A DNA stretch of 64,000 bases from an uncultured Flavobacterium sp. Lineage in GTDB: Bacteria; Bacteroidota; Bacteroidia; Flavobacteriales; Flavobacteriaceae. Both the position numbers and the translations under genes were made by a program. How positions within the stretch are numbered: the first letter of the stretch is position 1; every line of letters starts with the position of its first letter. This document shows positions 1-64,000 of the stretch, piece after piece. The stretch spans positions 351 through 64,350 of the forward strand of contig CALFIG010000254.1 in assembly GCA_937876455.1 (NCBI GenBank), in the 5' to 3' direction. The notes beneath the pieces were generated by a model. That model worked only from the letters and a program-made list of their open reading frames with translations. It was not told where the DNA came from and did not search any database.

Positions 1-551
1 TCAATAATACAACCCAATAAATAATAATTAGAATTACTATATTCAAATTTGCTTCCCGGTTCAAATAAAGGTTCATAAGAAGCAATACGCGCTAGCATAT
101 CTTTTTTGGTATTTACTTCAAATACTTTTTTTACCATAGTAGAATCTGCATTGATATAATCGAGAATCCCCGTGCGTTGGTATAGTAAATCAGAAATCGT
201 AATTTTTTCTGCGTTTTTAATTTTTGGATAAAAACGATTCAGCTTAGTTTGTAGAGAAAGTTTTTTTTCTTCTATTAATTGTAAGACAATAACCGCGGTA
301 AATGTTTTTGTAACAGAACCAATTTTGTATTTTGTTAAACGAGAGGCTTCTCTATTTTTTGCTACATCTGCAAAACCATACCCTTTATTGAAGAACACAT
401 TATCGCCTTCTCTTATGGTTAAGGCACCCATAAATTTATTATTTTTATTCAAATAGGTAAGTAAGCTATCAATTTTTGCATATCGTGCGTCTTGTTGTCC
501 AATAGCAAGTGAAGAAAGGAATAAGAGTAAAGCACCAATGAAATTTTTCAT
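1..551 (-). CDS. Serine hydrolase, beta-lactamase/PBP-like family (AmpC-type), 3' end runs off the window
   Basis: Not in the ORF track. Hand translation of the minus strand from ATG at 551 gives MKNFIGALLLFLSSLAIGQQDARYAKIDSLL...KYKIGSVTKTFTAVIVLQLIEEKKL: a signal peptide plus the SxxK motif (SVTK). Confidence 0.8.
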   Translation of the reverse strand, partial: MKNFIGALLLFLSSLAIGQQDARYAKIDSLLTYLNKNNKFMGALTIREGDNVFFNKGYGFADVAKNREASRLTKYKIGSVTKTFTAVIVLQLIEEKKLSLQTKLNRFYPKIKNAEKITISDLLYQRTGILDYINADSTMVKKVFEVNTKKDMLARIASYEPLFEPGSKFEYSNSNYYLLGCII

Positions 552-569
552 TCTCTAGTATATAAAAAA

Positions 570-1304
570 TTAATAGTCGTTTTTATCCATAATTTTTTTA
601 TCGTCTTTCCAAGTAATGTACCCTAAAACTGCATTGATAAAGTAAAAACCATATTTAAACACATTAGCCCAATTCATTTGCAATACATTCTGAACAATTT
701 TTGTAATGTTATAAAATTGCCACATGAACCAATTGTCAGGATACATTCTTGCGGTATTAAAAGTACCTCCAAATGTTATTCCTGCAGGAATGGAAATAGC
801 AAAAAATAATTGCCAGTTTATGGGTTTTGAAGAAAGAAAAGTAAACGCAATGTAGTTTAGTATAAAAGAAAGTAAAAATCCTAAAATGATATTTCTGTAA
901 AAAATAAAATCCACAGAACGCAAAACTTGACTTTTTTTCCAAGCTCTAAATACTAAGTAATTACTAATAAAAGAAACGGGGTAAGTTAATATAGCGCCCA
1001 CATTACCTAATAGGTAATCAATAAAACCACTAATAAATGTATTTACTGTGGCAATAAAATTGCCTAAATTATTCTTTTTAGTTACAAGTCTATTTCCAAT
1101 TAATGAAAAACTAACATTTAGTATTGATATAGCGCCTAATGGGAAAAGATAATTAGTGTCATATATTGTAATAGGTACTTCCGTGGTGTGATAACCTAAT
1201 GAAAACGAACCTGCAAGTACTACAATTAGCCCAATGATATCTAAATATTGACTGTTTGTAATTGCTTTGATTTGTTCAATTTTATTTTTTGATAATATTG
1301 ACAT
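570..1304 (-). CDS. PnuC-like (nicotinamide riboside/vitamin) membrane transporter
   Basis: 244-aa polytopic membrane protein with a PnuC-like pattern (GNxxA...Y, C-terminal WxxW...N...Y...N...GY..W). Substrate not determinable. Confidence 0.55.
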   Translation of the reverse strand: MSILSKNKIEQIKAITNSQYLDIIGLIVVLAGSFSLGYHTTEVPITIYDTNYLFPLGAISILNVSFSLIGNRLVTKKNNLGNFIATVNTFISGFIDYLLGNVGAILTYPVSFISNYLVFRAWKKSQVLRSVDFIFYRNIILGFLLSFILNYIAFTFLSSKPINWQLFFAISIPAGITFGGTFNTARMYPDNWFMWQFYNITKIVQNVLQMNWANVFKYGFYFINAVLGYITWKDDKKIMDKNDY

Positions 1305-1326
1305 TATTATGGTTATTTATGGTCGT

Positions 1327-1334
1327 CAAATATA
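1327..1334 (-). promoter_or_regulatory. Bacteroidota -7 promoter element (TATATTTG) for the PnuC-like gene
   Basis: Reverse complement of caaatata matches TAnnTTTG, about 20 nt upstream of the ATG. Confidence 0.5.
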
Positions 1335-1394
1335 TATAAATTATTAAATATATTAGCATTGTTGCATTTTTTTACCCAAAAAGGAAGTTTTTCA

Positions 1395-4253
1395 CTAATG
1401 TGCCTCTAACCAATTTTGTCCCATTCCAATTTCTACTTCAAGCGGCACATTTAATTTAAATGCGTTTTCCATTTCATATTTTATCATTGTTTTTAATTGT
1501 TCTACTTCCGTAATATGTGCGTCAAACACAAGTTCATCATGTACTTGTAATAACATTTTTGATTGCCATTTTTCAGTACTTAATTTTTGATGGATGCGAA
1601 TCATTGCAATTTTAATAATATCTGCCGCACTTCCTTGAATAGGTGCGTTGACTGCATTTCGCTCTGCACCACCTTTTACAATAGCATTAGCCGAATTAAT
1701 ATCTTTTAAATAACGTCTTCTGCCAGAAATAGTTTCTACATAGCCATTTTCTCTAGCAAAATTTACTTGATTAGTCATGTAAGTCTTTAACTTTGGGTAG
1801 GTTTGATAATAGGCCTCAATCAAATCTGCACTTTCTTTACGGGATAAATTAGTTTGATTACTTAAACCAAAAGCGGAAACACCATAAATAATACCAAAAT
1901 TCACTGTTTTTGCATGACTTCTTTGCGCTGTTGTCACGTCTTCTAATGGCACATTAAATACTTTAGCGGCGGTACTTCTGTGAATATCTTCATTGTTTTG
2001 AAATGCTTTTATCATATTTTCTTCGCCTGAAAGCGCTGCAATAATGCGCAATTCAATTTGGGAATAATCGGCAGAAAGCAATACATAATTTTCGTCTCTT
2101 GCAACAAATGCTTTTCTAATCTGTCTTCCTCTTTCTGAACGAATCGGAATGTTTTGCAAATTAGGATTATTAGAACTCAATCGGCCGGTAGCAGCAACAG
2201 CTTGCATATAATCTGTATGCACTCTATTTGTTTTTGGATTAACCTGATTTGGCAAAGCGTCTACATAAGTACTTTTCAGTTTAATTAATTGACGCCATTC
2301 TAAAATATCTTTTACAATTTGGTGTTCGTTAACTAAATAACTTAACACTTCTTCGCCCGTTGCATATTGACCTGTTTTTGTTTTTTTCTGTTTTGTGCCG
2401 CCAATTTTTAATTTGTCAAATAAAATATCTCCAAGCTGTTTTGGCGAGGCCAAATTAAATTTTTCACCCGCTGTTTCGTATATTTTTTGTTCTAAATTTG
2501 AAATTTCAATTTGCATCTCAGTAGATAATGCTTGTAAAAAAGAGACATCGAGTTGAACGCCTTCTTGTTCCATATCTGCCAACACTTGCACTAATGGAAT
2601 TTCAATTTCGTCAAATAATTTTTTTGTCCCCACTTTTTCTAAAATAGGTTGAAAATGTTCCTTTAATTGTAAGGTAACATCTGCATCTTCAGCGGCATAT
2701 TCTTTGATGTCTTCTAGTGACACATCTCGCATTGATTTTTGTCCTTTGCCTTTTTTGCCAATTAATGTCTCTATTGATTTTGGAGAATACTTCAAATAGG
2801 TTTCTGCTAAGACATCCATATTGTGTCGCATGTCTGGATTAATCAAATAATGCGCTATCATCGTGTCAAAAAGAGGACCTTTTACCACGATACCATAGTT
2901 GTGTAACACCTTTAAATCATATTTGATATTTTGTCCAATTTTTTCAATTGATTCACTTTCAAAAAAAGGTTTAAATTTTTGAAGTAAAATCAATGTTTCT
3001 TCTTGATTTTCGGGAAAAGGCACATAATAACCTTTTCCTTTTTCCCAAGAAAAAGACATACCTACTAATGTGGCATTTAGCGCATCTAAACCTGTTGTTT
3101 CTGTGTCAAAACAAACAGATTGTTGTTGCAGTAAATTTTGAACAAATAGTTGAGTAGGCATTTCACCTTGTACAATTTGGTAAAAATGAGCTGTATTTTC
3201 TAAAGTTGCATAGTAGGAATTAGCACTATTTTCATTAGATTCGTCTTCAGAAAAGCCGAACAAATCCATTTGACTTTCATTTGTTTTTTTTGGAGCAACT
3301 TTTTTTATTTTTTCCTCTTCTATATTTGTTGATGTTAGTGCCGAGTTATCAATTTCGTCATATTCTTTCCCCGTACCAAATAATTTATCAAATTGCACTT
3401 TCATTTGACGGAATTCCAATTCTTGAAAAAGAACATCTGTTTTTTCAACATCAGGTTTAGACAATTCATAATCTACTTCGTCAAAGGTTACTGGACAATC
3501 GAGTAATATAGTAGCTAGTTTTTTTGACAAAATACCTTTTTCTTTATTGGCTTCAATTTTTTCTTTAAGCGCTCCTTTTAGTTTGTCTGTATTGGCTAAT
3601 AGATTTTCCATCGAACCAAATTCAGCTAATAATTTTTTTGCAGTTTTTTCACCTACACCTGGTAATCCCGGTATATTATCCACAGCATCACCCATCATGC
3701 CTAAAAAATCAATCACTTGCAGCGGGTGTTCTATCTCAAATTTTGCTTTTACTTCTTCAACACCCCAAATTTCAATATCGTTACCCATTCTTGCAGGGCG
3801 ATACATGAAAATGTTTTCGGACACCAGTTGTCCAAAATCTTTATCGGGCGTTACCATAAAAACTTTGTATCCTTGTTTTTCTGCTTGTTTTGCAAGGGTG
3901 CCAATTAAATCATCAGCTTCAAAACCTGCTTTTTCAATAATGGGAATATGCATTGCTTTAAGCAATTCTTGAATGTAAGGCACTGCAATTTTTATCGCTT
4001 CTGGTGTCTCTTCACGATTTGCTTTATAGTCGGTAAACATTTCTAAACGATAGCTGCTTCCTCCTTTATCAAATGCAACGGCTAAGTGATCTGGTTTTTC
4101 TCTTTTTATGACATCCATTAATGAGTTCATGAACCCCATAATGGCAGAAGTATCCATTCCTTTTGAGTTGATTCTTGGATTTTTTATAAAAGCATAATAG
4201 CCTCTAAAAATTAAGGCATACGCATCGAGTAGAAATAATCTTTTTTGTGACAT
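1395..4253 (-). CDS. polA: DNA polymerase I
   Basis: 5'-3' exonuclease (LFLLDAYALIFR), 3'-5' exonuclease (FDTETTG) and polymerase motifs (DYSQIELR, KTVNFGIIYG, QVHDEL). True start taken as MSQKRLF at 4253, not the 4412 ORF start. Confidence 0.98.
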   Translation of the reverse strand: MSQKRLFLLDAYALIFRGYYAFIKNPRINSKGMDTSAIMGFMNSLMDVIKREKPDHLAVAFDKGGSSYRLEMFTDYKANREETPEAIKIAVPYIQELLKAMHIPIIEKAGFEADDLIGTLAKQAEKQGYKVFMVTPDKDFGQLVSENIFMYRPARMGNDIEIWGVEEVKAKFEIEHPLQVIDFLGMMGDAVDNIPGLPGVGEKTAKKLLAEFGSMENLLANTDKLKGALKEKIEANKEKGILSKKLATILLDCPVTFDEVDYELSKPDVEKTDVLFQELEFRQMKVQFDKLFGTGKEYDEIDNSALTSTNIEEEKIKKVAPKKTNESQMDLFGFSEDESNENSANSYYATLENTAHFYQIVQGEMPTQLFVQNLLQQQSVCFDTETTGLDALNATLVGMSFSWEKGKGYYVPFPENQEETLILLQKFKPFFESESIEKIGQNIKYDLKVLHNYGIVVKGPLFDTMIAHYLINPDMRHNMDVLAETYLKYSPKSIETLIGKKGKGQKSMRDVSLEDIKEYAAEDADVTLQLKEHFQPILEKVGTKKLFDEIEIPLVQVLADMEQEGVQLDVSFLQALSTEMQIEISNLEQKIYETAGEKFNLASPKQLGDILFDKLKIGGTKQKKTKTGQYATGEEVLSYLVNEHQIVKDILEWRQLIKLKSTYVDALPNQVNPKTNRVHTDYMQAVAATGRLSSNNPNLQNIPIRSERGRQIRKAFVARDENYVLLSADYSQIELRIIAALSGEENMIKAFQNNEDIHRSTAAKVFNVPLEDVTTAQRSHAKTVNFGIIYGVSAFGLSNQTNLSRKESADLIEAYYQTYPKLKTYMTNQVNFARENGYVETISGRRRYLKDINSANAIVKGGAERNAVNAPIQGSAADIIKIAMIRIHQKLSTEKWQSKMLLQVHDELVFDAHITEVEQLKTMIKYEMENAFKLNVPLEVEIGMGQNWLEAH

Positions 4254-4374
4254 GTGATTTGAATGTATGAAGATGTAAAAATACAATTCTTTATGTAAAA
4301 AACGGTTGTTAAAATTTAAATAATCTGTGTTGTTTTTGTGAAAGATGTTATTTACTTTGCATAAAATTAAAATT

Positions 4375-5601
4375 ATGCGAGGTATCATTCCCATTATATT
4401 GTTAATCCTCATCGAAATTTATTCTTATCAGGTCGTAAAAACACTGTCTAGAAATAAGTGGGTTATGTTGTTTTATGCCATTATTTCTATTTTATTCATT
4501 TTATATTTACTTTTTGCATTTTCATCATTTGATAGAAGTGTTGGACAAACCAAATTCACTTTGTTTACTATTGGTCTGTTTTTATTGGTTTATATTCCAA
4601 AAATATTGGTTACGTTAATTTTAGTAACAGAAGACGTTTTTAGAGTTTTTGAAGGAGCCGTAAATTATTTTGTTGATGAAAATTCGGGGTCTTTTTTACA
4701 TTCTAGACGAACATTTGTGAGCAAAATAGCTTTAGGAATTGCGGCTATACCTTTTTCTTCCTTGTTGTATGGAATGACTATTGGTAAATATAATTTCAAA
4801 GTAATCAAACAAACCTTATTTTTTGATGATTTGCCAGCAGATTTTGATGGTACAACAATTACTCAGATTTCAGATATTCATAGTGGTAGTTTTGATAATG
4901 CCGAAAAAATAAAGTATGCTATTGATTTAATTAATGCACAACAATCAGATTTGGTTTTGTTTACTGGTGATATAGTAAATACACATGCAAAAGAAATGCA
5001 TCCTTGGATAGCGATTTTCAAGAACATCCATCAGCCTGTTTTAGGAAAGTATTCGGTTTTAGGTAATCATGATTATGGGGAATACATACGATGGAATTCG
5101 CAAGAAGAAAAAGCTAAGAATTTTGAAGAAATTAAAGATTTACATCGTCAAATTGATTTCAAATTGTTAATGAATGAGCATGTAAAAATTAAAAAAGGAA
5201 CGAGTGAATTAGCTTTAGTAGGTGTTGAAAATTGGGGCGTAAAATTTAAAAAAGCGGGAGATTTAAAGAAAGCATCGGCAGGCTTACAACCTTCAGATTT
5301 TAAAATATTAATGAGTCATGATCCTAGTCATTGGGAATATGAAGTAAAAAACGATCTTAATCATTATCACTTGACATTGTCAGGTCATACCCATGGTTTA
5401 CAATTCGGAATTGAGATTCCGGGTATATTTAAGTGGAGTCCGGTTCAATATATTTACAAACAATGGGCAGGATTATATGAAAATACTGGAAAATATATTT
5501 ATGTAAATAGAGGTTTTGGCTTTCATGCTTACCCAGGAAGAGTAGGAATAATGCCAGAAATTACTGTAATTGAGTTAAAAAAATCTAAAAAAACGGTATA
5601 A
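4375..5601 (+). CDS. Membrane-anchored calcineurin-like metallophosphoesterase (YkuE/YaeI-like)
   Basis: Three N-terminal hydrophobic helices, then the motifs DIH, GDIV, GNHD and LSGHTHG. Start placed at the ATG at 4375. Confidence 0.9.
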   Translation: MRGIIPIILLILIEIYSYQVVKTLSRNKWVMLFYAIISILFILYLLFAFSSFDRSVGQTKFTLFTIGLFLLVYIPKILVTLILVTEDVFRVFEGAVNYFVDENSGSFLHSRRTFVSKIALGIAAIPFSSLLYGMTIGKYNFKVIKQTLFFDDLPADFDGTTITQISDIHSGSFDNAEKIKYAIDLINAQQSDLVLFTGDIVNTHAKEMHPWIAIFKNIHQPVLGKYSVLGNHDYGEYIRWNSQEEKAKNFEEIKDLHRQIDFKLLMNEHVKIKKGTSELALVGVENWGVKFKKAGDLKKASAGLQPSDFKILMSHDPSHWEYEVKNDLNHYHLTLSGHTHGLQFGIEIPGIFKWSPVQYIYKQWAGLYENTGKYIYVNRGFGFHAYPGRVGIMPEITVIELKKSKKTV

Positions 5602-5676
5602 ATTAGTAAAAAATATACCTTTGTACTCAAATTATATAAAAATTTATATACATTTGTTCATTAAATACTTCAATTT

Positions 5677-5976
5677 ATGTCAAAATTTGGAGAACTTATC
5701 GATGCTCAAGTACCTGTATTAATTGATTTTTTTACAGAATGGCACGAGCAGTCTATATCAATGAATGAAACAATTCGTCACGTTGCTGCGGCAATGGGAG
5801 ACAAAGCAAGAGTCATTAAAATTGATGTGGACAAGAATAAGGAATTAGCCGAAGCATTAAGAATTAAAGGGTTACCTACTTTTATGATCTATAAAAACGG
5901 TCAAATGGTATGGAGGCAAAGTGGTGAATTTGATGCCAATACTTTAATTACACTTATTCAAGAACAATCTTCTTAA
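5677..5976 (+). CDS. Thioredoxin-fold protein lacking CxxC
   Basis: PVLIDFFTEW...VIKIDVDKN...IKGLPT...G pattern of thioredoxins, but no cysteine anywhere in the protein. Confidence 0.85.
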   Translation: MSKFGELIDAQVPVLIDFFTEWHEQSISMNETIRHVAAAMGDKARVIKIDVDKNKELAEALRIKGLPTFMIYKNGQMVWRQSGEFDANTLITLIQEQSS

Positions 5977-6049
5977 TATAATCGTGTAGATTCAATAAAT
6001 TATGGCTACCACATTGTGTTGTAGTTGAATGTTTTATTGTTTATTTATA

Positions 6050-6083
6050 AAAAAAGAGCTGCTTTATAAAGCAGCTCTTTTTT
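6050..6083. terminator. Bidirectional intrinsic terminator
   Basis: AAAAAAGAGCTGCTTT-a-t-AAAGCAGCTCTTTTTT hairpin between convergent genes, with T-tracts on both strands. Confidence 0.85.
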
Positions 6084-6084
6084 A

Positions 6085-9000
6085 TTATTCATTTTCACGT
6101 TTATAGTTGCCCATCAATTCGTTATAACTATTAAACTTTATGCGCTCTTGATTGTAATATTCAGAATCATTATTTTCTTTAGCTAACATCAACAAAGATC
6201 TGTACAATTCAATTTCTCTGTAAATATCCATTTTATAGAATATTTTTTGTTTTTCGCTTTGCGATTTAAAGAATTTGATTTTTTCTTGACGCTTTTTAAT
6301 CAATTGATTTAGTATATTTCTTGCCTCTGCTGTTTTGCCCATTTTGTAATAGCCTTCAGCAAATGGTTCTACTGTAGTATAGTATTCAAAATAATCAATA
6401 GGCAAATTTTTCATCGCTATATTGATGATGTTTTGCGCTTTGTCAAATTTCTTTTCTTCAATTAATACTTCCATTAATCGAGATAGGTTGCCTCTGTAAG
6501 AAAGTGCATTTTTACGAGTTTCTGGGTCGTGATAAATCTTTGAACTACCCGAATTACCCCATTCCCAACGCATTACATTGTTATACATTTTGTCAGAATC
6601 GATGTAACCTAACTCATAAGGGTTTTCTTCATTAATAGGCGTTTTTATAGGTACCAGTTTATAGACCATGCCATCTAATTGCAGGTATTCTTTCATCCAA
6701 ATATAGTCATCAGCACCAAAACTTCCTGGAGAGAAGTAAATAGGACGTTTCCAGTTATTTTGATTGAAAATGTCTAGCATCATTAATCTGTTTTTATATA
6801 ATGCGCCACCTTTTAATCTCATTTTAATTTCTGGCACAATGTCTTTGTAGTATTTTGAAGAAACAACTTTGTTTTTAATAATTGTGTTCTTGTCAACTTT
6901 TACTTTAATATTGTCACTTGGGTAATAATGTACAAATTGGCCATTATTCATTTCTCTTTTAGATCGATCATCCTTTAAGAAATCTAACATTAAATTTAAA
7001 TCAATAGTATCTTTTGTTTTTTCAATAAATAGTGAATAATTACGTTTGTCTCCTACATAATCACTATGTTCAAAAGAAATAGGTAAAGGTTCAGATGCAT
7101 TTGACTTCATTTTCATTTCATCTATATACCAGTCTGTTGCTAACAAGCTAGTGTTTACTATCCTAACATCTGTTCTATATCCTTCAATTTCTTGTAAATA
7201 CCATAGAGGGAAAGTGTCATTGTCTCCAATTGTAAATAAAATAGCATTTTTATCACAAGAATCGAGATACGCTTTTGCCATAGCTACAGCTGTGTATTTT
7301 CCAGAACGATCATGATCATCCCAATTTTCTGAAGCTAACAAAATTGGGGAAGCAAGAAGTGTTGCGGCTAATACGGCCGGTAGAGCAACTCTTGGCGAAA
7401 TATACTTTAATGCATATTGATAAATGGCATACACGCCTACACCTATCCACATAGCAAATACATAGAATGAGCCTACTAGAGCATAATCTCGTTCTCTTGG
7501 TTCAAAAGGTCTTTCGTTCAAATAAATTTTTAAGGCTAATCCTGTGAATAAGAATAATACGAGCAAAACATAAAACGATTTCCATTCGTGTTTTGCATGA
7601 AAGTACATGCCAATAAGTCCGAGTATAAAAGGCAAGAAGAAGTAAGCGTTTCTTCCTTTGTTGTTTTTCATATCACTTGTGAGTTCACTTTGATTGTCAA
7701 GTAACCAATTATCTACAAAAGGAATACCACTAAGCCAATTTCCCTCTAAACTTTCATAGTTGCCTTGTAAATCGTTTTGTCTTCCTACAAAATTCCACAT
7801 TAAATAACGGAAATACATGTAACCAAATTGATATTCAAACATAAACTGAAGATTATCTGAAATTGTCGGTTTTTCTACAATCAAATAATCACCATACGTT
7901 TTTAAAAACTCTAGATAGCCGTCTAAGTCAACCTTTTTTTCACTATAAGCTTTTCTAAAATCAGATGCAATTTCGGTCATTTGCCCCATTTGTTCTTCAT
8001 TCATTTCTCCTGTTTCTTCATCAACAAAAGCTTCTGGGTCAATTCTAAACTCAAGAGGTTTAGTAAATATCATATAATTTTTAGCATGCTCTTCACTCCA
8101 CATTCTTGGTAAAATGGTGTTGTGTGCTCCGTCATAATTTTGTTTAGCATTCTTAAAATTATTCGTAATAATATATTTACCTGTTTTGGAATCTCTTTCA
8201 TAATTAGGCTTGTCGTCTTGATATGGATTTTCTTTGTCTAATCCAGAAAACATAACCGAATATTGAGAACCATAAAATAGTTTTTGTTCGCCATATTGTT
8301 CTCTGTTGTAGTAGGCTAATACTTCAGCAGCATCACTTGGTTTGTTTTCATTAATATTGATATTCGAATTTGCTCTAATAGGCAGCATAATCCAAGTTGA
8401 AAATCCTATAAGTACAAATAAAGTACAAAGCAATAAGGTGTTGTAGGAAGCGTGTCCTTTTTTCTTAGTATAATTTAAGCCAAAATAGAAAAAACCAATA
8501 ATTAGTAAAAAAGCAAAAATAGTTCCCGAATTAAAAGGTAATCCAATTGTGTTTACCATGAAAATCTCTGTTTTTGCAAAAAAGGCTAATGTATAAGGTA
8601 ATAATAATTTAAAAATGAATAATAGTATTGCAACAATTACAGCGTTTGCAATAATAAAACCCTTTACGGTAATGTTTTTGTATTTTTTAAAGTAGTATAA
8701 CAGCCCAATCGACGGAATAGTTAAAAGAGCCATGAAATGAACCCCAAATGAAAGGCCAATGACTAGTGAAATTAAAATTAACCACTTATTGCCCCGTTCA
8801 TTTTCTATGTTTTCTTCCCATTTTAAGCCTAGCCAAAATAAAATAGCAATGAATAAAGAGGCCATAGCATATACCTCGGCTTCAGAAGCGTTGTACCAAA
8901 AACTATCTGTAAAGGTATAAGAAAGAGCAGCTATTAAGGATGCACCTAAAGTTATTTTACCTATATTATCATTCCATTCTGTTTTATGTGTAGCAATTTT

Positions 9001-9312
9001 TTTGATGATTTTTGTTAATGACCAATACATAAATAAAATAGTAAAGGCACTCGAAAATACAGAAGTCATGTTAACCATCAGTGCAATATGCTCTTTACTA
9101 GCGGCAAACATTGCAAAAAAAGCGCCTATCATTTGAAATAATGGTGCGCCAGGAGGGTGACCTACTTCAAGTTTGGCAGCAGTGGCTATATATTCTCCGC
9201 AATCCCAAAAACTCATTGTAGGTTCTACGGTTAAAGTATAGGTAATTAATGCAACGGCAAATGCTGTCCAACCTAATATTGTATTCCACTTATTGTAATT
9301 AAATGACATCAT
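6085..9312 (-). CDS. DUF2723 / TMEM260-like GT-C-fold membrane glycosyltransferase
   Basis: N-terminal TVEPTMSFWDCGEYIATAAKLEVGHPPGAP signature, many TM helices, and the GDNDTFPLW motif typical of Bacteroidota DUF2723 proteins. Confidence 0.9.
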   Translation of the reverse strand: MMSFNYNKWNTILGWTAFAVALITYTLTVEPTMSFWDCGEYIATAAKLEVGHPPGAPLFQMIGAFFAMFAASKEHIALMVNMTSVFSSAFTILFMYWSLTKIIKKIATHKTEWNDNIGKITLGASLIAALSYTFTDSFWYNASEAEVYAMASLFIAILFWLGLKWEENIENERGNKWLILISLVIGLSFGVHFMALLTIPSIGLLYYFKKYKNITVKGFIIANAVIVAILLFIFKLLLPYTLAFFAKTEIFMVNTIGLPFNSGTIFAFLLIIGFFYFGLNYTKKKGHASYNTLLLCTLFVLIGFSTWIMLPIRANSNININENKPSDAAEVLAYYNREQYGEQKLFYGSQYSVMFSGLDKENPYQDDKPNYERDSKTGKYIITNNFKNAKQNYDGAHNTILPRMWSEEHAKNYMIFTKPLEFRIDPEAFVDEETGEMNEEQMGQMTEIASDFRKAYSEKKVDLDGYLEFLKTYGDYLIVEKPTISDNLQFMFEYQFGYMYFRYLMWNFVGRQNDLQGNYESLEGNWLSGIPFVDNWLLDNQSELTSDMKNNKGRNAYFFLPFILGLIGMYFHAKHEWKSFYVLLVLFLFTGLALKIYLNERPFEPRERDYALVGSFYVFAMWIGVGVYAIYQYALKYISPRVALPAVLAATLLASPILLASENWDDHDRSGKYTAVAMAKAYLDSCDKNAILFTIGDNDTFPLWYLQEIEGYRTDVRIVNTSLLATDWYIDEMKMKSNASEPLPISFEHSDYVGDKRNYSLFIEKTKDTIDLNLMLDFLKDDRSKREMNNGQFVHYYPSDNIKVKVDKNTIIKNKVVSSKYYKDIVPEIKMRLKGGALYKNRLMMLDIFNQNNWKRPIYFSPGSFGADDYIWMKEYLQLDGMVYKLVPIKTPINEENPYELGYIDSDKMYNNVMRWEWGNSGSSKIYHDPETRKNALSYRGNLSRLMEVLIEEKKFDKAQNIINIAMKNLPIDYFEYYTTVEPFAEGYYKMGKTAEARNILNQLIKKRQEKIKFFKSQSEKQKIFYKMDIYREIELYRSLLMLAKENNDSEYYNQERIKFNSYNELMGNYKRENE

Positions 9313-9399
9313 AATAAACTGTGTTTTAACACTACAAAGAAACTATTTATTGTACAGAATACCAATTAATTTTTTCTTAAAAAAATTTTTAAATAAAAA

Positions 9400-9430
9400 T
9401 TTGCAGGAAATAAAATATGTGTTACATTTG
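9400..9430 (+). promoter_or_regulatory. Bacteroidota sigma-A promoter of tRNA-Gln
   Basis: TTTG at 9400-9403, 19-bp spacer, TACATTTG at 9423-9430. Confidence 0.75.
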
Positions 9431-9451
9431 CACTCGCAATTACAAAATAAT

Positions 9452-9522
9452 TGGTCCATGGTGTAATGGTAACACTCCGGTTTTTGGTACCGTCATTCAA
9501 GGTTCGAGTCCTTGTGGACCAA
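9452..9522 (+). tRNA. tRNA-Gln (anticodon TTG), CCA not encoded
   Basis: Acceptor stem TGGTCCA/TGGACCA, D arm GTGT/ACAC, anticodon loop TT-TTG-GT, T arm CAAGG-TTCGAGT-CCTTG. The U1-A72 pair is typical of Gln. Confidence 0.95.
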
Positions 9523-9523
9523 C

Positions 9524-9552
9524 AAAAAATCCCGCTTTTGGCGGGATTTTTT
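9524..9552. terminator. Bidirectional intrinsic terminator (tRNA / usp)
   Basis: AAAAAATCCCGC-ttttg-GCGGGATTTTTT. Confidence 0.85.
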
Positions 9553-9569
9553 AGTTTATAATTTCCAGA

Positions 9570-10394
9570 TTATATTTTGAATGTAATAACAGGTCTTTTA
9601 GAGTGGTTTACTAAATCCTCAGAGATGCTTCCGTTGAAAAAATGCGCTAATCCTTTTCTTCCATGTGTGCACATACCTATTATATCAGAATTCGAATCTT
9701 TGGCAAAATGTAAAATTCCTTTTTCTACATTTAAATCATTATAAATGTGTGTAGAATAGTTTTGAAAATCAAATTCGGCCATAAATTCTTGCATTCTTTT
9801 TTCTGCAATTCTTGAAGGTGAAAAATTATTTGGCGTTGAAATGTTAACCAATTTAATATGTGAGTTAAAACTCTTCGCAAATTCAATAACTTTTGCAAAA
9901 GGTTTTTTAATTTCATCGGAAAAATCAGAGGCAAATACTAAGCTATCTGCTTTGAATGTTTCTTCTTCTTTTTTGATTACGAGTGTAGGTATTGTTGAAT
10001 TTCGAACTACTTTTTCAGCATTAGATCCAATAAACATTTCTTGGAAACCACTTGCGCCATGCGATCCCATAACGATTAAATCTACATTGTGCTTTTCTGC
10101 ATTTTCAATAATGCCTGTAAAAGCCATGTGAAATTGTACTATACTTGAAACTTCAATGCCGTTTAAATAGGTAGATTCTTGTAATTCTTCTAATTTATTA
10201 ACAGCTGCATTTTTAAAAAACATTAATTCAGGTATGTCATGTGCAGTTGATATTGCATCGTTTCCAGATGTTGATAATTCTAACATGTGTAAGATGATAA
10301 TTTTCCCGTTATTTTTTTTTGCGATTTGAGCAGCTACTTTTAAAGCATATTCGGCATGTTTTGAAAAATCTGTAGGGACTAAAATAGTTTTCAT
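9570..10394 (-). CDS. Universal stress protein (tandem UspA domains)
   Basis: MKTILVPTDFS...DLIVMGSHG...GSNAEKVVR and a second domain ending in TH GRKG...GSISEDLV. Confidence 0.93.
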   Translation of the reverse strand: MKTILVPTDFSKHAEYALKVAAQIAKKNNGKIIILHMLELSTSGNDAISTAHDIPELMFFKNAAVNKLEELQESTYLNGIEVSSIVQFHMAFTGIIENAEKHNVDLIVMGSHGASGFQEMFIGSNAEKVVRNSTIPTLVIKKEEETFKADSLVFASDFSDEIKKPFAKVIEFAKSFNSHIKLVNISTPNNFSPSRIAEKRMQEFMAEFDFQNYSTHIYNDLNVEKGILHFAKDSNSDIIGMCTHGRKGLAHFFNGSISEDLVNHSKRPVITFKI

Positions 10395-10483
10395 TGGTAC
10401 TTAATTTTGATTTGTAAATTTCTATACCATAAAATTACAAAATTTATTTTTAACAACTGTTTAAAAATCTTAAAAAATGATAA

Positions 10484-10517
10484 TTTGTTCCATTTTTAAA
10501 AAAAATGTTTATATTTG
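10484..10517 (+). promoter_or_regulatory. Promoter of the rimP-nusA-infB operon
   Basis: TTTG at 10484-10487 and TATATTTG at 10510-10517. Confidence 0.7.
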
Positions 10518-10546
10518 CACAGTTATTTAGTAATCAAACAAATAAT

Positions 10547-10572
10547 GAGGCACGCAATGCGTGCCTCTTTTT
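10547..10572 (+). terminator. Leader terminator/attenuator upstream of rimP
   Basis: Perfect 9-bp stem GAGGCACGC-aat-GCGTGCCTC followed by TTTTT, lying between the promoter and rimP. Confidence 0.7.
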
Positions 10573-10578
10573 ATAGAA

Positions 10579-11046
10579 ATTACATTGAAAGACAAAGTAA
10601 AAAACATATTAGACGCTGTGCTTGCAGATTATGAACAGTTATTTTTAATTGAACTATCTGTTTCTGAGAATAATAGAATCATTATTACGCTTGATGGAGA
10701 TAGGGGTGTTAATCTTCAAGATTGCATTACAATCAGTAGAGCGGTTGAACAAGAATTAGATAAAGAAGAATTGGATTTTTCTTTAGAAGTAGCTTCAGCG
10801 GGAGTGTCTAGTCCATTAAAATTTGTAAGACAATATAAAAAGAATATAGGAAGAAAGTTAAAGGTTAAAACAATTTCAAATGAAGAAATTGAAGCGCTTT
10901 TAACAGATGCAGATGACCAAGCGGCTACTTTTTCTTGGAAAGCAAGAGAGCCAAAAAAAAATGGTAAAGGAAAAGAAACAGTTGAGAAAACAGTACGTTT
11001 ACCATACGGAGAAATAAAAGAATCAATAGTACTAATATCATTTTAA
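10579..11046 (+). CDS. rimP: Ribosome maturation factor RimP (start codon uncertain: ATT 10579 or TTG 10585)
   Basis: LDGDRGV..DC..ISR, LEVASAG, P...RQYKKNIGR motifs and position before nusA. The ORF-track GTG at 10561 lies inside the terminator stem. Confidence 0.9.
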   Translation: MTLKDKVKNILDAVLADYEQLFLIELSVSENNRIIITLDGDRGVNLQDCITISRAVEQELDKEELDFSLEVASAGVSSPLKFVRQYKKNIGRKLKVKTISNEEIEALLTDADDQAATFSWKAREPKKNGKGKETVEKTVRLPYGEIKESIVLISF

Positions 11047-11057
11047 TATAGCGTATC

Positions 11058-12299
11058 ATGGAGAATATTGCATTAATTGAATCATTTTCAGAGTTTAAAG
11101 ACGATAAACTTATAGATAGAGTTACCCTTATGGCAATTCTAGAAGATGTGTTTAGAAATGCTTTGAAGAAAAAATATGGTTCAGATGAAAATTTTGACAT
11201 TATCATAAACCCTGATAAAGGAGATATGGAAATTTGGAGAAATAGAGTCGTTGTTGCAGACGGAGAAGTTGAAGACGAAAATTCTGAAATTTCATTGTCA
11301 GAAGCAAGAAAAATTGAACCAGATTTTGAAGTAGGTGAAGATGTTTCAGAAGAAGTGAAATTAATTGACTTAGGTAGAAGAGCTATTTTAGCTTTACGCC
11401 AAAATTTAATTTCAAAAATTCATGAGCATGATAATACAAATCTTTATAAACAATTTAAAGATTTAATAGGAGATATTTATACTGCTGAGGTACATCATGT
11501 GCGACCAAAAATGGTAGTATTAATGGACGACGATGGAAATGAAATTGTTTTACCAAAAGACAAACAAATTCCAAATGATTTCTTTAAAAAAGGTGAAAAT
11601 GTTCGTGGAATTATTGAAAGTGTAGAATTAAAAGGAAATAAGCCTCAAATAATTATGTCAAGAACTGCTCCAGATTTCTTAGAAAAATTATTTGAACAAG
11701 AAATTCCAGAAGTTTTCGACGGATTAATCACAGTGAAAAAAGTAGTTAGAATTCCAGGTGAAAAAGCAAAAGTAGCCGTAGATTCTTATGACGATAGAAT
11801 TGACCCTGTAGGTGCTTGTGTGGGTATGAAAGGCTCACGTATTCACGGTATAGTTCGCGAATTAGGAAATGAAAATATCGACGTAATTAATTATACAAAC
11901 AACACACAATTATACATAACAAGAGCATTAAGTCCTGCAAAAGTTTCCTCTGTAAAAATTGATGAAGAAAACAAAAAAGCAGAAGTGTTCTTGAAAATTG
12001 AAGAAGTTTCAAAAGCAATCGGGCGTAATGGTCAAAACATTAAATTAGCGAGTCAGTTAACAGGTTATGAATTAGATGTTATTCGCGAAGGAATTGTAGA
12101 AGAGGAGGATGATGTAGAATTAAGAGAATTTACAGACGAAATTGAAGAGTGGATTATTGAAGAATTTGAAAAAATTGGTTTAGATACTGCAAGAAGTATT
12201 TTAGATCAAGATGTAGATGATTTGGTAAGAAGAACAGATCTTGAAGAAGAAACAATTTTGGATGTAATTAGAGTGTTAAAGGAAGAGCTTGAAGGCTAA
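11058..12299 (+). CDS. nusA: Transcription termination/antitermination factor NusA
   Basis: S1 and KH domains: RIPGEKAKVAV, DPVGACVGMKGSRI, AIGRNGQNIKLAS. Confidence 0.98.
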   Translation: MENIALIESFSEFKDDKLIDRVTLMAILEDVFRNALKKKYGSDENFDIIINPDKGDMEIWRNRVVVADGEVEDENSEISLSEARKIEPDFEVGEDVSEEVKLIDLGRRAILALRQNLISKIHEHDNTNLYKQFKDLIGDIYTAEVHHVRPKMVVLMDDDGNEIVLPKDKQIPNDFFKKGENVRGIIESVELKGNKPQIIMSRTAPDFLEKLFEQEIPEVFDGLITVKKVVRIPGEKAKVAVDSYDDRIDPVGACVGMKGSRIHGIVRELGNENIDVINYTNNTQLYITRALSPAKVSSVKIDEENKKAEVFLKIEEVSKAIGRNGQNIKLASQLTGYELDVIREGIVEEEDDVELREFTDEIEEWIIEEFEKIGLDTARSILDQDVDDLVRRTDLEEETILDVIRVLKEELEG

Positions 12300-12380
12300 A
12301 TTCTTAAAAAAACAGAATAAATAATTACCTTTGAGGAAATAAAGACAACACAACAACTAAATTTTAGCAAAATACAATAT

Positions 12381-15185
12381 ATGTCTGAAGAAAGAGCAAT
12401 ACGAATTAATAAAGTCTTAAAAGAATTTAATATTTCATTGGATAGAGCAGTGGAAACACTTAAGGACAAGGGGCACACAATTGAGCACAGTCCTAATGCA
12501 AAAATATCTCAATTGGAGTATGACGTTTTATGTAGTACTTTTTCGGCTGATAAGGGGAACAAAGTAGCCTCTAAAGAAGTAGGTGAGGAAAAGAAAAAAG
12601 AGAAAGAAGCTCTTAAACGTGAAATCGAAAAAGACCTCGAAGAAAAACGTCGCGCTGAAGATGAAAGACAGAAACAAGAAATTATTAAAGCAAAAGCCAC
12701 TGTAACAGGTCCAAAAACACTTGGAAAAATTGAGCTAAATCCAATAAAAGGAGAAGTTGCTGAACAAAAAAATGTTTCGGAAAAACCTGTAGCTAAAATT
12801 GTTGAAAATGCGGTTATAAAAGAAGAAGTAAAATCCGAAAAATCTTCTGAAGCATCAAAATCAGAAACAGAAAAGAAAAAAGTTGCGGAACCAGTTTCAG
12901 TAGTTAAGAAAAAAGAAACCACAACTAATGCACAAGAAAGTGATGATGCATCAATTGATGAAACTATAAAAACCCAATATCAAAAACTTTCAGGTGCTAC
13001 TTTTACAGGACAAACCATTGATTTATCTCAATTTAATAAGCCTAAAAAGAAAAAAGAAGAACCTAAAAAAGATGGTAATCCTGCTGGTACAGGTAATACA
13101 AATCAAGCTGGAGCGAATAACAACAAAAATAAACGCAAAAGAATTACAAAGCCTGCAGGGCCAAATACTGGAGGTGCTGCTAATAATACGCAACAAGGAG
13201 GACAAAGAAAACCATTTGCAGCAGGAAATGATAGATTCAAAAAAGGAGGGCCAAAACCAGCTGTGGCTAAAGTTGAGCCTACAGAAGAAGAAGTTAAAAA
13301 TCAAATCAAAGAGACGCTAGAAAGATTACAAGGAAAAGGTAATAAATCTAAAGCGGCCAAATATAGAAGAGACAAAAGAGATACGCATCGTCAACGTTCA
13401 GAAGACGAACAATTACAACAAGAATTAGAAAGCAAAATCTTAAAAGTAACTGAATTTGTTACAGTTGGAGAAATTGCTACTATGATGGATGTGCCTATTA
13501 CAAAAGTAATTGGAACATGTATGTCTCTAGGCATAATGGTTACCATGAATCAGCGTTTAGATGCAGAAACATTAACTATTGTTGCAGATGAATTTGGGTA
13601 TGAAGTACAATTTATTACAACAGATATTGAAGAAAATATCGAAGTAATAGAAGATAATCCAGAAGATTTAACACATCGTGCGCCAATCGTAACCGTTATG
13701 GGACACGTAGATCACGGAAAGACATCTTTATTAGATTACATTAGAAAAGCAAATGTAATTGCTGGAGAATCAGGAGGAATTACACAACATATTGGCGCGT
13801 ATAGTGTAACTTTAGAAACAGGTCAAAAAATTACATTTTTAGATACACCAGGTCACGAAGCCTTTACAGCTATGCGTGCACGTGGTGCTCAAGTTACAGA
13901 TATCGCTATTATTGTAATTGCTGCAGATGATGATATCATGCCTCAAACAAAAGAAGCAATCAGTCATGCACAAGCAGCGGGAGTTCCTATGATATTTGCT
14001 ATAAATAAAGTAGATAAACAAACTGCAAATCCTGATAAAATCAAAGAAAAATTAGCTTCAATGAACCTTTTAGTGGAAGAATGGGGTGGAAAATACCAAT
14101 CTCATGACATCTCTGCTAAAATGGGAATGGGAGTTACAGAACTTTTAGAAAAAGTATTATTAGAGGCCGAAATATTAGAATTAAAAGCAAATCCAAATAA
14201 ACCGGCACAAGGAACAGTTGTAGAAGCTCAGCTAGATAAAGGACGTGGATATGTTTCTACTATCTTGGTACAAGCAGGGACACTTAAAATTGGCGATTAC
14301 CTTTTAGCTGGTAAAAACCATGGTAAAATCCGTGCCATGTTTGATGAAAGAGGACATACTGTAAAAGAAGCAGGTCCTTCAACACCAGTATCTATCCTTG
14401 GACTAGATGGTGCGCCAACAGCAGGAGATAAGTTTAATGTATATGAAGATGAAAGAGAAGCAAAACAAATTGCTGCAAAACGTACACAATTAATGCGTGA
14501 ACAATCGGTTCGTACACAAAAACATATTACCCTTTCAGAAATTGGGCGCCGTATCGCTTTAGGTCAGTTTAAAGAATTAAACATCATTCTTAAAGGAGAT
14601 GTGGACGGTTCAGTAGAAGCATTATCTGATTCATTCTCTAAATTATCAACGGAAGAAATTCAAATTAATATTATACATAAAGGAGTTGGAGCAATTACAG
14701 AATCTGACGTATTATTAGCGTCTGCTTCAGATGCTATTATTATTGGATTTAATGTTCGTCCTGCTGGAAATGCAAAAGCATTAGCTGAAAAAGAAGAAAT
14801 TGATATCCGAAATTATTCTATTATTTATGCAGCTATTGATGATTTAAAAGATGCAATGGAAGGCATGCTTTCTCCAGAATTAAAAGAAGAAATTACAGGT
14901 ACTGCCGAAATTAGAGAATTGTTTAAAGTTTCTAAAGTAGGAACAATTGCTGGATGTATGGTTACAGATGGTAAAGTAATTCGCAGTAACAGAATCCGAT
15001 TAATTAGAGAAGGGGTTGTTATTTTTACAGGAGAATTGGTTGCTTTAAAACGTTTCAAAGACGATGTAAAAGAAGTATCTAAAGGATACGATTGTGGTAT
15101 GCAAATTAAAGGATACAATGATATTAAGGAATACGATATTATTGAAAGTTTCCACGAAGTCGAAGTAAAGAAAAAATTAAAATAA
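12381..15185 (+). CDS. infB: Translation initiation factor IF-2
   Basis: [13 protein letters not shown] and NKVD G motifs, long charged N-terminus, C-terminal VSKGYDCG. Confidence 0.99.
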
Positions 15186-15190
15186 AACGT

Positions 15191-15222
15191 AATCCCGAGT
15201 TTAATTCTCGGGATTTTTTTTT
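15191..15222 (+). terminator. Intrinsic terminator of the rimP-nusA-infB operon
   Basis: AATCCCGAG-tttaatt-CTCGGGATT followed by a long T run. Confidence 0.9.
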
Positions 15223-15308
15223 GCTATAAACCTAACAGACTTTCAAAAATTTTAATAAAAACGAAATAAAATCCGCGATTAAATTAGTTTCTTATCCTTT
15301 TTTTCTCT

Positions 15309-15316
15309 TATTTTTG
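15309..15316 (+). promoter_or_regulatory. -7 promoter element (TATTTTTG) for the aromatic catabolic operon
   Basis: TAnnTTTG match 22 nt upstream of the first gene's ATG. Confidence 0.55.
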
Positions 15317-15338
15317 AGAGGATTATAATAAAATAAAC

Positions 15339-15941
15339 ATGCAATTCGACATTCAAAACACCGAATCTTCGGCTTTATATAAATTATTGACAGGAACTGT
15401 CATTCCAAGACCTATCGCTTGGGTAGCCACTATTGATGAAAATGGAATTGATAATTTGGCTCCGTTTTCCTTTTTTAATGTCGTTAGTGAGGACCCGCCT
15501 CACATTATGTTTTCAACTGTTCGAACGGGAAATAAAAATAAAGACACGTTAAATAATATTCTCGCCAATCAGCAATTTGTAGTCAATTTAGTTACGGAAG
15601 ATGTTGTAGAACAAATGAATACTACTGCACAATCCGTTGCGGCTGATGTCAATGAATTTGAATTAGCAAACGTAACACCAATAGAATCCATTTACATCAA
15701 ACCAAAACGAGTAAAAGAAAGTTTGGTGCAATTTGAATGCGAAATGGTACATCATTATTTTATCGAAAAGCATCAAAAGGGAGGCGCTTGTATTATCATT
15801 GGAAAAATTATTACCATGCATATTGACGATTCAATTTTGATGGAAAATCATAAAATCAATTTAGAAAAATACAAACCTGTTGCGCGTTTAGCAGGTTCAA
15901 ATTATAGTAAATTAGGAGAAATATTCTCCATTAAAAGATAA
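15339..15941 (+). CDS. Flavin reductase-like FMN-binding protein
   Basis: PRPIAWVAT...NLAPFSFFN...KDTLNNI...FVVNLV and C-terminal ARLAGSNY pattern. Confidence 0.9.
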   Translation: MQFDIQNTESSALYKLLTGTVIPRPIAWVATIDENGIDNLAPFSFFNVVSEDPPHIMFSTVRTGNKNKDTLNNILANQQFVVNLVTEDVVEQMNTTAQSVAADVNEFELANVTPIESIYIKPKRVKESLVQFECEMVHHYFIEKHQKGGACIIIGKIITMHIDDSILMENHKINLEKYKPVARLAGSNYSKLGEIFSIKR

Positions 15942-15981
15942 TTTAATTATCAATTATCCATTGTTAGTTATCCATTAAAAT

Positions 15982-18360
15982 ATGAAAATAACAGTTATAG
16001 GTGGTGGTCCAGGCGGACTTTACTTTTCGATATTAACCAAAAAAGCAATGCCACATTGCCAAATCGATATATACGAAAGAAACAAACCCGATGATAGTTT
16101 TGGATTTGGGGTAGTGTTTTCAGATGAAACCTTAGGCGAATTTTTAAAACGCGATATGCAATCGTATGAGTTAATCCGAAGTAAATTTGCGTATTGGGAC
16201 GATATTGTAGTAGCTCGAGATGGTGAAGAAGTAAGTATTGCTGGAAATGGTTTTTGTGGCTGTTCTCGTAAAACGCTCCTCCAATTGCTACAACAACGTT
16301 GTGTAGAAGAAGGTGTAAATTTGCATTTTGAACAAAATGTAGAGGATTTATCGCAATTCGAGGATTCAGATATAATTTTAGCTTCTGATGGAATTGCAAG
16401 TGCTATTCGTACAAAATACCAACAAGAATTCGGAACGAAAATTGAAGTAAAGAAAAACCGATTCGTTTGGTTAGGCTCAACAAAACCGCTTGACGCATTT
16501 ACCTATTTTTTTAGAAGTACACCGCATGGAACGATTGTTGCTCATACCTATCAATACGAAGAAGGCATGAGTACTTGGATTTTTGAATGTAGTGACGAAA
16601 CATGGCAAAAACATGGTTTTGAAGTAACAAATGAAGCAGATACGATGGCAAAAATCGCTGAAATTTTCAAAGAGGAATTAGACGGTCATCCGTTAATTTC
16701 CAATAAATCGCATTGGCGTCAATTTCCGCATGTTACAAATGAAAAGTGGCATCATAACAACATCGTTTTATTAGGCGATGCCAAAGCCACAGCTCATTAT
16801 TCTATTGGTTCAGGAACAAAATTAGCCATGGATTGTGCCATTGGTTTATCGGATGCCGTAATAGCCAATCCAACTAATGTGCAAGCTGCTTTTGAACACT
16901 ACGAAAAAACCCGAAGAAATACGGTAGAAATGATTCAATATGCTGCAGTCGTTTCTTTAGATTGGTTTGAAAATATGGATCGTCATATGCAACATTCGTT
17001 TCAGCAATTTGCATTTGGTTGCATGACGCGTTCTAAAAAAGTAACGTATGAAAATTTACGCTTAAGAGATAGTTCTTTTACTGATAAGGTTTTAGCAGAA
17101 TTTTTATCTTCGAGAACCTCAGATAATAATTTTAGCAAAAGTGTGTTGCCAGAGGCACTCGAAGCCAACAGTTCAAATCAAAAAGCGTTGCCAGAGGCTC
17201 TCGAAAGCAAAAGTGCTGCGTTTTCAAAATTTAAACTAAGAAATATAGAATTACAAAATCGTATCGTAATGTCGTCAATGGGGCAATATTTGGCCGAAAA
17301 CGGATTGGTGAACGATTGGCATTTTCAGCATTACACATCTAGAGCTGTGGGTGGTTTAGGATTAATTCTTGCCGAAATGACAGCTGTTTCTGACACAGGA
17401 AGAATTACAGAAGGTTGCGCAGGAATTTATACCGAAAATCAAGTAAACGCTTGGAAACGAATTACTGATTTTATTCACAAATATACCCAAACTAAAATCG
17501 GAATTCAAATAGGGCATTCAGGAAGAAAAGGTTGTTCAAAAATTCCTTGGGAAGACAAATTTCAGAGTAAAAAATGGGAGTTACTTTCGGCTTCTGCTAT
17601 TCCGTTTAATGAAAATCTAAATCCCGAAACTTCGGGGCCGAAAGAGATGACTTTAGCAGATATGCAATTGGTTAAAAGTCAATTCGTTCAAGCAGCTAAA
17701 AATGCAGACGAAGCTGGTTTTGATATGATTGAATTACAAGCGCATCATGGCTTTTTATTGGCATCTTTTTTGTCGCCATTGACTAATATTCGTACCGATG
17801 AATTTGGAGGAAGTGTTCAAAATCGATTAAAATATCCATTAGAGGTTTTTACCGCCATTCGGGAAGTATTTCCAAAAGAAAAACCAATTTCAGTTCGAAT
17901 TTCAGCAACCGATTGGGCAGAAAACGGAATTTCAGAACAAGATGTTTTGGTAATTTCTAAAGCGTTTAAACAGGCAGGTGCCGATATAATTAATGTTTCT
18001 ACAGGAAATACCGTGGCGCACCAAAAACCAATTACAGGAAGAATGTGGCAAACGCCTTTTTCAGATACGGTTCGAAATACCGTTAATATTCCAACAATTA
18101 CCGCAGGAACAATTCAAGATATCGACCAAATTAACACCATTCTTTTAAACGGAAGAGCCGATTTAGTAGCGCTAGGTCGACCTTTATTGTTAGATACTAA
18201 TTTTGTGAGAAATGCGCAAGCGTATGAACAATTTCAAGCAAATGATATTCCAAATCCATACAAAATGGGTGTTTCGCATTTGTATCCACTAAAAGCTTCA
18301 GAACGAAAACAAGCAGAAGGTATGAAAAAAGCATTGAAACCGAAAAGCAATAAATTATAA
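15982..18360 (+). CDS. Bifunctional salicylyl-CoA 5-hydroxylase / anthraniloyl-CoA monooxygenase-like protein (FAD monooxygenase fused to an OYE-like domain)
   Basis: GGGPGGLY, FGFGVVFSD and LLGDAKATAHYSIGSGTKLA in the N-domain. The C-domain is an old-yellow-enzyme TIM barrel (NIRTDEFGGS..NRLK, GRADLVALGR). Confidence 0.9.
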   Translation: MKITVIGGGPGGLYFSILTKKAMPHCQIDIYERNKPDDSFGFGVVFSDETLGEFLKRDMQSYELIRSKFAYWDDIVVARDGEEVSIAGNGFCGCSRKTLLQLLQQRCVEEGVNLHFEQNVEDLSQFEDSDIILASDGIASAIRTKYQQEFGTKIEVKKNRFVWLGSTKPLDAFTYFFRSTPHGTIVAHTYQYEEGMSTWIFECSDETWQKHGFEVTNEADTMAKIAEIFKEELDGHPLISNKSHWRQFPHVTNEKWHHNNIVLLGDAKATAHYSIGSGTKLAMDCAIGLSDAVIANPTNVQAAFEHYEKTRRNTVEMIQYAAVVSLDWFENMDRHMQHSFQQFAFGCMTRSKKVTYENLRLRDSSFTDKVLAEFLSSRTSDNNFSKSVLPEALEANSSNQKALPEALESKSAAFSKFKLRNIELQNRIVMSSMGQYLAENGLVNDWHFQHYTSRAVGGLGLILAEMTAVSDTGRITEGCAGIYTENQVNAWKRITDFIHKYTQTKIGIQIGHSGRKGCSKIPWEDKFQSKKWELLSASAIPFNENLNPETSGPKEMTLADMQLVKSQFVQAAKNADEAGFDMIELQAHHGFLLASFLSPLTNIRTDEFGGSVQNRLKYPLEVFTAIREVFPKEKPISVRISATDWAENGISEQDVLVISKAFKQAGADIINVSTGNTVAHQKPITGRMWQTPFSDTVRNTVNIPTITAGTIQDIDQINTILLNGRADLVALGRPLLLDTNFVRNAQAYEQFQANDIPNPYKMGVSHLYPLKASERKQAEGMKKALKPKSNKL
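17106..17210. repeat. Three copies of a REP-like hairpin (loop wGAGGcwCTCGAA) inside the hydroxylase coding sequence
   Basis: ATCT-TCGAGAACCTC-AGAT (17106-17124, reverse orientation), TGTTGCC-AGAGGCACTCGAA-GCCAACA (17144-17170), TTGC-CAGAGGCTCTCGAAA-GCAA (17188-17210). Confidence 0.75.
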
Positions 18361-18362
18361 AT

Positions 18363-18387
18363 AATTACGAATTAGAAATTACGAATT
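18363..18387 (+). repeat. Tandem AATTACGAATT repeats (left arm around the 18388 ORF)
   Basis: Exact copies at 18363-18373 and 18377-18387. The reverse complement AATTCGTAATT lies at 18757-18767. Confidence 0.85.
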
Positions 18388-18756
18388 ATGAAAAAAAATA
18401 AAATTTTTTACATCTCAATAATATTAGTTTTTGTTTGTTTTTGCATTTATTATTTTGAACCAATGCATAAGCCTGTTGAAACGTTAGATGAATTGATAGG
18501 TAAAAATTTGGATTTTGTAAATAATAAATATTTTAAATCTGAAGCAGATGAGACAATTAAAATCAACATAAATAATAACTTGAATGAATTTCAAGGAGGA
18601 ATATTAAATAAAAAATCAATATTAACAGATAGTATAGTCTATCAATATACCTGGAAATTTTTCACACACAAAAAAACAATTTGGGTTGGAAAAACAATTG
18701 AAAATAAATACCAAATAATTGATGCAATTAGATATAAAAACAATGTGAAATTTTAA
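18388..18756 (+). CDS. Hypothetical protein with N-terminal membrane anchor/signal
   Basis: 122-aa ORF beginning MKKNKIFYISIILVFVCFCIYYF. No family recognised. Confidence 0.7.
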   Translation: MKKNKIFYISIILVFVCFCIYYFEPMHKPVETLDELIGKNLDFVNNKYFKSEADETIKININNNLNEFQGGILNKKSILTDSIVYQYTWKFFTHKKTIWVGKTIENKYQIIDAIRYKNNVKF

Positions 18757-18771
18757 AATTCGTAATTAACT

Positions 18772-20352
18772 ATGAAAGATAATTTCGCTCATAAAAGTTT
18801 ACCAGCTCTGGAATTACAACCCAAATACACCTTTTTGGATTTACCACAATTCCAACAACCTGAACTATTGAATTGTGTCGATAAATTACTAGATAATCAC
18901 ATCAAAGAAGGTCGAGGAAATACCATTTGTATTCGAACCTTTGAAGAAACCTGGACATATCAGGATTTGTTTGAAAAAGCCAATCAAATGGCACATGTTT
19001 TAGTCGAAGATTTAGGGCTAGAATCAGGAAATCGCGTATTGCTGCGTTCGGCGAATAACCCAATGATGGTAGCGTGTTGGTTTGCCGTTTTAAAAGCTGG
19101 CGGAATTGTAGTAGCTACTATGCCTTTGCTTCGTTCTAAAGAATTGACTACAATTATTGATTGTGCTGAAATTTCACATGTATTGTGCGATAAGGAATTG
19201 GAAGAAGAAATACATTTAGTAAAATCGGATTTTTTTAAACAAACCTGTTTTTATGGAAATAGTCAATTGGAAAAATTAATGGCTACAAAATCAAAAGTAT
19301 TTGAAAATTATCCTTCAAAATCTGAGGATGTGGCTCTTATTGGATTTACTTCAGGCACTACAGGTTTGCCAAAAATGACAGCACATTATCACAAAGATAT
19401 TTTGAATATTTGTGAAGCATTTCCAAACTATTCGTTGCAACCTACTTCAAATGATATTTTTACAGGAAGTCCGCCCATTGGTTTTACTTTTGGTTTAGGA
19501 GGTTTGGTGTTGTTCCCCATGTATTTCGGAGCTTCCACTTTTTTAATCGAAAAACCAAGTCCAGATGTGTTGTTGAAAGCCATTCAAGAGTATAAAATCA
19601 CGATTTGTTTTACCGCTCCAACCGCTTGGCGAATGATTACCACTAAAATTCAAGAGTACGATATTTCGAGTTTACGAAAATGTGTATCTGCAGGTGAAAC
19701 ATTACCGTTAAAAGTTTGGCAAGATTGGTATGATGCCACAGGACTAAAAATTATTGATGGAATTGGCGCTACCGAAATGCTACATATTTTTATTTCGTCT
19801 AATGAAGAAAACATGAAACCCGGCGCTACAGGTAAAGCCATCACAGGTTATGAAGCTAAAATTATTGACCAACAAGGTAATGAAGTACCAAAAAATGAAG
19901 CTGGAAGACTAGCCGTTCGAGGAATTACAGGTTGTAAATACCTAAACCGAGAGGAAAAACAACGCGAATATGTCGAAAATGGATGGAATATTACAGGCGA
20001 TATTTTCCGTCAAGATGACGAAGGGTATTTTCATTTTGTTGCTCGTGGCGATGATATGATTATTTCTTCTGGTTATAATATTGCGGCAATTGAAGTAGAA
20101 TCCGTACTTTTAACTCATGAAAATATTTTAGAATGTGCCGTTGTGGGTTTACCCGATGAAGAAAGAGGCATGTTGGTTTGTGCATATATTGTTTTAAAAG
20201 AACAAGCAACGGCAGATGAAGCCTTAAAAATTCAGATTCAAAATTGGTTTAAAAACTCGGCAGCACCTTATAAATATCCAAGAGTAATTCATTTTGTGGA
20301 TTGTTTGCCAAAAACAGAAACGGGTAAAATACAACGATTTAAGCTGAAGTGA
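18772..20352 (+). CDS. Aromatic acid-CoA ligase (2-aminobenzoate/benzoate-CoA ligase family)
   Basis: AMP-binding motifs FTSGTTGLPK, SAGETLP, DGIGATEMLHIF, ITGDIF, PKTETGKIQRF. Confidence 0.9.
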   Translation: MKDNFAHKSLPALELQPKYTFLDLPQFQQPELLNCVDKLLDNHIKEGRGNTICIRTFEETWTYQDLFEKANQMAHVLVEDLGLESGNRVLLRSANNPMMVACWFAVLKAGGIVVATMPLLRSKELTTIIDCAEISHVLCDKELEEEIHLVKSDFFKQTCFYGNSQLEKLMATKSKVFENYPSKSEDVALIGFTSGTTGLPKMTAHYHKDILNICEAFPNYSLQPTSNDIFTGSPPIGFTFGLGGLVLFPMYFGASTFLIEKPSPDVLLKAIQEYKITICFTAPTAWRMITTKIQEYDISSLRKCVSAGETLPLKVWQDWYDATGLKIIDGIGATEMLHIFISSNEENMKPGATGKAITGYEAKIIDQQGNEVPKNEAGRLAVRGITGCKYLNREEKQREYVENGWNITGDIFRQDDEGYFHFVARGDDMIISSGYNIAAIEVESVLLTHENILECAVVGLPDEERGMLVCAYIVLKEQATADEALKIQIQNWFKNSAAPYKYPRVIHFVDCLPKTETGKIQRFKLK

Positions 20353-20385
20353 TTCGTAAATAGTAATTAGAATAAAACATAATCT

Positions 20386-20413
20386 TGTCATTCCGACGTA
20401 AGGAGGAATCACA
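20386..20413 (+). repeat. REP-like palindrome TGTCATTCC-gacgtaagga-GGAATCACA
   Basis: Imperfect 9-bp stem resembling the GTCATTCCGAC..AGGAGGAAT intergenic repeat I recall from Flavobacteriaceae. Confidence 0.65.
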
Positions 20414-20433
20414 TAATTTAGAAAACAAACAAA

Positions 20434-20853
20434 ATGAGTGAATTTATAAAACAAGAAAAAGTACGTTTCCAACATGTAGATTACGCCGGAATCGTTTTTT
20501 ATCCACGATTTTTAGAAATGCTAAATTGTTTAGTAGAAGATTGGTTTGAAGAAGCGTTAGACCGACCTTTTTCAAAAATGCACGAAACTAATGGAATCCC
20601 AACAGTTGATTTAAAAATTCAATTCAAAAATGCTGCACGCTTGGGCGAAATCTTAACCAAAAAGCTATGGGTAAAAGAACTAAAAAACTCCTCTATTATT
20701 TGTGGATTTGAGTTTGAAAACGAAAGTAATAATTTAGTTTTAGAAGGCGAAGTTACCTTAGTAAATGTAGCTTTCAACCCAGAAAGAAACGGCATCAAAG
20801 CCGAACCTTTTAATGAGGAAATGAAGAATAAAATAAAAAATTATAAATATTAA
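20434..20853 (+). CDS. Acyl-CoA thioesterase (4-hydroxybenzoyl-CoA thioesterase-like hotdog fold)
   Basis: VRFQHVDYAGIVFYPRF motif. Confidence 0.9.
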   Translation: MSEFIKQEKVRFQHVDYAGIVFYPRFLEMLNCLVEDWFEEALDRPFSKMHETNGIPTVDLKIQFKNAARLGEILTKKLWVKELKNSSIICGFEFENESNNLVLEGEVTLVNVAFNPERNGIKAEPFNEEMKNKIKNYKY

Positions 20854-20863
20854 ATTACTAAAT

Positions 20864-21226
20864 ATGAAAAGTATAGGGTTTACATTAATGTTGTTTTTTG
20901 CAATAAACTGTTTTGCTCAAAATTCAACATCACATTACAAAAAAGTATATCAATTTGATGTTCATCATCAAGATTGGGCAAAAGTTAAAACAGTGGCTAA
21001 TACATATGGGTTTATTGATAAATCTGGAAAAGAAGTTGTGCAAGCCATCTATTATAAAATTTATGATTTTGAAATTCAAAAAGACGGTAAAAAATACGCA
21101 ATGATTGAAAATGTTGCAGGAGCTTTTGGTTATATCGATGAAAACGGAAAAGAAATTGTTGAAGGGATTTATTGGAAGAAAGAAGAAGCGAATCAAAAAT
21201 TAAATTATTATTTCACTTCAAAGTAA
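20864..21226 (+). CDS. Exported WG-repeat-containing protein
   Basis: Signal peptide and two repeats, YGFIDKSGKEVV and FGYIDENGKEIV. Confidence 0.75.
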   Translation: MKSIGFTLMLFFAINCFAQNSTSHYKKVYQFDVHHQDWAKVKTVANTYGFIDKSGKEVVQAIYYKIYDFEIQKDGKKYAMIENVAGAFGYIDENGKEIVEGIYWKKEEANQKLNYYFTSK

Positions 21227-21257
21227 ATTCATAATTCATAATTTTCAATTCGTAATT
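21226..21257 (+). repeat. AATTCRTAATT heptamer-type repeats
   Basis: AATTCATAATT at 21226 and 21233, AATTCGTAATT at 21247-21257. Confidence 0.75.
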
Positions 21258-21265
21258 AAATAATT

Positions 21266-22249
21266 ATGACATTCAAAAAATTCAAAGCCGCTACTGTTCA
21301 AACCTCACCTGTATTTCTAAATGTAGAAAAAACAGTAGATAAAGCCATTTCTTTCATTAAAGAAGCAGCAAACAATCAGGTAAAATTAATTGCTTTTCCT
21401 GAAGTATTTATTTCTGGATATCCCTATTGGAATTGGATCATGACACCCGTTCAAGGCAGTAAATGGTATGAAACATTATATAAAAATTCGGTTGATGTAA
21501 CAGGACCTGAAATCAAGAAATTATGTTTGGCTGCTAAAGAAAACGATATTCATATTGTTATAGGAATCAATGAAAGAGGTTCTAGCTATGGCGAAATTTA
21601 CAATACCAATTTAATAATTGATAACAAAGGCGTTATCATCGGAAAACACAGAAAGTTAGTGCCTACTTGGGCCGAAAAACTGACGTGGACTTCTGGTGAT
21701 GGTTCTTCGTTAAAAGTATATGATACCGAAATAGGGCCTATTGGAACCTTAGCGTGTGGCGAAAACACCAATACATTAGCACGGTTTACGTTACTTTCTC
21801 AGGGCGAATTGATTCATATTGCGAATTACATTTCACTTCCGGTTGCACCACCAGATTATGATATGGCTGAAGCGATTAAAATTCGTGCGGCTGCACATTC
21901 TTTTGAAGGAAAATTATTTACGATTGTGTCGTGTTCCACGGTTTCTCAAGAAATCAAAGATGCTTTACGTGCAGATGTGCCAAATGTAGATGAATTATTA
22001 GACAGAAAAAGTTCAGCTTTCTCAAGTTTTATTGGTCCAAATGGCGCTGTCATCGGGCAACCTTTAATTGATGAAGAAGGAATAGTATATGCCGAAATTG
22101 ATTTAGAAAAATGCATCCAACCGAAACAAATGCACGATATTTTAGGGCATTATAACCGATTTGATATTTTCGATTTGAGAGTAAACACCGCTCCCACACG
22201 TAAAATCACGTTTATAGACAATCACGAAGAATTTAATAAAGATAAATAA
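21266..22249 (+). CDS. Nitrilase-superfamily carbon-nitrogen hydrolase
   Basis: Catalytic triad context FPEVF (Glu), HRKLVPT (Lys), LACGEN (Cys). Confidence 0.9.
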   Translation: MTFKKFKAATVQTSPVFLNVEKTVDKAISFIKEAANNQVKLIAFPEVFISGYPYWNWIMTPVQGSKWYETLYKNSVDVTGPEIKKLCLAAKENDIHIVIGINERGSSYGEIYNTNLIIDNKGVIIGKHRKLVPTWAEKLTWTSGDGSSLKVYDTEIGPIGTLACGENTNTLARFTLLSQGELIHIANYISLPVAPPDYDMAEAIKIRAAAHSFEGKLFTIVSCSTVSQEIKDALRADVPNVDELLDRKSSAFSSFIGPNGAVIGQPLIDEEGIVYAEIDLEKCIQPKQMHDILGHYNRFDIFDLRVNTAPTRKITFIDNHEEFNKDK

Positions 22250-22280
22250 TTGTTGACTGAGGCATTCGAAGTCAACAATT
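22248..22280 (+). repeat. REP-like hairpin of the same family as the copies inside the hydroxylase
   Basis: Perfect 10-bp stem AATTGTTGAC/GTCAACAATT around the loop TGAGGCATTCGAA. Confidence 0.8.
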
Positions 22281-22293
22281 TAAAATAAAAAGT

Positions 22294-23406
22294 ATGGAAA
22301 CAAATAATTTTTCAGACGACCAATATGGAAGAGCACGAGTTCAAGATTCCGAAGAATTAAAAGCCTATTATAAAGAATTGGAAACGCTTGGTGCGGGTGC
22401 TTTATGGACTGTCGCTAATGATATTGAACCTTGGGAACCTCGTTCTTCATCGATTCCTATGTTGTGGAAATACGATGATTTACGCGAATTAGTACTAAAA
22501 TCATCCGAATTAGTAACGCCCGAACAAGCAGGTCGAAGAGTTGTTTATTTAGTAAACGACAAACGTAAAGATGTTTCGGCAGCAGTGGGTTGGTTGTACA
22601 CCGGAATTCAAGTTACACGTCCGGGAGAGTTTACTTCGGCACACAGACATCGTGCTTCAGCCTTGCGTTTTATTATGGAAGGCGAAAAAGGCTATACCGT
22701 TGTAGATGGAAATAAAATTATACTTGAAGTGAACGATTTTGTCATTACTCCAAATTCTACTTGGCATGAACATGGTGTAGAAGAAGGTGGAAAAACCTGT
22801 ATTTGGCAAGATGGTTTAGATATTCCATTGGTAAATGCTTTGGAAGCGAATGATTATGCGGTTTATGATGGCAAACAAGAATTGGTAAAACCATTAAATT
22901 TTTCACCTATTACCTATGGCTGCGCAGGATTAATCCCAGCAGATAATACGTGGGATAAACCGTATTCTCCGCTATTCAAATATTCTTGGAAAAATGTTTA
23001 TCCAGCGTTATTAGAAGCTCAAAAAGTAAATGAAGTCAATCCGTATGACGGGATTTTCATGCAATATTCGAATCCGTTAACAGGCGGACATGTGATGCAA
23101 ACGATGGGAGCTGCGATGCAATTGTTACCGGCTGGTTTCAAAGGGAAAGCTCACAAACATACAGGTTCGTTTGTGTACCAATGTGCGAAAGGAAAAGGAT
23201 TTTCTATCATCAACGGACAACGTTTCGATTGGAAGGAAAGAGATATTTTCTGTGTTCCGAGTTGGGCTTGGCACGAACACCACAATTTATCCGAAACCGA
23301 AGATGCTTGTCTTTTTCAATTCAACGATTTACCAGTAATTGAGAGTTTAGGGCTTTTTCAATCAAGAGAATTAACAGAAAACAACGGACATCAGCCAATT
23401 CAATAA
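22294..23406 (+). CDS. Gentisate 1,2-dioxygenase-like bicupin ring-cleavage dioxygenase
   Basis: AHRHRASALRF and TPNSTWHEH Fe(II)-binding cupin motifs, WQDGLDIP, and a second cupin (AHKHTGS, VPSWAWHEH). Confidence 0.88.
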   Translation: METNNFSDDQYGRARVQDSEELKAYYKELETLGAGALWTVANDIEPWEPRSSSIPMLWKYDDLRELVLKSSELVTPEQAGRRVVYLVNDKRKDVSAAVGWLYTGIQVTRPGEFTSAHRHRASALRFIMEGEKGYTVVDGNKIILEVNDFVITPNSTWHEHGVEEGGKTCIWQDGLDIPLVNALEANDYAVYDGKQELVKPLNFSPITYGCAGLIPADNTWDKPYSPLFKYSWKNVYPALLEAQKVNEVNPYDGIFMQYSNPLTGGHVMQTMGAAMQLLPAGFKGKAHKHTGSFVYQCAKGKGFSIINGQRFDWKERDIFCVPSWAWHEHHNLSETEDACLFQFNDLPVIESLGLFQSRELTENNGHQPIQ

Positions 23407-23469
23407 CAATATAAAATTCAATAAAAAACGTTGCTACTTTGTAACTTAGCAACTTTGAAACATAATAAC

Positions 23470-24378
23470 ATGAAACTACTTACTTACAAAACAAAAGATA
23501 CCGAGCCACGTTTAGGCTTCATTCATAATAATCAAGTCATTGATATGGAAGATTTTGGCGATATTTCTAATTTCCCACTACCAAACGACATGTTGGAATT
23601 AATTGATATGGGCTTTGAAATTATTCCAGAAATTTCAGAACTAATTGCGGAAACGCCAGAAAATTTCTTTGAAGAAATCGCTTATGAAATGAACGAGGTT
23701 ACGATTTTAGCCCCAATCGAAAAACCAAGAAAAAACATCATTGGTATTGGGTTAAATTACACCGAACATGTTGCCGAAAGTGCTCGCACATTGGATACAA
23801 CTGGAAAGTTGCCAACAAAACCAATTATCTTTTCAAAACCACCCACAACGGTTACTGCTACCAATACCGAAATCATTAAAAACACGAAGTTGACTTCACA
23901 ATTGGATTGGGAATGTGAATTGGCGGTTGTTATTTCTAAAAAAGCAAAATATGTTGCCAAAGAAAACGCGATGGATTATGTGTTTGGTTACACCGTAATT
24001 AATGATATTTCTGCTCGCGATTGTCGTCGTGAAGGACAATGGATTGTGTCTAAAGGACAAGATACTTTTGCACCAATGGGACCTTATTTGGTTACAAAAG
24101 ACGAAATCGAAAACCCACACAATTTGAATCTATCGTTAAAAGTAAACGGAGTTGAAAAACAAAATTCCAATACAAAATTCATGTTGTTTAACATCAATGA
24201 TTTGATAGAAGATTTAAGCATCGTTTTTACTTTAGAAGCAGGAGACATTATTGCAACAGGCACGCCGGCAGGTGTTGGCGCAGGAAGGAATCCACAAGAA
24301 TGGATGCATAATGGTGATGTGGTAGAAGCTACAGTGGAAGGAATTGGAACTATAACGAATACAGTTAAAGAGATATAA
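23470..24378 (+). CDS. Fumarylacetoacetate hydrolase family protein (acylpyruvate hydrolase-like)
   Basis: IGLNYTEH, IFSKPPT, LDWECELAVVI, GYTVINDISARD, GDIIATGTPAGVG. Start placed at the ATG at 23470. Confidence 0.92.
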   Translation: MKLLTYKTKDTEPRLGFIHNNQVIDMEDFGDISNFPLPNDMLELIDMGFEIIPEISELIAETPENFFEEIAYEMNEVTILAPIEKPRKNIIGIGLNYTEHVAESARTLDTTGKLPTKPIIFSKPPTTVTATNTEIIKNTKLTSQLDWECELAVVISKKAKYVAKENAMDYVFGYTVINDISARDCRREGQWIVSKGQDTFAPMGPYLVTKDEIENPHNLNLSLKVNGVEKQNSNTKFMLFNINDLIEDLSIVFTLEAGDIIATGTPAGVGAGRNPQEWMHNGDVVEATVEGIGTITNTVKEI

Positions 24379-24381
24379 ATA

Positions 24382-24438
24382 AGTATTCAGTCGCAGTTTT
24401 CAGTGTTCATACTGCTGACTGGGACTGGACTGTAAACT
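24382..24438. repeat. Composite inverted repeat built of CAGT / ACTG units
   Basis: AGTATTCAGTCGCAGTTTTCAGT-gttcat-ACTGCTGACTGGGACTGGACTGTAAACT. Confidence 0.7.
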
Positions 24439-24445
24439 AATTAAT

Positions 24446-25192
24446 ATGAAATACAAAATAGGCCAAATAGTTCCATCAAGTAACGTTACGATGGAAACCG
24501 AAATACCAGCCATTTTTCGTTCACGTGAAACCATTTTACCAGAACGCTTTACCTTTCATAGCAGTAGAATGCGCATGAAAAAAGTAACCAAAGAAGAATT
24601 GGAAGCAATGGATGCAATGAGCTTAAAATGCGCACAAGAACTATCAGACGCACACGTTGATGTGATGGGTTATGCCTGTTTGGTAGCGATTATGAGTATG
24701 GGACGCGGGTATCATTGTGTGTCGGAAGTAAATTTACACCAAGAAACAGTGGCTAATGATTTTCCAACGCCAATTGTTACTTCTGCAGGCGCATTAATTA
24801 ACGGATTAAAGGTTTTGGGAGCGAAACAAATTTCGATTATTACGCCGTATATGCGACCATTAACCGATATGGTAGTGGATTATATTGAAAATCAAGGCAT
24901 CAAAGTAAAACAAAGTATCGCTTTAGAAATTCCAGATAATTTGGAAGTAGCGGCACAAAATCCAATGAATTTATTGGAAATCTACAAGCAATTGGATTTA
25001 ACAGATGTTGATGTTTTAGTCGCTTCAGCTTGTGTGCAAATGCCATCGTTGGAAGCTATTGATTTAATTCAAGCAGAATGTGGTATTCCGGTAACTTCAG
25101 CCGCAGTTTGTACCACCTATGAAATGATGAAAAAATTAGGCATTGAACCCAAATCGGCTATTGGAGGCGAATTATTAAGCGGGAAATATTAA
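24446..25192 (+). CDS. Maleate cis-trans isomerase (Asp/Glu racemase superfamily)
   Basis: IGQIVPSSNVTMETE N-terminus and the catalytic cysteine pair YACLV and SACVQMP. Confidence 0.9.
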   Translation: MKYKIGQIVPSSNVTMETEIPAIFRSRETILPERFTFHSSRMRMKKVTKEELEAMDAMSLKCAQELSDAHVDVMGYACLVAIMSMGRGYHCVSEVNLHQETVANDFPTPIVTSAGALINGLKVLGAKQISIITPYMRPLTDMVVDYIENQGIKVKQSIALEIPDNLEVAAQNPMNLLEIYKQLDLTDVDVLVASACVQMPSLEAIDLIQAECGIPVTSAAVCTTYEMMKKLGIEPKSAIGGELLSGKY

Positions 25193-25210
25193 TTCAATCA
25201 ACATTATAAA

Positions 25211-25244
25211 AAAATGCGTTCTGATTATTTTCAGAACGCATTTT
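25211..25244. terminator. Bidirectional intrinsic terminator
   Basis: AAAATGCGTTCTGA-ttattt-TCAGAACGCATTTT, a perfect 14-bp stem between convergent genes. Confidence 0.9.
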
Positions 25245-25263
25245 GCATTTTATATAGAATAGT

Positions 25264-27459
25264 TTAAAAACTATATTTTGCTCCGCCATATATGTTTCTT
25301 CCTGGTGCATTAATCCCTGAAGCGAATGTGCGGTATTGTGTGTCTAAAATATTTTCTATACCTGTATAAAATTTAAAGCCATACATGTCTTTTGACGACG
25401 CTTTTATGTTGTAGGTTTCCCAAGCCGGCATACCTGTTGCAGGCGCATATTGTGGGTTGTCTTCTCCGCTTGTGCTGTAATCTGCAATGTCTTTTTTACC
25501 ATTAAATAGGAGATAGGCTTCTACCATTCCCCATTCGCGAGAATAATTTAAACCAATTCGGCCAAAATAAGGCGGAATATGATCCAAAGGTCTATTTGTT
25601 GTTTCTATTACTCTTCCTAACGTATACGAATAACTACCGTCAAATGTTAACGATGAAGTTAAAGTTGATTTAAATGCTAAGTTAAATCCTGTAACATATG
25701 CTCTCCCTTTATTTTGATTTGCATATACTTCGCTTAATGTTCCATTATACATTAGTGTACTTGCGCCACCATAAGTAAATTTATCAGTTATGATGGCATC
25801 ATACATGTTTGTGTAAAAATAAGTTCCTTCAAAAAAATGTTGATTCGATTCTGTTTTTAGTACAAATCCTAAATCAGTTGTAACTGTTTTTTCAGGGGCT
25901 AGGTTATTATTTGGTACAATTATCTTTCCACCTCCAGATTCAAATATTTTTGCTAAATCATCAATGTTTGGCACTCTAAATCCAGAACTTAAATTTGTTT
26001 TTAAAATGATATTTTTAGATGCATTATGTACAAGTCCTACATTTCCGCTATAGGTAATATTGTTTTGTTTTATTTCCCAAAAAGGTAAGGGGAAAAAAGT
26101 ATTATCTGAAATTGTACTTTTTAAACTTGTATAACCTAGACGCGCTCCGGCACTCCAGTTGGTTTTTTGGTATCTTTTTGATGTATAAGAAAAATAGATA
26201 TCTGAACGCATCATATGGTTTTTTCCATTGGGATATCTGGTGTCTAAAGAGGTTTCAGTTCCTGTGTTAATATTGTTTTTAAAGGCCGTTGATTTTAAAT
26301 TGTCATAATAAGTTTCTAGACCATAATATAAATTTCCGTTTTTTAATTTAGTTTCAAAATTTGTGGCTAAAGAAAATACAGCTACTTTTTCAATTCTGTT
26401 TTGCAAGTTATAGTTTCCAAAATTTCTGTTTACTCTGCTTTCTCTCACATTTTGATAACTCAAATCAATTTTAACATCCGTATTTGTAAATACGTTTTCT
26501 TTTTCAATACTATAAATTCCAAGTACTCTTTTTTGAGGCCCATAATACCATTCGGCACTTTTTAGAACAGTAGAAGAGGAGGGATCAGTTAGCCTGTCAT
26601 ATCTTGGAATGTTTGAACTAGTTGAATATTGAAAATTTAAGGTATGCAAAAATCCAGTAGTTGTTTTATAATTCAATTTTTGCATGAAATTATATTGTTT
26701 ATAGCCAGAATTTACTTGAATATATTTGTTGTCATTTGTAATGATTGCATCGACTCCATTAATTGTTGAGACATATAATGGTCTTTCGCCAAAAAAATCG
26801 CCATGATGGTTTTTCTTTTTACCCATTTTTATGTCGCCAAAATCATTGAATGAAAAAGCAGTAAATGAAGTCCAGTTTTTTCCGCCATATCCTAAGTCAA
26901 AATAAGATGATTTTTCTGTATTTGCAGAAGAAAATCTCGAACTAATTGAACCTGATAGATTAGTATTGAAAAGTGTGTTTTTTGTCAACATATTTACAGA
27001 ACCACCTAAGGCATCGCTACCATATAAAGTTGAGGTTGGGCCGTATTGAATAAGTATATTTTCAAGAAAATTTTCGTCAACAGTAATGACATTTTGTAAA
27101 TGACCTGCTCTAAAAATAAGATTGTTCATTCTAACACCATCTACAAGCAATAAAACTCTACTCGATTCAAATCCTCTAATTACAGGACTTCCACCACCTT
27201 GTTGTGATTTTTGAATAAATAGCGCCCCTGAATTTCCTAATGCGTCCGCTGTAGTTTGAAAATTTTGAAATTCAATTTTAGCTTTAGAAATAACTTCGAT
27301 TTGCGATGGATGTTGCTGTTTGTTAATGCTAATTTTTGTAGAGTTGATTTTTATCTCTTCAATGTTTTGAATTTTAATACTGTCTTTAGATTTTTGAGAA
27401 AAAGAGAATTGTAAACAAAAAAAGGTAAGCAAAATGGGTAAAAAATAATTTTTAGTCAT
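25264..27459 (-). CDS. TonB-dependent outer-membrane receptor (substrate unknown; resembles heme/siderophore-type receptors)
   Basis: Signal peptide, plug motif QKSQQGGGSPVIRGF..SRVLLLVDGVRMN, NLAPEK, C-terminal APGRNIYGGAKYSF. Confidence 0.9.
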   Translation of the reverse strand: MTKNYFLPILLTFFCLQFSFSQKSKDSIKIQNIEEIKINSTKISINKQQHPSQIEVISKAKIEFQNFQTTADALGNSGALFIQKSQQGGGSPVIRGFESSRVLLLVDGVRMNNLIFRAGHLQNVITVDENFLENILIQYGPTSTLYGSDALGGSVNMLTKNTLFNTNLSGSISSRFSSANTEKSSYFDLGYGGKNWTSFTAFSFNDFGDIKMGKKKNHHGDFFGERPLYVSTINGVDAIITNDNKYIQVNSGYKQYNFMQKLNYKTTTGFLHTLNFQYSTSSNIPRYDRLTDPSSSTVLKSAEWYYGPQKRVLGIYSIEKENVFTNTDVKIDLSYQNVRESRVNRNFGNYNLQNRIEKVAVFSLATNFETKLKNGNLYYGLETYYDNLKSTAFKNNINTGTETSLDTRYPNGKNHMMRSDIYFSYTSKRYQKTNWSAGARLGYTSLKSTISDNTFFPLPFWEIKQNNITYSGNVGLVHNASKNIILKTNLSSGFRVPNIDDLAKIFESGGGKIIVPNNNLAPEKTVTTDLGFVLKTESNQHFFEGTYFYTNMYDAIITDKFTYGGASTLMYNGTLSEVYANQNKGRAYVTGFNLAFKSTLTSSLTFDGSYSYTLGRVIETTNRPLDHIPPYFGRIGLNYSREWGMVEAYLLFNGKKDIADYSTSGEDNPQYAPATGMPAWETYNIKASSKDMYGFKFYTGIENILDTQYRTFASGINAPGRNIYGGAKYSF

Positions 27460-27490
27460 AGTGTAAAATTTACGTGAAGTAAAATAGGAA

Positions 27491-27883
27491 TTACTTTTTA
27501 TTTGGGTTAATTAATAAGGCGGTAGGAAATTTCTTTTTTATGCCAATTAACGCTTTTTCCGCCTCTATTTTTGATTTATAACTTCCCACCCAAACTTTAT
27601 AAGAGGGATTGCTAAAAACAATAGTACCATCCGTGTTTTTAAACTCCTTTTTGAATTGTGTTAGATTTTTTTTAGAGTCTTCAATAGAACCAAAGAAAAT
27701 TTGAATTTTATATTTATCATTTATCGTTATTGCAGCATTTGCTTTTCGTTTTTCGGCTAATAATTGTTCTACTTTTGGGTCTTGCTGAAACGAAAATACA
27801 CGCTTCATAGAAAAAATATTTTGCCAAATTAGTATAGTTGCTAAAACGAGTAAAAAACGAACTTTATTTTTTAATGTCTTCAT
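27491..27883 (-). CDS. SPOR-domain protein
   Basis: YKIQIF...F..P.YKVWVG.Y.SKIEAEKAL...F SPOR pattern. Confidence 0.8.
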   Translation of the reverse strand: MKTLKNKVRFLLVLATILIWQNIFSMKRVFSFQQDPKVEQLLAEKRKANAAITINDKYKIQIFFGSIEDSKKNLTQFKKEFKNTDGTIVFSNPSYKVWVGSYKSKIEAEKALIGIKKKFPTALLINPNKK

Positions 27884-27901
27884 AATGAATGCTATTTGCT
27901 A

Positions 27902-28014
27902 CAAAAATATAATTAAGTTTTAAAATAAATGATTTATTCTTATTTAGAATTAAAATAAATTACATTTTAAGATAAATTTAAGGTTTTGATAATTATTCTA
28001 ATGTTGTATTTTTG
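27902..28014. promoter_or_regulatory. Divergent promoters for SPOR-TBDR (minus) and the act-cox operon (plus)
   Basis: TATTTTTG on the minus strand at 27902-27909. On the plus strand, TTTG at 27985-27988 and TATTTTTG at 28007-28014. Confidence 0.65.
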
Positions 28015-28101
28015 TCCGAGTTTTAATAAAAGTGTGATTAAATAAATGCAGTCGTTTGAATTGCTAAAATCATACCAAATTAGTTAGTAATCAATTTTAA
28101 T

Positions 28102-29439
28102 ATGAAAAAGGTGGGTAACCCTAAATCGTTTTCAAAAACTTTCTTCTCGTTAGCGTTAACATTTGTGTTCGCTTTTGCTGTAAGTGCACAAGAACCAGCA
28201 GTTGCTCCGGCAGCAGCTCCAGATGCAGCAGCAGCTCCAGCAGCTGGAGCCGGAGATCCTGCAAAAGGAAAAGAATTGTTTAATACCAATTGTGCGGCTT
28301 GTCACAAGTTAGATCAAAAAATGACTGGCCCTGCTTTGCGAGGTGTTGGTGATAAGTATGACAAAGAATGGTTGTACAAATGGATCAAGAACAGTGCTGA
28401 TTTAATTAAATCGGGAGACGCAAAAGCGGTTAAGGTTTATGAAGAGTTCAATAAAGTAGCGATGACTGCTTTTCCTCAATTATCAAATGCGGATATTGAT
28501 AACATTATCGCTTACACCATGCAACCTAAGGAAGAACCTAAAGCGTCGACTGGAGGTACGGTTGAAAATAAAGATGGTGGAGATCAAAGCGGTTTGTCAA
28601 ATACGATAATCTTAGGTGCTTTAATTCTAGTTCTTGCTGTTTTGGTATTTATGTTATTTACAGTAAATAAACTGTTAAAAAATGTAATTGCAGCAAAAGG
28701 AATTGAGTTTGAAGAGAAACCAAAATCATTGCCTTTATGGAAAGCATTTGCTCAAAATCAATTCTTGGTTTTAGTATCTGCTATTTTATTCCTATTGATT
28801 TCTGCTTACTATATGTATGGTTATTTCATGCAAATAGGAGTAGACCAAGGCTATGAGCCAATTCAGCCAATTCATTATTCACATAAAATTCATGCTGGAG
28901 ATAACGGTATCGATTGTAAGTACTGTCACTCTTCTGCAAGAGTTTCTAAAAACGCAGGTATTCCTTCGTTAAATGTGTGTATGAATTGTCATAAAAATAT
29001 TTCTGAATTCCAAGGAGATAAAGATTCGACTTATGTTGATTATTCTAAAGAATTCTATACTGGCGAAATCAAAAAATTATATGACGCTGTAGGTTGGGAT
29101 CCAGCTACACAAAAATATACAGGAAAAACTAAACCAGTAAAATGGGTTAGAATTCATAATTTACCAGACTTTGTTTATTTCAATCACTCACAACACGTAA
29201 CAGTTGGTGGTATTGAATGTCAAAAATGTCACGGTAAAGTAGAAACTTTCGAAATCATGAAACAAGATCAACCGTTAACTATGGGTTGGTGTATTAACTG
29301 TCACAGAGAAACAAATGTGAAAGTTGAAGAAAATGGTTATTACGAAAAAATCCACGCAGAATTGTCTAAAAAATATGGCAAATCTAAGTTAACTGCTGCT
29401 GACATGGGCGGTTTAGAATGTGGTAAATGTCACTATTAA
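28102..29439 (+). CDS. actA: Alternative complex III multiheme cytochrome c ActA (mono-heme plus penta-heme domains)
   Basis: Six CxxCH motifs: CAACH, then CKYCH, CMNCH, CQKCH, CINCH, CGKCH. Confidence 0.93.
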   Translation: MKKVGNPKSFSKTFFSLALTFVFAFAVSAQEPAVAPAAAPDAAAAPAAGAGDPAKGKELFNTNCAACHKLDQKMTGPALRGVGDKYDKEWLYKWIKNSADLIKSGDAKAVKVYEEFNKVAMTAFPQLSNADIDNIIAYTMQPKEEPKASTGGTVENKDGGDQSGLSNTIILGALILVLAVLVFMLFTVNKLLKNVIAAKGIEFEEKPKSLPLWKAFAQNQFLVLVSAILFLLISAYYMYGYFMQIGVDQGYEPIQPIHYSHKIHAGDNGIDCKYCHSSARVSKNAGIPSLNVCMNCHKNISEFQGDKDSTYVDYSKEFYTGEIKKLYDAVGWDPATQKYTGKTKPVKWVRIHNLPDFVYFNHSQHVTVGGIECQKCHGKVETFEIMKQDQPLTMGWCINCHRETNVKVEENGYYEKIHAELSKKYGKSKLTAADMGGLECGKCHY

Positions 29440-29470
29440 TATTAATTTAAGAAGCTAATATCTATATACA

Positions 29471-32400
29471 ATGGCATCAAACAAAAAATACTGGAAAAGT
29501 GTTGAAGAACTAAATGAAAATAGTTCTATTGTTGAGACGCTAAAAAACAACGAATTTGTTGAACAAATTCCAGTTGATGAATTTTTAGGTGATAAAGAGA
29601 ATCTAACAAATTCATCTACTTCACGTCGTGACTTTTTAAAATATGTAGGTTTCAGTACAGCTGCTGCTTCGTTAGCTGCTTGTGAAGGACCTGTAATTAA
29701 ATCAATTCCTTATGTGGTTCAACCAGAAGAAATTATTCCTGGTGTGGCAGATTATTATGCTACAACTATTGCTGATGGTTTTGATTTTGCTAATATTTTA
29801 ATCAAAACGCGTGAGGGTCGTCCAATAAAAGTAGAAAATAATAAATTACAAGGTGCGGTTTCTGGAGCGAACGCGAGAGTGCATGCTTCGGTACTTTCTT
29901 TATATGACAATTTAAGACTTAAAGGTCCAAAAGTTGAAGGAAAAGAGTCGTCTTGGAATGAAGTTCATGCTAAAGTAAAAGCAAGTTTATCTGAAGCAAA
30001 AGCGAATGGCGGAGCTGTTGTGGTTTTAACCAATACGATGTCAAGTCCTTCAACTGATAAATTAATTGGTGATTTAACGGCAAAATATACAAATGTAAAG
30101 CATGTAGTGTATGATGCGGTTTCTGAAACAAATGCTTTAGATGCCTTTCAAACAGTATATGGTTTCAGAGCATTAGCTAATTATGATTTCTCAAAAGCTG
30201 ATACGATTGTATCTGTAGGTGCAGATTTCTTAGGAGATTGGCAAGGAGGAGGTTTTGATGCAGGCTATGCAAAAGGACGTATTCCTAAAAACGGAAAAAT
30301 GTCTAAGCATATCCAAATTGAGGCAAATATGTCTTTAGCGGGTGCAAGCGCTGATAAAAGAATTCCATTAACTATTGCAGACCAAAAGAAAGCTTTAGTA
30401 AAATTATACAATGCGGTTACAGGTTCAAATGTAACTGTTGGAAAGTTAGCAAAATATGATGCTGATGTTGAAAAAGCAGCACAACAACTAAAAGCTTCTG
30501 CTTCTAAAGGAGTTGTAGTAACAGGCTTAGATGATTTAGATGCTCAATTATTGGTTTTAGCCATTAACAATGCATTACAATCACAAGCATTTAATCCAAC
30601 AGATGCTAAATTAGTTAGAAAAGGAGATGCAAAAGCTGTGAATCAGTTAGTAGCAGACATGAATGCTGGTAAAGTTCATACATTAATTATGAGTGGTGTA
30701 AATCCAGTATATACTTTGCCAAATGCAAAAGAGTTTGTTGCAGGATTAGGTAAAGTAAAAGTATCAGTTGCGTTTTCTACTAAAGAGGACGAAACAGCTA
30801 AAATTTCAACAATAGCTGCAGCTGCTACACATTATTTAGAATCTTGGGGCGATGTTATGATAACACGTTCTAATTATAGTTTGATGCAACCAACCATCAG
30901 ACCTTTATTTGATACAAAACAATTCCAAGAAGCATTATTAACTTGGACAGATAATCCAACAACGTATTATGATTTCTTAAAAGGATTTGCTCCCGCTTTA
31001 TTAGGAGGAAAATCATGGAATCAAGCAGTACATGATGGTTTCACTGTTCTTGGTGCAGGTTCAGTAACTGCACAAGGGGCAAATTATGCTGCTTCAGCTA
31101 CTAAATTAGCAAATGCAAAAGCAACAGGTTTAGATTTAGTATTGTATACCAAAGTAGGCATGGGTGATGGACAACAAGCTAATAATCCTTGGTTACAAGA
31201 GTTTCCAGATCCTATTACAAGAGTATCTTGGGATAACTATGTTACTGTTTCTAAGGCAGATGCTGAAAAATTAGGTTTAAAAAACTGGAATGTTGCAAAC
31301 GGAGGACTAAACGGAAGTTATACTTCAATAAAAGTAGGAAACGCTACGTTGGAAAAAGTGCCAGTAGTTATTCAACCAGGTCAAGCTGTAGGGACTATCG
31401 GTTTATCTTTAGGATATGGTAAAAAAGAAGCATTAAAAGAAGAAATGCAAGTAGGTGTTAATGCTTACACAGTATATGCTAATTTTAATGCAAATCAATC
31501 TGCAACAGTTACTTTGGCAGATGGAGAACACGAATTTGCTTGTGTTCAATTACAAAAAACATTAATGGGTAGAGGAGATATCATCAAGGATACTACTTTA
31601 TCTGTATTCAATAAAGCAAATGACTCAGGTGAGGTTGAATTATATAACCCAAAACCAGTTGTTTCATTAGATCATAAAGAAACGCCTGCATCTAAGGTTG
31701 ATTTATGGACTTCTTTTGATCGATCAACAGGACACCATTTTAATTTATCAATAGATTTAAATGCTTGTACAGGATGTGGGGCGTGTGTAATTGCATGTCA
31801 TGCTGAAAATAATGTACCAGTTGTTGGTAAATCTGAAGTGAGAAGAAGCCGTGATATGCATTGGTTACGTATCGATAGATATTATTCTTCAGAGGAAACT
31901 TTTGCAGGTGATATTGATAAAAAAGAATCAGCAGACGGATTAATGAGCTCTATTTCTACTTTCACAAGTATGGAAGATCCTTCAGAAAATCCACAAGTTG
32001 CTTTCCAACCGGTAATGTGTCAACATTGTAATCATGCACCATGTGAAACAGTTTGTCCAGTAGCAGCTACATCACACTCTCGTCAAGGTCAAAATCACAT
32101 GGCTTACAACAGATGTGTTGGAACACGTTATTGTGCTAACAACTGTCCATATAAAGTACGTCGTTTTAACTGGTTCTTATACAATAAGAATGATGAGTTT
32201 AATTACCACATGAATGACGATTTAGGTCGTATGGTGTTAAATCCAGATGTGAATGTACGTTCTCGTGGGGTAATGGAAAAATGTTCTATGTGTATTCAAA
32301 TGACTCAAGCAACCATCTTGAAAGCTAAAAAAGAAGGTAGAGCAGTTGAAACTAATGAATTTGCAACAGCATGTTCTGCAGCATGTACATCAGGAGCTAT

Positions 32401-32542
32401 GATTTTTGGGGACGTTAATGATGCTACTTCTGATGTGGCAAAATTAGCCGAATCTGATAGATCATATCATTTGTTAGAGCATATTGGAACAAAACCAAAT
32501 GTGTTCTACCACGTGAAAGTAAGAAACGATAAAGAAATTTAA
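29471..32542 (+). CDS. actB: Alternative complex III subunit ActB (molybdopterin oxidoreductase-like plus Fe-S domain, Tat lipoprotein)
   Basis: YWKS...SRRDFLK...LAAC leader and Fe-S motifs CTGCGACVIAC, CQHCNHAPCETVCP, CVGTRYCANNCP. Confidence 0.95.
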   Translation: MASNKKYWKSVEELNENSSIVETLKNNEFVEQIPVDEFLGDKENLTNSSTSRRDFLKYVGFSTAAASLAACEGPVIKSIPYVVQPEEIIPGVADYYATTIADGFDFANILIKTREGRPIKVENNKLQGAVSGANARVHASVLSLYDNLRLKGPKVEGKESSWNEVHAKVKASLSEAKANGGAVVVLTNTMSSPSTDKLIGDLTAKYTNVKHVVYDAVSETNALDAFQTVYGFRALANYDFSKADTIVSVGADFLGDWQGGGFDAGYAKGRIPKNGKMSKHIQIEANMSLAGASADKRIPLTIADQKKALVKLYNAVTGSNVTVGKLAKYDADVEKAAQQLKASASKGVVVTGLDDLDAQLLVLAINNALQSQAFNPTDAKLVRKGDAKAVNQLVADMNAGKVHTLIMSGVNPVYTLPNAKEFVAGLGKVKVSVAFSTKEDETAKISTIAAAATHYLESWGDVMITRSNYSLMQPTIRPLFDTKQFQEALLTWTDNPTTYYDFLKGFAPALLGGKSWNQAVHDGFTVLGAGSVTAQGANYAASATKLANAKATGLDLVLYTKVGMGDGQQANNPWLQEFPDPITRVSWDNYVTVSKADAEKLGLKNWNVANGGLNGSYTSIKVGNATLEKVPVVIQPGQAVGTIGLSLGYGKKEALKEEMQVGVNAYTVYANFNANQSATVTLADGEHEFACVQLQKTLMGRGDIIKDTTLSVFNKANDSGEVELYNPKPVVSLDHKETPASKVDLWTSFDRSTGHHFNLSIDLNACTGCGACVIACHAENNVPVVGKSEVRRSRDMHWLRIDRYYSSEETFAGDIDKKESADGLMSSISTFTSMEDPSENPQVAFQPVMCQHCNHAPCETVCPVAATSHSRQGQNHMAYNRCVGTRYCANNCPYKVRRFNWFLYNKNDEFNYHMNDDLGRMVLNPDVNVRSRGVMEKCSMCIQMTQATILKAKKEGRAVETNEFATACSAACTSGAMIFGDVNDATSDVAKLAESDRSYHLLEHIGTKPNVFYHVKVRNDKEI

Positions 32543-32567
32543 TAACAGAAATACAATATAAAGGATT

Positions 32568-33971
32568 ATGTCTCATTACGAAGCACCCATTAGAAAGCCT
32601 CTTGTTATTGGTGATAAAAGTTATCACGATATAACAGTTGATGTTGCTAGACCTGTAGAAGGAAGAGCTAATAAACTATGGTGGACAGTATTTACTATTG
32701 CATTAGCTGCATTCCTTTGGGGATTAGGATGTATGGTTTATACCATTTCTACCGGAATTGGAACATGGGGATTAAATAAAACAATTGGTTGGGCTTGGGA
32801 TATTACTAACTTCGTTTGGTGGGTTGGTATTGGTCACGCCGGAACACTTATCTCAGCGGTATTATTATTATTCCGTCAAAAATGGAGAATGGCTATTAAC
32901 CGTTCTGCTGAAGCCATGACAATTTTCTCAGTAGTTCAAGCGGGTTTATTCCCAATTATTCACATGGGACGTCCATGGTTAGGCTATTGGGTATTGCCAA
33001 TTCCAAATCAATTTGGATCATTATGGGTAAACTTTAACTCCCCATTATTATGGGACGTATTTGCAATTTCTACCTATTTATCTGTTTCATTGGTTTTCTG
33101 GTGGACAGGTTTATTACCAGATTTTGCAATGTTAAGAGATAGAGCCGTTACCCCATTTACTAAAAGAGTATATTCTATCCTTTCTTTTGGATGGAGTGGT
33201 AGAGCTAAAGACTGGCAACGTTTTGAAGAAGTTTCATTAGTATTAGCAGGTTTAGCAACACCACTTGTACTTTCAGTACATACAATTGTATCATTTGACT
33301 TCGCAACTTCAGTTATACCGGGTTGGCATACTACAATTTTGCCTCCATATTTCGTAGCTGGAGCTATTTTCTCAGGATTTGCAATGGTAAACACCTTGTT
33401 AATCATCATGAGAAAAGTATCTAATTTAGAAGATTATATTACGGTTCAACATATCGAATTAATGAATATTGTAATTATGATTACAGGTTCAATTGTAGGT
33501 TGTGCATATATTACTGAGTTATTTGTAGCTTGGTATTCAGGAGTAGAGTATGAACAATATGCTTTCCTGAATAGAGCTACAGGACCTTACTGGTGGTCAT
33601 ATTGGTTAATGATGACTTGTAACGTATTCTCACCTCAGTTCATGTGGTCTAAAAAATTAAGAACAAGTATTGCATTTTCATTCATTATTTCTATTGTGGT
33701 AAACATAGGAATGTGGTTTGAACGATTTGTAATCATTGTTACCTCTTTACATAGAGATTATTTACCATCTTCTTGGACGATGTTCCAACCAACGTTTGTT
33801 GATGCTGGAATCTACATTGGAACAATTGGATTCTTCTTTGTATTATTCTTATTGTATTCTAGAAGTTTCCCTGTAATTGCTCAAGCAGAAGTAAAAACAA
33901 TCTTAAAGTCTTCTGGAGATAATTTCAAAAGAGAAAGAGGAGATAGTAAACCAGGTCACGATCATCATTAA
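32568..33971 (+). CDS. actC: Alternative complex III subunit ActC (NrfD/PsrC family)
   Basis: WDITNFVWWVGIGHAGTLIS, RSAEAMT, SPLLWDVFAISTY. Confidence 0.95.
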   Translation: MSHYEAPIRKPLVIGDKSYHDITVDVARPVEGRANKLWWTVFTIALAAFLWGLGCMVYTISTGIGTWGLNKTIGWAWDITNFVWWVGIGHAGTLISAVLLLFRQKWRMAINRSAEAMTIFSVVQAGLFPIIHMGRPWLGYWVLPIPNQFGSLWVNFNSPLLWDVFAISTYLSVSLVFWWTGLLPDFAMLRDRAVTPFTKRVYSILSFGWSGRAKDWQRFEEVSLVLAGLATPLVLSVHTIVSFDFATSVIPGWHTTILPPYFVAGAIFSGFAMVNTLLIIMRKVSNLEDYITVQHIELMNIVIMITGSIVGCAYITELFVAWYSGVEYEQYAFLNRATGPYWWSYWLMMTCNVFSPQFMWSKKLRTSIAFSFIISIVVNIGMWFERFVIIVTSLHRDYLPSSWTMFQPTFVDAGIYIGTIGFFFVLFLLYSRSFPVIAQAEVKTILKSSGDNFKRERGDSKPGHDHH

Positions 33972-33982
33972 TATTTAAGATT

Positions 33983-34504
33983 ATGAGTAATAAAGTTATA
34001 CACGCGATATATAATGACGATGATGTTTTGTTAGATGCAGTTAAGAAAACGAAAGCAGCTCATCATCACATTGAAGAAGTATATACACCATTTCCAGTAC
34101 ATGGACTAGACAAAGCAATGGGTTTAGCTTCTACTAGATTAGCAATATGTGCCTTTTTATATGGAATAACAGGTTTAATTATTTATGCAAATTTATTAAA
34201 CTATGTAATGATTTTAGATTGGCCACAGGATATTGGAGGAAAACCAAGTTTTGCATTTTACCAAAACATGCCTGCTTTTGTTCCAGTAATGTTTGAAGGT
34301 ACAGTGTTTTTTGCAGCCCATTTAATGGTAATTACATTTTACATGAGAAGTAAATTATGGCCATTCAAAAAAGCAGAGAATCCAGATGTAAGAACAACTG
34401 ATGATCATTTTTTAATGGAAGTTGGTGTACAAGGTAATGAAGAAGAATTAGTTTCTTTTTTCCAAAATACAGGAGCTATCGAAGTAAAAGTAATTGAAAA
34501 ATAG
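33983..34504 (+). CDS. actD: Alternative complex III subunit ActD (DUF3341)
   Basis: EVYTPFPVHGLD, DWPQDIGGKP, operon position. Confidence 0.9.
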   Translation: MSNKVIHAIYNDDDVLLDAVKKTKAAHHHIEEVYTPFPVHGLDKAMGLASTRLAICAFLYGITGLIIYANLLNYVMILDWPQDIGGKPSFAFYQNMPAFVPVMFEGTVFFAAHLMVITFYMRSKLWPFKKAENPDVRTTDDHFLMEVGVQGNEEELVSFFQNTGAIEVKVIEK

Positions 34505-34511
34505 AGGAGTG

Positions 34512-35060
34512 ATGAGAAAAGTTTTAAATAGTATTGTATTAGCTGGTGTAGCTTTATTAAGCACATCATGTTTTGACAAATCAAAACCAAACTACCAGTT
34601 CTTCCCTAATATGTATGAGCCGGTTTCTTATGAAACGTATTCAGAACATGCTATTTTTCCGGGAGGCAAAGAAGGTTTAATTCCAGCAGAAGGAACAATT
34701 AAAAGAGGTTTTACACCTTATGAAATTCCTAATACTCCAGAAGGATATGCTTTAGCAAAAGCTTCATTAAAATCGCCATTAACAGCGGAACAAAAAAATG
34801 AAGAAAAAGGAAAAGAATTATTCAATATTTACTGTGCTATTTGTCACGGTGAAGCAGGTGATGGTAAAGGAAATTTAGCAAAAAGAGAAAAATTTGCTGG
34901 AGTTCCTAATTATAAAGATAGAGAAATTACTGAAGGAAGTATCTTTCATGTAGTTACATACGGAATCAATTCTATGGGTTCGCATGCTAATCAATTATCA
35001 AAAGAAGAAAGATGGCAAGTTGCAGACTATGTGTTGAAACTTAAAGCAGAATTAAAATAG
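34512..35060 (+). CDS. actE: Alternative complex III mono-heme lipoprotein ActE
   Basis: Lipobox LSTSC, CAICH heme motif, MGSH axial Met. Start placed at the ATG at 34512. Confidence 0.9.
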   Translation: MRKVLNSIVLAGVALLSTSCFDKSKPNYQFFPNMYEPVSYETYSEHAIFPGGKEGLIPAEGTIKRGFTPYEIPNTPEGYALAKASLKSPLTAEQKNEEKGKELFNIYCAICHGEAGDGKGNLAKREKFAGVPNYKDREITEGSIFHVVTYGINSMGSHANQLSKEERWQVADYVLKLKAELK

Positions 35061-35085
35061 TAATACATTTTTGAAAATAATAGAT

Positions 35086-36591
35086 ATGTACCAGTTTTCA
35101 AGTAGATTAAAAACTTTTTCATTTATCCTGATGGTTGTAGGTATTTTAGGAATCGGTTATGGTTTCTTTACTACACCTAAAACAGATGAAGATATTGAAA
35201 ATATATTAAAAGAGCAAGAAGCACACCACGGTGGTGCACATCATGAATCTCATGCTACGGCATCTGCTTCTCATTCAGAAGAACATGCTGCGACACATGA
35301 AGCAACAGCTCATGAAGACAAAGATTCAATGCATCATGAAATGGCTCAAGTAGCTGATTCTACAGAAGTTTCTCATGATTCTACAGCTGTTGCAGTAGTT
35401 CCAGTTGCAAATCATCATGATAGCGACGTGGTAGTTACTAAAGCAAAAGAAATTGAAGTAGATCATGTAGCAGAACACAAAGAACATGTTGCACATGTAA
35501 AACATCAATTGCAAAACAAGCCTTGGTCAGCGTTATATGTAGCTTGTATCTTCTTTATGTTGATTGCTGTTGGTGCTTTAGCTTTTTATGCTATTCAATG
35601 GGCAGCTCAAGCAGGGTGGTCTCCAATAGTATTTAGAGTAATGGAAGGTGTTTCTAGTTATTTATTACCAGGTTCAATTATTTTTATTATTTTATTGGTA
35701 TTAGCTTCACTGCATTTTGGTCACAATCATATGTTTGTATGGATGGACGCAGATGTTGTTAAAGCAGATCATTTAATTCAAGGAAAATCAGGGTTTTTAA
35801 ATGTTCCGTTCTTTTTAATTAGAGCAGTAATCTTTTTAGTTGGATGGAATTTATATCGTTATATATCAAGAAAAAATTCAATTGCTTTAGATCAAACTAA
35901 AGATTTAAGCTTCTTTAAAAAGAATTATAAAGCTGCAGCAGCATTTTTAGTATTCTTTATAGTTTCGGAATCTATAATGTCTTGGGATTGGATTATGTCT
36001 GTTGATCCACACTGGTATAGTACATTGTTTGGATGGTACGTATTTGCTAGCTTCTTTGTAAGTGGTATTACGGTAATTACATTAATTACGTTATATCTTA
36101 AATCAAAAGGTTTATTAGAGCAAGTAAATAAGAGTCACATACATGATTTAGCTAAATTTATGTTTGGAATTAGTATTTTCTGGACCTATTTATGGTTCTC
36201 ACAATTTATGTTGATTTGGTATTCAGATATACCAGAGGAAGTTACTTATTTCATCACAAGAATTGAACATTATAACTTGCCTTTCTTCGGAATGGTAGCT
36301 ATGAATTTCTTATTCCCATTATTAATTTTAATGAATGCTGATTTCAAGCGATTAACTTGGGTTATTGTTATGGCTGGGGTTGTAATTTTAGCAGGTCACT
36401 ATTTAGATTTCTATAACATGATTATGCCAGCAACAGTTGGAGATCAATGGTTTATTGGCGTTTCTGAAATTAGCTCCGTATTATTCTTCTTAGGGTTGTT
36501 TATTTTTGTTGTATTTACTGCACTTACTAAAGCACCTCTTGTTTCAGAAGGAAATCCGTATATCGAGGAAAGCAAACATTTTCATTATTAA
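35086..36591 (+). CDS. actF: Alternative complex III subunit ActF, with a long His-rich loop
   Basis: WDWIMSVDPHWYSTLFGWY, HDLAKFMF, YLWFSQFMLIWY. Start placed at the ATG at 35086. Confidence 0.92.
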   Translation: MYQFSSRLKTFSFILMVVGILGIGYGFFTTPKTDEDIENILKEQEAHHGGAHHESHATASASHSEEHAATHEATAHEDKDSMHHEMAQVADSTEVSHDSTAVAVVPVANHHDSDVVVTKAKEIEVDHVAEHKEHVAHVKHQLQNKPWSALYVACIFFMLIAVGALAFYAIQWAAQAGWSPIVFRVMEGVSSYLLPGSIIFIILLVLASLHFGHNHMFVWMDADVVKADHLIQGKSGFLNVPFFLIRAVIFLVGWNLYRYISRKNSIALDQTKDLSFFKKNYKAAAAFLVFFIVSESIMSWDWIMSVDPHWYSTLFGWYVFASFFVSGITVITLITLYLKSKGLLEQVNKSHIHDLAKFMFGISIFWTYLWFSQFMLIWYSDIPEEVTYFITRIEHYNLPFFGMVAMNFLFPLLILMNADFKRLTWVIVMAGVVILAGHYLDFYNMIMPATVGDQWFIGVSEISSVLFFLGLFIFVVFTALTKAPLVSEGNPYIEESKHFHY

Positions 36592-36611
36592 TATTTTAAA
36601 GTAATAAACAA

Positions 36612-37760
36612 ATGAACAGTTTATTGATACTTATAATTGTAGTTTTATTAGGAGTTGCGATTTGGCAATTATCTAAAATATTTAGTCTAACACAAGAAAA
36701 AGCAGCTGCTGAAAATTCAGAAGTAGCAACAGACAAAGACAATAATATTAATGGATATTTAATGTTTGCATTTGTTGGTTTTATCTACATTTTTACAATT
36801 TATTCTCTGGTTAAGTGGGGAAGCTTTGTCTTAGGAACACCAGCATCAGAGCACGGTACTGATTATGATAATTTGATGTATATATCAATGGTTATTATTT
36901 TTATTGTACAAACATTTACGCAATTTTTATTACATTATTTTGCATTTAAATATAGAGGAAAAGAAGGTCAAAAAGCATTGTACTTTGCCGATAATAGTAA
37001 GTTAGAAGCTATTTGGACTATTATTCCAGTAATTGTTTTGGCAGGTTTAATTCTTTATGGATTGTATACTTGGAATAATATTATGAATGTTGAAGAAGGC
37101 GAAGAGGTAATCAATGTTGAATTGTATGCTAAACAATTCTCTTGGGAAGCTCGTTATGCTGGAGAGGATAATACATTAGGAAAAGCAAACGTAAGATATA
37201 TTAAAGACGTAAATACATTAGGTGTTGATATGGCAGATGCTGCTGCTCAAGACGATAAAGTTGTTACTGAATTACATTTACCTGTGGGTAAGAAAGTGCA
37301 TTTTAAAATGCGTTCACAAGACGTGTTACACTCTGCTTATATGCCTCACTTCAGAGCACAAATGAATTGTGTTCCAGGAATGGTTACTGAATTTGCTTTC
37401 ACACCAACGGTTACTACTGAAGAAATGAGAAACGATCCAAAGATTGTTGAAAAAGTAGCAGGAATCAATAAAATTAGAACTAAAAAAAGCGCAGAACTTG
37501 TTGCAAAAGGATTACCCGCTTTAGAACCATACTCATTTGATTACTTATTGTTATGTAATAAAATTTGTGGGGCTTCACACTACAATATGCAAATTAAAAT
37601 CATTGTAGAGTCTGAAGCAGATTACAAAAAATGGTTAAAGGAACAAAAAACAATCGCTACAGCTGTTAAAGAAGCATCTGCTCCTAAAGTAGATCCTGCA
37701 GCACCAGCAACGGGAGTAGTAGTAGATACTACTAAAACAATGGCTCAAGTTATTAAATAA
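36612..37760 (+). CDS. coxB: Cytochrome c oxidase subunit II (CuA)
   Basis: LEAIWTIIP, SQDVLHS, CuA motif CNKICGASHYNM. Confidence 0.95.
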   Translation: MNSLLILIIVVLLGVAIWQLSKIFSLTQEKAAAENSEVATDKDNNINGYLMFAFVGFIYIFTIYSLVKWGSFVLGTPASEHGTDYDNLMYISMVIIFIVQTFTQFLLHYFAFKYRGKEGQKALYFADNSKLEAIWTIIPVIVLAGLILYGLYTWNNIMNVEEGEEVINVELYAKQFSWEARYAGEDNTLGKANVRYIKDVNTLGVDMADAAAQDDKVVTELHLPVGKKVHFKMRSQDVLHSAYMPHFRAQMNCVPGMVTEFAFTPTVTTEEMRNDPKIVEKVAGINKIRTKKSAELVAKGLPALEPYSFDYLLLCNKICGASHYNMQIKIIVESEADYKKWLKEQKTIATAVKEASAPKVDPAAPATGVVVDTTKTMAQVIK

Positions 37761-37791
37761 TAAAATTTAGATTTAAATAAATATAAATAGT

Positions 37792-39558
37792 ATGTCACAC
37801 GATCACGGTCATCATAAAGAAACATTCATTACTAAATATATTTTTAGTATTGACCACAAAATGATTGCTAAGCAATACCTAATCTCTGGTTTGTTAATGG
37901 GGATAGTAGGGATAGTTTTATCGTTATTCTTCCGTATGCAAATTGCATGGCCAGAGGAATCATTTGAGGTATTTAAAATATTTTTAGGTGAAAAATTAGC
38001 ACCAGGAGGTGTAATGCGTAATGATATTTATTTAGCATTAGTTACGATTCATGGTACCATAATGGTATTCTTTGTATTAACTGCAGGATTATCAGGTACA
38101 TTTAGTAACTTGTTAATTCCATTGCAAGTAGGTGCAAGAGACATGGCATCAGGATTCATGAATATGTTATCTTACTGGATGTTCTTTGTATCTTGTGTAA
38201 TCATGATTGTTTCATTATTTGTAGAATCAGGACCTGCCTCTGCAGGTTGGACAATTTATCCACCATTATCTGCTTTACCCGAAGCTATTCCAGGTTCAGG
38301 TTTAGGTATGACATTATGGTTAGTATCTATGGCTATATTTATTGCTTCTTCATTAATGGGATCTTTAAATTATATTGTTACAGTTATTAACTTAAGAACA
38401 AAAGGAATGACTATGACAAGATTGCCATTAACAGTTTGGGCATTCTTCGTTACAGCTATTATTGGAGTTATTTCATTTCCAGTATTATTATCAGCAGCTT
38501 TATTATTGATTTTTGATAGAAGTTTTGGAACATCATTCTATTTATCAGATATCTTTATTAAAGGTGAAGTTTTACATTATCAAGGAGGATCACCAGTATT
38601 ATTTGAACATTTATTCTGGTTTTTAGGTCACCCAGAAGTTTATATTGTATTATTACCTGCATTAGGTATTACTTCAGAAATTATTGCTACAAATGCAAGA
38701 AAACCAATCTTTGGTTATAGAGCCATGGTAACTTCTATCATTGCTATTGCATTCTTATCAACAATTGTATGGGGTCACCACATGTTCGTTTCAGGTATGA
38801 ATCCATTTTTAGGTTCTGTATTTACTTTCACAACCTTATTAATTGCAATTCCTTCTGCTGTAAAAGCATTTAACTATATCACCACCTTATGGAAAGGTAA
38901 CTTACAATTAAATCCAGCTATGTTGTTTTCAATTGGTTTAGTTTCTACTTTCATTACGGGAGGATTAACAGGAATTATTTTAGGAGACAGTACACTTGAT
39001 ATTAATGTACACGATACGTACTTTGTGGTTGCTCACTTCCACTTAGTAATGGGTATTTCTGCATTATATGGTTTCTTTGCTGGAGTGTACCATTGGTTCC
39101 CAAGAATGTTTGGTAGAATGATGAACAAAACGCAAGGTTATATCCATTTTTGGGTAACGGCTGTTTGTGCGTATGGTGTTTTCTTCCCAATGCATTTTAT
39201 AGGAATGGCTGGTTTACCAAGAAGATATTATACAAATTCTGCCTTCCCATTATTTGATGAATTAGCAGACGTTAACGTATTAATCACAGGTTTTGCTTTA
39301 GTAGGCTCTGCATTCCAATTGGTGTTTTTCTGGAATTTCTTTTATAGCATTTTTAAAGGTAAAAAAGCGGAGCAAAATCCATGGAAATCTAATACACTTG
39401 AATGGACTGCTCCTGTAGAACACATGCACGGAAACTGGCCAGGCGAATTACCTGAAGTACACCGTTGGGCATATGACTATAGCAAACCAGGTCATGATGA
39501 TGATTTTGTTCCTCAAAATGTTCCAATGAAAGACGGAGAAGAAGAATTACATCACTAA
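37792..39558 (+). CDS. coxA: Cytochrome c oxidase subunit I (type A heme-copper oxidase, aa3-like)
   Basis: DHKMI, HGTIMVF, GWTIYPPL, FWFLGHPEVY, WGHHMF, VAHFH. Confidence 0.97.
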   Translation: MSHDHGHHKETFITKYIFSIDHKMIAKQYLISGLLMGIVGIVLSLFFRMQIAWPEESFEVFKIFLGEKLAPGGVMRNDIYLALVTIHGTIMVFFVLTAGLSGTFSNLLIPLQVGARDMASGFMNMLSYWMFFVSCVIMIVSLFVESGPASAGWTIYPPLSALPEAIPGSGLGMTLWLVSMAIFIASSLMGSLNYIVTVINLRTKGMTMTRLPLTVWAFFVTAIIGVISFPVLLSAALLLIFDRSFGTSFYLSDIFIKGEVLHYQGGSPVLFEHLFWFLGHPEVYIVLLPALGITSEIIATNARKPIFGYRAMVTSIIAIAFLSTIVWGHHMFVSGMNPFLGSVFTFTTLLIAIPSAVKAFNYITTLWKGNLQLNPAMLFSIGLVSTFITGGLTGIILGDSTLDINVHDTYFVVAHFHLVMGISALYGFFAGVYHWFPRMFGRMMNKTQGYIHFWVTAVCAYGVFFPMHFIGMAGLPRRYYTNSAFPLFDELADVNVLITGFALVGSAFQLVFFWNFFYSIFKGKKAEQNPWKSNTLEWTAPVEHMHGNWPGELPEVHRWAYDYSKPGHDDDFVPQNVPMKDGEEELHH

Positions 39559-39581
39559 GATATTAATTTCATTCACTATAT

Positions 39582-39610
39582 AAAGACCTTGCTTGCAAGG
39601 TCTTTTTTTT
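39582..39610 (+). terminator. Intrinsic terminator of the act-cox operon
   Basis: AAAGACCTTGC-tt-GCAAGGTCTTT followed by a T run. Confidence 0.85.
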
Positions 39611-39767
39611 GTGTATATACTAAAAAAGGTACAGTAGTTTTAGATACCAGTCCTTCAAGGTCTAAAATAGAATAATATACTCATATAAAAATACGCTCCT
39701 TGTTGTAAAGCGTACTAACTATAATCTATCAAAACAATTCCACGGGTTATAACTTCTATACGTGGAG

Positions 39768-39848
39768 TATAGCCGCGATTGAAGTGGTATCTTTATTGCT
39801 TTGGGATGGATAAAGCCGCAATAAAATAAAGCGGAAAGCGCGACTATA
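39768..39848 (+). ncRNA. Probable Flavo-1 RNA motif copy
   Basis: TAGCCGCGATTGAAGTGGTATCTTT...[TTTATTGC/GCAATAAA hairpin]...ATAAAGCGGAAAGCGCGACTATA. This fits the Flavo-1 pattern as I remember it (TAGCCnnnATkGAAGCGGyATCyTT...ATAnAGCGGAmAGnnn) with GCG/CGC pairing. Not verified by covariance search. Confidence 0.6.
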
Positions 39849-39876
39849 AGTCGAATGTACACTAACTAAGTGCTTC

Positions 39877-41229
39877 TTAAAATCCTAAAATGGCTTTAGC
39901 AATAGTGAAGTAAATTAAAATTCCTAAAATGTCATTGCTAGTAGTAATAAATGGTCCTGTTGCCAAAGCTGGATCAACACCATATTTGTCTAAAATAATA
40001 GGAATAAACGTGCCAATTAACGATGCAAAAATAATTACGGTTAATAAGGCGATAGAAACGGTAATGCCTATCATTAATTCGAAGCCTAATAAATAATGAC
40101 TTCCTAAAATCAATATCAAGGACAATAAAGACCCGTTTAATAAGCTTAAGGAAAATTCTTTTAACAAACGATTCCAAAGACTGCCTGTTAACGAATTATT
40201 AGCCAAACCTTGAACTACGATAGCACTTGATTGCACACCTACATTACCCGCCATAGCGGCAATAAGAGGTGTAAAGAAAAACAAGTTTCTATGCCCTTCC
40301 ATAGCAGGTTCAAATAAACCTAGCACGTGTACCGATACAAATCCGCCAAGAAGTGCCAAAACAAGCCAAGGCAAACGCGCTTTTGTAAGTTCAAGCACAC
40401 TATCATCAGCTTCTACGTCTTGTGAGATACCCGCAGCCAACTGGTAATCTTTGTCGGCTTCGTCTTTGATGACATCAATAATATCGTCAATGGTAACGCG
40501 CCCTACTAATCTGCCCAATTCATCTACAACCGGAATGGCTTCCAAGTCATACTTTTGCATAATACGCGCCACTTCTACATCTTTAGTATCTACTTTTACA
40601 TAATCTACTTTTTTGATATATACTTGGCTAATAGGTGTTTTTGTAGAGGTTGTGAGTAAGTCTTTTAACGATAATCTTCCTTTTAATCGGTCTTCATCAT
40701 CAACTACATAAATAGAGTGTACGCGAGTAACATTTTCGGCTTGCTGACGCATTTCTTTTACACACGTAAGCACATTCCAGTTTTCGTTTACTTTTACGAG
40801 CTCTTTAGCCATGATACCTCCGGCTGTATTTTCGTCATAACGTAAAAGGTCTACAATATCTTTAGCGTGTTCTACGTCTTCTAGTTCAGAGATTACTTCG
40901 GCTTTTTTAGACTGAGGCAATTCCGCAATAATATCTGCTGCATCATCTGTGTCTAATTCGTCAAGCTCTTCGGCAATTTCTTTTGCAGATAAATTGCGTA
41001 GAATTTTTTCACGTACTTCTTCGTCTAACTCAAGAAGTATTTCGGCTGTTTTTTCAGAATCTAATAAGTTAAAAATATAAATGGCATTGTCTTCTTCAAG
41101 CTCATTCATAATTTCGGCTATATCAGCAAAGTGAACATCATGCAAGAGTTGTTCTAACTCATGAGATTGATTTTCATGAATTAAATTTTCAATTTGCTCG
41201 ATAAGTTCTTTACTGATTTTAAATTCCAT
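39877..41229 (-). CDS. mgtE: Magnesium transporter MgtE
   Basis: N-domain, tandem CBS domains, [10 protein letters not shown] and [17 protein letters not shown] motifs. Confidence 0.96.
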
Positions 41230-41995
41230 CGGCAGCTATTTTTTTGGTTAATTGAATAAAATCTTCAACAGCTAATTGCTCTGGTCGCAGTGCAAAGATA
41301 CTATCTTCTTGCAACTTTTCCGATAAGTTTAAACTTTTTAAGCTATTTCTTAATGTTTTTCTGCGTTGATTGAAGGCTGTTTTGACTACAGTGAATAATA
41401 ATTTTTCATTACAGTCAAGCTTAAAGTCTTTTTTTCTAATCATGCGCATCACACCCGAATCTACTTTTGGTGGCGGGTTAAACACGCTTGGCGGAACGGT
41501 AAACAGGTACTCACAATCATAAAAAGCTTGTGCTAATACTGACAAAATACCATATACTTTACTTCCTTTTTTTGAACAAATACGCTCGGCAACTTCTTTT
41601 TGAAACATACCCGAAAATTCTGGAATTTGCGTACGCATTTCAAGAGTTTTAAACACAATTTGTGTTGAAATGTTGTAGGGAAAGTTGCCAATGATAGCAA
41701 AAGGTTCGTTTCCAAAAACCTTTGTGAGGTCGTATTTTAAAAAATCTTCAGAAATAATTCGGTCTGCTAGATTCAAATAATGCGTTTGTAAATAGGCCAC
41801 AGATTCTTTGTCAATTTCAATGACATAAGTCTTGGTGGGTTTTTCTAATATATATTTTGTCAATACACCCATTCCTGGGCCAATTTCTAATACTTGGTCA
41901 TAACCAGAAAGCGTAAGGCTATCGGCAATGTTTTTTGCAATGCTTTCATCTTTCAAAAAGTGTTGACCTAAGTGTTTTTTTGCTTTTACAGACAT
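41219..41995 (-). CDS. rsmA: 16S rRNA m6,2A1518/1519 dimethyltransferase RsmA (KsgA)
   Basis: [47 protein letters not shown]. Confidence 0.97.
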
Positions 41996-42022
41996 ATATA
42001 TATTTTAAATTCTTAAAATCCC

Positions 42023-42050
42023 AATTCGTAACTCGTAACTCTTAAATTAA
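42023..42050. repeat. Heptamer repeats AATTCGT-AACTCGT-AACTCTT
   Basis: Same family as the AATTCGTAATT repeats in the catabolic operon, lying between the DUF4286 stop and the rsmA start. Confidence 0.6.
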
Positions 42051-42377
42051 TTAGTTTTCATTACTAAAAAACTCATCTAACACTTCAAGTTCTGTTCTAA
42101 AGGCTAGCATTTTATCACCAAACAAACGCGCACCTTCCTCGCGAAGTTTAGGCGCATGGTAGGTGTAGTAATCGTTTAGTTTTTCTGCAGTATCTGTAAA
42201 ATATTGAACCGAATAAGTGGTGCCACCAAGTTCTTCTTCTACCAATACTTTTATGAGTTTTGCTTTATGAAACAAACCTGTAGCAAGCACTTCGTTAATG
42301 TGTTTGGTTTTCATCCAGTGAAGCCATTGGTCATGAATGCTATCGTCTATGTTTAGGGTAACGTTATATATAAGCAT
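42051..42377 (-). CDS. DUF4286 family protein
   Basis: MLIYNVTLNID...WLHWMK..HI..VLATG...GGTTYSVQY, in its usual position upstream of rsmA. Confidence 0.85.
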   Translation of the reverse strand: MLIYNVTLNIDDSIHDQWLHWMKTKHINEVLATGLFHKAKLIKVLVEEELGGTTYSVQYFTDTAEKLNDYYTYHAPKLREEGARLFGDKMLAFRTELEVLDEFFSNEN

Positions 42378-42393
42378 GTTTTTCTTTTTTTGG

Positions 42394-42401
42394 CAAAGAT
42401 A
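42394..42401 (-). promoter_or_regulatory. -7 element (TATCTTTG) for DUF4286-rsmA-mgtE
   Basis: Reverse complement of caaagata, 16 nt upstream of the ATG. Confidence 0.6.
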
Positions 42402-42530
42402 CGCTATTTTACATTGTGAAAGGAGTTGCTCGTTTTATGAAAAAACAGTAGGTGATTTTAAACTTTTAGTTATATTTGTTTAGGAATGAAATTTGATTAT
42501 GTAGTAGGAATACGGAAATGGTTTGTATTA

Positions 42531-42561
42531 CTCTGCAAAGTCAGGAAACTTTTCTGAGTTG
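42531..42561 (+). repeat. 31-bp imperfect direct repeat, copy 1 (hairpin-forming)
   Basis: CTCTGCAAAGTCAGGAAACTTTTCTGAGTTG; 25/31 identical to 43020-43050. Confidence 0.75.
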
Positions 42562-42597
42562 GGCAATATCCATCATTTAGTAATAAAACACCATAAT

Positions 42598-43008
42598 ATG
42601 AAATATTTAATTATCTGTTTCTTCTTTTTTTCATGTAGTGATTGGGATACAAGATTAATTCTAATAAATAAGACACATAATACCATAAGGCAGTATTACC
42701 AAATAATGAATTTGAACGATTCTATTCCAGATTTGACTTCTTGTGATAAAATAACTCTCTATGACGTTCGTCCAAATAGTGAAGAGATACTCAGAACTCA
42801 AAATAAATGGAATATATACTTAAAGGGAAATCACGATAAAATATTACGAATATTTATTATAAATGAGGATTCATTGTCAAAATATGGAACTTGTAAACTA
42901 TTTAAAGAACAAATTTTTATTAAACGTTTTGATTTAACTTATAAGGATTTAGAGAGATTAAAATGGAGAATCACCTTCGACTCCAGCTCTGCAAAGAGTT
43001 CTAATTAA
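42598..43008 (+). CDS. Hypothetical lipoprotein
   Basis: MKYLIICFFFFSC-SDWD lipobox-like N-terminus. Start placed at the ATG at 42598, because the ORF-track start runs through repeat copy 1. Confidence 0.7.
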   Translation: MKYLIICFFFFSCSDWDTRLILINKTHNTIRQYYQIMNLNDSIPDLTSCDKITLYDVRPNSEEILRTQNKWNIYLKGNHDKILRIFIINEDSLSKYGTCKLFKEQIFIKRFDLTYKDLERLKWRITFDSSSAKSSN

Positions 43009-43019
43009 ACTAAACCCCG

Positions 43020-43050
43020 CTCTTCAAAGTCAGGAGATTTTGCGAAGTTG
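43020..43050 (+). repeat. 31-bp imperfect direct repeat, copy 2
   Basis: CTCTTCAAAGTCAGGAGATTTTGCGAAGTTG. Confidence 0.75.
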
Positions 43051-43079
43051 TAACAGGTATTAAAAATAAATATAAAGGC

Positions 43080-43250
43080 ATGAATATTTTAAAAGCAATA
43101 AGCTTAATTGTAGTGGGTGTTTTTTTTACTTACTACACTTATAAACACCCAAATAAAACTTTTCTAACAAAAGATATTGGTGGTTATATAGGAGGTATAA
43201 CTTTTATTGTTTTAGGTATATTAGTGCTATTTGGTAAAATCAAGCTATAA
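43080..43250 (+). CDS. Small two-helix membrane protein (56 aa), not in the ORF track
   Basis: MNILKAISLIVVGVFFTYYTYKHPNKTFLTKDIGGYIGGITFIVLGILVLFGKIKL*, with two hydrophobic segments. Confidence 0.6.
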   Translation: MNILKAISLIVVGVFFTYYTYKHPNKTFLTKDIGGYIGGITFIVLGILVLFGKIKL

Positions 43251-43251
43251 C

Positions 43252-43360
43252 CCGTTGACGCGGATATGTCCTCTAACGGATAGTCCCGCTCCCGCGCGAA
43301 ACGAAGTTCAGCGTAGCTAATCTTTCGCGTGGTAGTTAAACCCTAATTAACCAAAACCAC
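43252..43360. other. GC-rich multi-hairpin intergenic element
   Basis: CCGTT/AACGG, CGCGAAA/TTTCGCG and GTGGT/ACCAC stems in a locally GC-rich stretch. Confidence 0.45.
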
Positions 43361-43420
43361 CAACGCTAAAAACTTGCGGGTTTATTTTCATAAAACGCAG
43401 TAGGTTTTTAAACTTCTACT

Positions 43421-43428
43421 TATCTTTG
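43421..43428 (+). promoter_or_regulatory. -7 element (TATCTTTG) directly before ruvB
   Basis: TAnnTTTG match only 5 nt before the ATG at 43434. Confidence 0.6.
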
Positions 43429-43433
43429 TGTTT

Positions 43434-44456
43434 ATGAATGAACATTTAGACCCAACTCAGGACAATTTTTCTCCGCAAGATTTAGATATTGAGCGCGCTT
43501 TGCGTCCGCTTAGTTTTGATGACTTTGCAGGACAAGAACACATTCTTGAAAACTTAAAAATTTTTGTAAAAGCCGCTAATCTCAGAGGTGAAGCTCTAGA
43601 TCATGCGCTTTTTCATGGTCCACCTGGGTTAGGAAAAACAACACTTGCCACTATCTTAGCTGGTGAGTTAGGTGTAGGGATAAAAATTACATCGGGGCCG
43701 GTACTCGATAAACCAGGCGATTTGGCGGGTTTGTTAACAAATTTAGAACCTCGAGATGTTTTGTTTATAGACGAAATTCATCGATTGTCTCCCGTAGTAG
43801 AAGAATATTTGTACTCCGCTATGGAAGATTATAAAATTGACATCATGATAGAAAGTGGACCTAATGCACGTACGGTCCAAATCAATTTGAATCCGTTTAC
43901 ACTTGTAGGAGCTACCACGCGTTCAGGGTTATTAACAGCACCAATGCGAGCGCGTTTTGGAATCCAAAGCAGGCTGCAATATTACAACAAAGAACTCTTA
44001 GCCACAATTGTAGAACGAAGCGCTTCCATTTTAAATGTGCCTATTGACCTTGATGCGGCTATTGAAATTGCAGGCCGAAGCAGAGGTACGCCACGTATTG
44101 CAAATGCTTTACTTAGACGCGTACGTGATTTTGCACAAATAAAAGGCAACGGGTCTATTGATACCGAAATTGCACGCTATGCGCTCAAGGCACTTCACGT
44201 AGATGCACACGGTCTTGATGAAATGGATAATAAAATTTTAACTACAATCATTGACAAATTTAAAGGAGGCCCTGTCGGACTTACGACACTGGCAACTGCT
44301 GTAGGCGAAAATGGCGAAACATTAGAAGAAGTGTACGAACCTTTTTTAATTCAAGAAGGGTTCTTAATGCGCACTCCACGAGGCAGAGAAGTAACCGAAA
44401 AAGCATACAAGCATTTAGGGAAAATAAATACCAATATTCAAGGCGGATTGTTTTAA
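43434..44456 (+). CDS. ruvB: Holliday junction branch-migration helicase RuvB
   Basis: [51 protein letters not shown]. Confidence 0.98.
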
Positions 44457-44565
44457 GTGTGACAAACTGTTTAATTTAAATTTGAAAGGTTTACTTTTTT
44501 TTACCTTTATTCTTTTGAATTAATGAATAAAACGTTGGCTTTTAAGGCAAAATTAAACTAAGATT

Positions 44566-44628
44566 TATCAAGCATCAAACACCCAACACCCAACATCAAG
44601 CACCCAACATCAAACATCAAACATCAAA
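44566..44628 (+). repeat. Nine-unit 7-bp tandem array (CATCAAA / CACCCAA / CATCAAG)
   Basis: TATCAAG CATCAAA CACCCAA CACCCAA CATCAAG CACCCAA CATCAAA CATCAAA CATCAAA. Confidence 0.9.
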
Positions 44629-44631
44629 ATT

Positions 44632-45561
44632 CTGATTTCTAAATCCACATATACAAATTCAATAAAAGAAAAGGCTTTATCACTTGGCTTTTTGTCTTGT
44701 GGCATTTCTCGTGCCGAATTTTTAGAGCAAGAAGCACCGCGTTTAGAAAAATGGCTCAATGAAAACCGTCATGGACAAATGAGCTATATGGAAAATCATT
44801 TTGACAAACGGTTAGATCCCAGATTGCTTGTTGATGGTGCAAAAAGCGTTATTTCGTTGCTGTTAAATTACTATCCAACGGAGCAACAAAATCCTAATAG
44901 TTACAAAATTTCAAAATATGCATATGGCGAAGATTACCATTTTGTTATTAAGGAAAAATTAAACGCTTTATTGCAGTTTATTCAGCAAGAAATAGGCGAA
45001 GTAAACGGGAGAGTTTTTGTAGATTCTGCTCCTGTATTAGATAAGGCCTGGGCAGCAAAAAGCGGACTTGGCTGGGTGGGTAAAAACAGCAATTTAATTA
45101 CACAAAAAGTAGGGTCGTTTTATTTTATTGCCGAATTAATTGTAGATCTTGAATTAGCCTATGACACACCCACAACAGACCATTGTGGTACCTGCACGGC
45201 TTGTATAGATGCTTGTCCAACGGAGGCTATTGTAGCGCCTTATGTCGTTGACGGCAGTAAATGCATTTCTTATTTTACAATAGAATTAAAAGAGAATTTG
45301 CCCGAAGACATGAAAGGCAAGTTTAACGATTGGATGTTTGGATGTGATGTGTGTCAAGATGTATGTCCATGGAATAAATTTGCTACACCACATCAAGAAC
45401 CTTTATTTCATCCCAAACCCGAATTGCTTGATTTCACAAAAAGAGATTGGGAAGAACTTACCCAAGAAACGTTTCATAAAGTATTTAAAAATTCGGCAGT
45501 AAAGCGCACTAAATTTGAGGGCTTGACGCGAAATATTAGTTTTTTAAACAAGGCTAAGTAG
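44632..45561 (+). CDS. queG: tRNA epoxyqueuosine(34) reductase QueG (start uncertain: CTG 44632 or TTG 44692)
   Basis: [59 protein letters not shown]. Confidence 0.95.
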
Positions 45562-46570
45562 ATTCTCGTTCAATAATCGTCGTGTCTAGTTCAATTGTTT
45601 TTGGCGAAAAAGTAATGCCTTTTTTCTTTGCATTAATTTCTTCTAACAAAACATTGAATGCCTGTTTGCCCATTTCAAAACTAGGTTGGTCAACGGTGCT
45701 TAATTTTGGCGAAACTACTTGCGACATAAACCAATTACTAAATCCTATAAGTTTTATGTCTTCGGGTACTCGAATTTTGTGATCGTTAAAGTAGGCTAAT
45801 ACACCCACAGCAACTAAATCGGTAATGGCAAAAATACCATCGACATCGGGATGACTCGCAATGATTTGTTCGGCAAAAGTTTTACCTTCTTCAAAAGTAA
45901 CATCTGTGCAGGTATAAACTAATTTAGGGTCAAAAGAAATGTTATGATCTTCTAATGCTTTTTTATAGCCTAAAAAACGGTCAATTGCATTTTGCGGGTT
46001 TACGGGTCCACGAATATGAGCAATTTTTTTGCAGCCTTTTGCAATTAAATGAGATACGGCATGATAAGCAGCCTTTTGGTCATTAATAATCACTTTAGAA
46101 CTAGGAATGAGTTTAGATATTTTATCAAATTGTACTAGCGGAATCTCTTTTGTAATAATTTGTGATAAATAGGTTTCGTTATTTGACTCATTAGACAGTG
46201 AAATAATAATTCCATCGACACGTTTTTGCACCAAGAGTTCTATTTGTTTTTTTTCAGACGCTACCGATTCACTACTTTGTAGGATGATAACTAAATAACC
46301 GTTTTTTTCGGCTTCTTCAATAATCCCTCTAATTACGTTTGAAAAAAAATGGTGCACCACTTCAGGAATCACTAAGCCAATGGTTTTTGATTCTTGTGTG
46401 CGAAGATTTACGGCAAAACTATTGGGCATATATTGAAGACGTTCAGCCAATTCTAAAACCGACTTTCTTGTGTTTTCATTCACATCGGTATATCCTTTTA
46501 AGGCTTTTGAAACCGTAGTTATGGATATGCCTAATGTTTCCGCAATTTGTTTTAGCGTTATGTTTTTCAT
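45554..46570 (-). CDS. LacI-family transcriptional regulator
   Basis: [37 protein letters not shown] hinge, periplasmic-binding-like effector domain. Start at the ATG at 46570. Confidence 0.96.
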
Positions 46571-46603
46571 TTTACAAATATGCAAAAAAAATAAATACGT
46601 AAT

Positions 46604-46639
46604 CGAAAACGTTTTCGGTAATTTCGAAAACGTTTTCGA
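46604..46639. promoter_or_regulatory. Tandem LacI-type operators CGAAAACGTTTTCG
   Basis: Two perfect 14-bp palindromes with a central CG at 46604-46617 and 46625-46638, centres 21 bp apart, between the divergent lacI and TBDR genes. Confidence 0.85.
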
Positions 46640-46724
46640 TAAATTATTCGCATTTTTTTACTACAATAAATTTTAATTTCGAATTTAATTATAACTAAAA
46701 TTATTAACCAATTAATTTTAAAAA

Positions 46725-49364
46725 ATGAAAAAAATTACTAATTTTTTGAAGAAAACGTTTTTTATTGTAGCAATATTATTGCTTAATCAAGCGTTTGCTC
46801 AAAATGGTTCGTTATCAGGAAAAGTAACGGATACGAATGGTTTTCCAATCAGTGGAGCAAGTGTTTCTGTTGGTTCAAAAGCGACTTCCACTTCATCAAA
46901 TGGAGATTTTACACTTACTGATTTGTCAAATGGTTCGGTTACCGTAAAAGTTTCGATGATGGGCTATGCTACTTTACAACAAAAAGTAGTTATTAATGGC
47001 GCTACTACTGCCACTTTCAAATTAGCTGACAAATCAGCTTCAATTGATGAAGTAGTAGTAACGGGAGTTATTGGAGCTAAAACAAAATTAAACTCAAGTG
47101 TTTCTGTAAGTTCTATCAGCGGCGCGCAAATAGAACAAGCAGCTCCAAGATCTACAGCTGAAATTTTTAGATCTACTCCTGGTATCAAATCAGAATCTAC
47201 AGGAGGTGAAGGTAATGCAAATATTACCGTTCGTGGTATTCCAATTGCTTCAGGAGGAGCAAAATTTTTACAAATTCATGAAGATGGTTTACCTGTAATG
47301 CAGTTTGGTGACGTAGCATTTGGTAACGCAGATATCTTCGTAAGAGCAGATCAAACATTACAAAGAGTTGAAGCCATCAGAGGAGGTTCTGCATCTACTG
47401 TAGCATCAAACTCTCCAGCGGGTATCATCAACTTTATTAGTAAAGATGGTAAAAAAGAAGGAGGTTCATTAATGCAATCTATTGGTTTAGATTACGGAAA
47501 TAACAGAACAGATTTTGAATACGGTTCGCCATTATCTTCTAGCTTGCGTTTTCACGTAGGTGGTTTTTACAGACAAGGTGAAGGACCAAGAAATGCGGGT
47601 TATACAGCAAACTTAGGAGGTCAGTTTAAAGCAAATTTAACAAAAGACTTTGAAAATGGTTATGTAAAATTGTATTTCAAATACCTAAATGATAAATCAA
47701 TAGGTTATTTACCTATGCCAGTTCAAGTATCAGGAACAAATGCTAATCCAACATGGAGTTCATTACCAAATTTCAACATTTTACATGACACGCCTCATAG
47801 TGCTTATTTCCAAGATAATTTAACAATAGGTGCTGATGGTGAGCGTAGAAGAAGTTCAATTTCGGATGGTATGCGTCCTATTGCTACTTCATTTGGAGCA
47901 GAAATGGCTTTTGATTTAGGAAATGACTGGAAAATTGAAGATAAATTCAGACAAAATTTCCAAAAAGGAAGATTTGTTTCTTTATTCCCTGCAGAAGTAG
48001 CAACAGGTGGTGCTTTAGCATCTAGCTTTAGCGTGCCAAATTTAACTTATGCAAACGGTCCACAAGCAGGCCAAAACTTTAGCAATAGTGCGTTAGCAAT
48101 GAGAATTCATACATTTGATACTGAAATTAATAATTTCAACAACTTTACAAATGATATGAAATTAACTAAGAAATTTAACAATTTCGATTTAACATTAGGA
48201 TACTATAAAGCATTCCAAAACATTTCAATGTCTTGGTTATGGAATTCTTATTTAATGGAAGTTAAGGGAGATAACGCAGCATTATTAAATGCAGGCGCAA
48301 ATTCTGTAAACGGATTATATGCATATGGTGTGCCAGCATGGGGTAACTGTTGTACAAGAAACTATAATGCTACTTATGATATAACTGCACCATATGTTGC
48401 AGGACAATTAAAAGCAAATGACAAATTAAGCATTGATGTAAGTATGCGTTTTGATTCTGGAAAAGCACGTGGAACTTATGCAGGTGCTACACAATCTACA
48501 AATTTAGATGTGGATAATAATGGAACTATACAAGGACCAGAAGCTAGTGTTTCTGTAGTTGATAATGCAAATAGAAAACCAATCAATTATGATTTTAAAT
48601 ATGTATCATACTCTTTTGGTGCAAATTATTTATTATCTGATTCACAATCTGTTTTTGGACGTTTCAGTAGAGGAGGTAGAGCAAATGCTGACCGTTTATT
48701 ATTTGGTGCTAACATCTTAAATTCAGGTGCAGCAGTTCCAGGTTTAAGTGCAGATATGGTAAATCAAGCAGAATTTGGATTTAAACAAAAAGGTGAAAGA
48801 TCGGCTATTTATGCTACAGCATTCTTTGCAGGTGTTTCTGAGCAAAATTGGGATTTCGGTGGAGGTTCAAGTGGAATCAGACAAATTCAAAGAAAATATA
48901 ATTCATATGGTTTAGAATTAGAAGGAAATTATAGAGTGAATAATTTCTCTATAAACGGTAGTGTTACCTATACAAAAGCAAAAATTGCTAACGATGTAAT
49001 TACACCATCATTAAATGGAAATAAACCAAGAAGACAAGCTGATTTTATCTTTAATGTTGTGCCAATGTATAAATTTGGTAAAAACAAACAAAATAACTTT
49101 GGTTTCTCAGTAATTGGAACAACAAAATCATATGCACAAGACGATAATAAGTTAGTTATGCCAGGTTATGCATATGTAAATCCATTCTTGAGTTTTGAAT
49201 TAACAAAAGGACTTTCTGCTACACTTAATATCAATAACGTATTTGATACGATGGGTATTACAGAAGTGGAAGAAGGAAGTATTACTGAAAATACTAACAA
49301 TATTGTTAGAGCAAGATCTATTAACGGTAGAACAACATCATTGTCTATCGCATATAGATTCTAA
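46725..49364 (+). CDS. TonB-dependent receptor, probably for sucrose or a related sugar (no SusD partner)
   Basis: Signal peptide, carboxypeptidase-regulatory-like N-domain, TonB box DEVVVTG, plug (EAIRGGSAS), C-terminal GRTTSLSIAYRF, and locus context. Confidence 0.9.
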   Translation: MKKITNFLKKTFFIVAILLLNQAFAQNGSLSGKVTDTNGFPISGASVSVGSKATSTSSNGDFTLTDLSNGSVTVKVSMMGYATLQQKVVINGATTATFKLADKSASIDEVVVTGVIGAKTKLNSSVSVSSISGAQIEQAAPRSTAEIFRSTPGIKSESTGGEGNANITVRGIPIASGGAKFLQIHEDGLPVMQFGDVAFGNADIFVRADQTLQRVEAIRGGSASTVASNSPAGIINFISKDGKKEGGSLMQSIGLDYGNNRTDFEYGSPLSSSLRFHVGGFYRQGEGPRNAGYTANLGGQFKANLTKDFENGYVKLYFKYLNDKSIGYLPMPVQVSGTNANPTWSSLPNFNILHDTPHSAYFQDNLTIGADGERRRSSISDGMRPIATSFGAEMAFDLGNDWKIEDKFRQNFQKGRFVSLFPAEVATGGALASSFSVPNLTYANGPQAGQNFSNSALAMRIHTFDTEINNFNNFTNDMKLTKKFNNFDLTLGYYKAFQNISMSWLWNSYLMEVKGDNAALLNAGANSVNGLYAYGVPAWGNCCTRNYNATYDITAPYVAGQLKANDKLSIDVSMRFDSGKARGTYAGATQSTNLDVDNNGTIQGPEASVSVVDNANRKPINYDFKYVSYSFGANYLLSDSQSVFGRFSRGGRANADRLLFGANILNSGAAVPGLSADMVNQAEFGFKQKGERSAIYATAFFAGVSEQNWDFGGGSSGIRQIQRKYNSYGLELEGNYRVNNFSINGSVTYTKAKIANDVITPSLNGNKPRRQADFIFNVVPMYKFGKNKQNNFGFSVIGTTKSYAQDDNKLVMPGYAYVNPFLSFELTKGLSATLNINNVFDTMGITEVEEGSITENTNNIVRARSINGRTTSLSIAYRF
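46751..46761. promoter_or_regulatory. Possible auxiliary operator inside the TBDR coding start
   Basis: GAAAACGTTTT matches the operator core, with its centre 125 bp from operator 2. Confidence 0.45.
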
Positions 49365-49391
49365 CAAAGATTTTTCATACTTAAATTTATG

Positions 49392-49431
49392 CAATTCCTG
49401 TATCTCTTTTTTGGGTACAGGAATTGTTTTT
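49392..49431 (+). terminator. Intra-operon hairpin/terminator after the TBDR
   Basis: CAATTCCTGTA...TACAGGAATTG 11-bp stem followed by TTTTT. Confidence 0.65.
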
Positions 49432-49446
49432 CAAATGTCAGTCAAG

Positions 49447-49809
49447 ATGAGTGTAAAAAAAATAATTTGCATCCTATTATTTTTTATTGGACTACCTGTT
49501 GTTTCTGCACAAGAAAAGACAAAGCAAAAAGAGCCTAAATCAACAGTATTAATTGTATATGGTAGCGATTCTTGTCACCATTGTATAGACACAAAATTAT
49601 TTTTAAAGAATAATTCAATTAATTTTGTGTTTTATGATATTGATAAAGATCCTGTTGCCTTAAAAGAAATGTTGGCTAAATTAAAAGAAGCAAATATAAG
49701 TACGGCTAATTTAGGGATTCCAGTAGTAGATAAACAAGGACAATTTATTATAAATAACGGTAATTTTGAAGACTTTTTAAACAAACTCAAAGATGATACT
49801 AAAAAGTAA
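49447..49809 (+). CDS. Exported glutaredoxin-like protein (CHHC)
   Basis: Signal peptide MSVKKIICILLFFIGLPVVSAQ, then VYGSDSCHHCIDTK...YDIDKD...GIPVV, an NrdH/glutaredoxin-like pattern. Start placed at the ATG at 49447. Confidence 0.8.
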   Translation: MSVKKIICILLFFIGLPVVSAQEKTKQKEPKSTVLIVYGSDSCHHCIDTKLFLKNNSINFVFYDIDKDPVALKEMLAKLKEANISTANLGIPVVDKQGQFIINNGNFEDFLNKLKDDTKK

Positions 49810-51118
49810 ATTGAGCTTTTGGCAAATAATAAATATGAATGTTGGGTTTTTTGGCATTCAATACAGCTTTGGCTTACAGCAGAGTGCGGTAAATCCTATT
49901 TATGATTTCTTAGGCGCTAGCCCAGATGAATTACCCTTATTAAATTTGGCAGGACCTTTGACGGGGTTACTTATTCAACCTATTATTGGTGCTTTAAGTG
50001 ATAAAACATGGTTACCAAAATGGGGAGGAAGAAGAAAACCCTATTTTTTTATTGGGGCATTAATCTGTAGTATCGCCTTATTTTTATTTCCATTTAGTAG
50101 CTCTTTATGGATGGCTGCCGGATTGTTATGGATTTTAGATGCCGGAAACAATACCGCAATGGAACCTTATAGAGCATTCATTGCAGATAAATTAGATGAA
50201 GAACAACAGCCTACAGGCTTTCAAGCACAAAGTTTTTTTACAGGTTTAGGCCAAACATTAGCTAACGTGTCGTTATTTATTTTTCCTATACTTTTTGTAG
50301 GAACAACAGGTAAATTACCCACATGGGTTTTTGCTTCTTTTTTCTTGGGCGCTGTGTGTTCTATTGCCTCTGTTTGGTGGAGTGCACACACTACAAAAGA
50401 AATTCCTCCTACCGATGAAGAAGTGCTTCAAATGCAAGCGGAAAAAGGAAGTCTTTTAACCCCTTTTATTGATATAGTTAAAGCTATCGTTGAGATGCCA
50501 AAAGTAATGTGGCAATTAGCATTAGTGTATTTATTTCAGTGGTATGCCTTATTTTGTTATTGGCAAAATTCCTCAAAAAGTATTGCCTTATCTGTTTGGA
50601 ACACAACGCCGCAACAAAACAGTAAGTTATATGAACAAGCGGTGAGTTGGACGGGTTTGGTAAATGGTTGGTACAATATTGTTACCTTTTTAACCGCCTT
50701 TGGATTGGCTTATTTAGCCAAAAAATATTCAGCTAGATATGTGCATTTTATATGTTTACTACTTGCAGCAATTGGGTTTTTAATTTTTCCATACATAACG
50801 AATAAATACCTTTTATTTCCCGCCATAACTGGTTTTGGAATTGGTTGGGCAAGCATGATGGGAATTCCTTATTTAATGGTAGTTTCAAACATACCTAAAG
50901 AACGCTACGGGGTTTACATGGGAATTATTAATATGATGATTGTTATTCCTATGTTTATTCAAACCTTGAGTTTTGGATACATTTTAAAACATTTTTTACA
51001 TAATGATCCCCGACAAGCTATTGTATTTGCGGGTGTTTTATTAGCAATTGCAGCCATTTTAACTTTGTTTATCAAATCAAAAAAATCTCAAGTACGTGCA
51101 GACAATAACCTATCATAA
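49793..51118 (+). CDS. MFS sugar transporter (SLC45/SUC/MalY-like sucrose-maltose symporter)
   Basis: LSFWQIINMNVGFFGIQYSFGLQ, QPIIGALSD.TW...GRRKPY, MEPYRAFIAD, GVYMGIINM. Confidence 0.9.
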   Translation: MILKSKLSFWQIINMNVGFFGIQYSFGLQQSAVNPIYDFLGASPDELPLLNLAGPLTGLLIQPIIGALSDKTWLPKWGGRRKPYFFIGALICSIALFLFPFSSSLWMAAGLLWILDAGNNTAMEPYRAFIADKLDEEQQPTGFQAQSFFTGLGQTLANVSLFIFPILFVGTTGKLPTWVFASFFLGAVCSIASVWWSAHTTKEIPPTDEEVLQMQAEKGSLLTPFIDIVKAIVEMPKVMWQLALVYLFQWYALFCYWQNSSKSIALSVWNTTPQQNSKLYEQAVSWTGLVNGWYNIVTFLTAFGLAYLAKKYSARYVHFICLLLAAIGFLIFPYITNKYLLFPAITGFGIGWASMMGIPYLMVVSNIPKERYGVYMGIINMMIVIPMFIQTLSFGYILKHFLHNDPRQAIVFAGVLLAIAAILTLFIKSKKSQVRADNNLS

Positions 51119-52271
51119 AGCAGTTGATTTATTAAAAAGAGTAAGTACTCCACATGGTTTTTTAGCTAGTGCAGAAGCAACGTCTAATTATCAACGTGTT
51201 TGGGCTAGAGACGGTGTAATTTGTGGTTTAGCTGCATTGGCCTCTGGCGACAAAGCACTTATTGCCACATTTGAATCCACGTTAGAAACCTTGGCTACAT
51301 ACCAGCATGAAATAGGCACTATTCCTTCTAATGTATGGATTAAAGAAAATAAAGTCGAAATAAGTTATGGCGGATTAGCAGGTCGTGTAGATGCGGTTTC
51401 TTGGTTTGTTATAGGCGTATGTCAATTAGCCATTTATAAAAACGATATAAAGATTATTGAAAAACACCAAGTACATATTGAAAAATGTTTGCAGTTACTC
51501 AATGCTTGGGAATACAATAATAAAGATTTAGTATATGTGCCTTTGTCTGGAAATTGGGCTGATGAATACATAACAGATGGCTATGTGTTGTATGATCAAT
51601 TACTTCGTTTATGGGCATTAAGAAGTTATACTTTTTTTCAAAAAAAAGAATCTTTAGTAGAAAAAATTGTACGTGTTACGCAGCAAATACAAGCTAATTT
51701 TTTACCTCATTCCAATGAAGAAAAATTTCACGAGCGGGCGTATGCTAATGTGAAATTTGAAGCGTATCTCCCTTGTTCATTTTCGCCTTCAGGCTATAAG
51801 ACACAATATGACGCATTTGCTAATGCCCTTTTTGTATTGTTAGAGATTGGGAATGAAAGCACAACTGAAGCCATTTGTAACCACGCTATTAACGTCGCTG
51901 CAGATACAGAATTGAAGTTGGTTCCTGCGTTTTGGCCACCTATTTTTGAACAAGATACGTACTGGAATTTGTTAAAAGATAATTGTAAATATGAATTTAG
52001 AAATTATCCTTACGAGTTTCATAACGGTGGGTCTTGGCCAATGGTAAATGGATTTGTGGGATTATCGTTGCTGAAACAAAATAAAACATTAGCTACTTCA
52101 TTACTGACTCATATAAATGAGGCCAATGCTAAAGTAGATTTTTCGTTTTATGAAAATTTCAATACACAAACACAAGAACCAAACGGTGTCGCTTTTTGTG
52201 CCTGGAGTGCCGCCGCAACAATAATTTTAGAACAGGCAATACAGGAAAAATTCAACTTATTTTTTAATTAG
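51096..52271 (+). CDS. Glycoside hydrolase, GH100-like (alkaline/neutral invertase), cytoplasmic
   Basis: NYQRVWARDG and PYEFHNGGSWP motifs of (alpha/alpha)6-barrel GH100-type enzymes. No signal peptide. Confidence 0.75.
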   Translation: MQTITYHKAVDLLKRVSTPHGFLASAEATSNYQRVWARDGVICGLAALASGDKALIATFESTLETLATYQHEIGTIPSNVWIKENKVEISYGGLAGRVDAVSWFVIGVCQLAIYKNDIKIIEKHQVHIEKCLQLLNAWEYNNKDLVYVPLSGNWADEYITDGYVLYDQLLRLWALRSYTFFQKKESLVEKIVRVTQQIQANFLPHSNEEKFHERAYANVKFEAYLPCSFSPSGYKTQYDAFANALFVLLEIGNESTTEAICNHAINVAADTELKLVPAFWPPIFEQDTYWNLLKDNCKYEFRNYPYEFHNGGSWPMVNGFVGLSLLKQNKTLATSLLTHINEANAKVDFSFYENFNTQTQEPNGVAFCAWSAAATIILEQAIQEKFNLFFN

Positions 52272-52284
52272 AAGACTTATAAAA

Positions 52285-53211
52285 TTGAAAACAATAGATA
52301 TTATTTGTATTGGAGAAGTGCTCATCGACTGTATTGGTCATAAAGTGGATACATCCATTTGTCAAACAAAAAACTACCATAGATTTTTGGGAGGTTCGCC
52401 CACGAATGTGGCTGTGAATGCATCAAAACTTGGCTTGAACTCCTTGCTTGTAGCTACTTGTGGCAAAGATGGTTTCGGAGACTACATTGTTGAAAAATTA
52501 CAAAAAAATGGAGTAGATTGTTCCTCTTTACGACAAGACGAAACACATCCAACATCTGTAATTTTTGTTTCCAAATCTACAACGACACCAGACTTTGTTG
52601 CTTATAGACAAGCTGATGCCCAAATTTTGGAGTCGCAAGTGGCAGAGGAAAAACTTAAGCAGGCTAAAATTTTTCATACGACCTGTTTTGCGCTGAGTAA
52701 AAATCCAGCGCAACAAACAATATTAACATTGGCTAAAAAAGCGCAATCATTGGGTTTACAAACAAGTATTGATATTAATTATGCTGAAAAAATATGGCCC
52801 AATAAGGAAGAAGCTAAAGCAGTAATTGCATCCTATTTGCAAACAAACCCAATCGTAAAATTAAGCGAAGATGATTGTTTAAGATGGTTTGGGGAAGAAA
52901 AAACAGACGCCTTTATATTTAATTATTTTCATAGTTTAGGCGCACAATTAATTTGCTTCACAAAAGGCAAAAAGGGAGTGGTGGTTTCAGAGGAAGGAAA
53001 GCAACCTTATGTGCAACCTGCACTAGCTATTGATGAAATTAAAGATGCAACAGGCGCAGGAGATGCGTTTTGGACAGGATTTTTATATAGCCAAATTTTT
53101 AAAAAATCTTTAGACGAAAGCGTTGCGCTTGCTCAAAAATTAGCTGCAATTAAACTCCAAAGTGTTGGTAAGCTGCCTGAAGATTTTACGATAGAAGATT
53201 TGGTATTTTAA
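52285..53211 (+). CDS. PfkB-family carbohydrate kinase (fructokinase-like)
   Basis: GGSPTNVA, GKDGFG, DATGAGDAF. Confidence 0.9.
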   Translation: MKTIDIICIGEVLIDCIGHKVDTSICQTKNYHRFLGGSPTNVAVNASKLGLNSLLVATCGKDGFGDYIVEKLQKNGVDCSSLRQDETHPTSVIFVSKSTTTPDFVAYRQADAQILESQVAEEKLKQAKIFHTTCFALSKNPAQQTILTLAKKAQSLGLQTSIDINYAEKIWPNKEEAKAVIASYLQTNPIVKLSEDDCLRWFGEEKTDAFIFNYFHSLGAQLICFTKGKKGVVVSEEGKQPYVQPALAIDEIKDATGAGDAFWTGFLYSQIFKKSLDESVALAQKLAAIKLQSVGKLPEDFTIEDLVF

Positions 53212-53261
53212 GTAGAGTCAAAAGTATTTCATTAATTCTTTTCTTATTTCATTGCTTCTTT

Positions 53262-53269
53262 TATCTTTG
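53262..53269 (+). promoter_or_regulatory. -7 element (TATCTTTG) for maeB-ruvA-sprA
   Basis: TAnnTTTG match 23 nt upstream of the maeB ATG. Confidence 0.6.
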
Positions 53270-53292
53270 TAAGTTGATAGAATTGTAAGTAT

Positions 53293-55581
53293 ATGCAAAA
53301 TAACAATAAGAGAAGAGAAGCACTTTTATATCACGCAAAGCCTACACCGGGTAAAATTCAGGTAGTGCCAACAAAAAAGTATGCTACACAAAGGGATTTG
53401 TCATTAGCTTATTCACCAGGTGTGGCAGAGCCTTGTTTAGAAATTGCAAAAGACGTAAATAATGTATATAAATATACAGCAAAAGGTAATTTAGTAGCTG
53501 TTATCACAAACGGAACGGCGGTTTTAGGTTTAGGAGACATTGGTCCAGAAGCTTCAAAACCCGTAATGGAAGGAAAAGGGTTATTGTTTAAAATCTTTTC
53601 TGATATTGATGTTTTTGACATTGAAGTAGGAACAAAAGATATTGAAGAATTCATTGCAACAGTAAAAAATATTGCGCCCACTTTTGGAGGCATTAATTTA
53701 GAAGATATTAAAGCTCCCGAATCTTTTGAAATAGAAAGAAGACTCGTTGAAGAATTGGATATTCCTATCATGCACGATGATCAACACGGAACAGCGATTA
53801 TCTCTTCGGCGGCATTATTAAATGCATTAGAATTAGCACAAAAAGACATTTCTAAAGTTAAAGTGGTTATTTCGGGCGCAGGTTCGGCAGCATTGGCATG
53901 TGCTAATTTATACGCACTTTTAGGTGTCAAAGAAGAAAACGTGTACATGTTTGATGTAAATGGTTTGCTTACCACTTGCAGAGAAGACATTTCAGACTTA
54001 CAAAAACACTATGCAAAATCATGCGATCCTGCTCCATTAAGCGAAATGATTAAAGGTGCAGATGTGTTTTTAGGGCTTTCTGTAGGGAACATTTTAACCC
54101 CAGAAATGTTGTTAACCATGGCAAATGACCCTATTGTTTTTGCAATGGCTAATCCAGTCCCAGAAATAGATTATAATGTTGCTATAAACACGCGCGAGGA
54201 TATTATTATGGCTACAGGCCGTTCAGATTACCCTAATCAGGTTAATAATGTATTAGGATTCCCTTATATTTTTAGAGGCGCATTAGACGTTAGAGCAAAG
54301 AAAATTAACGAAGCTATGAAAATGGCTGCGGTTCATGCTTTAGCCGAGCTAGCTAAAACGCCAGTTCCAGAGCAAGTAAATATTGCTTATGGAGAGAAAA
54401 AATTAATTTTTGGTAGGGATTATATCATTCCTAAGCCATTTGATCCAAGGTTAATTTCAACTATTTCTCCTGCGGTCGCTAAAGCGGCTATTGCATCAGG
54501 GGTAGCACAATATGAAATTCAAGATTGGGATAAATATGCCGATGAATTATTAGAACGTTTAGGGGCAGATAATAAAATTGTAAAATTGCTTACAAATCGA
54601 GCTAAAACAGATCCTAAACGCATAGTTTTTGCAGAGGCAGATCATTTAGATGTGTTAAAAGCGGCTCAAATTGTTCAGGAGGAAGGTATTGGTTTCCCAA
54701 TATTACTCGGAAATCTTGAAATCATACAAGAATTAAAAGAAGAAATTGGTTTTGATGCTGATGTCCCAATTATCGACCCAAAATCAAAAGAAGAGGACAA
54801 ACGCAGAGAAAAATATGCGCAATATTTTTGGAAAACAAGACAACGAAGAGGAATATCTTTATTAGATGCTCAAAAATGGATGCGTGAACGTAATTATTTT
54901 GCCTCAATGATGGTAAATACGGGTGATGCAGATGCTTTAGTTACGGGTTATTCTAGAAGTTATCCAAATGTGGTTAAACCTGTAATGCAATTAATAGATA
55001 AGCAACAAGGTGTAGGCAGAATTGCCACAACAAACATCATGAATACGAAGCGTGGACCTTTGTTTTTATCAGATACGGCTATTAATCCTAATCCAAGCGC
55101 TGAAGATTTGGCCAAGATTGCATTAATGACAGCAAAAACAGTTAGAATGTTTGGAATTGAACCTGTTATTGCGATGATTTCGTTTTCAAATTTTGGTTCT
55201 TCGTCAGACGATAGTCCAATTAAAGTGAGACAAGCAGTTAAATACTTACATGATAATCATCCAGAGTTAATTGTTGATGGAGAAATTCAAACCGATTTTG
55301 CTTTAAATCCTGATATGCTTAAAAGTAAGTTTCCATTTTCAAAATTAGCGAATAAAAAAGTAAACACGCTGATTTTTCCTAATCTAGATGCGGCTAATAT
55401 TACCTATAAAATGCTTAAAGAATTAGACAAAGTCGTTTCTATTGGGCCAATTATGCTAGGATTAGAAAAACCAGTTCATATTTTTCAATTAGGAGCAAGT
55501 GTAGAAGAAATGGTAAACATGGCTGCAGTTGCTGTAGTTGATGCACAAGAAAAAAATAAAAAACAACATCAAAAAGCTTAA
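53293..55581 (+). CDS. maeB: NADP-dependent malic enzyme with C-terminal phosphotransacetylase-like domain
   Basis: LSLAYSPGVA, NGTAVLGLG, INLEDI, HDDQHGT, GAGSAA, TGRSDYPNQVNN, and a PTA-like C-domain (VDGEIQTD, IFPNLDAANI). Confidence 0.96.
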   Translation: MQNNNKRREALLYHAKPTPGKIQVVPTKKYATQRDLSLAYSPGVAEPCLEIAKDVNNVYKYTAKGNLVAVITNGTAVLGLGDIGPEASKPVMEGKGLLFKIFSDIDVFDIEVGTKDIEEFIATVKNIAPTFGGINLEDIKAPESFEIERRLVEELDIPIMHDDQHGTAIISSAALLNALELAQKDISKVKVVISGAGSAALACANLYALLGVKEENVYMFDVNGLLTTCREDISDLQKHYAKSCDPAPLSEMIKGADVFLGLSVGNILTPEMLLTMANDPIVFAMANPVPEIDYNVAINTREDIIMATGRSDYPNQVNNVLGFPYIFRGALDVRAKKINEAMKMAAVHALAELAKTPVPEQVNIAYGEKKLIFGRDYIIPKPFDPRLISTISPAVAKAAIASGVAQYEIQDWDKYADELLERLGADNKIVKLLTNRAKTDPKRIVFAEADHLDVLKAAQIVQEEGIGFPILLGNLEIIQELKEEIGFDADVPIIDPKSKEEDKRREKYAQYFWKTRQRRGISLLDAQKWMRERNYFASMMVNTGDADALVTGYSRSYPNVVKPVMQLIDKQQGVGRIATTNIMNTKRGPLFLSDTAINPNPSAEDLAKIALMTAKTVRMFGIEPVIAMISFSNFGSSSDDSPIKVRQAVKYLHDNHPELIVDGEIQTDFALNPDMLKSKFPFSKLANKKVNTLIFPNLDAANITYKMLKELDKVVSIGPIMLGLEKPVHIFQLGASVEEMVNMAAVAVVDAQEKNKKQHQKA

Positions 55582-55586
55582 TTCTG

Positions 55587-56168
55587 ATGATTGCACACAT
55601 ACAAGGAAGATTAGTTGAAAAAACACCTACGCACGTAGTGATTGATTGTGGAGGAGTAGGGTATCATATTAATATTTCTTTACATACCTATTCGCAGCTA
55701 GGAGACGCTGAAAATTGTAAATTGTTTACTTTTTTACAAATTAAGGAAGACGCTCATTCTTTATACGGTTTTGCAGAAAAAAAAGAACGAGAATTGTTTA
55801 AATTATTGCTTTCTGTATCGGGAGTAGGAGCAAGCACTGCGCGTACTATGTTGTCTTCTTTAGCGCCAGAGCATATCATTCAGTCTATTGCTTCTAATGA
55901 TGTTGGGACGATTCAATCTATAAAAGGAATTGGAGCAAAAACCGCTCAAAGGGTAATCTTAGATTTGAAAGATAAAGTAATAAAATTGTATCAAATTGAA
56001 GAAATTTCAGACACTTCATACAATACAAATAGAGAAGAAGCGTTATCTGCATTAGAAGTTTTAGGTTATGTGAGAAAAAATGCCGAGAAAGTAATAGAAA
56101 AAATTTGTATTGAACAGCCTGATGCATCAGTTGAAGAATTAATAAAACAAGCTTTAAAAGCCTTATAA
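55587..56168 (+). CDS. ruvA: Holliday junction DNA-binding protein RuvA
   Basis: VVIDCGGVGY, LYGF, VSGVGAS, IKGIGAKTAQR, EALSALEVLGY. Confidence 0.97.
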   Translation: MIAHIQGRLVEKTPTHVVIDCGGVGYHINISLHTYSQLGDAENCKLFTFLQIKEDAHSLYGFAEKKERELFKLLLSVSGVGASTARTMLSSLAPEHIIQSIASNDVGTIQSIKGIGAKTAQRVILDLKDKVIKLYQIEEISDTSYNTNREEALSALEVLGYVRKNAEKVIEKICIEQPDASVEELIKQALKAL

Positions 56169-56170
56169 AT

Positions 56171-59100
56171 TTGAAAGAAAGAATTTCATATAGATTAAAA
56201 TTAGTAAGTTTAATTGCTTTATTGTTTAGTGGCTTTGTTGTTTCTGCGCAAAATATTCCCACTACTCCTAAAGATACCATTAAAACAGGTTCGTCTGTAG
56301 GGCAACTTAGTTTGCCTAATCCTAAGAGTATTTTAGAAGGATATACCTATGATCCTGTATCAGACAGATATATTTATACTCAATCTGTGGATGGATTTTC
56401 AATAAATTACCCTTTAATTTTAACTCCAGCTGAATACGAGAAATTAGCTTTAAAAGAATCGGTTAGAAAATATTTCCAACAAAAAACATCTGCATTAGAT
56501 GGTAAAAAAGAAGGAACAGCCGAAGCTAAGCGAAATTTATTGCCTAAATATTATGTGAATTCTAAATTTTTCGAAGCCATTTTTGGTGGCAATTCTATAG
56601 ATATTAAACCCACAGGTACCGTTGAGGTAGACTTAGGTGTGCGTTATACCAAACAAGATAATCCTTCTTTTTCACCTCGAAATAGAAGAAACATAGCTTT
56701 TGATTTTAATCAACGCATTTCCATGGGATTACAAGGAAAAGTAGGAACACGAATGAATGTTAATATTAATTATGATACGCAGTCTACTTTTGCTTTCCAA
56801 AATTTGTTAAAATTAGATTATGCTCCTACCGAAGATGATATTTTACAAAAAATAGAAGTTGGAAATGTAAGTTTTCCATTGTCAAATTCATTAATACGAG
56901 GTGCGCAAAGTTTATTTGGTGTAAAAGCACAATTTAAGTTTGGTAAAACTACGGTAACAGGAGTCTTCTCAGAACAGAAATCACAAACAAAATCTATAAC
57001 TTCACAAGGTGGAGGAACGATTCAAGAATTTGATTTTTTTGCATTAGATTATGATGCAGATAAACACTACTTCTTGTCACAATATTTTAGAAATAATTAT
57101 GATAAAGCATTAAGAAATTATCCAATTATTGATTCTCGTGTACAAATTACACGTTTAGAAGTTTGGATAACAAATAGACAAAATCGTGTTTCACAAACAG
57201 ACAACAATTTAAGAAACATAATTGCCTTACAAGATTTAGGTGAAGCCCAACTCATAGGGATGCCAGATAGTGAAGTTATTGGTGTAGATTTAGGTGCATT
57301 TCCAACATTTGTAAACGTTCCTCCAAATTCATATGCAGACAATAAAAACAATAAGTTTGATCCCGGTCAAATAGGTTCCAACTTTTTAAATGCAAATATT
57401 AGAGAAATTGCGACAGCAAGTACCGGATTTACTATTTCGGGCATGAATGAAGGACAAGACTACTCTAAACTAGAAAACGCTCGAAAATTAGCGACTACCG
57501 AATATACATTTCATCCACAATTAGGATATTTATCTTTAAATCAAAGATTACAAAATGATGAGGTATTGGCGGTAGCCTATCAATATACCGTTGGAGGTGA
57601 AGTATATCAAGTGGGTGAATTTGCAAATGATGGCGTAGAATCTACACAAGTAGATCCTGCAGGAGTACCTACTACCCAAGCTTTGATTTTAAAAATGTTA
57701 AAAGGGAATCTAGTAGCTGTAAATGAACCAGTTTGGGATTTGATGATGAAAAATATTTATCAAATACCAGGCGGAAATCAATTACAACAACAAGATTTTA
57801 AATTTAATATTCTCTATCAAGATCCATCACCGCTTAATTACATTTCGCAATCAGGAATAGATCCATTACCTGCAGATGTAGAAAATACGCCATTATTACG
57901 TGTGCTCAATGTTGATAGATTAAATTATACGAATGATCCACAACCACATGGCGATGGTTTTTTTGACTTTTATCAAGGAATAACAGTAGACGCACAACAT
58001 GGTAGAATTATTTTCACAACAGTTGAGCCATTTGGTAAACATTTGTTTAACAAATTAGATTTAACCACTTTAGCAGAGGATTATGACAACCCTTTGACCT
58101 ATAATTCTAACCAAGAAAAGTATGTTTTTAGAACACTATATAAATCTACTCAAGCAGCGGCATTACAAGAAAGTGCAAAAAATAAATTTAAATTTAAAGG
58201 GAGTTTTAAATCAACTGGTGGAGACGGAATACCTTTGGGCGCATTTAATGTACCACAAGGTAGTGTTGTGGTAACAGCAGGCGGAAGAACTTTAGTAGAA
58301 GGTGTTGATTATACCGTAAATTATCAGGCGGGAAGAGTCAATATTTTAGATCCCGCATTATTAGCTTCTAATACTCCTATACAAGTGTCGTTAGAAAATA
58401 ATTCTGTTTTTGGTCAGCAAACAAAAAGATTTTATGGAATTAATGTAGAGCATAAATTTAATGATAAATTCTTACTAGCAGGGACATTCTTGAAAATGAG
58501 TGAAAGACCATTTACACAAAAAGCGGATTATAATCAAGAATCAGTTAATAATACTATTATTGGATTTAATACAAACTTTTTTACAGAATTACCTTTCTTA
58601 ACACGTTTGGCCAATAAGTTGCCAAACGTAGAAACGGAAGTGCCTTCAAATTTATCCTTTAGAGGCGAATTTGCTTATTTATTTCCAAATGCACCTAAAG
58701 CAGCTAGTTTTAATGGCGAACCCACTACTTATATTGATGATTTTGAAGGTTCACAATCAAATATTGATTTAAAATCGCCTTTGTCATGGACTTTAGCAAG
58801 TGTCCCAGTAGGTTTTGGAGGAGAATTTCCAGAAGGAATGCTAGATTATGGGTATAAAAGAGCTAAATTATCTTGGTATGCAATTGACCCTGTATTTTAT
58901 ACACAAGCTCCAGCAGGTATAGATAATAATGATTTGTCTTCCAATAAAACGCGACGCATTTTTAGCCAAGAACTTTTTCCAAATGTTAATATAGCTCAAG
59001 GACAAACAAATGTTATCAGCACATTAGATTTAACCTATTACCCAAGAGAAAGAGGGCCTTACAATTACAATCCAACTGTTGCACCAAATGGTCAGTTTTC

Positions 59101-62100
59101 ACCTACTGCTGCCCCAACTAATTGGGGAGGAATCATGCGCGCTATAAATACGACAAATTTTGAACAAGCAAATGTAGAGTATGTGCAATTTTGGATGTTA
59201 GACCCTTATGTAGGTAATCCAGGAGATACAGAAACACCAACTAACACAGGAACACTAACCTTGAATTTAGGTGAAATAAGTGAAGATGTATTAAAAGACG
59301 GAAGAAAATTATACGAAAACGGATTGCCAGAAAGCGGAGGCATTCAACCAACAATTGCATCAAACTGGGGAAAAGTTCCAGCGTCTCAATCATTGATTTA
59401 TGCCTTTGATACTAATGAAGCAAACAGACAAGTACAAGACGTGGGCCTTAATGGTTTAAATGATGGAGAAGAACGTATAAAATATCCTGATTTTGCAGGT
59501 AATCCAGACCCTTCTGCAGATAATTATGAGTATTATTTAAACACAACTGGAGATGTATTGCAACGCTATAAAAACTATAATGGTGTAGAAAATAATTCCC
59601 CTACAAATGTTACAGATACAAATAGAGGAAATACAACATTGCCAGACGTTGAAGACATTAATAGGGACAATACAATGAACACTATTAATGCCTATTATAA
59701 GTTTAACGTACCTATTGCGCCAAATCCACAAATTGGTCAAAATTATGTAGCAGATATTAGGGAAACGACGCAAACAATGGCGAATGGTCAAACTACAACG
59801 GCCAGATGGATACAATATAAAATCCCAATTTTAGAAGCAACGGCAGCAAATATTGAAGGACCTATAACTGATTTTAGAACCATTCGTTTTATGAGAATGT
59901 TTTTAACTGGGTTTAACGAAGATATTACGCTTCGTTTTGGGACACTTGATTTAGTAAGAGGTGAATGGCGAAGATACACAAACACTATGGATGTCACAGA
60001 CCCTACAATCGTAGATGACAATACAGGCTTTGACGTAGTGGCAGTTAATATTCAAGAAAACGGAAACAGAGCACCAATAAATTATGTAACACCACCTGGA
60101 GTGGTTAGAGAACAATTATATAATAACAATACGGTTATTAATCAAAATGAGCAATCATTATCATTAAGAGTATATAAAAAAGATCCCAATTCACCCGATT
60201 TAGGAGGGTTAGAAAAAGGAGATGCGCGTTCTGTATTTAAAAATGTAAGTGTAGATATGCGTCAGTATAAAAAATTAAGAATGTTTTTGCATGCTGAGGC
60301 TTTGCAACCACCCACAGAGACACAACCGTTACAAGATGACCAAATGGTTGCCTTTATTCGTTTAGGAAATGATTTCACAGATAATTTTTACCAAATAGAG
60401 ATGCCATTAAAGCTCAGTCCTTTTGGAGATAATTCACCAAATGCTGTTTGGCCAGCCGAAAATGAAATTGAAGTACCTCTTTCATTATTAACCCAATTAA
60501 AAAGTTTGAAACTAGCAGGAGATCCGTCCATTGTACCTGATGTAAATGGCATTGGATTTTTAAATGAAAGCGTACTAGGATCTGCTAATGATAGAATGAA
60601 TATAGGTATAAAAGGAAATCCAAATTTCGGCTTAGTACGTACATTAATGGTTGGAGTAAAAAATCCAAATTCAAATGACCCAATTCGTGGTGAAGTTTGG
60701 TTTAATGAACTTCGTATGTCTGATATGGATAACAAAGGTGGATATGCAGCGGTAGCAAATTTAGATTCAAATATTGCCGATTTAGCTACTGTTTCTGCAA
60801 CAGGTAAAATGAGTACCATTGGATTTGGTTCAATTGAACAAGGTCCAAATGAAAGAAGTAGAGAAAATTTGAAACAATATGATTTGGTGACTAATTTAAA
60901 TATTGGAAAATTATTACCTAAAAAATGGAAAATAACCTTGCCTTTTAACTATGCGGTCGGAGAGCAATTTATTACCCCAAAATATGATCCATTGTATCAA
61001 GATATTGAACTAAACCAAATTTTAGCTGCGGCACCTACAGAAGCTAGAAGAAGTGAAATTACAAATAGAGCAATCGATTACACAAAACGCTCAAGCATTA
61101 ATTTTATAGGTGTAAAGAAAGAAAAAGGAGAAGGAAAAAAACAACATTTTTACGATATAGAAAACCTTACTTTTTCGTATTCATTTAATGAAATGAAACA
61201 CCATGATTTTCAAATTGAGAGTCTTGTAGACCAACAACAAAAAACAGCTGTTGATTATGCTTATGCATTTAAACCACTTGCTTTTGAACCGTTTAAGAAA
61301 AGTAAATTCTTCAAAAAAAGTGGGTATTATAAAATGCTTGCAGATTTGAATTTTAACTTATTACCAAGCACACTTTCTTTTAGTTCAAATATTATTAGAC
61401 AGTTTAATAGACAACAATTTAGACTAGTTGATGTTCAGGGAATTGGCTTAGATCCGTTGTATAGAAGAAACTATTTCTTTAATTACCAATATGGGTTTAA
61501 TTTTCCAATCACAAAAGCATTAAAAGTAAATTATACCGCTGCTAATTCAAATATCGTTCGAAATTATTTTGACGCTACGAATACACCTATTGATAATTTA
61601 GATATTTGGCATGACTACTGGAATATTGGAACACCAAATACACATAATCAGCAAATTACGGTAAATTATGATTTGCCTATAAATAAAATTCCAGCTTTGT
61701 CATTTGTTAAGTCTTCCTATATTTATACCGGAGATTTTAGTTGGCAACGTTCTTCTGATGCTTTTGCAACATTTCAAACGGTAGACGGAACGGTTTATCA
61801 ATTAGGAAATACGATACAAAACGCAGGTTCACATAAATTAAATGCTACGTTAAATATGGATGCATTTTATAAATATATTGGACTCACAGCGAAGAAGCAA
61901 CAGAAAGCCACCCCTCCTAAAAAAACACCACCAAAACCAGGTGAAAAATTAGCACCTGCACCTGCCAAATTAGCTCCGTCAGATGATAGAAATGTATTTT
62001 CTAAGTTTGTTATAGGACTAGTAACAAGTGTAAAAAACATTCAAGCTAATTATACTGAAAATGGTGGAACAATGTTGCCAGGTTATTTGCCAGGACTTGG

Positions 62101-63328
62101 ATTTTTCGGCACATCTAAACCTACATTAGGCTTTGTTTTTGGAGACCAAGCAGATGTTAGGTATGAAGCAGCTAAATATGGCTATTTGACAAATTATCCT
62201 GAGTTTAATCAAAATTATACCCAAGTTAAAACCAAAAAATTAGATTACACGGCACAACTGGAACCGCTTACCGATTTAAAAATTGATATTAATGCAGAGC
62301 GTAATTATTCTACTAATTATTCTGAACAATTTGATGTGGTAAATGGAGTATATAATTCCCGCTCGCCATATAGCACGGGTAATTTTAATATTTCCACTAT
62401 ATTAATTAAAACTGCTTTTAGTTCAAGTGATGCAAATCAATCACAAGTTTTTGATCAATTCAGAGAAAATAGATTTGCTATTGCAACAAGATTAGCGGAA
62501 CAGCACTATGGCTCTACTTCATATCCTGTGGATACAGAAGGATATCCTGTAGGTTTTGGTAAAAACAGTCAAAGAGTATTGTTGCCAGCTTTTGTTGCCG
62601 CATATTCTGGTATGAATACATCTAAAGTTAGTACAGGCTTATTTTATAATTTTCCCTTACCAAACTGGACTTTAAAATATACTGGATTGATGAAGTTGGA
62701 ATGGTTTAAAGATAAATTCAAGCGATTTTCTATTCAACATGGATACCGCTCGAGTTATAGCGTAAATGCATTTAGAACAAATTTAAATCCAAACCCTATT
62801 GATAGTAACGGAAACTTTTATCCTGAAATACTTACTTCAAATGTAAATTTGACCGAACAATTCAATCCTTTAATGCGAATTGATTTTGAATTAAAAAGTT
62901 CCTTAAAAATTTTAGCAGAAGTTAAAAAAGATAGAACCTTAAATATGAGTTTTGATAATAATTTGCTTACCGAAGTGCAAGGTAACGATTATACAGTAGG
63001 TATAGGTTATCGTATAAAAGACGTGAGCATCAATTCAAAACTAGCAGATAATGCTTCGGGTCTAATAAAGAGCGATATTAATATTAAAGCAGATTTTACA
63101 TTAAGAAAAAATATGACTATTGTACGTTATTTAGACTATAACAATAATCAATTAGGCGGAGGTCAAAATATTTGGACATTTAAATTGACTGCAGATTATT
63201 CGTTCAGCAGAAATTTAACTGCAATTTTCTTTTATGACCATCAGTTTTCTAAAGCAGTTATTTCCACAGCCTTTCCAATTACAAATGTACGTTCTGGATT
63301 AACCATTAGATATAATTTCGGAAATTAA
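56171..63328 (+). CDS. sprA: Type IX secretion system translocon SprA (Sov)
   Basis: 2385-aa outer-membrane protein with SprA motifs (FQNLLKLDY.P.EDDILQKIEVGNV, YIDDFEGSQ, GEVWFNELR), a C-terminal Y.FGN, and ruvA-sprA-gcvH synteny. Confidence 0.97.
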   Translation: MKERISYRLKLVSLIALLFSGFVVSAQNIPTTPKDTIKTGSSVGQLSLPNPKSILEGYTYDPVSDRYIYTQSVDGFSINYPLILTPAEYEKLALKESVRKYFQQKTSALDGKKEGTAEAKRNLLPKYYVNSKFFEAIFGGNSIDIKPTGTVEVDLGVRYTKQDNPSFSPRNRRNIAFDFNQRISMGLQGKVGTRMNVNINYDTQSTFAFQNLLKLDYAPTEDDILQKIEVGNVSFPLSNSLIRGAQSLFGVKAQFKFGKTTVTGVFSEQKSQTKSITSQGGGTIQEFDFFALDYDADKHYFLSQYFRNNYDKALRNYPIIDSRVQITRLEVWITNRQNRVSQTDNNLRNIIALQDLGEAQLIGMPDSEVIGVDLGAFPTFVNVPPNSYADNKNNKFDPGQIGSNFLNANIREIATASTGFTISGMNEGQDYSKLENARKLATTEYTFHPQLGYLSLNQRLQNDEVLAVAYQYTVGGEVYQVGEFANDGVESTQVDPAGVPTTQALILKMLKGNLVAVNEPVWDLMMKNIYQIPGGNQLQQQDFKFNILYQDPSPLNYISQSGIDPLPADVENTPLLRVLNVDRLNYTNDPQPHGDGFFDFYQGITVDAQHGRIIFTTVEPFGKHLFNKLDLTTLAEDYDNPLTYNSNQEKYVFRTLYKSTQAAALQESAKNKFKFKGSFKSTGGDGIPLGAFNVPQGSVVVTAGGRTLVEGVDYTVNYQAGRVNILDPALLASNTPIQVSLENNSVFGQQTKRFYGINVEHKFNDKFLLAGTFLKMSERPFTQKADYNQESVNNTIIGFNTNFFTELPFLTRLANKLPNVETEVPSNLSFRGEFAYLFPNAPKAASFNGEPTTYIDDFEGSQSNIDLKSPLSWTLASVPVGFGGEFPEGMLDYGYKRAKLSWYAIDPVFYTQAPAGIDNNDLSSNKTRRIFSQELFPNVNIAQGQTNVISTLDLTYYPRERGPYNYNPTVAPNGQFSPTAAPTNWGGIMRAINTTNFEQANVEYVQFWMLDPYVGNPGDTETPTNTGTLTLNLGEISEDVLKDGRKLYENGLPESGGIQPTIASNWGKVPASQSLIYAFDTNEANRQVQDVGLNGLNDGEERIKYPDFAGNPDPSADNYEYYLNTTGDVLQRYKNYNGVENNSPTNVTDTNRGNTTLPDVEDINRDNTMNTINAYYKFNVPIAPNPQIGQNYVADIRETTQTMANGQTTTARWIQYKIPILEATAANIEGPITDFRTIRFMRMFLTGFNEDITLRFGTLDLVRGEWRRYTNTMDVTDPTIVDDNTGFDVVAVNIQENGNRAPINYVTPPGVVREQLYNNNTVINQNEQSLSLRVYKKDPNSPDLGGLEKGDARSVFKNVSVDMRQYKKLRMFLHAEALQPPTETQPLQDDQMVAFIRLGNDFTDNFYQIEMPLKLSPFGDNSPNAVWPAENEIEVPLSLLTQLKSLKLAGDPSIVPDVNGIGFLNESVLGSANDRMNIGIKGNPNFGLVRTLMVGVKNPNSNDPIRGEVWFNELRMSDMDNKGGYAAVANLDSNIADLATVSATGKMSTIGFGSIEQGPNERSRENLKQYDLVTNLNIGKLLPKKWKITLPFNYAVGEQFITPKYDPLYQDIELNQILAAAPTEARRSEITNRAIDYTKRSSINFIGVKKEKGEGKKQHFYDIENLTFSYSFNEMKHHDFQIESLVDQQQKTAVDYAYAFKPLAFEPFKKSKFFKKSGYYKMLADLNFNLLPSTLSFSSNIIRQFNRQQFRLVDVQGIGLDPLYRRNYFFNYQYGFNFPITKALKVNYTAANSNIVRNYFDATNTPIDNLDIWHDYWNIGTPNTHNQQITVNYDLPINKIPALSFVKSSYIYTGDFSWQRSSDAFATFQTVDGTVYQLGNTIQNAGSHKLNATLNMDAFYKYIGLTAKKQQKATPPKKTPPKPGEKLAPAPAKLAPSDDRNVFSKFVIGLVTSVKNIQANYTENGGTMLPGYLPGLGFFGTSKPTLGFVFGDQADVRYEAAKYGYLTNYPEFNQNYTQVKTKKLDYTAQLEPLTDLKIDINAERNYSTNYSEQFDVVNGVYNSRSPYSTGNFNISTILIKTAFSSSDANQSQVFDQFRENRFAIATRLAEQHYGSTSYPVDTEGYPVGFGKNSQRVLLPAFVAAYSGMNTSKVSTGLFYNFPLPNWTLKYTGLMKLEWFKDKFKRFSIQHGYRSSYSVNAFRTNLNPNPIDSNGNFYPEILTSNVNLTEQFNPLMRIDFELKSSLKILAEVKKDRTLNMSFDNNLLTEVQGNDYTVGIGYRIKDVSINSKLADNASGLIKSDINIKADFTLRKNMTIVRYLDYNNNQLGGGQNIWTFKLTADYSFSRNLTAIFFYDHQFSKAVISTAFPITNVRSGLTIRYNFGN

Positions 63329-63351
63329 AAAAGTAAGAAAAAAGCTATATA

Positions 63352-63383
63352 TTTGTATATCACAAACATTATTGATAAATTTG
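63352..63383 (+). promoter_or_regulatory. Promoter of gcvH
   Basis: TTTG at 63352-63355, 20-bp spacer, TAAATTTG at 63376-63383. Confidence 0.65.
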
Positions 63384-63430
63384 CATAGTATTTACTATTA
63401 ATGATTTCAATAAATAATATTTTCAACACT

Positions 63431-63811
63431 ATGAACATACCTGCAAATTTAAAGTACACAAAAGATCATGAATGGGTTTCTTTGGAAGGAAATGTTGCAA
63501 CAGTAGGAATTACTGATTTTGCACAGAGAGAATTAGGTGATATTGTATATGTAGAAGTAGAAACGTTAGATCAAACATTAGAAAAAGACGAAGTTTTTGG
63601 TACTGTAGAAGCAGTTAAAACCGTATCTGATTTGTTTTTACCATTATCTGGTGAAATCATTGAGTTTAATGAAGACTTAGAATCTAATCCTGAAACTGTA
63701 AATTCTGATCCTTATGGAGCAGGTTGGATGGTTAAAGTTAAAGTTTCTAACTCGGCAGAATGGGATTTATTATTGTCAAGTGAGGACTATAAAACACTTA
63801 TCGGCGCGTAA
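63431..63811 (+). CDS. gcvH: Glycine cleavage system H protein
   Basis: [26 protein letters not shown], lipoyl-Lys in [15 protein letters not shown]. Start at the ATG at 63431. Confidence 0.97.
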
Positions 63812-63977
63812 TTTTTATTTAGTAGTTGCTATTGGTTGGACAGCTTTAATTTTTTATTTATGTCTAACAGAATCTTCCAATTTACCAAAAATTAAAATTC
63901 CTTTTAAGGATAAAATTTTTGATTTTTGCATTGACAAAGGAACTTTTGATGGAATTTTATGTTCAAAAGATTCTTAG
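63801..63977 (+). pseudogene. VanZ-family gene fragment, truncated or chimeric
   Basis: [38 protein letters not shown] resembles the VanZ-like protein that usually follows gcvH in Flavobacterium. The DKxxH motif is lost, there is no standard start codon, and the frame stops at 63977. Confidence 0.5.
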
Positions 63978-64000
63978 GATAAAATTTCATAAATTTCTTA

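Follow-up and report, generated by a model that had tools for sequence, protein, structure and literature searches.

Positions 15339-25192 of the window, the whole 64,000-nucleotide stretch of Flavobacterium DNA that was analysed, hold genes for the CoA-thioester activation of an aromatic acid, a gentisate-type ring cleavage and a C-N hydrolase, and raise the question of which compound these enzymes degrade together. The substrate is most likely anthranilate, degraded by a gentisate-like ring opening that would require the C-N hydrolase, a nitrilase. The full scheme, in which the acid is activated as its CoA thioester, the ring is opened in the gentisate manner and the nitrogen is removed by the nitrilase, is held with a little better than even confidence. 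Anthranilate (2-aminobenzoate) is a common product of the breakdown of tryptophan and kynurenine, indole, isatin and auxin. A nitrilase-dependent, gentisate-like route for it is described in no paper of the library searched.

The region is a single co-oriented operon on the plus strand with terminators on both sides. Its eight enzyme genes encode a flavin reductase, an aryl-CoA 5-hydroxylase/OYE fusion, an aryl-CoA ligase, a 4HBT thioesterase, a nitrilase, a bicupin, an FAH-family hydrolase and an isomerase. All eight had been named in an earlier note, and all were recovered by the Pfam and NCBIfam profile searches used for family assignment; PDB matches were judged by bit score. The intergenic gaps are 10-81 nt. 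The upstream neighbour, infB, ends at 15185, and the intrinsic terminator of the rimP-nusA-infB unit, a 9-bp GC-rich stem followed by a T run (15191-15215, plus strand), forms the 5' boundary. The promoter probably lies in the AT-rich leader (15216-15338, plus strand), which is the sole sizeable non-coding stretch 5' of the first gene. The 3' boundary is a bidirectional terminator with a 14-bp stem that scores on both strands (25211-25244), common to the operon and the convergent TonB-dependent receptor gene (25264-27459, minus strand). A terminator scan found no internal terminator within the operon comparable to these flanking stem-loops. As had been stated earlier, the operon has no beta-oxidation-type gene for an enoyl-CoA hydratase or acyl-CoA dehydrogenase.

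Order and strand of the eight genes are unchanged in 52 of the 57 Flavobacterium loci with enough flanking sequence, an arrangement far beyond chance, and the lower four are retained in all 64 Flavobacterium loci. Two small plus-strand ORFs are not part of the conserved pathway. The first (122 aa, 18388-18756) has no Pfam or NCBIfam match and no homologue in any of 80 related Flavobacterium loci; in a related strain (run X9) the site is occupied by a different segment of 346 nt, and the ORF appears to be strain-specific filler. The second, a 120-aa WG-repeat protein (20864-21226, PF14903), is a variable insertion present in only 7 of the 80 loci.

The upper-pathway genes, all on the plus strand, have relatives in abm-type or cupin-linked clusters. 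The 526-aa ligase (18772-20352; PF00501 and PF13193), a proposed anthranilate-CoA ligase, has the benzoate-CoA ligase family TIGR02262 as its top NCBIfam match (340 bits), and shares 50% identity with its counterparts in the abm-type 2-aminobenzoyl-CoA clusters of R. pomeroyi and Ralstonia, as against 25-27% with other nearby ligases; a tryptophan 2,3-dioxygenase gene adjoins one of these abm-type clusters, a further link to an amino-substituted substrate. The 792-aa hydroxylase (15982-18360) is a fusion of an FAD monooxygenase and an OYE-type FMN domain (PF00724, 225 bits). It matches NF006101, named 'salicylyl-CoA 5-hydroxylase/oxidoreductase', with 969 bits, below the cut-off of 1078, and is 42-45% identical to abm-type hydroxylases and likewise to cupin-linked ones. 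The 139-aa acyl-CoA thioesterase of the 4HBT fold (20434-20853; PF13279 and PF03061) has homologues in the cupin-linked clusters of S. alexandrii (48%), Novosphingobium (44%), and Caballeronia and Ralstonia (29%). The 200-aa flavin reductase-like protein (15339-15941; PF01613, 87.7 bits) is encoded by the first gene in all 52 complete Flavobacterium operons. A PF01613 gene also lies alongside the cupin-FAH pair in Ralstonia, Aminobacter, Tistrella, Novosphingobium and S. alexandrii.

The lower module, also on the plus strand, begins with the 327-aa C-N hydrolase (21266-22249; CN_hydrolase, PF00795, 150 bits), with Glu46, Lys130 and Cys164. Every top PDB match is a nitrilase or a cyanide (di)hydratase (6ZBY, for example, with 214 bits), and the enzyme is, judged by its sequence, a true branch-1 nitrilase. 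The 370-aa bicupin (22294-23406) is a GDOsp-type Fe(II) ring-cleaving dioxygenase with the invariant residues His117, His119, His158, Arg125 and His160. It scores 515 bits against PDB 3BU7, the crystallised R. pomeroyi GDOsp, to which it is orthologous (59-60% identity), versus 232 bits against the E. coli GDO 2D40; its score against TIGR02272, 305 bits, is under the cut-off of 442. All known gentisate-binding residues of the cupin family are kept, so that a 2-OH and a 2-NH2 substrate cannot be separated from sequence. In a sampled Streptomyces cluster of the canonical gentisate kind, the cupin is 40% identical to that of the window and a C-N hydrolase is absent, which fits a nitrilase tied to the hydroxylase route. 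The FAH-family hydrolase (315 aa, TTG start, 23431-24378; PF01557, 232.6 bits) matches PDB 8SKY with 219 bits and the maleylpyruvate hydrolase 6JVV with 95 bits, and its gene follows that of the cupin in every related locus. The last gene (24446-25192) encodes a 248-aa maleate cis-trans isomerase of the Asp/Glu-racemase type, with Cys78 and Cys196, which matches the enzymes of P. putida S16 (4FQ7, 313 bits) and N. farcinica (2XEC, 185 bits) and is 87-99% identical across Flavobacterium.

The substrates and products of all the operon enzymes are predicted from these family relationships. The ligase would convert anthranilate to anthraniloyl-CoA, which the FAD/OYE fusion would hydroxylate para to the amino group, and the thioesterase would release 5-hydroxyanthranilate from the resulting 5-hydroxyanthraniloyl-CoA. 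The bicupin, acting as a 5-hydroxyanthranilate 1,2-dioxygenase, would open the ring at the bond from C1 to C2, the carbon that bears the amino group, giving a nitrogen-bearing analogue of maleylpyruvate with a carboxamide or nitrile as its terminal carbon. C-C hydrolysis of this 2,4-diketo product by FAH would yield pyruvate and a C4 acid, either maleamate or cis-3-cyanoacrylate, from which the nitrilase would form maleate and NH3; these two steps may occur in reverse order. The isomerase would then convert maleate to fumarate. The flavin reductase may act on the quinone-imine to which the p-aminophenol substrate autoxidises, returning it to the reduced state, or may keep the Fe(II) centre of the dioxygenase reduced. 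Enzymes of the nitrilase superfamily must give a carboxylic acid, by their Cys-Glu-Lys thioimidate/acyl-enzyme mechanism, and such a product fits maleate.

The pathway extends beyond this genome: its module is widespread and shared by many other bacteria. Outside Flavobacterium, the nitrilase-cupin-FAH-isomerase module occurs on replicons of Proteobacteria (R. pomeroyi, Shinella, Sagittula, Leisingera, Caballeronia, Ralstonia) and in one actinobacterial record (Embleya). Eleven plasmid-collection records contain a nitrilase orthologue, taken at a threshold of at least 60% identity (60-67% observed), and in every one of them it adjoins the cupin. In Caballeronia and Ralstonia the gene order is cupin-FAH-nitrilase-isomerase, which matches the proposed order of reactions and is counted in favour of the anthranilate route. 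Across the proteobacterial and Embleya records, the module is accompanied by genes for isatin hydrolase (461 bits to PDB 5NMP), IorAB-like oxidoreductases (IorAB/IadAB-like in Proteobacteria), a thioesterase and enzymes closely paralogous to 2-aminobenzoyl-CoA monooxygenase, and in Proteobacteria by MarR regulators as well. In Burkholderiales, cupin-linked hydroxylases share 66-68% identity with the abm-type hydroxylase of Ralstonia. IorAB homologues, IadA and IadB, are held by the iad auxin-degradation loci, which lead from IAA through isatin and isatinate to anthranilate (PMC9613470). The isatin hydrolase, the IorAB-like genes and the abm-like ligase and hydroxylase point to an amino-substituted substrate and support the earlier preference for anthranilate over salicylate. 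The clusters of R. pomeroyi, Shinella and Sagittula have no hydroxylase nearby, and the 64-kb window has no kynurenine-pathway gene; both observations are counted against the anthranilate route.

The place of the nitrilase was followed in 46 informative metagenome loci of the cupin subfamily. A nitrilase is present in 13 of the 13 loci that bear a hydroxylase (Fisher p=0.009, a statistic that ignores the relatedness of loci), the co-occurrence that the earlier note had suggested looking for; clusters lacking a nitrilase never have a hydroxylase, IorAB or thioesterase. The isomerase is found only together with the orthologous (type-A) nitrilase, in 18 of 25 such loci versus 0 of 21 others (p=2e-7), which supports the C-N hydrolase as an integral late step feeding maleate. 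That part of the route proposed earlier is supported, as is its starting compound. Its specific intermediate, maleamate, is not supported to the same degree: the enzyme is classed as a true nitrilase, and in other clusters a second, unrelated, NIT4-like lineage takes the place of the branch-1 lineage. The recruitment of two unrelated true-nitrilase lineages suggests that the ring-fission product may be a nitrile, and one leading to cis-3-cyanoacrylate is at least as consistent with the data as maleamate. Thirteen of the 46 clusters, with cupins 74-87% identical to that of Caballeronia, have no nitrilase, showing that the cupin-FAH pair can do without one in some clusters, and type-B clusters have a nitrilase and no isomerase; these cases, too, count against the anthranilate route.

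Nitrogen might instead be lost from anthranilate before ring cleavage, by deamination of 5-hydroxyanthranilate, its CoA ester or the quinone-imine to gentisate, gentisyl-CoA or carboxybenzoquinone. In that case deamination would be catalysed or assisted by the C-N hydrolase, with the flavin reductase serving to reduce the quinone; the cupin would be a true gentisate 1,2-dioxygenase, and FAH, as a maleylpyruvate hydrolase, would supply maleate to the isomerase, with pyruvate. The R. pomeroyi GDOsp was indeed published as a gentisate 1,2-dioxygenase, is reported to be active with gentisate and is among the purified and characterised enzymes in PMC4585797, which also counts against the preferred route. 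In classical work on Nocardia opaca and Alcaligenes In3, gentisate was reported as an intermediate that arises after anthranilate or 5-hydroxyanthranilate (Cain 1968; Claus & Kutzner 1983, as cited in PMC4539516 and PMC6221969), and this likewise counts against the preferred route. The nitrilase-less clusters, some of which (L008, L166) bear RidA and a flavin reductase instead, are in line with early deamination, as is the abutting of nitrilase and flavin reductase genes in type-B clusters (a PF01613 gene is present in 8 of 8); the association of hydroxylase with nitrilase fits equally. However, in nitrilase chemistry the Cys attacks the carbon of a nitrile or amide, and an acyl-enzyme leads to a carboxylic acid; such a mechanism is unsuited to an arylamine, enamine or quinone-imine. 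Hydrolysis of quinone-imines is spontaneous, and two separate nitrilase lineages would each have needed to gain an atypical reaction. Nor should the isomerase track the type-A nitrilase alone if FAH always made maleate. Early deamination is considered unlikely.

Less probable again is an sdg/ceh-type, CoA-dependent conversion of salicylate to gentisate, with direct hydrolysis of maleylpyruvate and isomerisation of maleate as the next steps. Ligase, 5-hydroxylase, thioesterase, GDO-like cupin, FAH and maleate isomerase alone make up such a route, as known from the sdg genes of Streptomyces WA46 and from HbzF-type maleylpyruvate hydrolases, and the name of the hydroxylase family agrees with it; yet NF006101 also spans clusters clearly of the abm (anthranilate) type, the neighbouring genes point to amino-substituted substrates, and gentisyl-CoA formed from salicylyl-CoA would need no nitrilase, which all 13 of the metagenome loci with a hydroxylase have. 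The nitrilase would be an unrelated passenger or would act upstream on an aromatic nitrile or amide (2-hydroxybenzonitrile, 2-aminobenzonitrile, indole-3-acetonitrile), nitriles being normal substrates of branch-1 nitrilases; in three phyla, however, its gene lies inside the lower module, among or next to those for cupin, FAH and isomerase. Initial hydrolysis of a nitrile or amide, the alternative raised in the earlier note, also loses ground in the proteobacterial clusters, which have IorAB in place of the ligase and no gene with at least 40% identity to the ligase of the window or of the abm type: an aromatic acid set free there could enter the CoA pathway only through some other ligase and would probably be of little use.

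The operon occupies positions 15339-25192 on the plus strand of the window, a low-GC (~33%) segment of a Flavobacterium chromosome, 99% of whose sampled words are present in one wastewater metagenome run. It is flanked by the rimP-nusA-infB genes on one side and by a convergent gene for a TonB-dependent receptor on the other, and is bracketed by strong terminators at 15191-15215 and 25211-25244. Ten open reading frames (ORFs), all in the same orientation and separated by gaps of 10-81 nt, encode, in order, a flavin reductase (PF01613); a 792-residue FAD monooxygenase fused to an OYE domain (NF006101, with 969 bits short of the cut-off of 1078); a 122-residue protein without a Pfam or NCBIfam match (18388-18756, in the interval between hydroxylase and ligase); an aryl-CoA ligase (AMP-binding); a thioesterase (4HBT); a 120-residue WG-repeat protein; a C-N hydrolase (PF00795); a bicupin; an FAH-family hydrolase; and an Asp/Glu-racemase-type protein. 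The family assignments, gaps and terminators bear out the operon and enzyme set described in an earlier note on this DNA, whose gene list had the eight enzymes right but omitted the two small ORFs.

On balance, the operon probably converts anthranilate by way of 5-hydroxyanthranilate into a nitrogen-bearing ring-fission product, then maleate and finally fumarate. We propose that it represents a pathway of the gentisate type adjusted to a ring with an amino substituent and ending in a nitrilase-dependent part, and that this pathway is widespread rather than specific to one genome.

Residues 1-777 of the hydroxylase align to positions 1-762 of the 768 in the NF006101 model, with the two parts of the FAD/OYE fusion, FAD_binding_3 and PF00724, found at residues 129-316 and 414-746, respectively. 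The model is named "salicylyl-CoA 5-hydroxylase", a name also given to enzymes of clearly abm-type (2-aminobenzoyl-CoA) clusters, and thus does not separate salicylyl-CoA from 2-aminobenzoyl-CoA as substrates. In Azoarcus evansii, the abm pathway reportedly uses the ligase AbmG and the monooxygenase/reductase AbmA, followed by β-oxidation-like steps. The window enzymes resemble the abm type, and both routes are proposed to start from anthranilate: the ligase has 50% identity to those of the abm-type clusters of R. pomeroyi and Ralstonia, compared with 25-27% to other nearby ligases, and the hydroxylase has 43-45% identity and the same two-domain architecture. The Burkholderiales hydroxylases linked to a cupin gene are closer still to the Ralstonia abm-type hydroxylase (66-68% identity), and are thus recent paralogs of a 2-aminobenzoyl-CoA enzyme. 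In addition to a hydroxylase, the abm-type clusters contain an SDR, an enoyl-CoA hydratase, an acyl-CoA dehydrogenase and RidA; in R. pomeroyi, tryptophan 2,3-dioxygenase adjoins the cluster. Unlike the abm-type comparison loci L001 and L002, the window operon has none of these four companions. The enoyl-CoA hydratase and acyl-CoA dehydrogenase being absent, the earlier claim that no β-oxidation genes are present holds. Since the operon provides a thioesterase and then cleavage of an aromatic ring, the ring must remain aromatic after hydroxylation.

The C-N hydrolase is, to judge from its matches and active site, a true branch-1 nitrilase. The triad Glu46 (FPE), Lys130 (HRKL) and Cys164 (CGEN) is present, and the top 13 PDB matches (150-214 bits) consist of nitrilases, cyanide dihydratases and cyanide hydratases alone, no amidase or carbamoylase scoring above 50 bits. 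The best NCBIfam match, the Nit6803/Nit1C-cluster family TIGR04048, is reached with 234.5 bits, below its cut-off of 502.6. No isochorismatase-family protein of the NicF/Ami type is found among the ten operon proteins, in which the PF00795 protein is the sole C-N hydrolase. The end of the proposed route nevertheless resembles that catalyzed by NicF/NicE in P. putida and Ami/Iso in strain S16, where a cis-configured derivative of a C4 acid yields maleate and ammonia, and the maleate is then turned into fumarate. The differences are that NicF and Ami are isochorismatase-like whereas the window enzyme belongs to branch 1 of the nitrilase superfamily, that the nicotinate/nicotine route opens 2,5-dihydroxypyridine whereas a benzene ring would be opened here by the bicupin, and that the N-formylmaleamate deformylase of the maleamate pathway has no counterpart in the window operon.

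The bicupin is aligned over its whole length with 3BU7 and 2D40. It scores 515 bits against 3BU7, the R. pomeroyi ortholog GDOsp (59-60% identity), and 232 bits against E. coli GDO; its identity to canonical GDOs is only ~37-40%. Cupin_2 is found in two stretches, as in the two-cupin-domain family. His117, His119, His158, Arg125 and His160 are invariant among 7-9 subfamily members, and the residues known to bind gentisate in the GDO family are all kept, so that the active-site sequence cannot distinguish a 2-hydroxy from a 2-amino substrate. With 305 bits, the protein falls short of the 442.1-bit cut-off of TIGR02272 (gentisate_1_2). On these comparisons, the bicupin and GDOsp form a subfamily distinct from the TIGR02272 equivalogs. 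The two proteins share the Fe ligands and the substrate Arg/His, and their genes lie in the same nitrilase-cupin-FAH-isomerase arrangement. GDOsp has been published as a gentisate enzyme, whereas the window cupin is proposed to act on 5-hydroxyanthranilate. A published kinetic study in which 3BU7 was overlaid assayed the C. glutamicum enzyme and is uninformative on GDOsp.

Wherever a related locus extends far enough to include it, the FAH gene directly follows the cupin gene. Its product has a full FAA_hydrolase domain (PF01557, 232.6 bits) and is only a distant relative of the solved maleylpyruvate hydrolase 6JVV (95 bits); domain and gene position assign it to the acylpyruvate/maleylpyruvate-type FAH superfamily, and its proposed substrate is the ring-fission product. 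Direct hydrolysis of maleylpyruvate in the gentisate pathway is of the HbzF type. The last protein of the operon scores 313 bits against 4FQ7 of P. putida S16 and 185 bits against 2XEC, retains both catalytic cysteines (Cys78 in a YAC motif and Cys196 in a SAC motif), and is predicted to be a bona fide maleate cis-trans isomerase.

A one-genome-per-species scan with the cupin gave at least 598 matching stretches, and the best 80 all come from Flavobacterium or close kin, with at least 86% identity. Flavobacterium proteins match the window nitrilase with 86-95% identity. The eight enzyme genes have identical order and strand in 52 of the 57 Flavobacterium loci with enough flank; in the other five, the first genes are displaced by insertions past the fetched flank. 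Nitrilase, cupin, FAH and isomerase are found together in 64 of 64 loci. Many unrelated genes, differing by species, have been inserted between the core genes, and the chromosomal position of the operon differs among loci; the operon thus behaves as a self-contained movable unit of eight enzymes. Neither small ORF is retained as part of the pathway, the 122-residue one being found in 0 of the 80 loci and the WG-repeat one in just 7. A closely related strain in sequencing run X9 carries a different 346-nt segment at the exact position of the 122-residue ORF, which is thus situated in a hypervariable slot within the operon. Run X9 is labeled a metatranscriptome and was considered as evidence of transcription. 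However, its contigs extend over 18-51 kb across the operon and its neighbors (14800-25500); DNA was evidently in the run, which therefore provides no evidence of expression.

Neither a conserved regulator nor kynurenine-pathway genes were found beside the Flavobacterium operons, and the place upstream of the window operon, where no obvious regulator is encoded, is occupied by infB. In 17 Flavobacterium loci, a 139-residue protein having an InsA zinc ribbon and an HTH is encoded divergently just upstream (for example, L015:2742-3161 on the minus strand); it is possibly a regulator of the transposase type that has been domesticated. A 151-residue ORF of the AHSA1/SRPBCC fold, not present in the window, lies between flavin reductase and hydroxylase in 11 loci (for example, L015:4001-4456). 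Also foreign to the window is a 527-residue membrane-anchored protein with a glutamate-synthase FMN domain (PF01645, 292 bits; L041:4934-6517), which is situated between ligase and thioesterase in 21 of the 80 loci and thus recurs inside a proposed ammonia-releasing operon.

Other phyla were sampled by tblastn against plasmids and secondary replicons and by a metagenome scan in which the Caballeronia cupin was the query. A megablast of the operon against plasmids gave no match. By tblastn, nitrilases of at least 60% identity were found in 11 plasmid or secondary-replicon records, always adjoining a cupin of 55-64% identity. The arrangement nitrilase-cupin-FAH-Asp/Glu racemase occurs in R. pomeroyi, where the cupin is GDOsp itself, and in Shinella, Sagittula, Leisingera, Caballeronia, Ralstonia solanacearum and Embleya. 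Its companions are IorA/IorB-like 2-oxoacid oxidoreductases, a 4HBT thioesterase, MarR regulators and a "cyclase family" gene whose product scores 461 bits against 5NMP, the solved isatin hydrolase of Ralstonia. In Caballeronia, Ralstonia and Cupriavidus, the gene immediately preceding that of the cupin encodes an FAD/OYE hydroxylase. R. pomeroyi lacks a nearby hydroxylase, suggesting a different or already hydroxylated feed in roseobacters. On its megaplasmid, an aldehyde dehydrogenase and a class-III aminotransferase are encoded directly before the nitrilase (L003:6010-8918).

The metagenome scan gave at least 549 matching stretches, including 80 loci at 74-87% identity to the Caballeronia cupin, of which 46 were long enough to be informative. 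Orthologs of the window nitrilase (type A) are present in 25 of these and a NIT4-like lineage (type B) in 8, whereas 3 have flavin reductase only and 10 have neither. The expectation that a C-N hydrolase would be nearly universal beside this cupin subfamily was therefore rejected. As for co-occurrence with the hydroxylase, which the earlier note had offered as a check, a nitrilase is present in 13 of 13 hydroxylase-bearing loci (Fisher p=0.009, ignoring relatedness), and likewise in 10 of 10 loci with IorA. Hydroxylase, IorAB and thioesterase never occur in the 13 nitrilase-less clusters among the 46. Eighteen of the 25 type-A loci have a maleate isomerase gene, compared with 0 of the 21 others (p=2e-7). 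No homolog of the window- or abm-type ligase is found in the IorAB-type clusters, so that an aromatic acid released by the nitrilase would need some other ligase, and the one canonical Streptomyces gentisate cluster compared (cupin 40% identity) contains no C-N hydrolase. This combination of patterns assigns the nitrilase to a downstream step, after ring cleavage and before the isomerase, and ties it to a route from an aryl-CoA hydroxylated by an abm-like enzyme.

Two of the ten loci having neither nitrilase nor flavin reductase were annotated (L108:10001-18403 and L125:10001-18429). Both contain the cupin-FAH pair, a Liv-type ABC transporter, a GntR/FCD regulator and an Abhydrolase_3/BD-FAE hydrolase, which may either substitute for the nitrilase or act on an ester precursor. 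The nitrilase-less loci that contain flavin reductase have it with or without RidA. Replacement of the nitrilase by an amidase-signature or NicF-type enzyme was not seen in the sample, in which the gene content around nitrilase-less clusters was annotated for these two loci only.

The type-B enzymes, found in Aminobacter, Tistrella, Novosphingobium and the eight metagenome loci, share 70-72% identity among themselves and only 31-37% with type A. Their closest solved relative is plant NIT4 (354 bits), the β-cyanoalanine nitrilase. The cupins of the type-A and type-B clusters are intermixed (56-79% identity), showing that one cupin-FAH pair has recruited two separate true-nitrilase lineages.

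The main rival explanation is that 5-hydroxyanthranilate is oxidized to a quinone-imine, deaminated and reduced to gentisate before cleavage. Classical physiology reported gentisate after anthranilate or 5-hydroxyanthranilate, according to PMC4539516 and PMC6221969, and PMC4585797 counts GDOsp among the purified, characterized gentisate dioxygenases. The clusters without nitrilase (13/46) fit such a deamination, as do the occurrence of RidA and flavin reductase in place of the nitrilase in S. alexandrii and one metagenome locus and the flavin reductase gene that abuts the type-B nitrilase gene. However, a nitrilase-fold enzyme would have to perform chemistry foreign to its superfamily, twice independently, and the restriction of the isomerase to type-A loci would be left unexplained. 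The gene context argues for the amino analog, not gentisate, as the physiological substrate of the cupin. A simple reconciliation is that the cupin subfamily takes both gentisate and 5-hydroxyanthranilate, the nitrilase being needed only with the amino feed.

The CoA pathway from salicylate to gentisate is reportedly encoded by sdgABCD in Streptomyces sp. WA46 and by the ceh genes in Rhizobium sp. X9. The window operon shares with it the aryl-CoA ligase, FAD/OYE 5-hydroxylase, thioesterase, GDO-family bicupin and FAH-family hydrolase, and the logic of activating the acid, hydroxylating para to the C2 substituent, releasing the product and cleaving between C1 and C2; unlike the sdg/ceh route, it has a branch-1 nitrilase and a maleate isomerase as integral parts. 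Salicylate is the weakest candidate for the operon substrate, since a nitrilase acting upstream would free an aromatic acid for which the IorAB-type clusters have no window- or abm-type ligase.

The isatin hydrolase, IorAB-like and abm-like neighbors in other phyla point to an amino and not a hydroxy group at C2 of the substrate. Isatinate is a 2-oxoacid. IorAB-like enzymes might convert it to anthraniloyl-CoA, thereby taking the role that the ligase would have in Flavobacterium. In iad loci, IAA is degraded through isatin and isatinate to anthranilate, and IadA/IadB are IorAB homologs (PMC9613470). The proteobacterial modules, with their IorAB (IadAB-like), MarR and isatin hydrolase genes, resemble the iad loci of Variovorax and Bradyrhizobium, whereas the window has none of the iad-type upstream genes and a ligase in their place.

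For the proposed cleavage of 5-hydroxyanthranilate, attack of O2 at C1 of a 2-amino substrate could give an α-peroxy-imine or a cyclic imidate, and either might be hydrolyzed to an amide or fragment to a nitrile and a 2-oxoacid. It is conceivable, though rather unlikely, that the GDOsp-type cupin opens 5-hydroxyanthranilate at the amino-bearing carbon to yield the nitrile 6-cyano-2,4-dioxohex-5-enoate instead of the amide, FAH and nitrilase then finishing the route. FAH would release pyruvate and cis-3-cyanoacrylate, and the dedicated nitrilase would form maleate. To our knowledge, no nitrile-forming aromatic ring-cleaving dioxygenase has been described previously; a chemical precedent exists in mucononitrile, which forms from o-phenylenediamine by copper-catalyzed oxidation. 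The recruitment of two true-nitrilase lineages to one cupin-FAH pair is most simply read as meaning that the compound hydrolyzed is a nitrile. Nitrilases of the Nit6803 family convert fumaronitrile to 3-cyanoacrylate and thus accept C4 unsaturated nitriles (PMC7815647). If the nitrile version is true, two lineages of branch-1 nitrilases would acquire a definite function in the central catabolism of aromatic compounds.

Physiological reports of a conversion of anthranilate to 5-hydroxyanthranilate followed by gentisate-type cleavage date back to 1968, and a 2018 review states that the genes of the anthranilate-to-gentisate route are not known. The module is a concrete candidate for the genes of the route via 5-hydroxyanthranilate. 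In the searchable literature, paywalled work aside, no paper joins 5-hydroxyanthranilate with maleamate, and the proposed intermediates or CoA esters are not named in a catabolic context. Bacteria funnel the degradation of tryptophan, indole, isatin, auxin and quinolones through anthranilate, and the carriers of the module include freshwater and wastewater Flavobacterium, marine roseobacters, and plant-associated Burkholderiales and Rhizobiales, Ralstonia solanacearum among them. If the proposed route is correct, the physiological substrate of the crystallized GDOsp would be reassigned and the blanket annotation "salicylyl-CoA 5-hydroxylase" corrected. The module would also supply the missing downstream half of iad-type auxin/isatin degradation, consuming anthranilate or anthraniloyl-CoA, and give a natural function to two otherwise orphan nitrilase lineages, possibly with new ring-cleavage chemistry.

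Elsewhere in the window, positions 28102-39558 contain the genes for alternative complex III (multiheme cytochrome c, Fe-S/molybdopterin-like subunit, NrfD, ActD and cytochrome c), followed by those for cytochrome oxidase subunits II and I, an arrangement ordinary for Flavobacteriia. The 2385-residue SprA of type IX secretion and gliding is encoded at 56171-63328, and the gene for the glycine-cleavage H protein lies downstream of it at 63401-63811.

Follow-up and report, generated by a model that had tools for sequence, protein, structure and literature searches.

The window (the whole stretch of 64,000 nucleotides of Flavobacterium DNA that was analysed) contains a fusion gene for a protein of 792 amino acids, which lies in an operon with genes on the same strand. 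The genes of the operon and the features of the fusion protein, with positions in the window, are the following:

15339-15941, + strand: flavin reductase-like gene (PF01613), directly upstream of the fusion gene
15982-18360, + strand: fusion gene, aryl-CoA 5-hydroxylase with a C-terminal domain like that of old yellow enzymes (OYEs), 792 aa (NF006101, Pfam, AF2)
15982-17091, + strand: VioD-like FAD monooxygenase domain, residues 1-370 (VioD structures 3c4a and 8gqr, E 1e-46)
17092-17214, + strand: interdomain linker, residues 371-411, with a clade-variable insertion (pLDDT <50 at 382-408)
17215-18261, + strand: OYE-like TIM-barrel domain (class III, YqjM/TsOYE-type), residues 412-760 (8uaj, 3hf3, E ~5e-76)
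17257-17289, + strand: NRIVMSSMGQY (residues 426-436), which forms strand beta-1 with the loop after it, not diagnostic
17731-17760, + strand: active-site segment ELQAHHGFLL, residues E584-L593 (canonical E-L-H-x-A-H-G-Y-L, hence H586Q, A588H, Y591F)
18007-18009, + strand: N676, a convergently changed position (Gln in canonical enzymes, Glu in the Streptomyces clade)
18184-18186, + strand: L735, a convergently changed position (His in canonical enzymes, Gln in the Streptomyces clade)
18772-20352, + strand: aryl-CoA ligase (TIGR02262 benzoate-CoA ligase family, 340 bits)
20434-20853, + strand: 4HBT-type thioesterase (Pfam 4HBT_2), conserved in Flavobacterium and Streptomyces clusters
21266-22249, + strand: C-N hydrolase of the nitrilase superfamily, 62% identity with its counterpart in the Streptomyces cluster
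22294-23406, + strand: gentisate 1,2-dioxygenase-like bicupin (TIGR02272), 58% identity with its counterpart in the Streptomyces cluster
23431-24378, + strand: FAH-family hydrolase (Pfam FAA_hydrolase), 52% identity with its counterpart in the Streptomyces cluster
24446-25192, + strand: maleate-isomerase-like protein of the Asp/Glu-racemase family (Pfam Amdase), 61% identity with its counterpart in the Streptomyces cluster

Of all families, NF006101 ('bifunctional salicylyl-CoA 5-hydroxylase/oxidoreductase') fits the fusion protein best by a wide margin; the match covers positions 1-762 of the 768 in the profile and scores 969.3 bits, which does not reach the equivalog cut-off of 1078 bits. 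In Pfam, the match to FAD_binding_3 is weak; PF00724 (Oxidored_FMN) is found at residues 414-746 with 225 bits against a gathering score of 27, which places this region in the OYE family. The AF2 model of the protein has a pLDDT of 91 and a pTM of 0.89, and the linker is only 35% identical inside the Flavobacterium clade. The class III OYEs YqjM (1z41), TsOYE/chromate reductase (3hf3) and XenA align with the barrel end to end (E 1e-59 to 1e-76), and have in common with it the second His as well as the Gln and Arg residues that contact FMN. Those proteins are stand-alone ene-reductases with an intact H-x-x-H-x-Y motif, whereas the window barrel has Gln and Phe in this motif and is fused to a monooxygenase. 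No solved structure is that of a fused enzyme.

HMMER aligns the protein with the OYE of Thermus scotoductus (3hf3, E 7e-76) and sets 'ielHmaHgYll' opposite 'ielQahHgFll' and 'msPmCqy' opposite 'msSmGqy'. The first His of the carbonyl-binding His-x-x-His/Asn pair of OYEs is replaced by Gln586, while the second (His589) is kept, and Phe591 is found in place of the Tyr proton donor (Tyr196 of OYE1, Tyr169 of YqjM). The roles of the His pair and of the Tyr, which is near-universal, are given in PMC9292831. The codons concerned are at 17737-17739 (Q586), 17743-17745 (H588), 17746-17748 (H589) and 17752-17754 (F591). The original prediction that canonical OYE catalytic residues have been lost is borne out: the segment ELQAHHGFLL is exact, and H586 and Y591 are present in every one of 125 canonical homologues and in solved OYEs. 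Both residues are replaced in 119 of the 121 close cluster representatives and in all 11 Flavobacterium genome loci with a visible motif; the replacement is fixed across the whole Flavobacterium clade and is not due to chance. Across the protein, only 6 of the 792 positions combine a conservation of 95% or more in 68 canonical loci with a different fixed residue in the Flavobacterium clade; five of these are in the OYE domain, three of them in the ELQAHHGFLL motif. In several OYEs (PETN reductase, YqjM) the Tyr-to-Phe variants retain substantial activity, and Gln is still able to hydrogen-bond the carbonyl, so the H-to-Q and Y-to-F replacements taken alone are no proof that activity is lost. 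The N-terminal IVMSSMGQY (I428-Y436, 17263-17289), which had been taken as a further sign of loss, is likewise exact, but we reject it as evidence: Ser432 is polymorphic within the clade (cluster representatives: SSM 88, SAM 14, APM 6, ASM 6, SPM 5), and Gly434 represents no loss, since canonical homologues have C, A, D or G at this 'Cys' position.

Concerning the structural position of the changes, the active-site segment lies at or just after barrel strand 582-587 of the AF2 model, N676 three residues past strand 669-673 and L735 four residues past strand 728-731. In this confident model, positions 586, 588, 591, 676 and 735 are all on the catalytic face, just beyond the C-terminal strand ends. 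The FMN-contact residues Q509, H512, R639, R725 and R733 are retained, as is the second His, H589; the set expected of an OYE (Gln after beta-3, Arg after beta-5, Arg in beta-8) is thus in place. Changes in the Flavobacterium clade affect 8 of the 92 conserved OYE positions and 1 of the 81 conserved monooxygenase positions. Inside this clade the OYE domain is 72% identical and the monooxygenase domain 76%; inside the canonical clades the OYE domain is 70% identical. Since the OYE domain is conserved like the monooxygenase domain and keeps its FMN-binding residues, it probably still does something.

The same VioD-like monooxygenase-OYE architecture is present over the full length of the 2-aminobenzoyl-CoA monooxygenase/reductase ACMR (AbmA, EC 1.14.13.40) of Azoarcus (Aromatoleum) evansii and of its homologue on plasmid pAL1 of Arthrobacter sp. 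Rue61a (NC_009453), which served as the canonical named anchor and stands here for AbmA. An adjacent cognate aryl-CoA ligase is also common to the ACMR type and the window enzyme. The pAL1 enzyme has the motifs HAAHGY, VSTGQ and GRTHL; it adjoins an anthranilate-CoA ligase of demonstrated activity, and the CoA metabolome fits the reduced route (PMC3534580). The same paper confirms the biochemistry on which the original prediction drew, namely that ACMR makes 5-hydroxyanthraniloyl-CoA at limiting NADH. Canonical ACMR-type members have H586, A588, Y591, Q676 and H735, which in the window enzyme are Q, H, F, N and L; all four residues of the dearomatising type (H586, Y591, Q676 and H735) are replaced. 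The neighbours differ too: canonical enzymes have RidA with SDR/ECH/ACAD or FAH/monocupin genes, and the window enzyme has the bicupin dioxygenase module.

This association between motif state and gene neighbourhood follows the original expectation, that Q/F enzymes occur with cupin and maleate isomerase genes and H/Y enzymes with beta-oxidation genes, across 80 genome loci and 40 actinobacterial loci. The related genome loci were gathered with a six-sequence alignment as the query, which gave more than 599 hits. In the 13 Flavobacterium-clade loci, dioxygenase (GDO) and FAH genes are found in 8 and the maleate-isomerase-like gene in 7, the remainder being cut by contig ends; no RidA or beta-oxidation-like gene is found in the operon or within 10 kb in any of them. 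Cultured strains with an orthologue include Flavobacterium anseongense AS60, Flavobacterium sp. J27 and CAU 1735. The flavin reductase-like gene is present in 13/13 of these loci and in 1/68 others. None of the 68 H/Y loci outside Flavobacterium contains the dioxygenase module (GDO, FAH, maleate-isomerase-like); their neighbours are SDR (45), RidA (42), ECH (40) and ACAD (35). From 300 sampled Actinomycetes genomes, 40 hydroxylase loci were retrieved for comparison, 2 of the Q type (G001, the search centre, and G247), both with the module, and 38 canonical, 37 of them without it. The exception is an actinobacterial operon (L109) in which a canonical H/Y enzyme is found with a C-N hydrolase, bicupin and FAH module. 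A second exception is the P0134 lineage, in which a degenerate OYE domain lies inside a beta-oxidation cluster; in the more distant degenerate clade to which it belongs (P0134, P0144 and others) the FMN-binding residues are gone too. P0127 is a third variant lineage, on a long branch. The association comprises only two independent contrasts, a number with which a sign test cannot reach significance, so no formal significance can be attached to it.

The second contrast is a Streptomyces clade annotated as salicylyl-CoA 5-hydroxylase, whose 120 cluster representatives have ELQ[Y/F]GHG[H/Q/N]. The product of salicylyl-CoA 5-hydroxylase is gentisyl-CoA, which is aromatic and lies upstream of gentisate 1,2-dioxygenase. 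Through this clade, and not through the WA46 sequence itself, the window enzyme can be likened to SdgC (EC 1.14.13.209) of Streptomyces sp. WA46. The architecture and cluster content are the same, and in both Gln has replaced the first His and the Tyr is gone; position 591 is H/Q/N in the Streptomyces clade and F in the window enzyme, and the remodelling is more extensive in Streptomyces. The Streptomyces cluster contains ligase, thioesterase, hydroxylase, C-N hydrolase, bicupin, FAH, Amdase and PaaX genes, and the gene set of the Flavobacterium operon matches the Streptomyces locus L085; the flavin reductase gene, present in the Flavobacterium operon, is absent from the Streptomyces cluster. 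As in SdgC-type clusters, the window enzyme is accompanied by an aryl-CoA ligase (18772-20352) and a gentisate 1,2-dioxygenase-like bicupin (22294-23406). The ligase shares about 50% identity with ligases beside canonical enzymes and 48% with its Streptomyces counterpart. The bicupin scores 305 bits against TIGR02272 (cut-off 442) and lies under the equivalog cut-offs of both gentisate and 5-aminosalicylate dioxygenases.

The two Gln-type clades most likely have separate origins. The hydroxylases of the window and of Streptomyces are 41% identical, and in the trees the window protein is nested within the proteobacterial ACMR-type clade; both Q clades are on long stem branches. A single Q clade is rejected by the AU test for the full length (delta-lnL 178, p 6e-49) and for the monooxygenase domain alone (delta-lnL 201, p 1e-84). 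The OYE domain alone does not reject a single origin (p 0.52), and with 18 clade-changed columns dropped the rejection is borderline (p 0.051); the OYE domain of each Q clade is closest to canonical enzymes of its own host group. Based on the trees and the AU tests, which separate the two clades, the same loss of OYE residues appears to have originated independently in the Flavobacterium and Streptomyces lineages, at least twice in all. That the Gln type arose once and spread through cluster transfer or a swap of the OYE domain is unlikely, since the full-length and monooxygenase tests reject it. The changed positions common to both clades are 5 of the 173 conserved ones (586, 588, 591, 676 and 735; hypergeometric P 2.5e-4), and the changes fall in the OYE domain in 15 of 15 cases in Streptomyces and in 8 of 9 in Flavobacterium. 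The Streptomyces clade is also altered at M433, E465, G511 and W523 (M433T, E465G, G511T). Both Q clades have gained a His inside the motif (A588H in Flavobacterium, Y591H in Streptomyces). Judged by these comparisons, the window enzyme appears to work like SdgC from a convergent lineage.

Since the residues of the reductase half are changed and ring-cleavage genes are adjacent in both lineages, the enzyme is most likely a hydroxylase only, a reading well supported by the comparison of sequences. As a whole, the best explanation, with a probability of roughly 70%, is that the fusion enzyme hydroxylates without reducing, and that the ring stays aromatic for the dioxygenase module. The enzyme would be a 5-hydroxylase of an ortho-substituted benzoyl-CoA, making gentisyl-CoA from salicylyl-CoA or 5-hydroxyanthraniloyl-CoA from anthraniloyl-CoA; both are candidate substrates, and the actual one may be salicylyl-CoA and not anthraniloyl-CoA. 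The VioD-like FAD domain would hydroxylate the ring para to the 2-substituent, as 2-aminobenzoyl-CoA monooxygenase/reductase does. A canonical OYE domain hydrogenates the transient cyclohexadienone, with the His pair polarising the carbonyl, FMNH2 giving the hydride and the Tyr the proton, and the non-aromatic CoA ester so formed passes to beta-oxidation-like enzymes. The window enzyme has Gln for the first His and Phe for the Tyr, and its family-specific active-site residues Q676 and H735 are replaced; with these replacements (586, 591, 676, 735) hydrogenation would no longer compete, and the dienone would tautomerise back to the aromatic 5-hydroxy-aryl-CoA. The 4HBT thioesterase is probably the hydrolase for this product; the acid released would be cleaved by the gentisate-dioxygenase-like bicupin, and the FAH hydrolase and maleate isomerase would complete the pathway. 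A similar bicupin, FAH hydrolase and maleate-isomerase-like protein are found in the thiol-independent gentisate pathway (maleylpyruvate hydrolase HbzF of Pseudomonas alcaligenes, then maleate isomerase); unlike that pathway, the window route would reach its ring-cleavage substrate via CoA esters and has a C-N hydrolase in the module. The OYE barrel, probably still binding FMN, would be kept for a structural or other non-hydrogenating role.

A more far-reaching reading, which we put forward tentatively and consider unlikely, is that positions 586/588/591/676/735 form a repeatedly evolved natural switch and that the switched-off barrel is repurposed and not dead. The switch may select between dearomatisation (H/A/Y/Q/H) and an aromatic 5-hydroxy product for dioxygenolytic cleavage; the barrel may be a flavin-bearing dienone-phenol tautomerase, or have another non-hydrogenating function, via the gained His. 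That the OYE domain itself binds the dienone and catalyses its redox-neutral tautomerisation to the phenol, with the new His as general base and the same aromatic product, is unlikely. Purifying selection on the domain, the retained FMN-contact residues, the His gained within the motif in both Q clades, the long stem branches and the clustering of the changes on the catalytic face agree with it, and OYE1 is known to catalyse the aromatisation and dismutation of cyclohexenones. The new His is at different positions in the two clades, and a tautomerase is not needed, since in ACMR, when NADH is low, the dienone becomes aromatic again on its own. An enzyme that is still bifunctional, with Gln586 and His589 polarising the carbonyl and water or another residue protonating to give a reduced alicyclic CoA ester, is improbable: the barrel and its FMN-binding residues are intact, some Y-to-F variants of OYEs are active and a canonical enzyme coexists with the bicupin module in L109, but the cluster is without SDR, ECH, ACAD or RidA for an alicyclic product, its ring-cleaving dioxygenase requires an aromatic substrate, and the same positions were lost twice, in both lineages with the module. 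Most improbable of all is a decaying relic that serves as a folding or dimerisation scaffold only, with no flavin chemistry; the lost catalytic residues, the missing FMN-binding residues of the distant degenerate clade and the four further changes in Streptomyces fit this, but the few changes to conserved OYE positions in the Flavobacterium clade, its canonical level of identity, and the retention of Q509, H512, H589, R639, R725 and R733 speak against it.

On the hydroxylase-only reading, one database name ('bifunctional salicylyl-CoA 5-hydroxylase/oxidoreductase' or 'anthraniloyl-CoA monooxygenase') covers enzymes of probably two pathways, one in which the ring is dearomatised and one in which it is left aromatic for cleavage by a dioxygenase. 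Annotation and the prediction of pathways would gain from a short residue signature that tells both types apart, for instance when root-associated bacteria are surveyed for the degradation of salicylate. The apparent double origin of the five-position change beside the same ring-cleavage module looks convergent, with a clear functional reading. Some Flavobacterium species would have a CoA-dependent, thiol-independent gentisate-type route assembled from parts of different donors.

The hydroxylase lies within a co-oriented operon:

15339-15941, + strand, flavin reductase-like gene (PF01613), ending 40 bp upstream of the hydroxylase
15982-18360, + strand, hydroxylase fusion (ORF of 792 aa)
18772-20352, + strand, aryl-CoA ligase
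20434-20853, + strand, 4HBT thioesterase
21266-22249, + strand, C-N hydrolase
22294-23406, + strand, gentisate-1,2-dioxygenase-like bicupin
23431-24378, + strand, FAH hydrolase
24446-25192, + strand, maleate-isomerase-like protein

No two-component monooxygenase is found in the operon. It is interrupted by two small ORFs (18388-18756 and 20864-21226) that have no link to aromatic catabolism and encode a hypothetical protein with a membrane anchor and a protein with WG repeats; both are missing from the cluster versions of Streptomyces and of L086, a MAG relative (4645-6884, 56% identity) that shares the QAHHGF motif and the complete cluster. The hydroxylase gene called in L086 is only 565 aa long, and its monooxygenase part looks cut short or frameshifted, which may reflect faulty assembly or a copy in decay. 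The flavin reductase gene is found in 13/13 Flavobacterium-clade loci and in L086; among the 68 canonical loci only one has it, and both Streptomyces Gln-type clusters lack it.

The hydroxylase matches the NCBIfam family NF006101 (bifunctional salicylyl-CoA 5-hydroxylase/oxidoreductase) from end to end; its score of 969 bits falls short of the family's curated cut-off (1078). Pfam places an Oxidored_FMN barrel at residues 414-746 and gives a weak FAD_binding_3 match. Against solved structures, residues 1-352 align to VioD (E 1e-46) and residues 412-763 to Old Yellow Enzymes (OYEs) of class III (8uaj, 3hf3 and YqjM 1z41; E 1e-59 to 5e-76); no fused monooxygenase-OYE enzyme is present among the structures searched. 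The AF2 model has a pLDDT of 91 and a pTM of 0.89. The interdomain linker (17125-17205, residues 382-408) is predicted to be disordered (pLDDT <50), contains a duplicated PEALE motif and, at 35% identity within the clade, is less conserved than any other part of the protein.

Concerning the active site, the segment ELQAHHGFLL is located exactly at 17731-17760. In the alignment to Thermus OYE, 'ielHmaHgYll' stands opposite 'ielQahHgFll', so that Gln586 replaces the first His of H-x-x-H, the second remains as His589, and Phe591 stands in for the proton-donor Tyr, the two substitutions being those named in the original prediction. According to a review, the donor pair is almost universally conserved, and the Tyr is universal save for one Cys case (PMC9292831). 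The N-terminal strand IVMSSMGQY (17263-17289), which had also been taken as a sign of loss, is likewise exact in sequence and position but is weak evidence: the replacement of Pro by Ser at 432 is variable within the Flavobacterium clade (SSM, SAM, APM, ASM, SPM), and homologues that keep the triad have C, A, D or G at the 'Cys' position.

The closest homologues are from Flavobacterium in every case. Of 121 close cluster representatives (86-100% identity), 119 have ELQAHHGFLL, as do all 11 Flavobacterium genome loci that include the region. As reference we used 125 canonical homologues (Pseudomonadota, Actinomycetota, Acidobacteriota and other phyla; canonical enzymes have H586, A588, Y591, Q676 and H735), in which conservation reaches at least 93% at 173 positions. 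Nine of these are replaced in the Flavobacterium clade, eight of them in the OYE domain (H586Q, A588H, Y591F, W630F, D671N, Q676N, V708A/T and H735L). The FMN-contact residues Q509, H512, H589, R639, R725 and R733 are retained, and conservation within the clade is about equal in the OYE barrel (72%) and the monooxygenase domain (76%). By these comparisons, the change in the barrel is remodelling of the active site, not decay.

In the Azoarcus enzyme AbmA (2-aminobenzoyl-CoA monooxygenase/reductase, ACMR), the reported product of hydroxylation para to the 2-substituent is a 5-oxo-cyclohexadiene CoA ester, which is non-aromatic and, as an enone, a classic substrate of OYE sites. Without the carbonyl-binding His and the proton-donor Tyr, hydrogenation should slow or stop, and the intermediate would consequently re-aromatise. 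The biochemistry put forward beforehand, an aromatic 5-hydroxy product when the ACMR reduction fails, holds for limiting NADH, under which this product is formed and not the reduced one (PMC3534580). The thioesterase would then free the 5-hydroxy acid, the bicupin would cleave the ring, the FAH-family hydrolase would split maleylpyruvate directly, as does the FAH-family hydrolase HbzF (PMC5658364), and the maleate isomerase would produce fumarate; such a route would need no thiol cofactor.

The gene context was surveyed in 80 genome loci with 10-kb flanks, of which 12 belong to the Flavobacterium clade (13 including the window) and 68 do not. Where the contig extends far enough, the Flavobacterium-clade loci contain the ligase, thioesterase, C-N hydrolase, bicupin, FAH hydrolase and maleate isomerase. 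The other 68 enzymes (44-53% identity to the window protein, mostly Pseudomonadota) all read H-x-A-H-G-Y, and bicupin, FAH, isomerase and C-N hydrolase are found in none of their flanks; SDR (45), RidA (42), enoyl-CoA hydratase (ECH, 40) and acyl-CoA dehydrogenase (ACAD, 35) genes are found instead. The pairing proposed in the original prediction, Q/F variants beside cupin and maleate isomerase and H/Y variants beside beta-oxidation genes, is thus seen in these loci (68/68 H/Y loci without the module), an association that cannot reach formal significance because only two independent contrasts exist.

Among the canonical enzymes, that of plasmid pAL1 of Arthrobacter sp. Rue61a reads HAAHGY, VSTGQ and GRTHL; anthranilate-CoA ligase activity has been demonstrated for its adjoining ligase, and profiles of CoA esters are consistent with the reduced route (PMC3534580). 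The pAL1 cluster (L131, 3081-13240) represents a recurrent actinobacterial type (also L083, L084, L099, L100, L103, L104, L106-L108 and L110) with PaaX, RidA, an FAH hydrolase, a monocupin of 145-160 aa, acyl-CoA thioesterase II, anthranilate-CoA ligase, canonical ACMR and a hotdog thioesterase. Beta-oxidation genes are absent from this type, so far uncharacterised, which may be another lower pathway that handles the reduced product.

Two loci depart from the rule. The actinobacterial operon L109 (3041-11975) combines a fully canonical H/Y enzyme with C-N hydrolase, FAH, a luciferase-like oxidoreductase, a flavin reductase and a kynurenine-formamidase-like cyclase, and a divergent gentisate-dioxygenase-like bicupin adjoins it; it is either an exception or an intermediate stage. 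In the distant P0134 clade (L128, 6619-15713), the OYE barrel is badly degraded (Tyr to Gly, FMN-contact Gln to Arg) beside RidA, ECH, SDR, ACAD, ligase and PaaX; the luciferase-like oxidoreductase gene directly downstream may supply the reductase step in trans.

In the library of representatives at 50% identity, P0125 is the one further full-length lineage whose first His is replaced by Gln; it falls in a large clade of Streptomyces enzymes with the annotation salicylyl-CoA 5-hydroxylase. Residue 586 is Gln in all 120 cluster representatives of this clade, and residue 591 is His, Gln or Asn in nearly all of them. The biochemically characterised SdgC of Streptomyces sp. WA46 presumably belongs here, judging by annotation and by its nine-gene cluster. 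The Streptomyces cluster (ligase, 4HBT thioesterase, hydroxylase, C-N hydrolase, bicupin, FAH, Amdase and PaaX) contains the same module as the window, with identities of 62% (C-N hydrolase), 61% (isomerase), 58% (bicupin), 52% (FAH), 48% (ligase) and 41% (hydroxylase). A canonical paralogue in a PaaX-RidA-ECH-ACAD cluster is present in the same genomes, which suggests that one organism uses the two for different substrates or routes; both paralogues are located on contig C84 of G001, the genome at the centre of the search (42450-44726 and 88931-91324), and on contigs C18 and C24 of a second genome, G247.

In the trees, the Flavobacterium clade is nested on a long stem inside proteobacterial canonical enzymes, and the Streptomyces Gln clade among actinobacterial enzymes, beside the canonical paralogue. 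Uniting the two Gln clades is rejected by the AU test for the full length (delta-lnL 178, p-AU 6e-49) and the monooxygenase domain (delta-lnL 201, p-AU 1e-84), and is not rejected for the OYE domain alone (p-AU 0.52). Without the 18 clade-changed columns of this domain (delta-lnL 46, p-AU 0.051), both clades move back to their respective host groups, and per-domain identities agree; convergence is therefore the best reading of the attraction. In the Streptomyces clade, 15 conserved positions are changed, and every one of them lies in the OYE domain (Fisher p 5e-5). Five changed positions (586, 588, 591, 676 and 735) are common to both clades, with 0.8 expected by chance (hypergeometric P 2.5e-4), and in the AF2 model they are predicted at or just past the C-terminal ends of strands 582-587, 669-673 and 728-731, the catalytic face of TIM barrels. 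The metagenomic lineage P0127 (L127, 3-1928) has N, G, T, E and L at these positions and R639C, with loss of an FMN-contact Arg; it is a long branch of uncertain placement and may be a third independent event. Its gene adjoins a cyclase and an amine-oxidase-like gene. No description of the residue signature or of its repeated origin was found in the literature searched.

Candidate substrates are salicylate and a nitrogen-bearing compound such as anthranilate. Salicylate has the Streptomyces precedent in its favour, as well as the separate canonical RidA-linked paralogue in that genus; the nitrogen-bearing substrate is favoured by the conserved C-N hydrolase, by the window ligase, which is 50-53% identical to the ligases that adjoin canonical enzymes, and by the kynurenine-formamidase-like cyclase of L109.

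Among 401 Bacteroidota genomes, the fused enzyme is found only in the genus of the window (4/17 genomes). Together with the tree, this distribution points to horizontal acquisition of hydroxylase and ligase from a proteobacterial ACMR-type cluster, which would then have been joined to the ring-cleavage module shared with Streptomyces. Strong comparative evidence supports a probable hydroxylase-only activity: the window enzyme would work like SdgC but belongs to another lineage, and it descends from ACMR-type ancestors and has lost their defining catalytic residues.

Follow-up and report, generated by a model that had tools for sequence, protein, structure and literature searches.

Hairpin repeats in the interdomain linker of a Flavobacterium fusion enzyme and their association with a small GIY-YIG gene

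The linker between the two domains of a Flavobacterium fusion enzyme contains three hairpins read in one open frame, as the peptides LSSRTSD, VLPEALEA and ALPEALES. The surrounding 64-kb stretch of DNA (the window) holds four such hairpins, each ~37 nt long and sharing the conserved 13-nt loop (T/A)GAGGYWYTCGAA: three in the linker, at 17097-17217, and one between genes. It is likely that the linker carries three inserted, in-frame copies of a Bacteroidota structured repeat, mobilised in trans by a GIY-YIG nuclease and carried as passenger sequence.

Hairpin copies in a two-domain enzyme

The features discussed below are as follows.

15982-18360, plus strand: host gene, encoding a 792-aa salicylyl-CoA 5-hydroxylase-like protein in which a VioD-like FAD monooxygenase is fused to an OYE/FMN oxidoreductase
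17104-17214, plus strand: variable linker, codons L375-S411, 37 aa (from DNA alignment, linker types in 120 orthologues and distant homologues)
17097-17133, minus strand: hairpin copy 1, in inverted orientation (covariance model R1, 36.3 bits, E 3e-10)
17139-17175, plus strand: hairpin copy 2 (R1, 34.8 bits), core 17152-17163, translated VLPEALEAN
17181-17217, plus strand: hairpin copy 3 (R1, 32.8 bits), core 17194-17205, translated ALPEALESK
22246-22282, plus strand: intergenic hairpin (R1, 41 bits, E 6e-12), perfect 10-bp stem, loop TGAGGCATTCGAA

The architecture and neighbours of the host gene fit a predicted bifunctional salicylyl-CoA 5-hydroxylase/oxidoreductase. PDB matches place the VioD-like domain at aa 1-352 and the OYE domain at aa ~411-763, and the Pfam matches are PF01494 and PF00724. 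The NCBIfam model NF006101 scores 969 bits over aa 1-777, which is below its curated cutoff of 1078. Neighbouring genes encode an aryl-CoA ligase, a thioesterase and gentisate 1,2-dioxygenase, a gentisate-pathway cluster. JGI labels the orthologues anthraniloyl-CoA monooxygenase. An AlphaFold2 model of the enzyme, from a shallow alignment, has a mean pLDDT of 35.6 and is uninformative on linker disorder.

The original prediction placed three hairpins between the monooxygenase and OYE domains, translated in frame, and a fourth with a perfect 10-bp stem between genes. Both the sequence and the covariance model recover all four, and the three linker copies lie between the two domains in a single frame running from 15982 to 18360. 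The stems need correcting. Copy 1, described as having a short stem, is inverted and pairs at 9 of 10 positions (AATTATTATC / GATAAAAATT in motif orientation); its core lies at 17109-17120 (minus strand GAGGTTCTCGAA, translated LSSRTSDNNF) and its stem inside inverted-repeat arms at 17090-17109 and 17121-17140. Copies 2 and 3 had been given separate, different stems, but together they form a direct tandem repeat of 42 nt (17138-17172 and 17180-17214, 80% identical, common sequence GTTGCCAGAGGC), with copy 3 as the second unit, its stem decayed to TTGC/GCAA. In the orthologue L003, the copy 2 stem is a perfect 11 bp (GAACTGTTGGC / GCCAACAGTTC).

Hairpin cores are strongly over-represented in the window. 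The core GAGGCWCTCGAA, with at most one mismatch, occurs five times against 0.16 expected, and none of 100 shuffles reaches five. The covariance model, trained on 71 sequences (65 independent metagenomic copies and six from orthologues or the window itself), has exactly four significant matches. The fifth core match, at 9044-9055, was rejected as a hairpin copy: it is stemless, with a model E of 0.19, and is thus treated as chance. The intergenic hairpin lies between a nitrilase-like gene (stop 22249) and the gentisate 1,2-dioxygenase gene (start 22294), and its RNA fold has an energy of -12.7 kcal/mol (z -5.26).

A repeat family and its GIY-YIG neighbour

The hairpins belong to a real, structure-selected family. 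Its elements are about 25-37 nt long, with a 5-11-bp stem of free sequence closing the loop T-GAGGCWYTC-GAA. The consensus is CGGTGGC-TGAGGCTCTCGAA-GCCACCG. The motif occurs in at least 120 genomic stretches, a raw count that does not in itself indicate enrichment, since about 69 chance matches are estimated for that pattern in 596 Gb; the evidence for the family is therefore its stems and its taxonomy. Among the matches listed, it occurs mostly in Bacteroidota, plus a few other phyla, so the original description of the family as flavobacterial was too narrow. The stems show compensatory changes at all 7 pairs, with 86.6% of cells paired compared with 60.6% in shuffles. The covariation score is 0.591 against 0.148 in shuffles (exceeded in 0 of 500), and at least four perfect stem pairs are present in 87% of copies, where the pattern predicts ~12.5%.

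Family members are mostly extragenic and are arranged in characteristic ways. Among the matches listed, 120 loci hold 210 exact cores, only 25 of them within ORFs of 200 aa or more, mostly as array read-through. Neighbouring copies form 131 (-)(+) pairs as opposed to 53 (+)(-) pairs, and the spacing of tandem arrays peaks at 42 nt. The window copies match both layouts: copy 1(-) and copy 2(+) form a REPIN-like doublet with a spacing of 43 nt, and the tandem has a spacing of 42 nt. Doublets fold as long hairpins (e.g., -27.4 kcal/mol, z -4.87, for the type B linker of L002). Other in-frame members include an Mfd insert (62 aa vs. a modal 34-39 in orthologues), one E2 acyltransferase linker and two PP2C phosphatases. 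Further proteins read the element in other frames or orientations, as VASSASAT, TSRASATS and VTEALEGT. Annotation is affected too: family copies create spurious ORFs and make conserved proteins polymorphic in length.

A gene for a small GIY-YIG protein of ~95 aa (94-100; UPF0213, Slx1-like) is bracketed by inverted hairpins. Among the matches listed, it lies 80-200 nt from the hairpin in 14 of 120 motif-selected loci; a (-) copy is found at +282 to +317 in 11 of these 14, and a (+) copy at -57 to -147 in seven. The reciprocal test gave the same association, with the core present in 58 of 80 metagenome loci selected by protein. GIY-YIG-selected loci contain ~286 core matches against ~3 expected, all at most ~1.1 kb from the gene and none within it. 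In an unbiased clustering of hairpin-neighbouring ORFs, only GIY-YIG recurred strongly, and none of the clusters was a transposase. Carriers of the gene include Flavobacterium cheonanense (L085) and Chryseobacterium tongliaoense (L074). Where the original prediction envisaged a RAYT or another cognate nuclease, the candidate nuclease is this GIY-YIG protein and not a RAYT.

The GIY-YIG proteins match PF01541 (E 4.6e-17), with Y6, Y16, R26, H30 and E63 invariant. Against the PDB they match the UPF0213 structures 1zg2 (E 2.6e-20) and 1ywl (E 3.7e-15) and, weakly, eukaryotic SLX1 (E 1.5e-3). They stand alone at ~90-100 aa, as do the similar UPF0213/Slx1-like proteins BH0048 and EF2693; a difference from the present case is that the solved bacterial proteins have no recorded function or DNA partner. 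Eukaryotic Slx1 is a structure-specific nuclease, which fits hairpin recognition by the candidate. Minimal prokaryotic GIY-YIG domains of this kind have been assigned to the Slx1 lineage (Dunin-Horkawicz et al.). In 59 of 74 cases, a protein and its nearest neighbour have the same loop variant, vs. 36.8 by permutation, although this concordance may just reflect common descent of whole loci. Loop classes are mixed in 15 loci.

We infer that the hairpins are mobilised by the candidate GIY-YIG nuclease. They would be non-autonomous elements (or target sites) recognised via the loop, as folded DNA, by a nuclease acting in trans. Against this reading, neither tblastn nor hmmsearch found a GIY-YIG gene in the 64-kb window. 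A doublet would have landed in the permissive interdomain linker in a Flavobacterium lineage, and slippage or array expansion would then have duplicated one hairpin unit. Survivors would be limited to outcomes that kept the frame and contained no stop. More tentatively, we suggest that the wider T-GAG-N3-6-YCGAA hairpin superfamily could be the non-autonomous partner of a conserved ~95-aa UPF0213/Slx1-like nuclease that recognises the folded loop and mobilises or maintains the repeats. The superfamily's loop variants seen are GAGGCWCTCGAA, GAGCTTGTCGAA, GAGCGGAGCCGAA and GAGCGTAGTCGAA. If true, this partnership would account for many odd short linker peptides (PEALE, SRASAT, FDKLS) in Bacteroidota proteins.

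The two-way association between hairpin and GIY-YIG gene is a more consequential result than the linker insertion. If the nuclease acts on the hairpins, this would be a second, independent instance of the REP/RAYT lifestyle, on a different nuclease fold. It would also provide a testable function for the widespread orphan family UPF0213, and a loop-specific, stem-independent module for DNA-hairpin recognition.

The GIY-YIG gene might instead be a free-standing homing endonuclease for which the hairpin is a target or landing site, a parasite rather than a mobiliser, with the hairpins spread by host recombination, replication slippage or another enzyme. We find this doubtful. The gene lies between hairpin doublets, not at a set place within a single element, which favours a parasite, but the inverted flanking hairpins resemble the RAYT/REP layout. 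The hairpins greatly outnumber the genes, and the gene often adjoins hsdS genes, a typical site of selfish insertion; however, no other enzyme recurs near the hairpins. Between loop classes, the proteins remain 70-80% identical, and their specificity may therefore not follow the loop. Unlike homing endonucleases of the I-TevI type, however, the 94-100-aa protein is the catalytic domain alone, without the kind of DNA-binding extension from which GIY-YIG homing enzymes derive target specificity, and it scores 17.8 bits with TIGR01453, a group I intron endonuclease model whose cutoff is 56.

Linker alleles among orthologues

The linker differs in length among close relatives. In Flavobacterium orthologues that are 87-92% identical, the linker between F374 and AAF has 12, 23, 27 or 37 residues, and every length difference in the DNA is divisible by three. 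The 120 orthologues fall into types A (12 aa), A' (12), B (23), C (27) and D (37). The commonest form, the 12-residue type A (NDNCNVNIKNQS), is hairpin-free. Since the shortest orthologues have 12-aa linkers, the window linker carries 75 extra nt (25 codons), and these 25 residues are absent from the 12-residue linker of close relatives. This agrees with the original proposal that the repeat creates new protein sequence. The peptide PEALE is never present in homologues at 31-50% identity, whose linkers are unrelated and 15-25 residues long. A linker conserved among orthologues, with no repeats elsewhere, was thus not what we found: the linker varies, and the motif recurs, with complementary stems, across the scanned genomes.

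Hairpin occupancy is polymorphic at both sites. In close orthologues, the linker hairpins are absent, or present as one doublet or as two tandem copies. Occupancy of the linker is independent of that of the intergenic site (linker/intergenic: window +/+, L003 +/+, L002 +/-, L005 -/+, L004 -/-). A family hairpin also fills the intergenic site in L003, L005, L036 and L073; L002 and L004 have a different palindrome there. Of the original claim of a structure-selected mobile repeat, structure is established by the covarying stem pairs, and mobility is suggested by this presence/absence polymorphism.

The insertion boundaries are ambiguous, because the copy 1 stem partly overlaps sequence (GAATTT...GATAA) that the DNA alignment also finds in hairpin-free alleles. 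The AATT...AATT context of copy 1 hints at a possible insertion into a small palindrome that was already there. Alternative alleles at the linker and the intergenic site hold other sequence, so there is no clean empty site to define element ends or a target duplication. A neighbour-joining ordering of 121 orthologues, based on sequence outside the linker, left the linker types mixed (B/C and A/A' were interleaved). This ordering gave no polarity, and distant homologues were used for polarity instead.

The 25 added residues are probably neutral passenger sequence, a case of tolerated selfish DNA. Across orthologues, both the loop motif and the peptide of the coding copies are drifting (PEALE, PDALE, PETLE, PENLE, TQPLE). 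In contigs from four independent runs, the only difference in the linker is a C>T SNP at 17156, and no indel variants were found, although contigs could miss rare variants. Type A' alleles carry a second, unrelated hairpin family in the same linker, which could indicate selection for any hairpin there and not neutrality.

Such selection might act on the operon mRNA, for instance by pausing translation where the two domains join, or through RNA processing or stability between cistrons; any hairpin would then suffice, and repeat families would merely be its source. We regard this as unlikely. Most alleles do hold some hairpin at both sites: the GAGGC family (B, C, D) or the second family (A') in the linker, and a GAGGC hairpin or a ~70-nt palindrome in the spacer between the nitrilase and dioxygenase genes. 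The commonest allele, type A, however, folds no better than shuffles (z -0.52), nor does the window linker itself (z -1.16), and L004 is without the family at both sites. The intergenic stem is kept across species by compensatory changes (AATTGTTGAC to AATTGGTGAC), but the coding copies show decaying loops and stems, and a terminator scan of the window found no match at the intergenic copy, which is not terminator-like. The type D allele recurs stably in independent metagenomes and also occurs in a metatranscriptome contig; against an mRNA role, both copy orientations occur within one transcript.

It is highly improbable that the linker is an ordinary low-complexity PEALE helix repeat, tandem-duplicated under protein selection and only coincidentally like the intergenic hairpin: copies 2 and 3 are truly a tandem duplication and EALE is a common helical peptide, but the linker copies score 33-36 bits (E at most 5e-9) with a model drawn for the most part from unrelated metagenomic hairpins, copy 1 is a reverse complement encoding a different peptide, copy 2 of L003 is a perfect 11-bp hairpin, other proteins translate the element in other frames and orientations, and the peptide is unconserved among orthologues.

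In-frame palindromic insertions are already known, from the Rickettsia palindromic elements (RPEs) and some GTAG/CGTC REPs. The insertion reading favoured here would be a documented Bacteroidota case with a segregating allelic series (none, doublet, tandem, and doublet plus tandem). This series would be a usable natural experiment on selfish DNA making protein sequence.

Comparison with known elements

RPEs are palindromic selfish DNA at permissive surface or linker positions, where they add residues without destroying the protein. They are ~100-150 nt long and known only from Rickettsia, and we know of no dedicated nuclease for them. The hairpins described here are likewise palindromic DNA in frame in protein genes. 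However, they are 25-37 nt long, have unrelated sequences, occur in Bacteroidota plus a few more phyla, and do not belong to the RPEs.

The hairpin family also shares features with the REP/REPIN-RAYT systems of Proteobacteria. Both comprise short, mostly extragenic imperfect palindromes in inverted doublets and arrays, with an associated nuclease gene bracketed by inverted copies and occasional in-frame copies. They differ in that the hairpin family conserves a 13-nt loop, whereas REPs conserve stem and tag, and in that the flanked gene encodes a ~95-aa GIY-YIG protein (UPF0213) and not an HUH/Y1 (IS200/IS605-type) transposase. The hosts here are also mainly Bacteroidota. GTAG/CGTC REPs are defined by a GTAG (or CGTC) tetranucleotide that tags one end of their palindrome, occasional intragenic in-frame copies have been described, and the list of phyla with GTAG repeats does not include Bacteroidota (PMC3733652). 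No such tag is conserved at the stem-flanking positions of the hairpin family. MITEs, for comparison, have terminal inverted repeats and a target-site duplication and derive from an IS that encodes a transposase; in the hairpin family inverted doublets occur, while the alternative alleles at the two sites in this operon hold other sequence.

Neither the motif nor a link between GIY-YIG genes and hairpins was found described in the literature searched, a limited collection, and Rfam has no family for the hairpins. The Flavo-1 RNA (Rfam RF01705) is likewise a repeated, hairpin-shaped Bacteroidota element, but it has its own model and consensus, which the four window hairpins do not match. Identity with Flavo-1 was rejected: a gathering-threshold scan of the window matches only 39767-39849, which is without the GAGGC loop. 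In L082, L009 and L107, a GAGGC hairpin is found at the tip of a Flavo-1 hairpin.

Four hairpin copies and the host gene of three

One hairpin repeat occurs four times in the window, three copies being in frame within an enzyme. The loop (T/A)GAGG(C/T)(A/T)CTCGAA is common to three hairpins within 17085-17225, and its 12-nt core, at one mismatch or fewer, occurs five times in the window versus 0.16 expected (five was reached in 0 of 100 shuffles). We searched the 64 kb with a covariance model, R1, built from 65 copies beside GIY-YIG genes in unrelated metagenomes and six from the window or its orthologues. Exactly four copies are significant, which confirms the original observation of three linker hairpins with a shared loop and a fourth, with a perfect 10-bp stem, at 22248-22280. 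The fifth core match, at 9044, lacks a stem and has an R1 E value of 0.19, and is thus rejected as chance.

15982-18360, host ORF, 792 aa
17097-17133, (-) orientation, hairpin copy 1, linker (R1, 36.3 bits)
17139-17175, (+) orientation, hairpin copy 2, linker (R1, 34.8 bits)
17181-17217, (+) orientation, hairpin copy 3, linker (R1, 32.8 bits)
22246-22282, (+) orientation, fourth hairpin copy, intergenic (R1, 41 bits)

Copies 2 and 3 form a direct 42-nt tandem repeat (80% identity across 35 nt) with a common 5' stem, GTTGCC. Copy 1 was correctly recognized as a hairpin, but it is inverted relative to the others, and its stem is longer than first proposed: 9 of 10 bp, AATTATTATC / GATAAAAATT in motif orientation, enclosed by 20-nt arms (17090-17109 and 17121-17140). 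The copies are spaced 43 nt apart in the (-)(+) doublet and 42 nt in the tandem, both being arrangements of the wider family.

Residues 1-777 of the host protein match the model for bifunctional salicylyl-CoA 5-hydroxylase/oxidoreductase with 969 bits, short of the curated cutoff of 1078, and the protein contains the Pfam domains FAD_binding_3 and Oxidored_FMN. Solved structures delimit a VioD-like monooxygenase domain (aa 1-352) and an Old-Yellow-Enzyme (OYE) domain (aa ~411-763). The hairpins, at codons 375-411, are therefore interdomain. Genes 3' of the host gene encode an aryl-CoA ligase, a thioesterase, a nitrilase-like protein, gentisate 1,2-dioxygenase, and an FAH-family hydrolase.

The window sequence is contained in a 127-kb metagenome contig (ENA ERZ650243 NODE_37), and its linker allele recurs in independent freshwater, riverine, and wastewater contigs, including one metatranscriptome. 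Their sole linker difference is C>T at 17156, which changes PEALE to PEVLE and alters the core motif of copy 2; it is fixed in contigs of three of four other metagenome/metatranscriptome runs and in protein P0001. Within the OYE domain, the window reads NENLNPETSGPKEM at 17614-17637, where most orthologues have NEN-SDSPKEM; this 12-nt in-frame gain creates a perfect 6-bp hairpin, CCCGAA-AC-TTCGGG (17623-17636).

Linker alleles

The linker exists in discrete forms. We typed the segment from F374 to AAF in 120 Flavobacterium orthologues (86-98% identical), the remaining protein being ~90% conserved.

Type A, 12 aa, NDNCNVNIKNQS, the commonest form
Type A', 12 aa, TDNCHSELVSES
Type B, 23 aa, LSSRASDNNFTKNALPEALEGKS
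Type C, 27 aa, YQELLAEALEANSSNQKALPEALEGKS
Type D, 37 aa, the window's form

The linker is shorter than the window's in types A, A', B, and C, as had been anticipated for an insertion. DNA from one locus per type (L002-L005) reveals zero hairpin copies in type A. Type B is an inverted (-)(+) pair that folds as one imperfect 66-nt hairpin (-27.4 kcal/mol, z -4.87), type C comprises two (+) copies in tandem, the first of which pairs perfectly along an 11-bp stem, and type D combines the inverted copy of B with both copies of C. Length differences are +33, +45, and +75 nt, each a multiple of three. PEALE is absent from all homologues at 31-50% identity, whose linkers are unrelated and 15-25 aa long. 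This indicates that the linker hairpins are lineage-specific additions.

Occupancy of the linker and intergenic sites is independent across loci: both are filled in the window and L003, only the linker in L002, only the intergenic site in L005, and neither in L004. A tree from non-linker sequence does not separate the linker types, which suggests recombination between strains.

These results support the original interpretation, with corrections. Most likely, a selfish hairpin doublet inserted into a tolerant interdomain linker, and a later duplication of one hairpin unit followed; the extra amino acids are probably neutral. A main rival explanation holds that hairpins at these operon positions are functional mRNA elements. 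Coding copies drift in loop motif and peptide alike (PEALE, PDALE, PETLE, PENLE, TQPLE), which argues against strong selection on either.

Other repeats occupy the same sites. The type A' allele (L005 11135-11160; peptide CHSELVSES) contains GTCATTCTGAACTTGTTTCAGAATCT. An unrelated genome of the Bacteroidia has the identical 26 nt in an intergenic hairpin directly 3' of a peptidase gene (L012 7006-7035), so this linker position also holds, in frame, a second hairpin-repeat family. Where the window has its intergenic hairpin (22250-22290), the orthologous site in L002 (~15470-15545) and L004 (~15905-15985) carries a different ~70-nt palindrome, GCCACGGATTATAAGATTTTCACGGAT...AATCCTTTAATCTGTGGC, which looks like a third family.

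The wider family and a candidate nuclease

Scanning one genome per species for TRNCTGAGGCWYTCGAAGNYA yielded at least 120 stretches, a count that is not evidence by itself because ~69 chance matches are estimated for the pattern. Among the matches listed, most are from Bacteroidota (Flavobacterium, Chryseobacterium, Aquirufa, Chitinophagaceae, Crocinitomicaceae, Sphingobacteriaceae) and a few from other phyla (e.g., Desulfobotulus, Chitinispirillaceae). The evidence for a family is instead the stems: among these matches, 87% of copies have at least four perfect stem pairs, versus ~12.5% predicted by the pattern alone. The consensus of copies gathered with no condition on the stem is CGGTGGC-TGAGGCTCTCGAA-GCCACCG. 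In alignment A4, compensatory changes occur at 7/7 stem pairs, paired cells reach 86.6% (60.6% shuffled; 27-52% in slid controls), and the covariation score is 0.591 versus 0.148 in shuffles (exceeded in 0/500). As first described, a constant loop with interchangeable stems holds family-wide, but not for tandem copies 2 and 3.

The motif recurs mostly outside genes: only 25 of 210 exact cores among the matches listed fall clearly within an ORF of 200 aa or more, most of them through array read-through. Adjacent copies form 131 (-)(+) doublets, which fold as long hairpins, versus 53 (+)(-); same-orientation tandems have a modal spacing of 42 nt. Long arrays of up to eight units occur in L010 (6468-6824), L091 (~560-860), and L021 (1718-1914), with periods of 42, 42, and 44 nt. 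Identity with the Flavo-1 RNA motif (RF01705) was rejected, its window match (56.3 bits) lying only elsewhere, at 39767-39849. A GAGGC hairpin whose stem is 16 bp long forms a ~49-nt insertion at the Flavo-1 hairpin tip in L082, L009, and L107, one repeat thus being nested in another.

The eight-copy array of L010 adjoins a small GIY-YIG gene, whose ORF continues through the array and would gain a repetitive C-terminal tail. Close homologues (tblastn, 63-78% identical) occur in 14/120 motif-selected loci among the matches listed, always with a hairpin within about 80-200 nt. A (-) copy lies at +282..+317 in 11/14 and a (+) copy at -57..-147 in 7/14, so inverted hairpins bracket the gene, as whole doublets often do (e.g., L103). 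Reciprocally, 58 of 80 metagenome loci picked solely by protein similarity contain the core (about 286 matches versus ~3 estimated by chance). Relative to the start codon, all matches fall in the range -750 to +1100, with none inside the gene or beyond that range. When every ORF up to 600 nt from a hairpin was clustered without bias, GIY-YIG ranked top (14 loci), ahead of ABC transporter (5) and HsdS (4). Transposases, such as the RAYT that had been suggested, form no cluster; the candidate is this hairpin-flanked nuclease.

Protein-selected loci without the GAGGC core have variant-loop hairpins (TGAGCTTGTCGAA, TGAGCGGAGCCGAA, TGAGCGTAGTCGAA) at the same position, after the same gene in L126-L205 (e.g., L151, L160, L192, L172); read-through gives peptides such as FDKLS and FGSAQ. 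Loop class agrees with that of the protein's nearest neighbour in 59/74 cases (permutation, 36.8), which could partly reflect shared descent of whole loci. The protein (94-100 aa; invariant Y6, Y16, R26, H30, E63) matches PDB 1zg2 and 1ywl (UPF0213, function unknown) and, weakly, SLX1; minimal prokaryotic GIY-YIG domains have been assigned to the Slx1 lineage (Dunin-Horkawicz et al.). The 64-kb window has no such gene. From the strong two-way genomic association, we infer that the nuclease may mobilize the hairpins; the main rival here is that the gene homes into hairpins instead of spreading them. Type I restriction-modification hsdS often adjoins GIY-YIG genes and arrays (L010 5145-7113, L030 3149-4700, L026 47-1391), and the reading frame for the C-terminus of HsdS in L026 passes through hairpins (...VASRASATAESRASAP...).

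Known systems and other host proteins

The family resembles REP/REPIN-RAYT systems in its extragenic palindromes, inverted doublets, arrays, nuclease gene between inverted repeats, and occasional copies within genes, the last also recorded for GTAG/CGTC REPs (PMC3733652). It is not a member, however: it lacks the GTAG/CGTC tag, its conserved part is the loop, and its gene is GIY-YIG, whereas RAYT is a Y1 transposase. Rickettsia RPEs behave similarly in coding regions but are unrelated in size, sequence, and host. Neither the motif nor the GIY-YIG/hairpin partnership is described in the limited literature collection searched.

The original proposal that the repeat creates new protein sequence is supported by linker types B-D and by several further proteins. 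In Mfd of Hyunsoonleella flava, the hairpin-bearing segment is 62 aa, whereas its modal length in orthologues (70-87% identical) is 34-39 aa. An E2 acyltransferase linker translates the same hairpin as VASSASAT, and two homologous PP2C phosphatases carry it in one loop in opposite orientations (VTEALEGT and TSRASATS). The family thus adds residues repeatedly at permissive positions. In other Mfd orthologues, the corresponding site holds peptides of different hairpin families. This segment, bounded by ...EFGT and PQPxFNKQF, is a hotspot (proteins P0271-P0273, P0327, P0374) with 20-28 aa insertions in various Flavobacteriaceae, their peptides (IASE..SRND, PFDFAQDRP, SGHPEPALPAGRLVSGS) being typical of other hairpin repeats.

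Follow-up and report, generated by a model that had tools for sequence, protein, structure and literature searches.

The window, a 64,000-nt stretch of one contig from an uncultured Flavobacterium, contains a gentisate-type aromatic operon with the reading frame orf122 inside it. The operon runs in the order flavin reductase, FAD-monooxygenase/OYE fusion, orf122, aryl-CoA ligase, thioesterase, a WG-repeat ORF (WG120), nitrilase-family hydrolase, gentisate 1,2-dioxygenase-type cupin and FAH-family hydrolase (Table 1). The fusion upstream of orf122, hereafter the hydroxylase, is salicylyl- or 2-aminobenzoyl-CoA hydroxylase-like, with orthologues in 14 genomes of the genus. Its inter-domain linker is about 25-30 aa longer than those of its relatives and has a duplicated ...LPEALE... 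motif; a 150-nt alignment window in the linker region has just 60-68% identity to close relatives. The neighbours of orf122 are the catabolic genes and IF2, and no recombinase gene was found among the neighbouring operon genes, in agreement with the initial annotation of this DNA, which had reported no integrase or transposase nearby.

Table 1. Features of the orf122 locus and of the operon around it (positions in the window).
Feature	Position	Strand	Basis or remark
Hydroxylase, 792-aa FAD monooxygenase/OYE-type fusion	15982..18360	+	Pfam PF00724 + PF01494
Extended inter-domain linker of hydroxylase	about 17110-17215
Outer stem extension TTATA	18355..18359	+	overlaps hydroxylase stop codon; RNAduplex and MFE fold, prediction
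Hydroxylase stop TAA	18358-60	+	sequence read
Left arm TAATTACGAATT AGA AATTACGAATT	18362..18387	+	sequence read; TRF period 7 and 14
orf122	18388..18756	+	122 codons; ATG 18388, stop TAA 18754-56
Right arm remnant AATTCGTAATTA	18757..18768	+	outer unit of 4HB cassette right arm; reverse complement of left unit
Aryl-CoA ligase	18772..20352	+	Pfam PF00501/PF13193
Reverse-type heptamer units	20353-20373
Palindrome GTCATTCC...GGAATCAC	20387-20412		ligase-thioesterase spacer
Stub left arm ATTACTAAAT	20854..20863	+	between thioesterase stop and WG120
WG120, 120-aa secreted WG-repeat protein	20864..21226	+	PF14903
Full right arm ATTCATA ATTCATA ATTTTCA ATTCGTAATT (whole arm ATTCATAATTCATAATTTTCAATTCGTAATT)	21227..21257	+	homologous to L111 right arm TTCGTAATTCGTAATTTAAAATTCGTAATTAAA

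The neighbours of orf122 are co-directional with each other, and the repeats on its two sides, which we call arms, abut the hydroxylase stop and the ligase start. The left arm consists of the heptamer units AATTACG / AATTAGA / AATTACG / AATT-ATG, the last of which supplies the ATG of orf122. Read as an 11-mer, AATTACGAATT occurs twice, at 18363-73 and 18377-87, and the second copy abuts the start codon; the exact reverse complement begins at 18757, right after the TAA, and the trinucleotide ACT separates the right arm from the ligase ATG. The inverted repeat thus brackets orf122 to the base, just as the initial annotation had described. The arm unit has the form AATT-NNN-AATT. AATT is self-complementary, so that 8 of the 11 positions are blind to orientation and only the central ACG/CGT is informative.

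With at most one mismatch, the 11-mer is found 12 times in the window, against 5.5 +/- 2.3 times in shuffled sequences, of which none in 100 reached 12. Exact copies number 18 in the whole 2.51-Mb, 33% GC draft genome, four of them within this operon. The initial annotation had raised the possibility that the 11-mer is common enough at gene boundaries for the bracket to be expected by chance, and this is not the case. The arms form a duplex of -13.4 kcal/mol (z = -4.3 against dinucleotide shuffles), and the outer extension TTATA is predicted by RNAduplex and by the MFE fold to pair with TATGA (18771-18775), where the ligase AUG lies. A more extended pairing of the 5' and 3' coding ends of orf122 in the MFE fold was dropped as not significant (z = -2.1); it arises because T-rich codons of the transmembrane (TM) segment pair with A-rich Lys/Asn codons. 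A search of Rfam over 15000-25000 found no rRNA and no other family, and a scan for consensus terminators found nothing at the arms.

Both arms are present in the orf122 carriers L044, L045, L087 and L162. In a further carrier, G119 (L093), the contig stops exactly where orf122 ends, short of the right arm, and the left arm alone is visible. Across four carriers, 22 of 24 arm positions are invariant, at a third-codon-position identity of 0.73-0.87. The right arm is conserved in L044, L045, L087 and L162; its sole change, A>G in L044, keeps a G.U pair. It overlaps the last A of the stop codon in L044, L045 and L087, and this genome (G000) has one extra A.

Period-7 tandem arrays are in excess throughout the genome, with 72 arrays against 12, 15 and 23 for periods 6, 8 and 9 (TRF score >= 40), and heptamer arrays of an AATTNNN superfamily stand at five junctions of the operon. 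In the ligase-thioesterase spacer, the reverse-type heptamer units adjoin the GTCATTCC...GGAATCAC palindrome, which belongs to a repeat family different from that of the arms. Several contigs of this genome start or end in perfect heptamer arrays (C156:1-55, C255:1-53 and C28:7-44). Contig ends of this kind, together with the G119 contig (L093) that stops before the right arm, indicate that heptamer repeats break short-read assemblies.

The gene orf122 and its homologues

orf122 is a real, conserved gene with 55 homologues of 49-99% identity and 12 invariant residues. Its AF2 model (pLDDT 87) has an N-terminal TM helix (residues 3-23) followed by a mixed alpha/beta domain. No match was found to the fold in the PDB (best E = 0.15) or to the protein in Pfam, NCBIfam and PADLOC. 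A homologue is covered by one 188-nt metatranscriptome contig, weak evidence that the family is transcribed.

Within the genus, orf122 is a lineage-specific single-gene insert. A tblastn search of 13 orthologous operons gave no match, just 3 of 401 genus genomes have a homologue (398 are without), and the gene is single-copy in this genome. The initial annotation had proposed a single-gene insert, and had named presence of the ORF in all orthologous operons (0 of 13 here) as the observation that would speak against it. All homologues of 83-99% identity (L044, L045/46, L087-89, G119, L162) stand at the same junction and in the same orientation, with the same arms wherever both flanks can be read. 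Homologues of 67% identity or less occur in scattered contexts, between housekeeping genes or beside tyrosine recombinases and IS elements, and no heptamer arms were found around homologues outside the hydroxylase-ligase junction. At four loci (L049-L052) a 59%-identical homologue is always paired with a neighbour of 171-175 aa. It either follows a 379-aa tyrosine recombinase directly or is found near IS110/IS91 transposases, a setting that suggests cargo of other mobile platforms.

The PF05635 cassettes and their arms

The arms of orf122 recur around genes of PF05635, the family of the "23S rRNA intervening-sequence protein" (S23p), a four-helix bundle (4HB). All eight PF05635 genes of this genome have inverted heptamer arms, in a unit that varies from copy to copy, and inverted arms were found in 79 of 95 non-redundant 4HB cassettes from all fetched loci. 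Locus L036 (species G019) has a 4HB gene at the hydroxylase-ligase junction, enclosed by a 33-bp perfect stem of AATTACG/AATTATG units. The closest homologues of its protein form one subfamily, MK(K/N)DNVVQIKSYAFA...IQKTLRNS*, whose last codons, CGT AAT TCG TAA, are the right-arm units themselves. Arrays homologous to the left arm of orf122 occur at L031, L036, L095, L102 and L107-L136.

The placement of the subfamily was read from three looked-up proteins (P0088, P0067, P0099), each of which lies in the order hydroxylase, 4HB, ligase, as in L036, and from 30 genus loci (14 at the hydroxylase-ligase junction, three at the operon's thioesterase-nitrilase junction, 13 elsewhere). The subfamily is present in 35 of 401 genus genomes, and all 30 loci have AATTACG-type left arms and AATTCGT-type right arms. 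These arms therefore belong to the 4HB cassette and travel with it. Judged by sequence comparison, then, the arms around orf122 are the terminal arms of a PF05635 4HB cassette subfamily, the usual resident of the hydroxylase-ligase junction in this Flavobacterium group. orf122 itself is not a PF05635 protein, to judge from the absence of a Pfam match, from the AF2 fold and from the 4HB HMM, which gave no signal on the orf122 bracket of L162.

Species-representative genomes were scanned for brackets of the form AATTACGAATTATG-N338-368-AATTCRTAATT. Of the 60 found, 48 contain 4HB sequence and 12 do not; among the 12, one contains orf122 (L162), one a 63-aa ORF (L141), and most others have no clear ORF. 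Non-4HB passengers are thus real but rare. The L141 ORF, MLADSIKTQFEGQEVRVIVLK..., lies in a minus-strand bracket that gave no 4HB signal, with long AATTACG/AATTATG and AATTCGT arrays on its two sides, and is a candidate for another such passenger. Exact AATTACGAATTATG...AATTCRTAATT brackets (L137-L192) were also seen in MAGs labelled Deltaproteobacteria, Patescibacteria, Saccharibacteria, Planctomycetes, Chitinophagales and Prevotellaceae, so the arm type is not confined to Flavobacterium.

A second non-4HB passenger, WG120, occupies a known 4HB cassette site in the same operon, the thioesterase-nitrilase junction. Full 4HB cassettes with AATTACG arms are present there in L111, L115 and L116, and a gene-less hairpin in L035/L036. 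Among the operons examined WG120 is found only in this genome and in L045, where it adjoins a complete hairpin. Other junctions of the orthologous operons have different accessory genes: the ligase-thioesterase gap (L032, L034, L042), the GDO-FAH gap (L034, L036, L039, L041) and the flavin reductase-hydroxylase gap (L033, L037, L041). These genes encode a 527-aa membrane protein, secreted proteins of 390-400 aa and proteins of 151-159 aa, and are mostly without heptamer arms. The orthologous operon is a mosaic of conserved genes and variable inserts.

Probable replacement of the 4HB passenger by orf122

The history of the junction is best read from carriers of the 4HB gene that are closely related to this genome. 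In L100 and L101, both 4HB carriers, the 26-nt left arm is identical to that of G000 and is followed by ATGAAAAA; the left sides of L100 and G000 are identical through TAATTACGAATTAGAAATTACGAATT ATGAAAAA. On the right, the two are common from TTTAAAATTCGTAATTA through ATGAAAGATAATTT, including the shortened MKDNF start of the ligase, and TTTAAAATTCGTAATTA followed by ATGAAAGATAATTT is present also in L095. The ORF body alone differs, with 8-10 nt of microhomology at both joints. The start joint is ATGAAAAA(A), and MKK is native to both the orf122 and the 4HB families. At the stop joint, AATTT(T)AAA, the ...KF* end of orf122 meets a degenerate arm unit. The inner right-arm units are coding sequence of the 4HB gene and are gone with it, which explains why two copies of the unit remain on the left and one on the right.

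These observations make it quite probable that orf122 replaced one passenger, the 4HB gene, inside a resident heptamer-armed 4HB cassette resembling an intervening sequence (IVS), and that the arms were kept. The aligned junctions document the replacement at the level of sequence, and we infer that it came about by recombination aided by microhomology or flanking homology, with no dedicated recombinase. The ancestral junction would have had, in order, a left arm of AATTACG/AATTATG units, the 4HB ORF, an outer right arm and then the ligase. A horizontally acquired gene for a small membrane protein would later have taken the place of the 4HB ORF body in some lineages, with joints within short stretches common to the incoming and the resident gene (ATGAAAAA(A) where the gene starts, AATTT(T)AAA where it stops). 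Such a swap would have taken the inner right-arm units with it, and the two left units and one right unit left behind would be the 11-12 bp inverted repeat. The 4HB and orf122 forms would thereafter be alternative alleles, presumably exchanged by homologous recombination through the identical arms and flanks. No donor of orf122 with more than 67% identity was found outside the junction (the nearest copy, in F. sediminis, has 67%), and the source and the exact joints are therefore deduced. The microhomologies, A/T-rich as they are, might have arisen by coincidence, and proteins of the orf122 family natively start with MKK... and end in ...KF*.

Two details of the junction had suggested readings that were rejected. 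The short ligase N-terminus, MKDNF, is common to most of the sampled 4HB-carrying lineages in a comparison of N-termini, and loss of the ligase codons HYE through the insertion does not hold: an empty-site variant is already MKD, and the 4HB carriers L113, L118 and L119 keep HY. Nor is the AGA between the left-arm copies a decayed ligase start codon, as L036 and L100 have the same (AATTACG AATTATG)n array.

The 4HB and orf122 forms are interleaved in the trees of both hydroxylase and ligase. The 4HB carriers L100 and L095/97 fall inside a clade of orf122 carriers (G000, L044, L045) with 100% support, and in another clade L087, which has orf122, clusters with L102/103, which have the 4HB gene, likewise at 100%. 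L087 and L102 share 96.2% identity in the ligase and 96-100% in the flanks as far as the arms, barring an indel of one 7-nt unit. By these sequence comparisons the two forms coexist in at least two species-level clades, and the junction is at least dimorphic across species. Identity of orf122 between carriers (83-90%, aa) roughly tracks that of the ligase (82-93%), which points either to an old swap or to repeated exchange of the alleles and allows no single clean event to be dated. L044 and L087 are an exception, with 89% for orf122 against 82% for the ligase, a mismatch that hints at allele transfer.

Empty sites add a third form. L035, the closest species-representative genome, has an empty site and a longer, ancestral ligase N-terminus, which requires loss of the cassette or recombination in its lineage. 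In metagenome contigs from four runs (wastewater, freshwater), related strains have the junction in empty, 4HB and orf122 form. Samples of runs X1, X2 and X25 contain both passenger alleles, and in run X1 the 4HB form between the same arms has a depth of ~95x against 27x for the orf122 form. Further metagenome forms of the junction are an 83-nt spacer, an L035-like empty site and an empty site reading AAGTAA-TTAACT-ATGAAAGAT.

The initial annotation had proposed another route, in which a single gene was captured in the loop of a palindromic repeat. Its cassette idea holds in outline, and the insert does lie between inverted heptamer arrays. Capture by a free palindromic repeat does not, since the arms are those of the 4HB cassette, and L100 shares left arm, outer right arm and ligase start. 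Expressed as two steps, this model would have the 4HB gene lost first, leaving a gene-less palindromic heptamer hairpin into whose loop orf122 was later inserted. Hairpins of that kind exist in the arm family: besides the one in L035/L036 and the complete hairpin beside WG120 in L045, there are a metatranscriptome contig reading AATTACG...TTAATTCGTAATT without a gene, C7:14905 in this genome and, in another unit, L033, and a fifth of the brackets of this arm type (the 12 above) lack 4HB sequence. At the hydroxylase-ligase junction itself, however, no gene-less hairpin of the arm family was found in the sampled relatives or metagenome variants. The joints coincide with the opening codons of the 4HB ORF and with the region of its stop, where a direct replacement would put them, and a one-step swap accounts more simply for a right arm that has lost precisely its coding part. 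We consider the two-step model unlikely.

Two further models appear very improbable. In the first, orf122 and its arms would be a mobile cassette of their own that brought the inverted repeat and targeted a resident array. The right arm is indeed found only where a passenger is present, and the orf122 family occurs in many unrelated contexts, including beside tyrosine recombinases; yet across 401 genus genomes and the arm-pattern scan the homologues outside the junction have no heptamer arms, and the arms here do not differ from those that the 4HB cassette has at this site, and they overlap 4HB coding sequence. In the second, hardly more credible or less, the bracket would be fortuitous: AATTNNN arrays fill most junctions of the operon, five in all, and with only three of 11 positions deciding orientation, two neighbouring arrays could by chance stand oppositely around an unrelated insertion. 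Against this, the same bracket is kept in the other carriers whose flanks were both read, the arms match the 4HB cassette base for base, and an inverted-flank score comparable to that of orf122 is reached by just 62 of 2409 genes of the genome, including all seven called 4HB genes. Least likely of all is an invertible switch in which the repeats are recombinase sites that flip orf122: inverted repeats do enclose a short segment, and Bacteroidota are rich in invertons, but assembled contigs of eight public runs contained no inverted-orientation (strand-changing) joints, the operon neighbourhood has no recombinase gene and the carriers show a single orientation.

Known systems and the role of the arms

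The closest relatives of the locus are the armed PF05635 4HB cassettes of operon junctions. They have the same arms, site and geometry, and the orf122 locus is their direct derivative, differing in that the defining 4HB gene has been replaced. Through these cassettes the locus is also reminiscent of rRNA intervening sequences. The 23S rRNA IVS of Coxiella burnetii has a 28-bp stem with tandem heptamers (GACAGAT), and its excision by RNase III has been demonstrated (Warrier et al., 2016; PMC4990558). Like the ORF-bearing 23S rRNA IVSs of C. burnetii and Leptospira (PMC4990558), the locus is an insert of ~400 nt in a transcribed region, with terminal inverted repeats containing tandem heptamers and with a small ORF whose start abuts an arm, and the usual passenger of the site in relatives is of the same family (S23p/PF05635). 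It differs in its location between two protein-coding cistrons, not in 23S helix 25 or helix 45, in a passenger that is not S23p, and in a stem remnant of 12 bp as compared with 28 bp; RNase III excision, established for the IVS, would be a prediction for the stem here.

Intergenic heptamer direct repeats have been described in Beggiatoaceae, Cyanobacteria and Bacteroidetes, where they are still unexplained (MacGregor, 2015; PMC4679880), and repeats of the GGGNATC type likewise form period-7 intergenic arrays (Rehm et al., 2015; PMC4692102). The arms resemble both in being period-7 tandem intergenic arrays, often directly before a start codon or after a stop codon, in a genome with an excess of period 7. 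They can be classed with LSSR/STRR-like heptamer tandem repeats, the arrays here standing at operon junctions. The published arrays are direct, however, and in those papers they are tied neither to a gene family nor to paired inverted arms that enclose a gene. We found no publications on armed 4HB cassettes in operons or on passenger exchange in them.

Integron gene cassettes, too, consist of one ORF without a promoter, can be exchanged at a fixed site and have imperfect inverted repeats as their boundaries, and orf122 homologues elsewhere lie beside tyrosine recombinases in cassette-like arrays. The orf122 locus, by contrast, has no attC core (GTTRRRY/RYYYAAC) and no integrase, and its arms are AATTACG heptamer arrays; true attC-type brackets on other contigs of this genome differ from them in sequence. 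About ten small ORFs on short contigs of the genome are bracketed by GTTRRRY...RYYYAAC-type inverted repeats (e.g., C241:2095-3418, C44:2204-2431, C115:14145-14765, C63:980-1183, C169:957-1235, C197:5046-5540) and look like integron attC-bounded gene cassettes. On three more contigs (C117:1490-6097, C215:186-1028, C246:842-1099) there are strings of small genes, each gene after the same direct motif TGTAACAAA-N12-14-TTTCGTAACT, which has the look of a recurrent mobile-element or phage promoter. The locus is unlike a MITE or non-autonomous IS in that comparison with the 4HB-filled site indicates replacement, not insertion with a target-site duplication, and in that orf122 is single-copy in the genome and without arms elsewhere. 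It is unlike REP/RAYT elements (REPINs) in that the arms are tandem heptamers, not REP palindromes.

What the arms do may be considered at the level of RNA or of DNA. In a transcript they might pair into a 12(+5)-bp stem, with orf122 as the loop and the hydroxylase stop set beside the ligase AUG, a weak suggestion that follows from the modelled pairing. By analogy with the RNase III-cut IVS of Coxiella, processing of such a stem is plausible, and IVS-like RNA processing at the orf122 arms is a candidate reading that we consider less likely than not. In a test of strand asymmetry on 79 cassette stems, mismatches on the sense strand comprised 74 G.U and 76 A.C; there is no RNA-specific signal and therefore no sign of selection on RNA pairing. 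The complementarity of the arms may just as well have its origin at the level of DNA, in the making or copying of the 4HB cassette.

The arms persist without a 4HB gene in at least six lineages. The same arms enclose either a 4HB gene or an unrelated one, from which it follows that arms can outlive the 4HB gene and that their maintenance needs no protein in cis. A bolder idea, which we regard as rather doubtful, is that the arms are a passenger-independent exchange platform: persisting without the 4HB gene after a cassette has become established in an operon junction, they would act as portable homology or as hairpin docking sites at which unrelated small genes (orf122, WG120, the 63-aa ORF of L141) are swapped in and out, giving junctions that are long-lived and multi-allelic across species. 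If true, such a platform would parallel an integron site but lie within operons and need no integrase. 4HB genes in inverted heptamer arrays resemble rRNA intervening sequences, and the occurrence of a 4HB gene or an unrelated gene within the same arms, at the same site and in near-identical backgrounds (as in L087 and L102) amounts to a natural separation-of-function experiment. Matched strain pairs of this kind permit the effects of arms and of passenger on expression of the flanking catabolic genes to be tested separately. The locus represents one route by which accessory genes may enter the middle of an operon without a recombinase.
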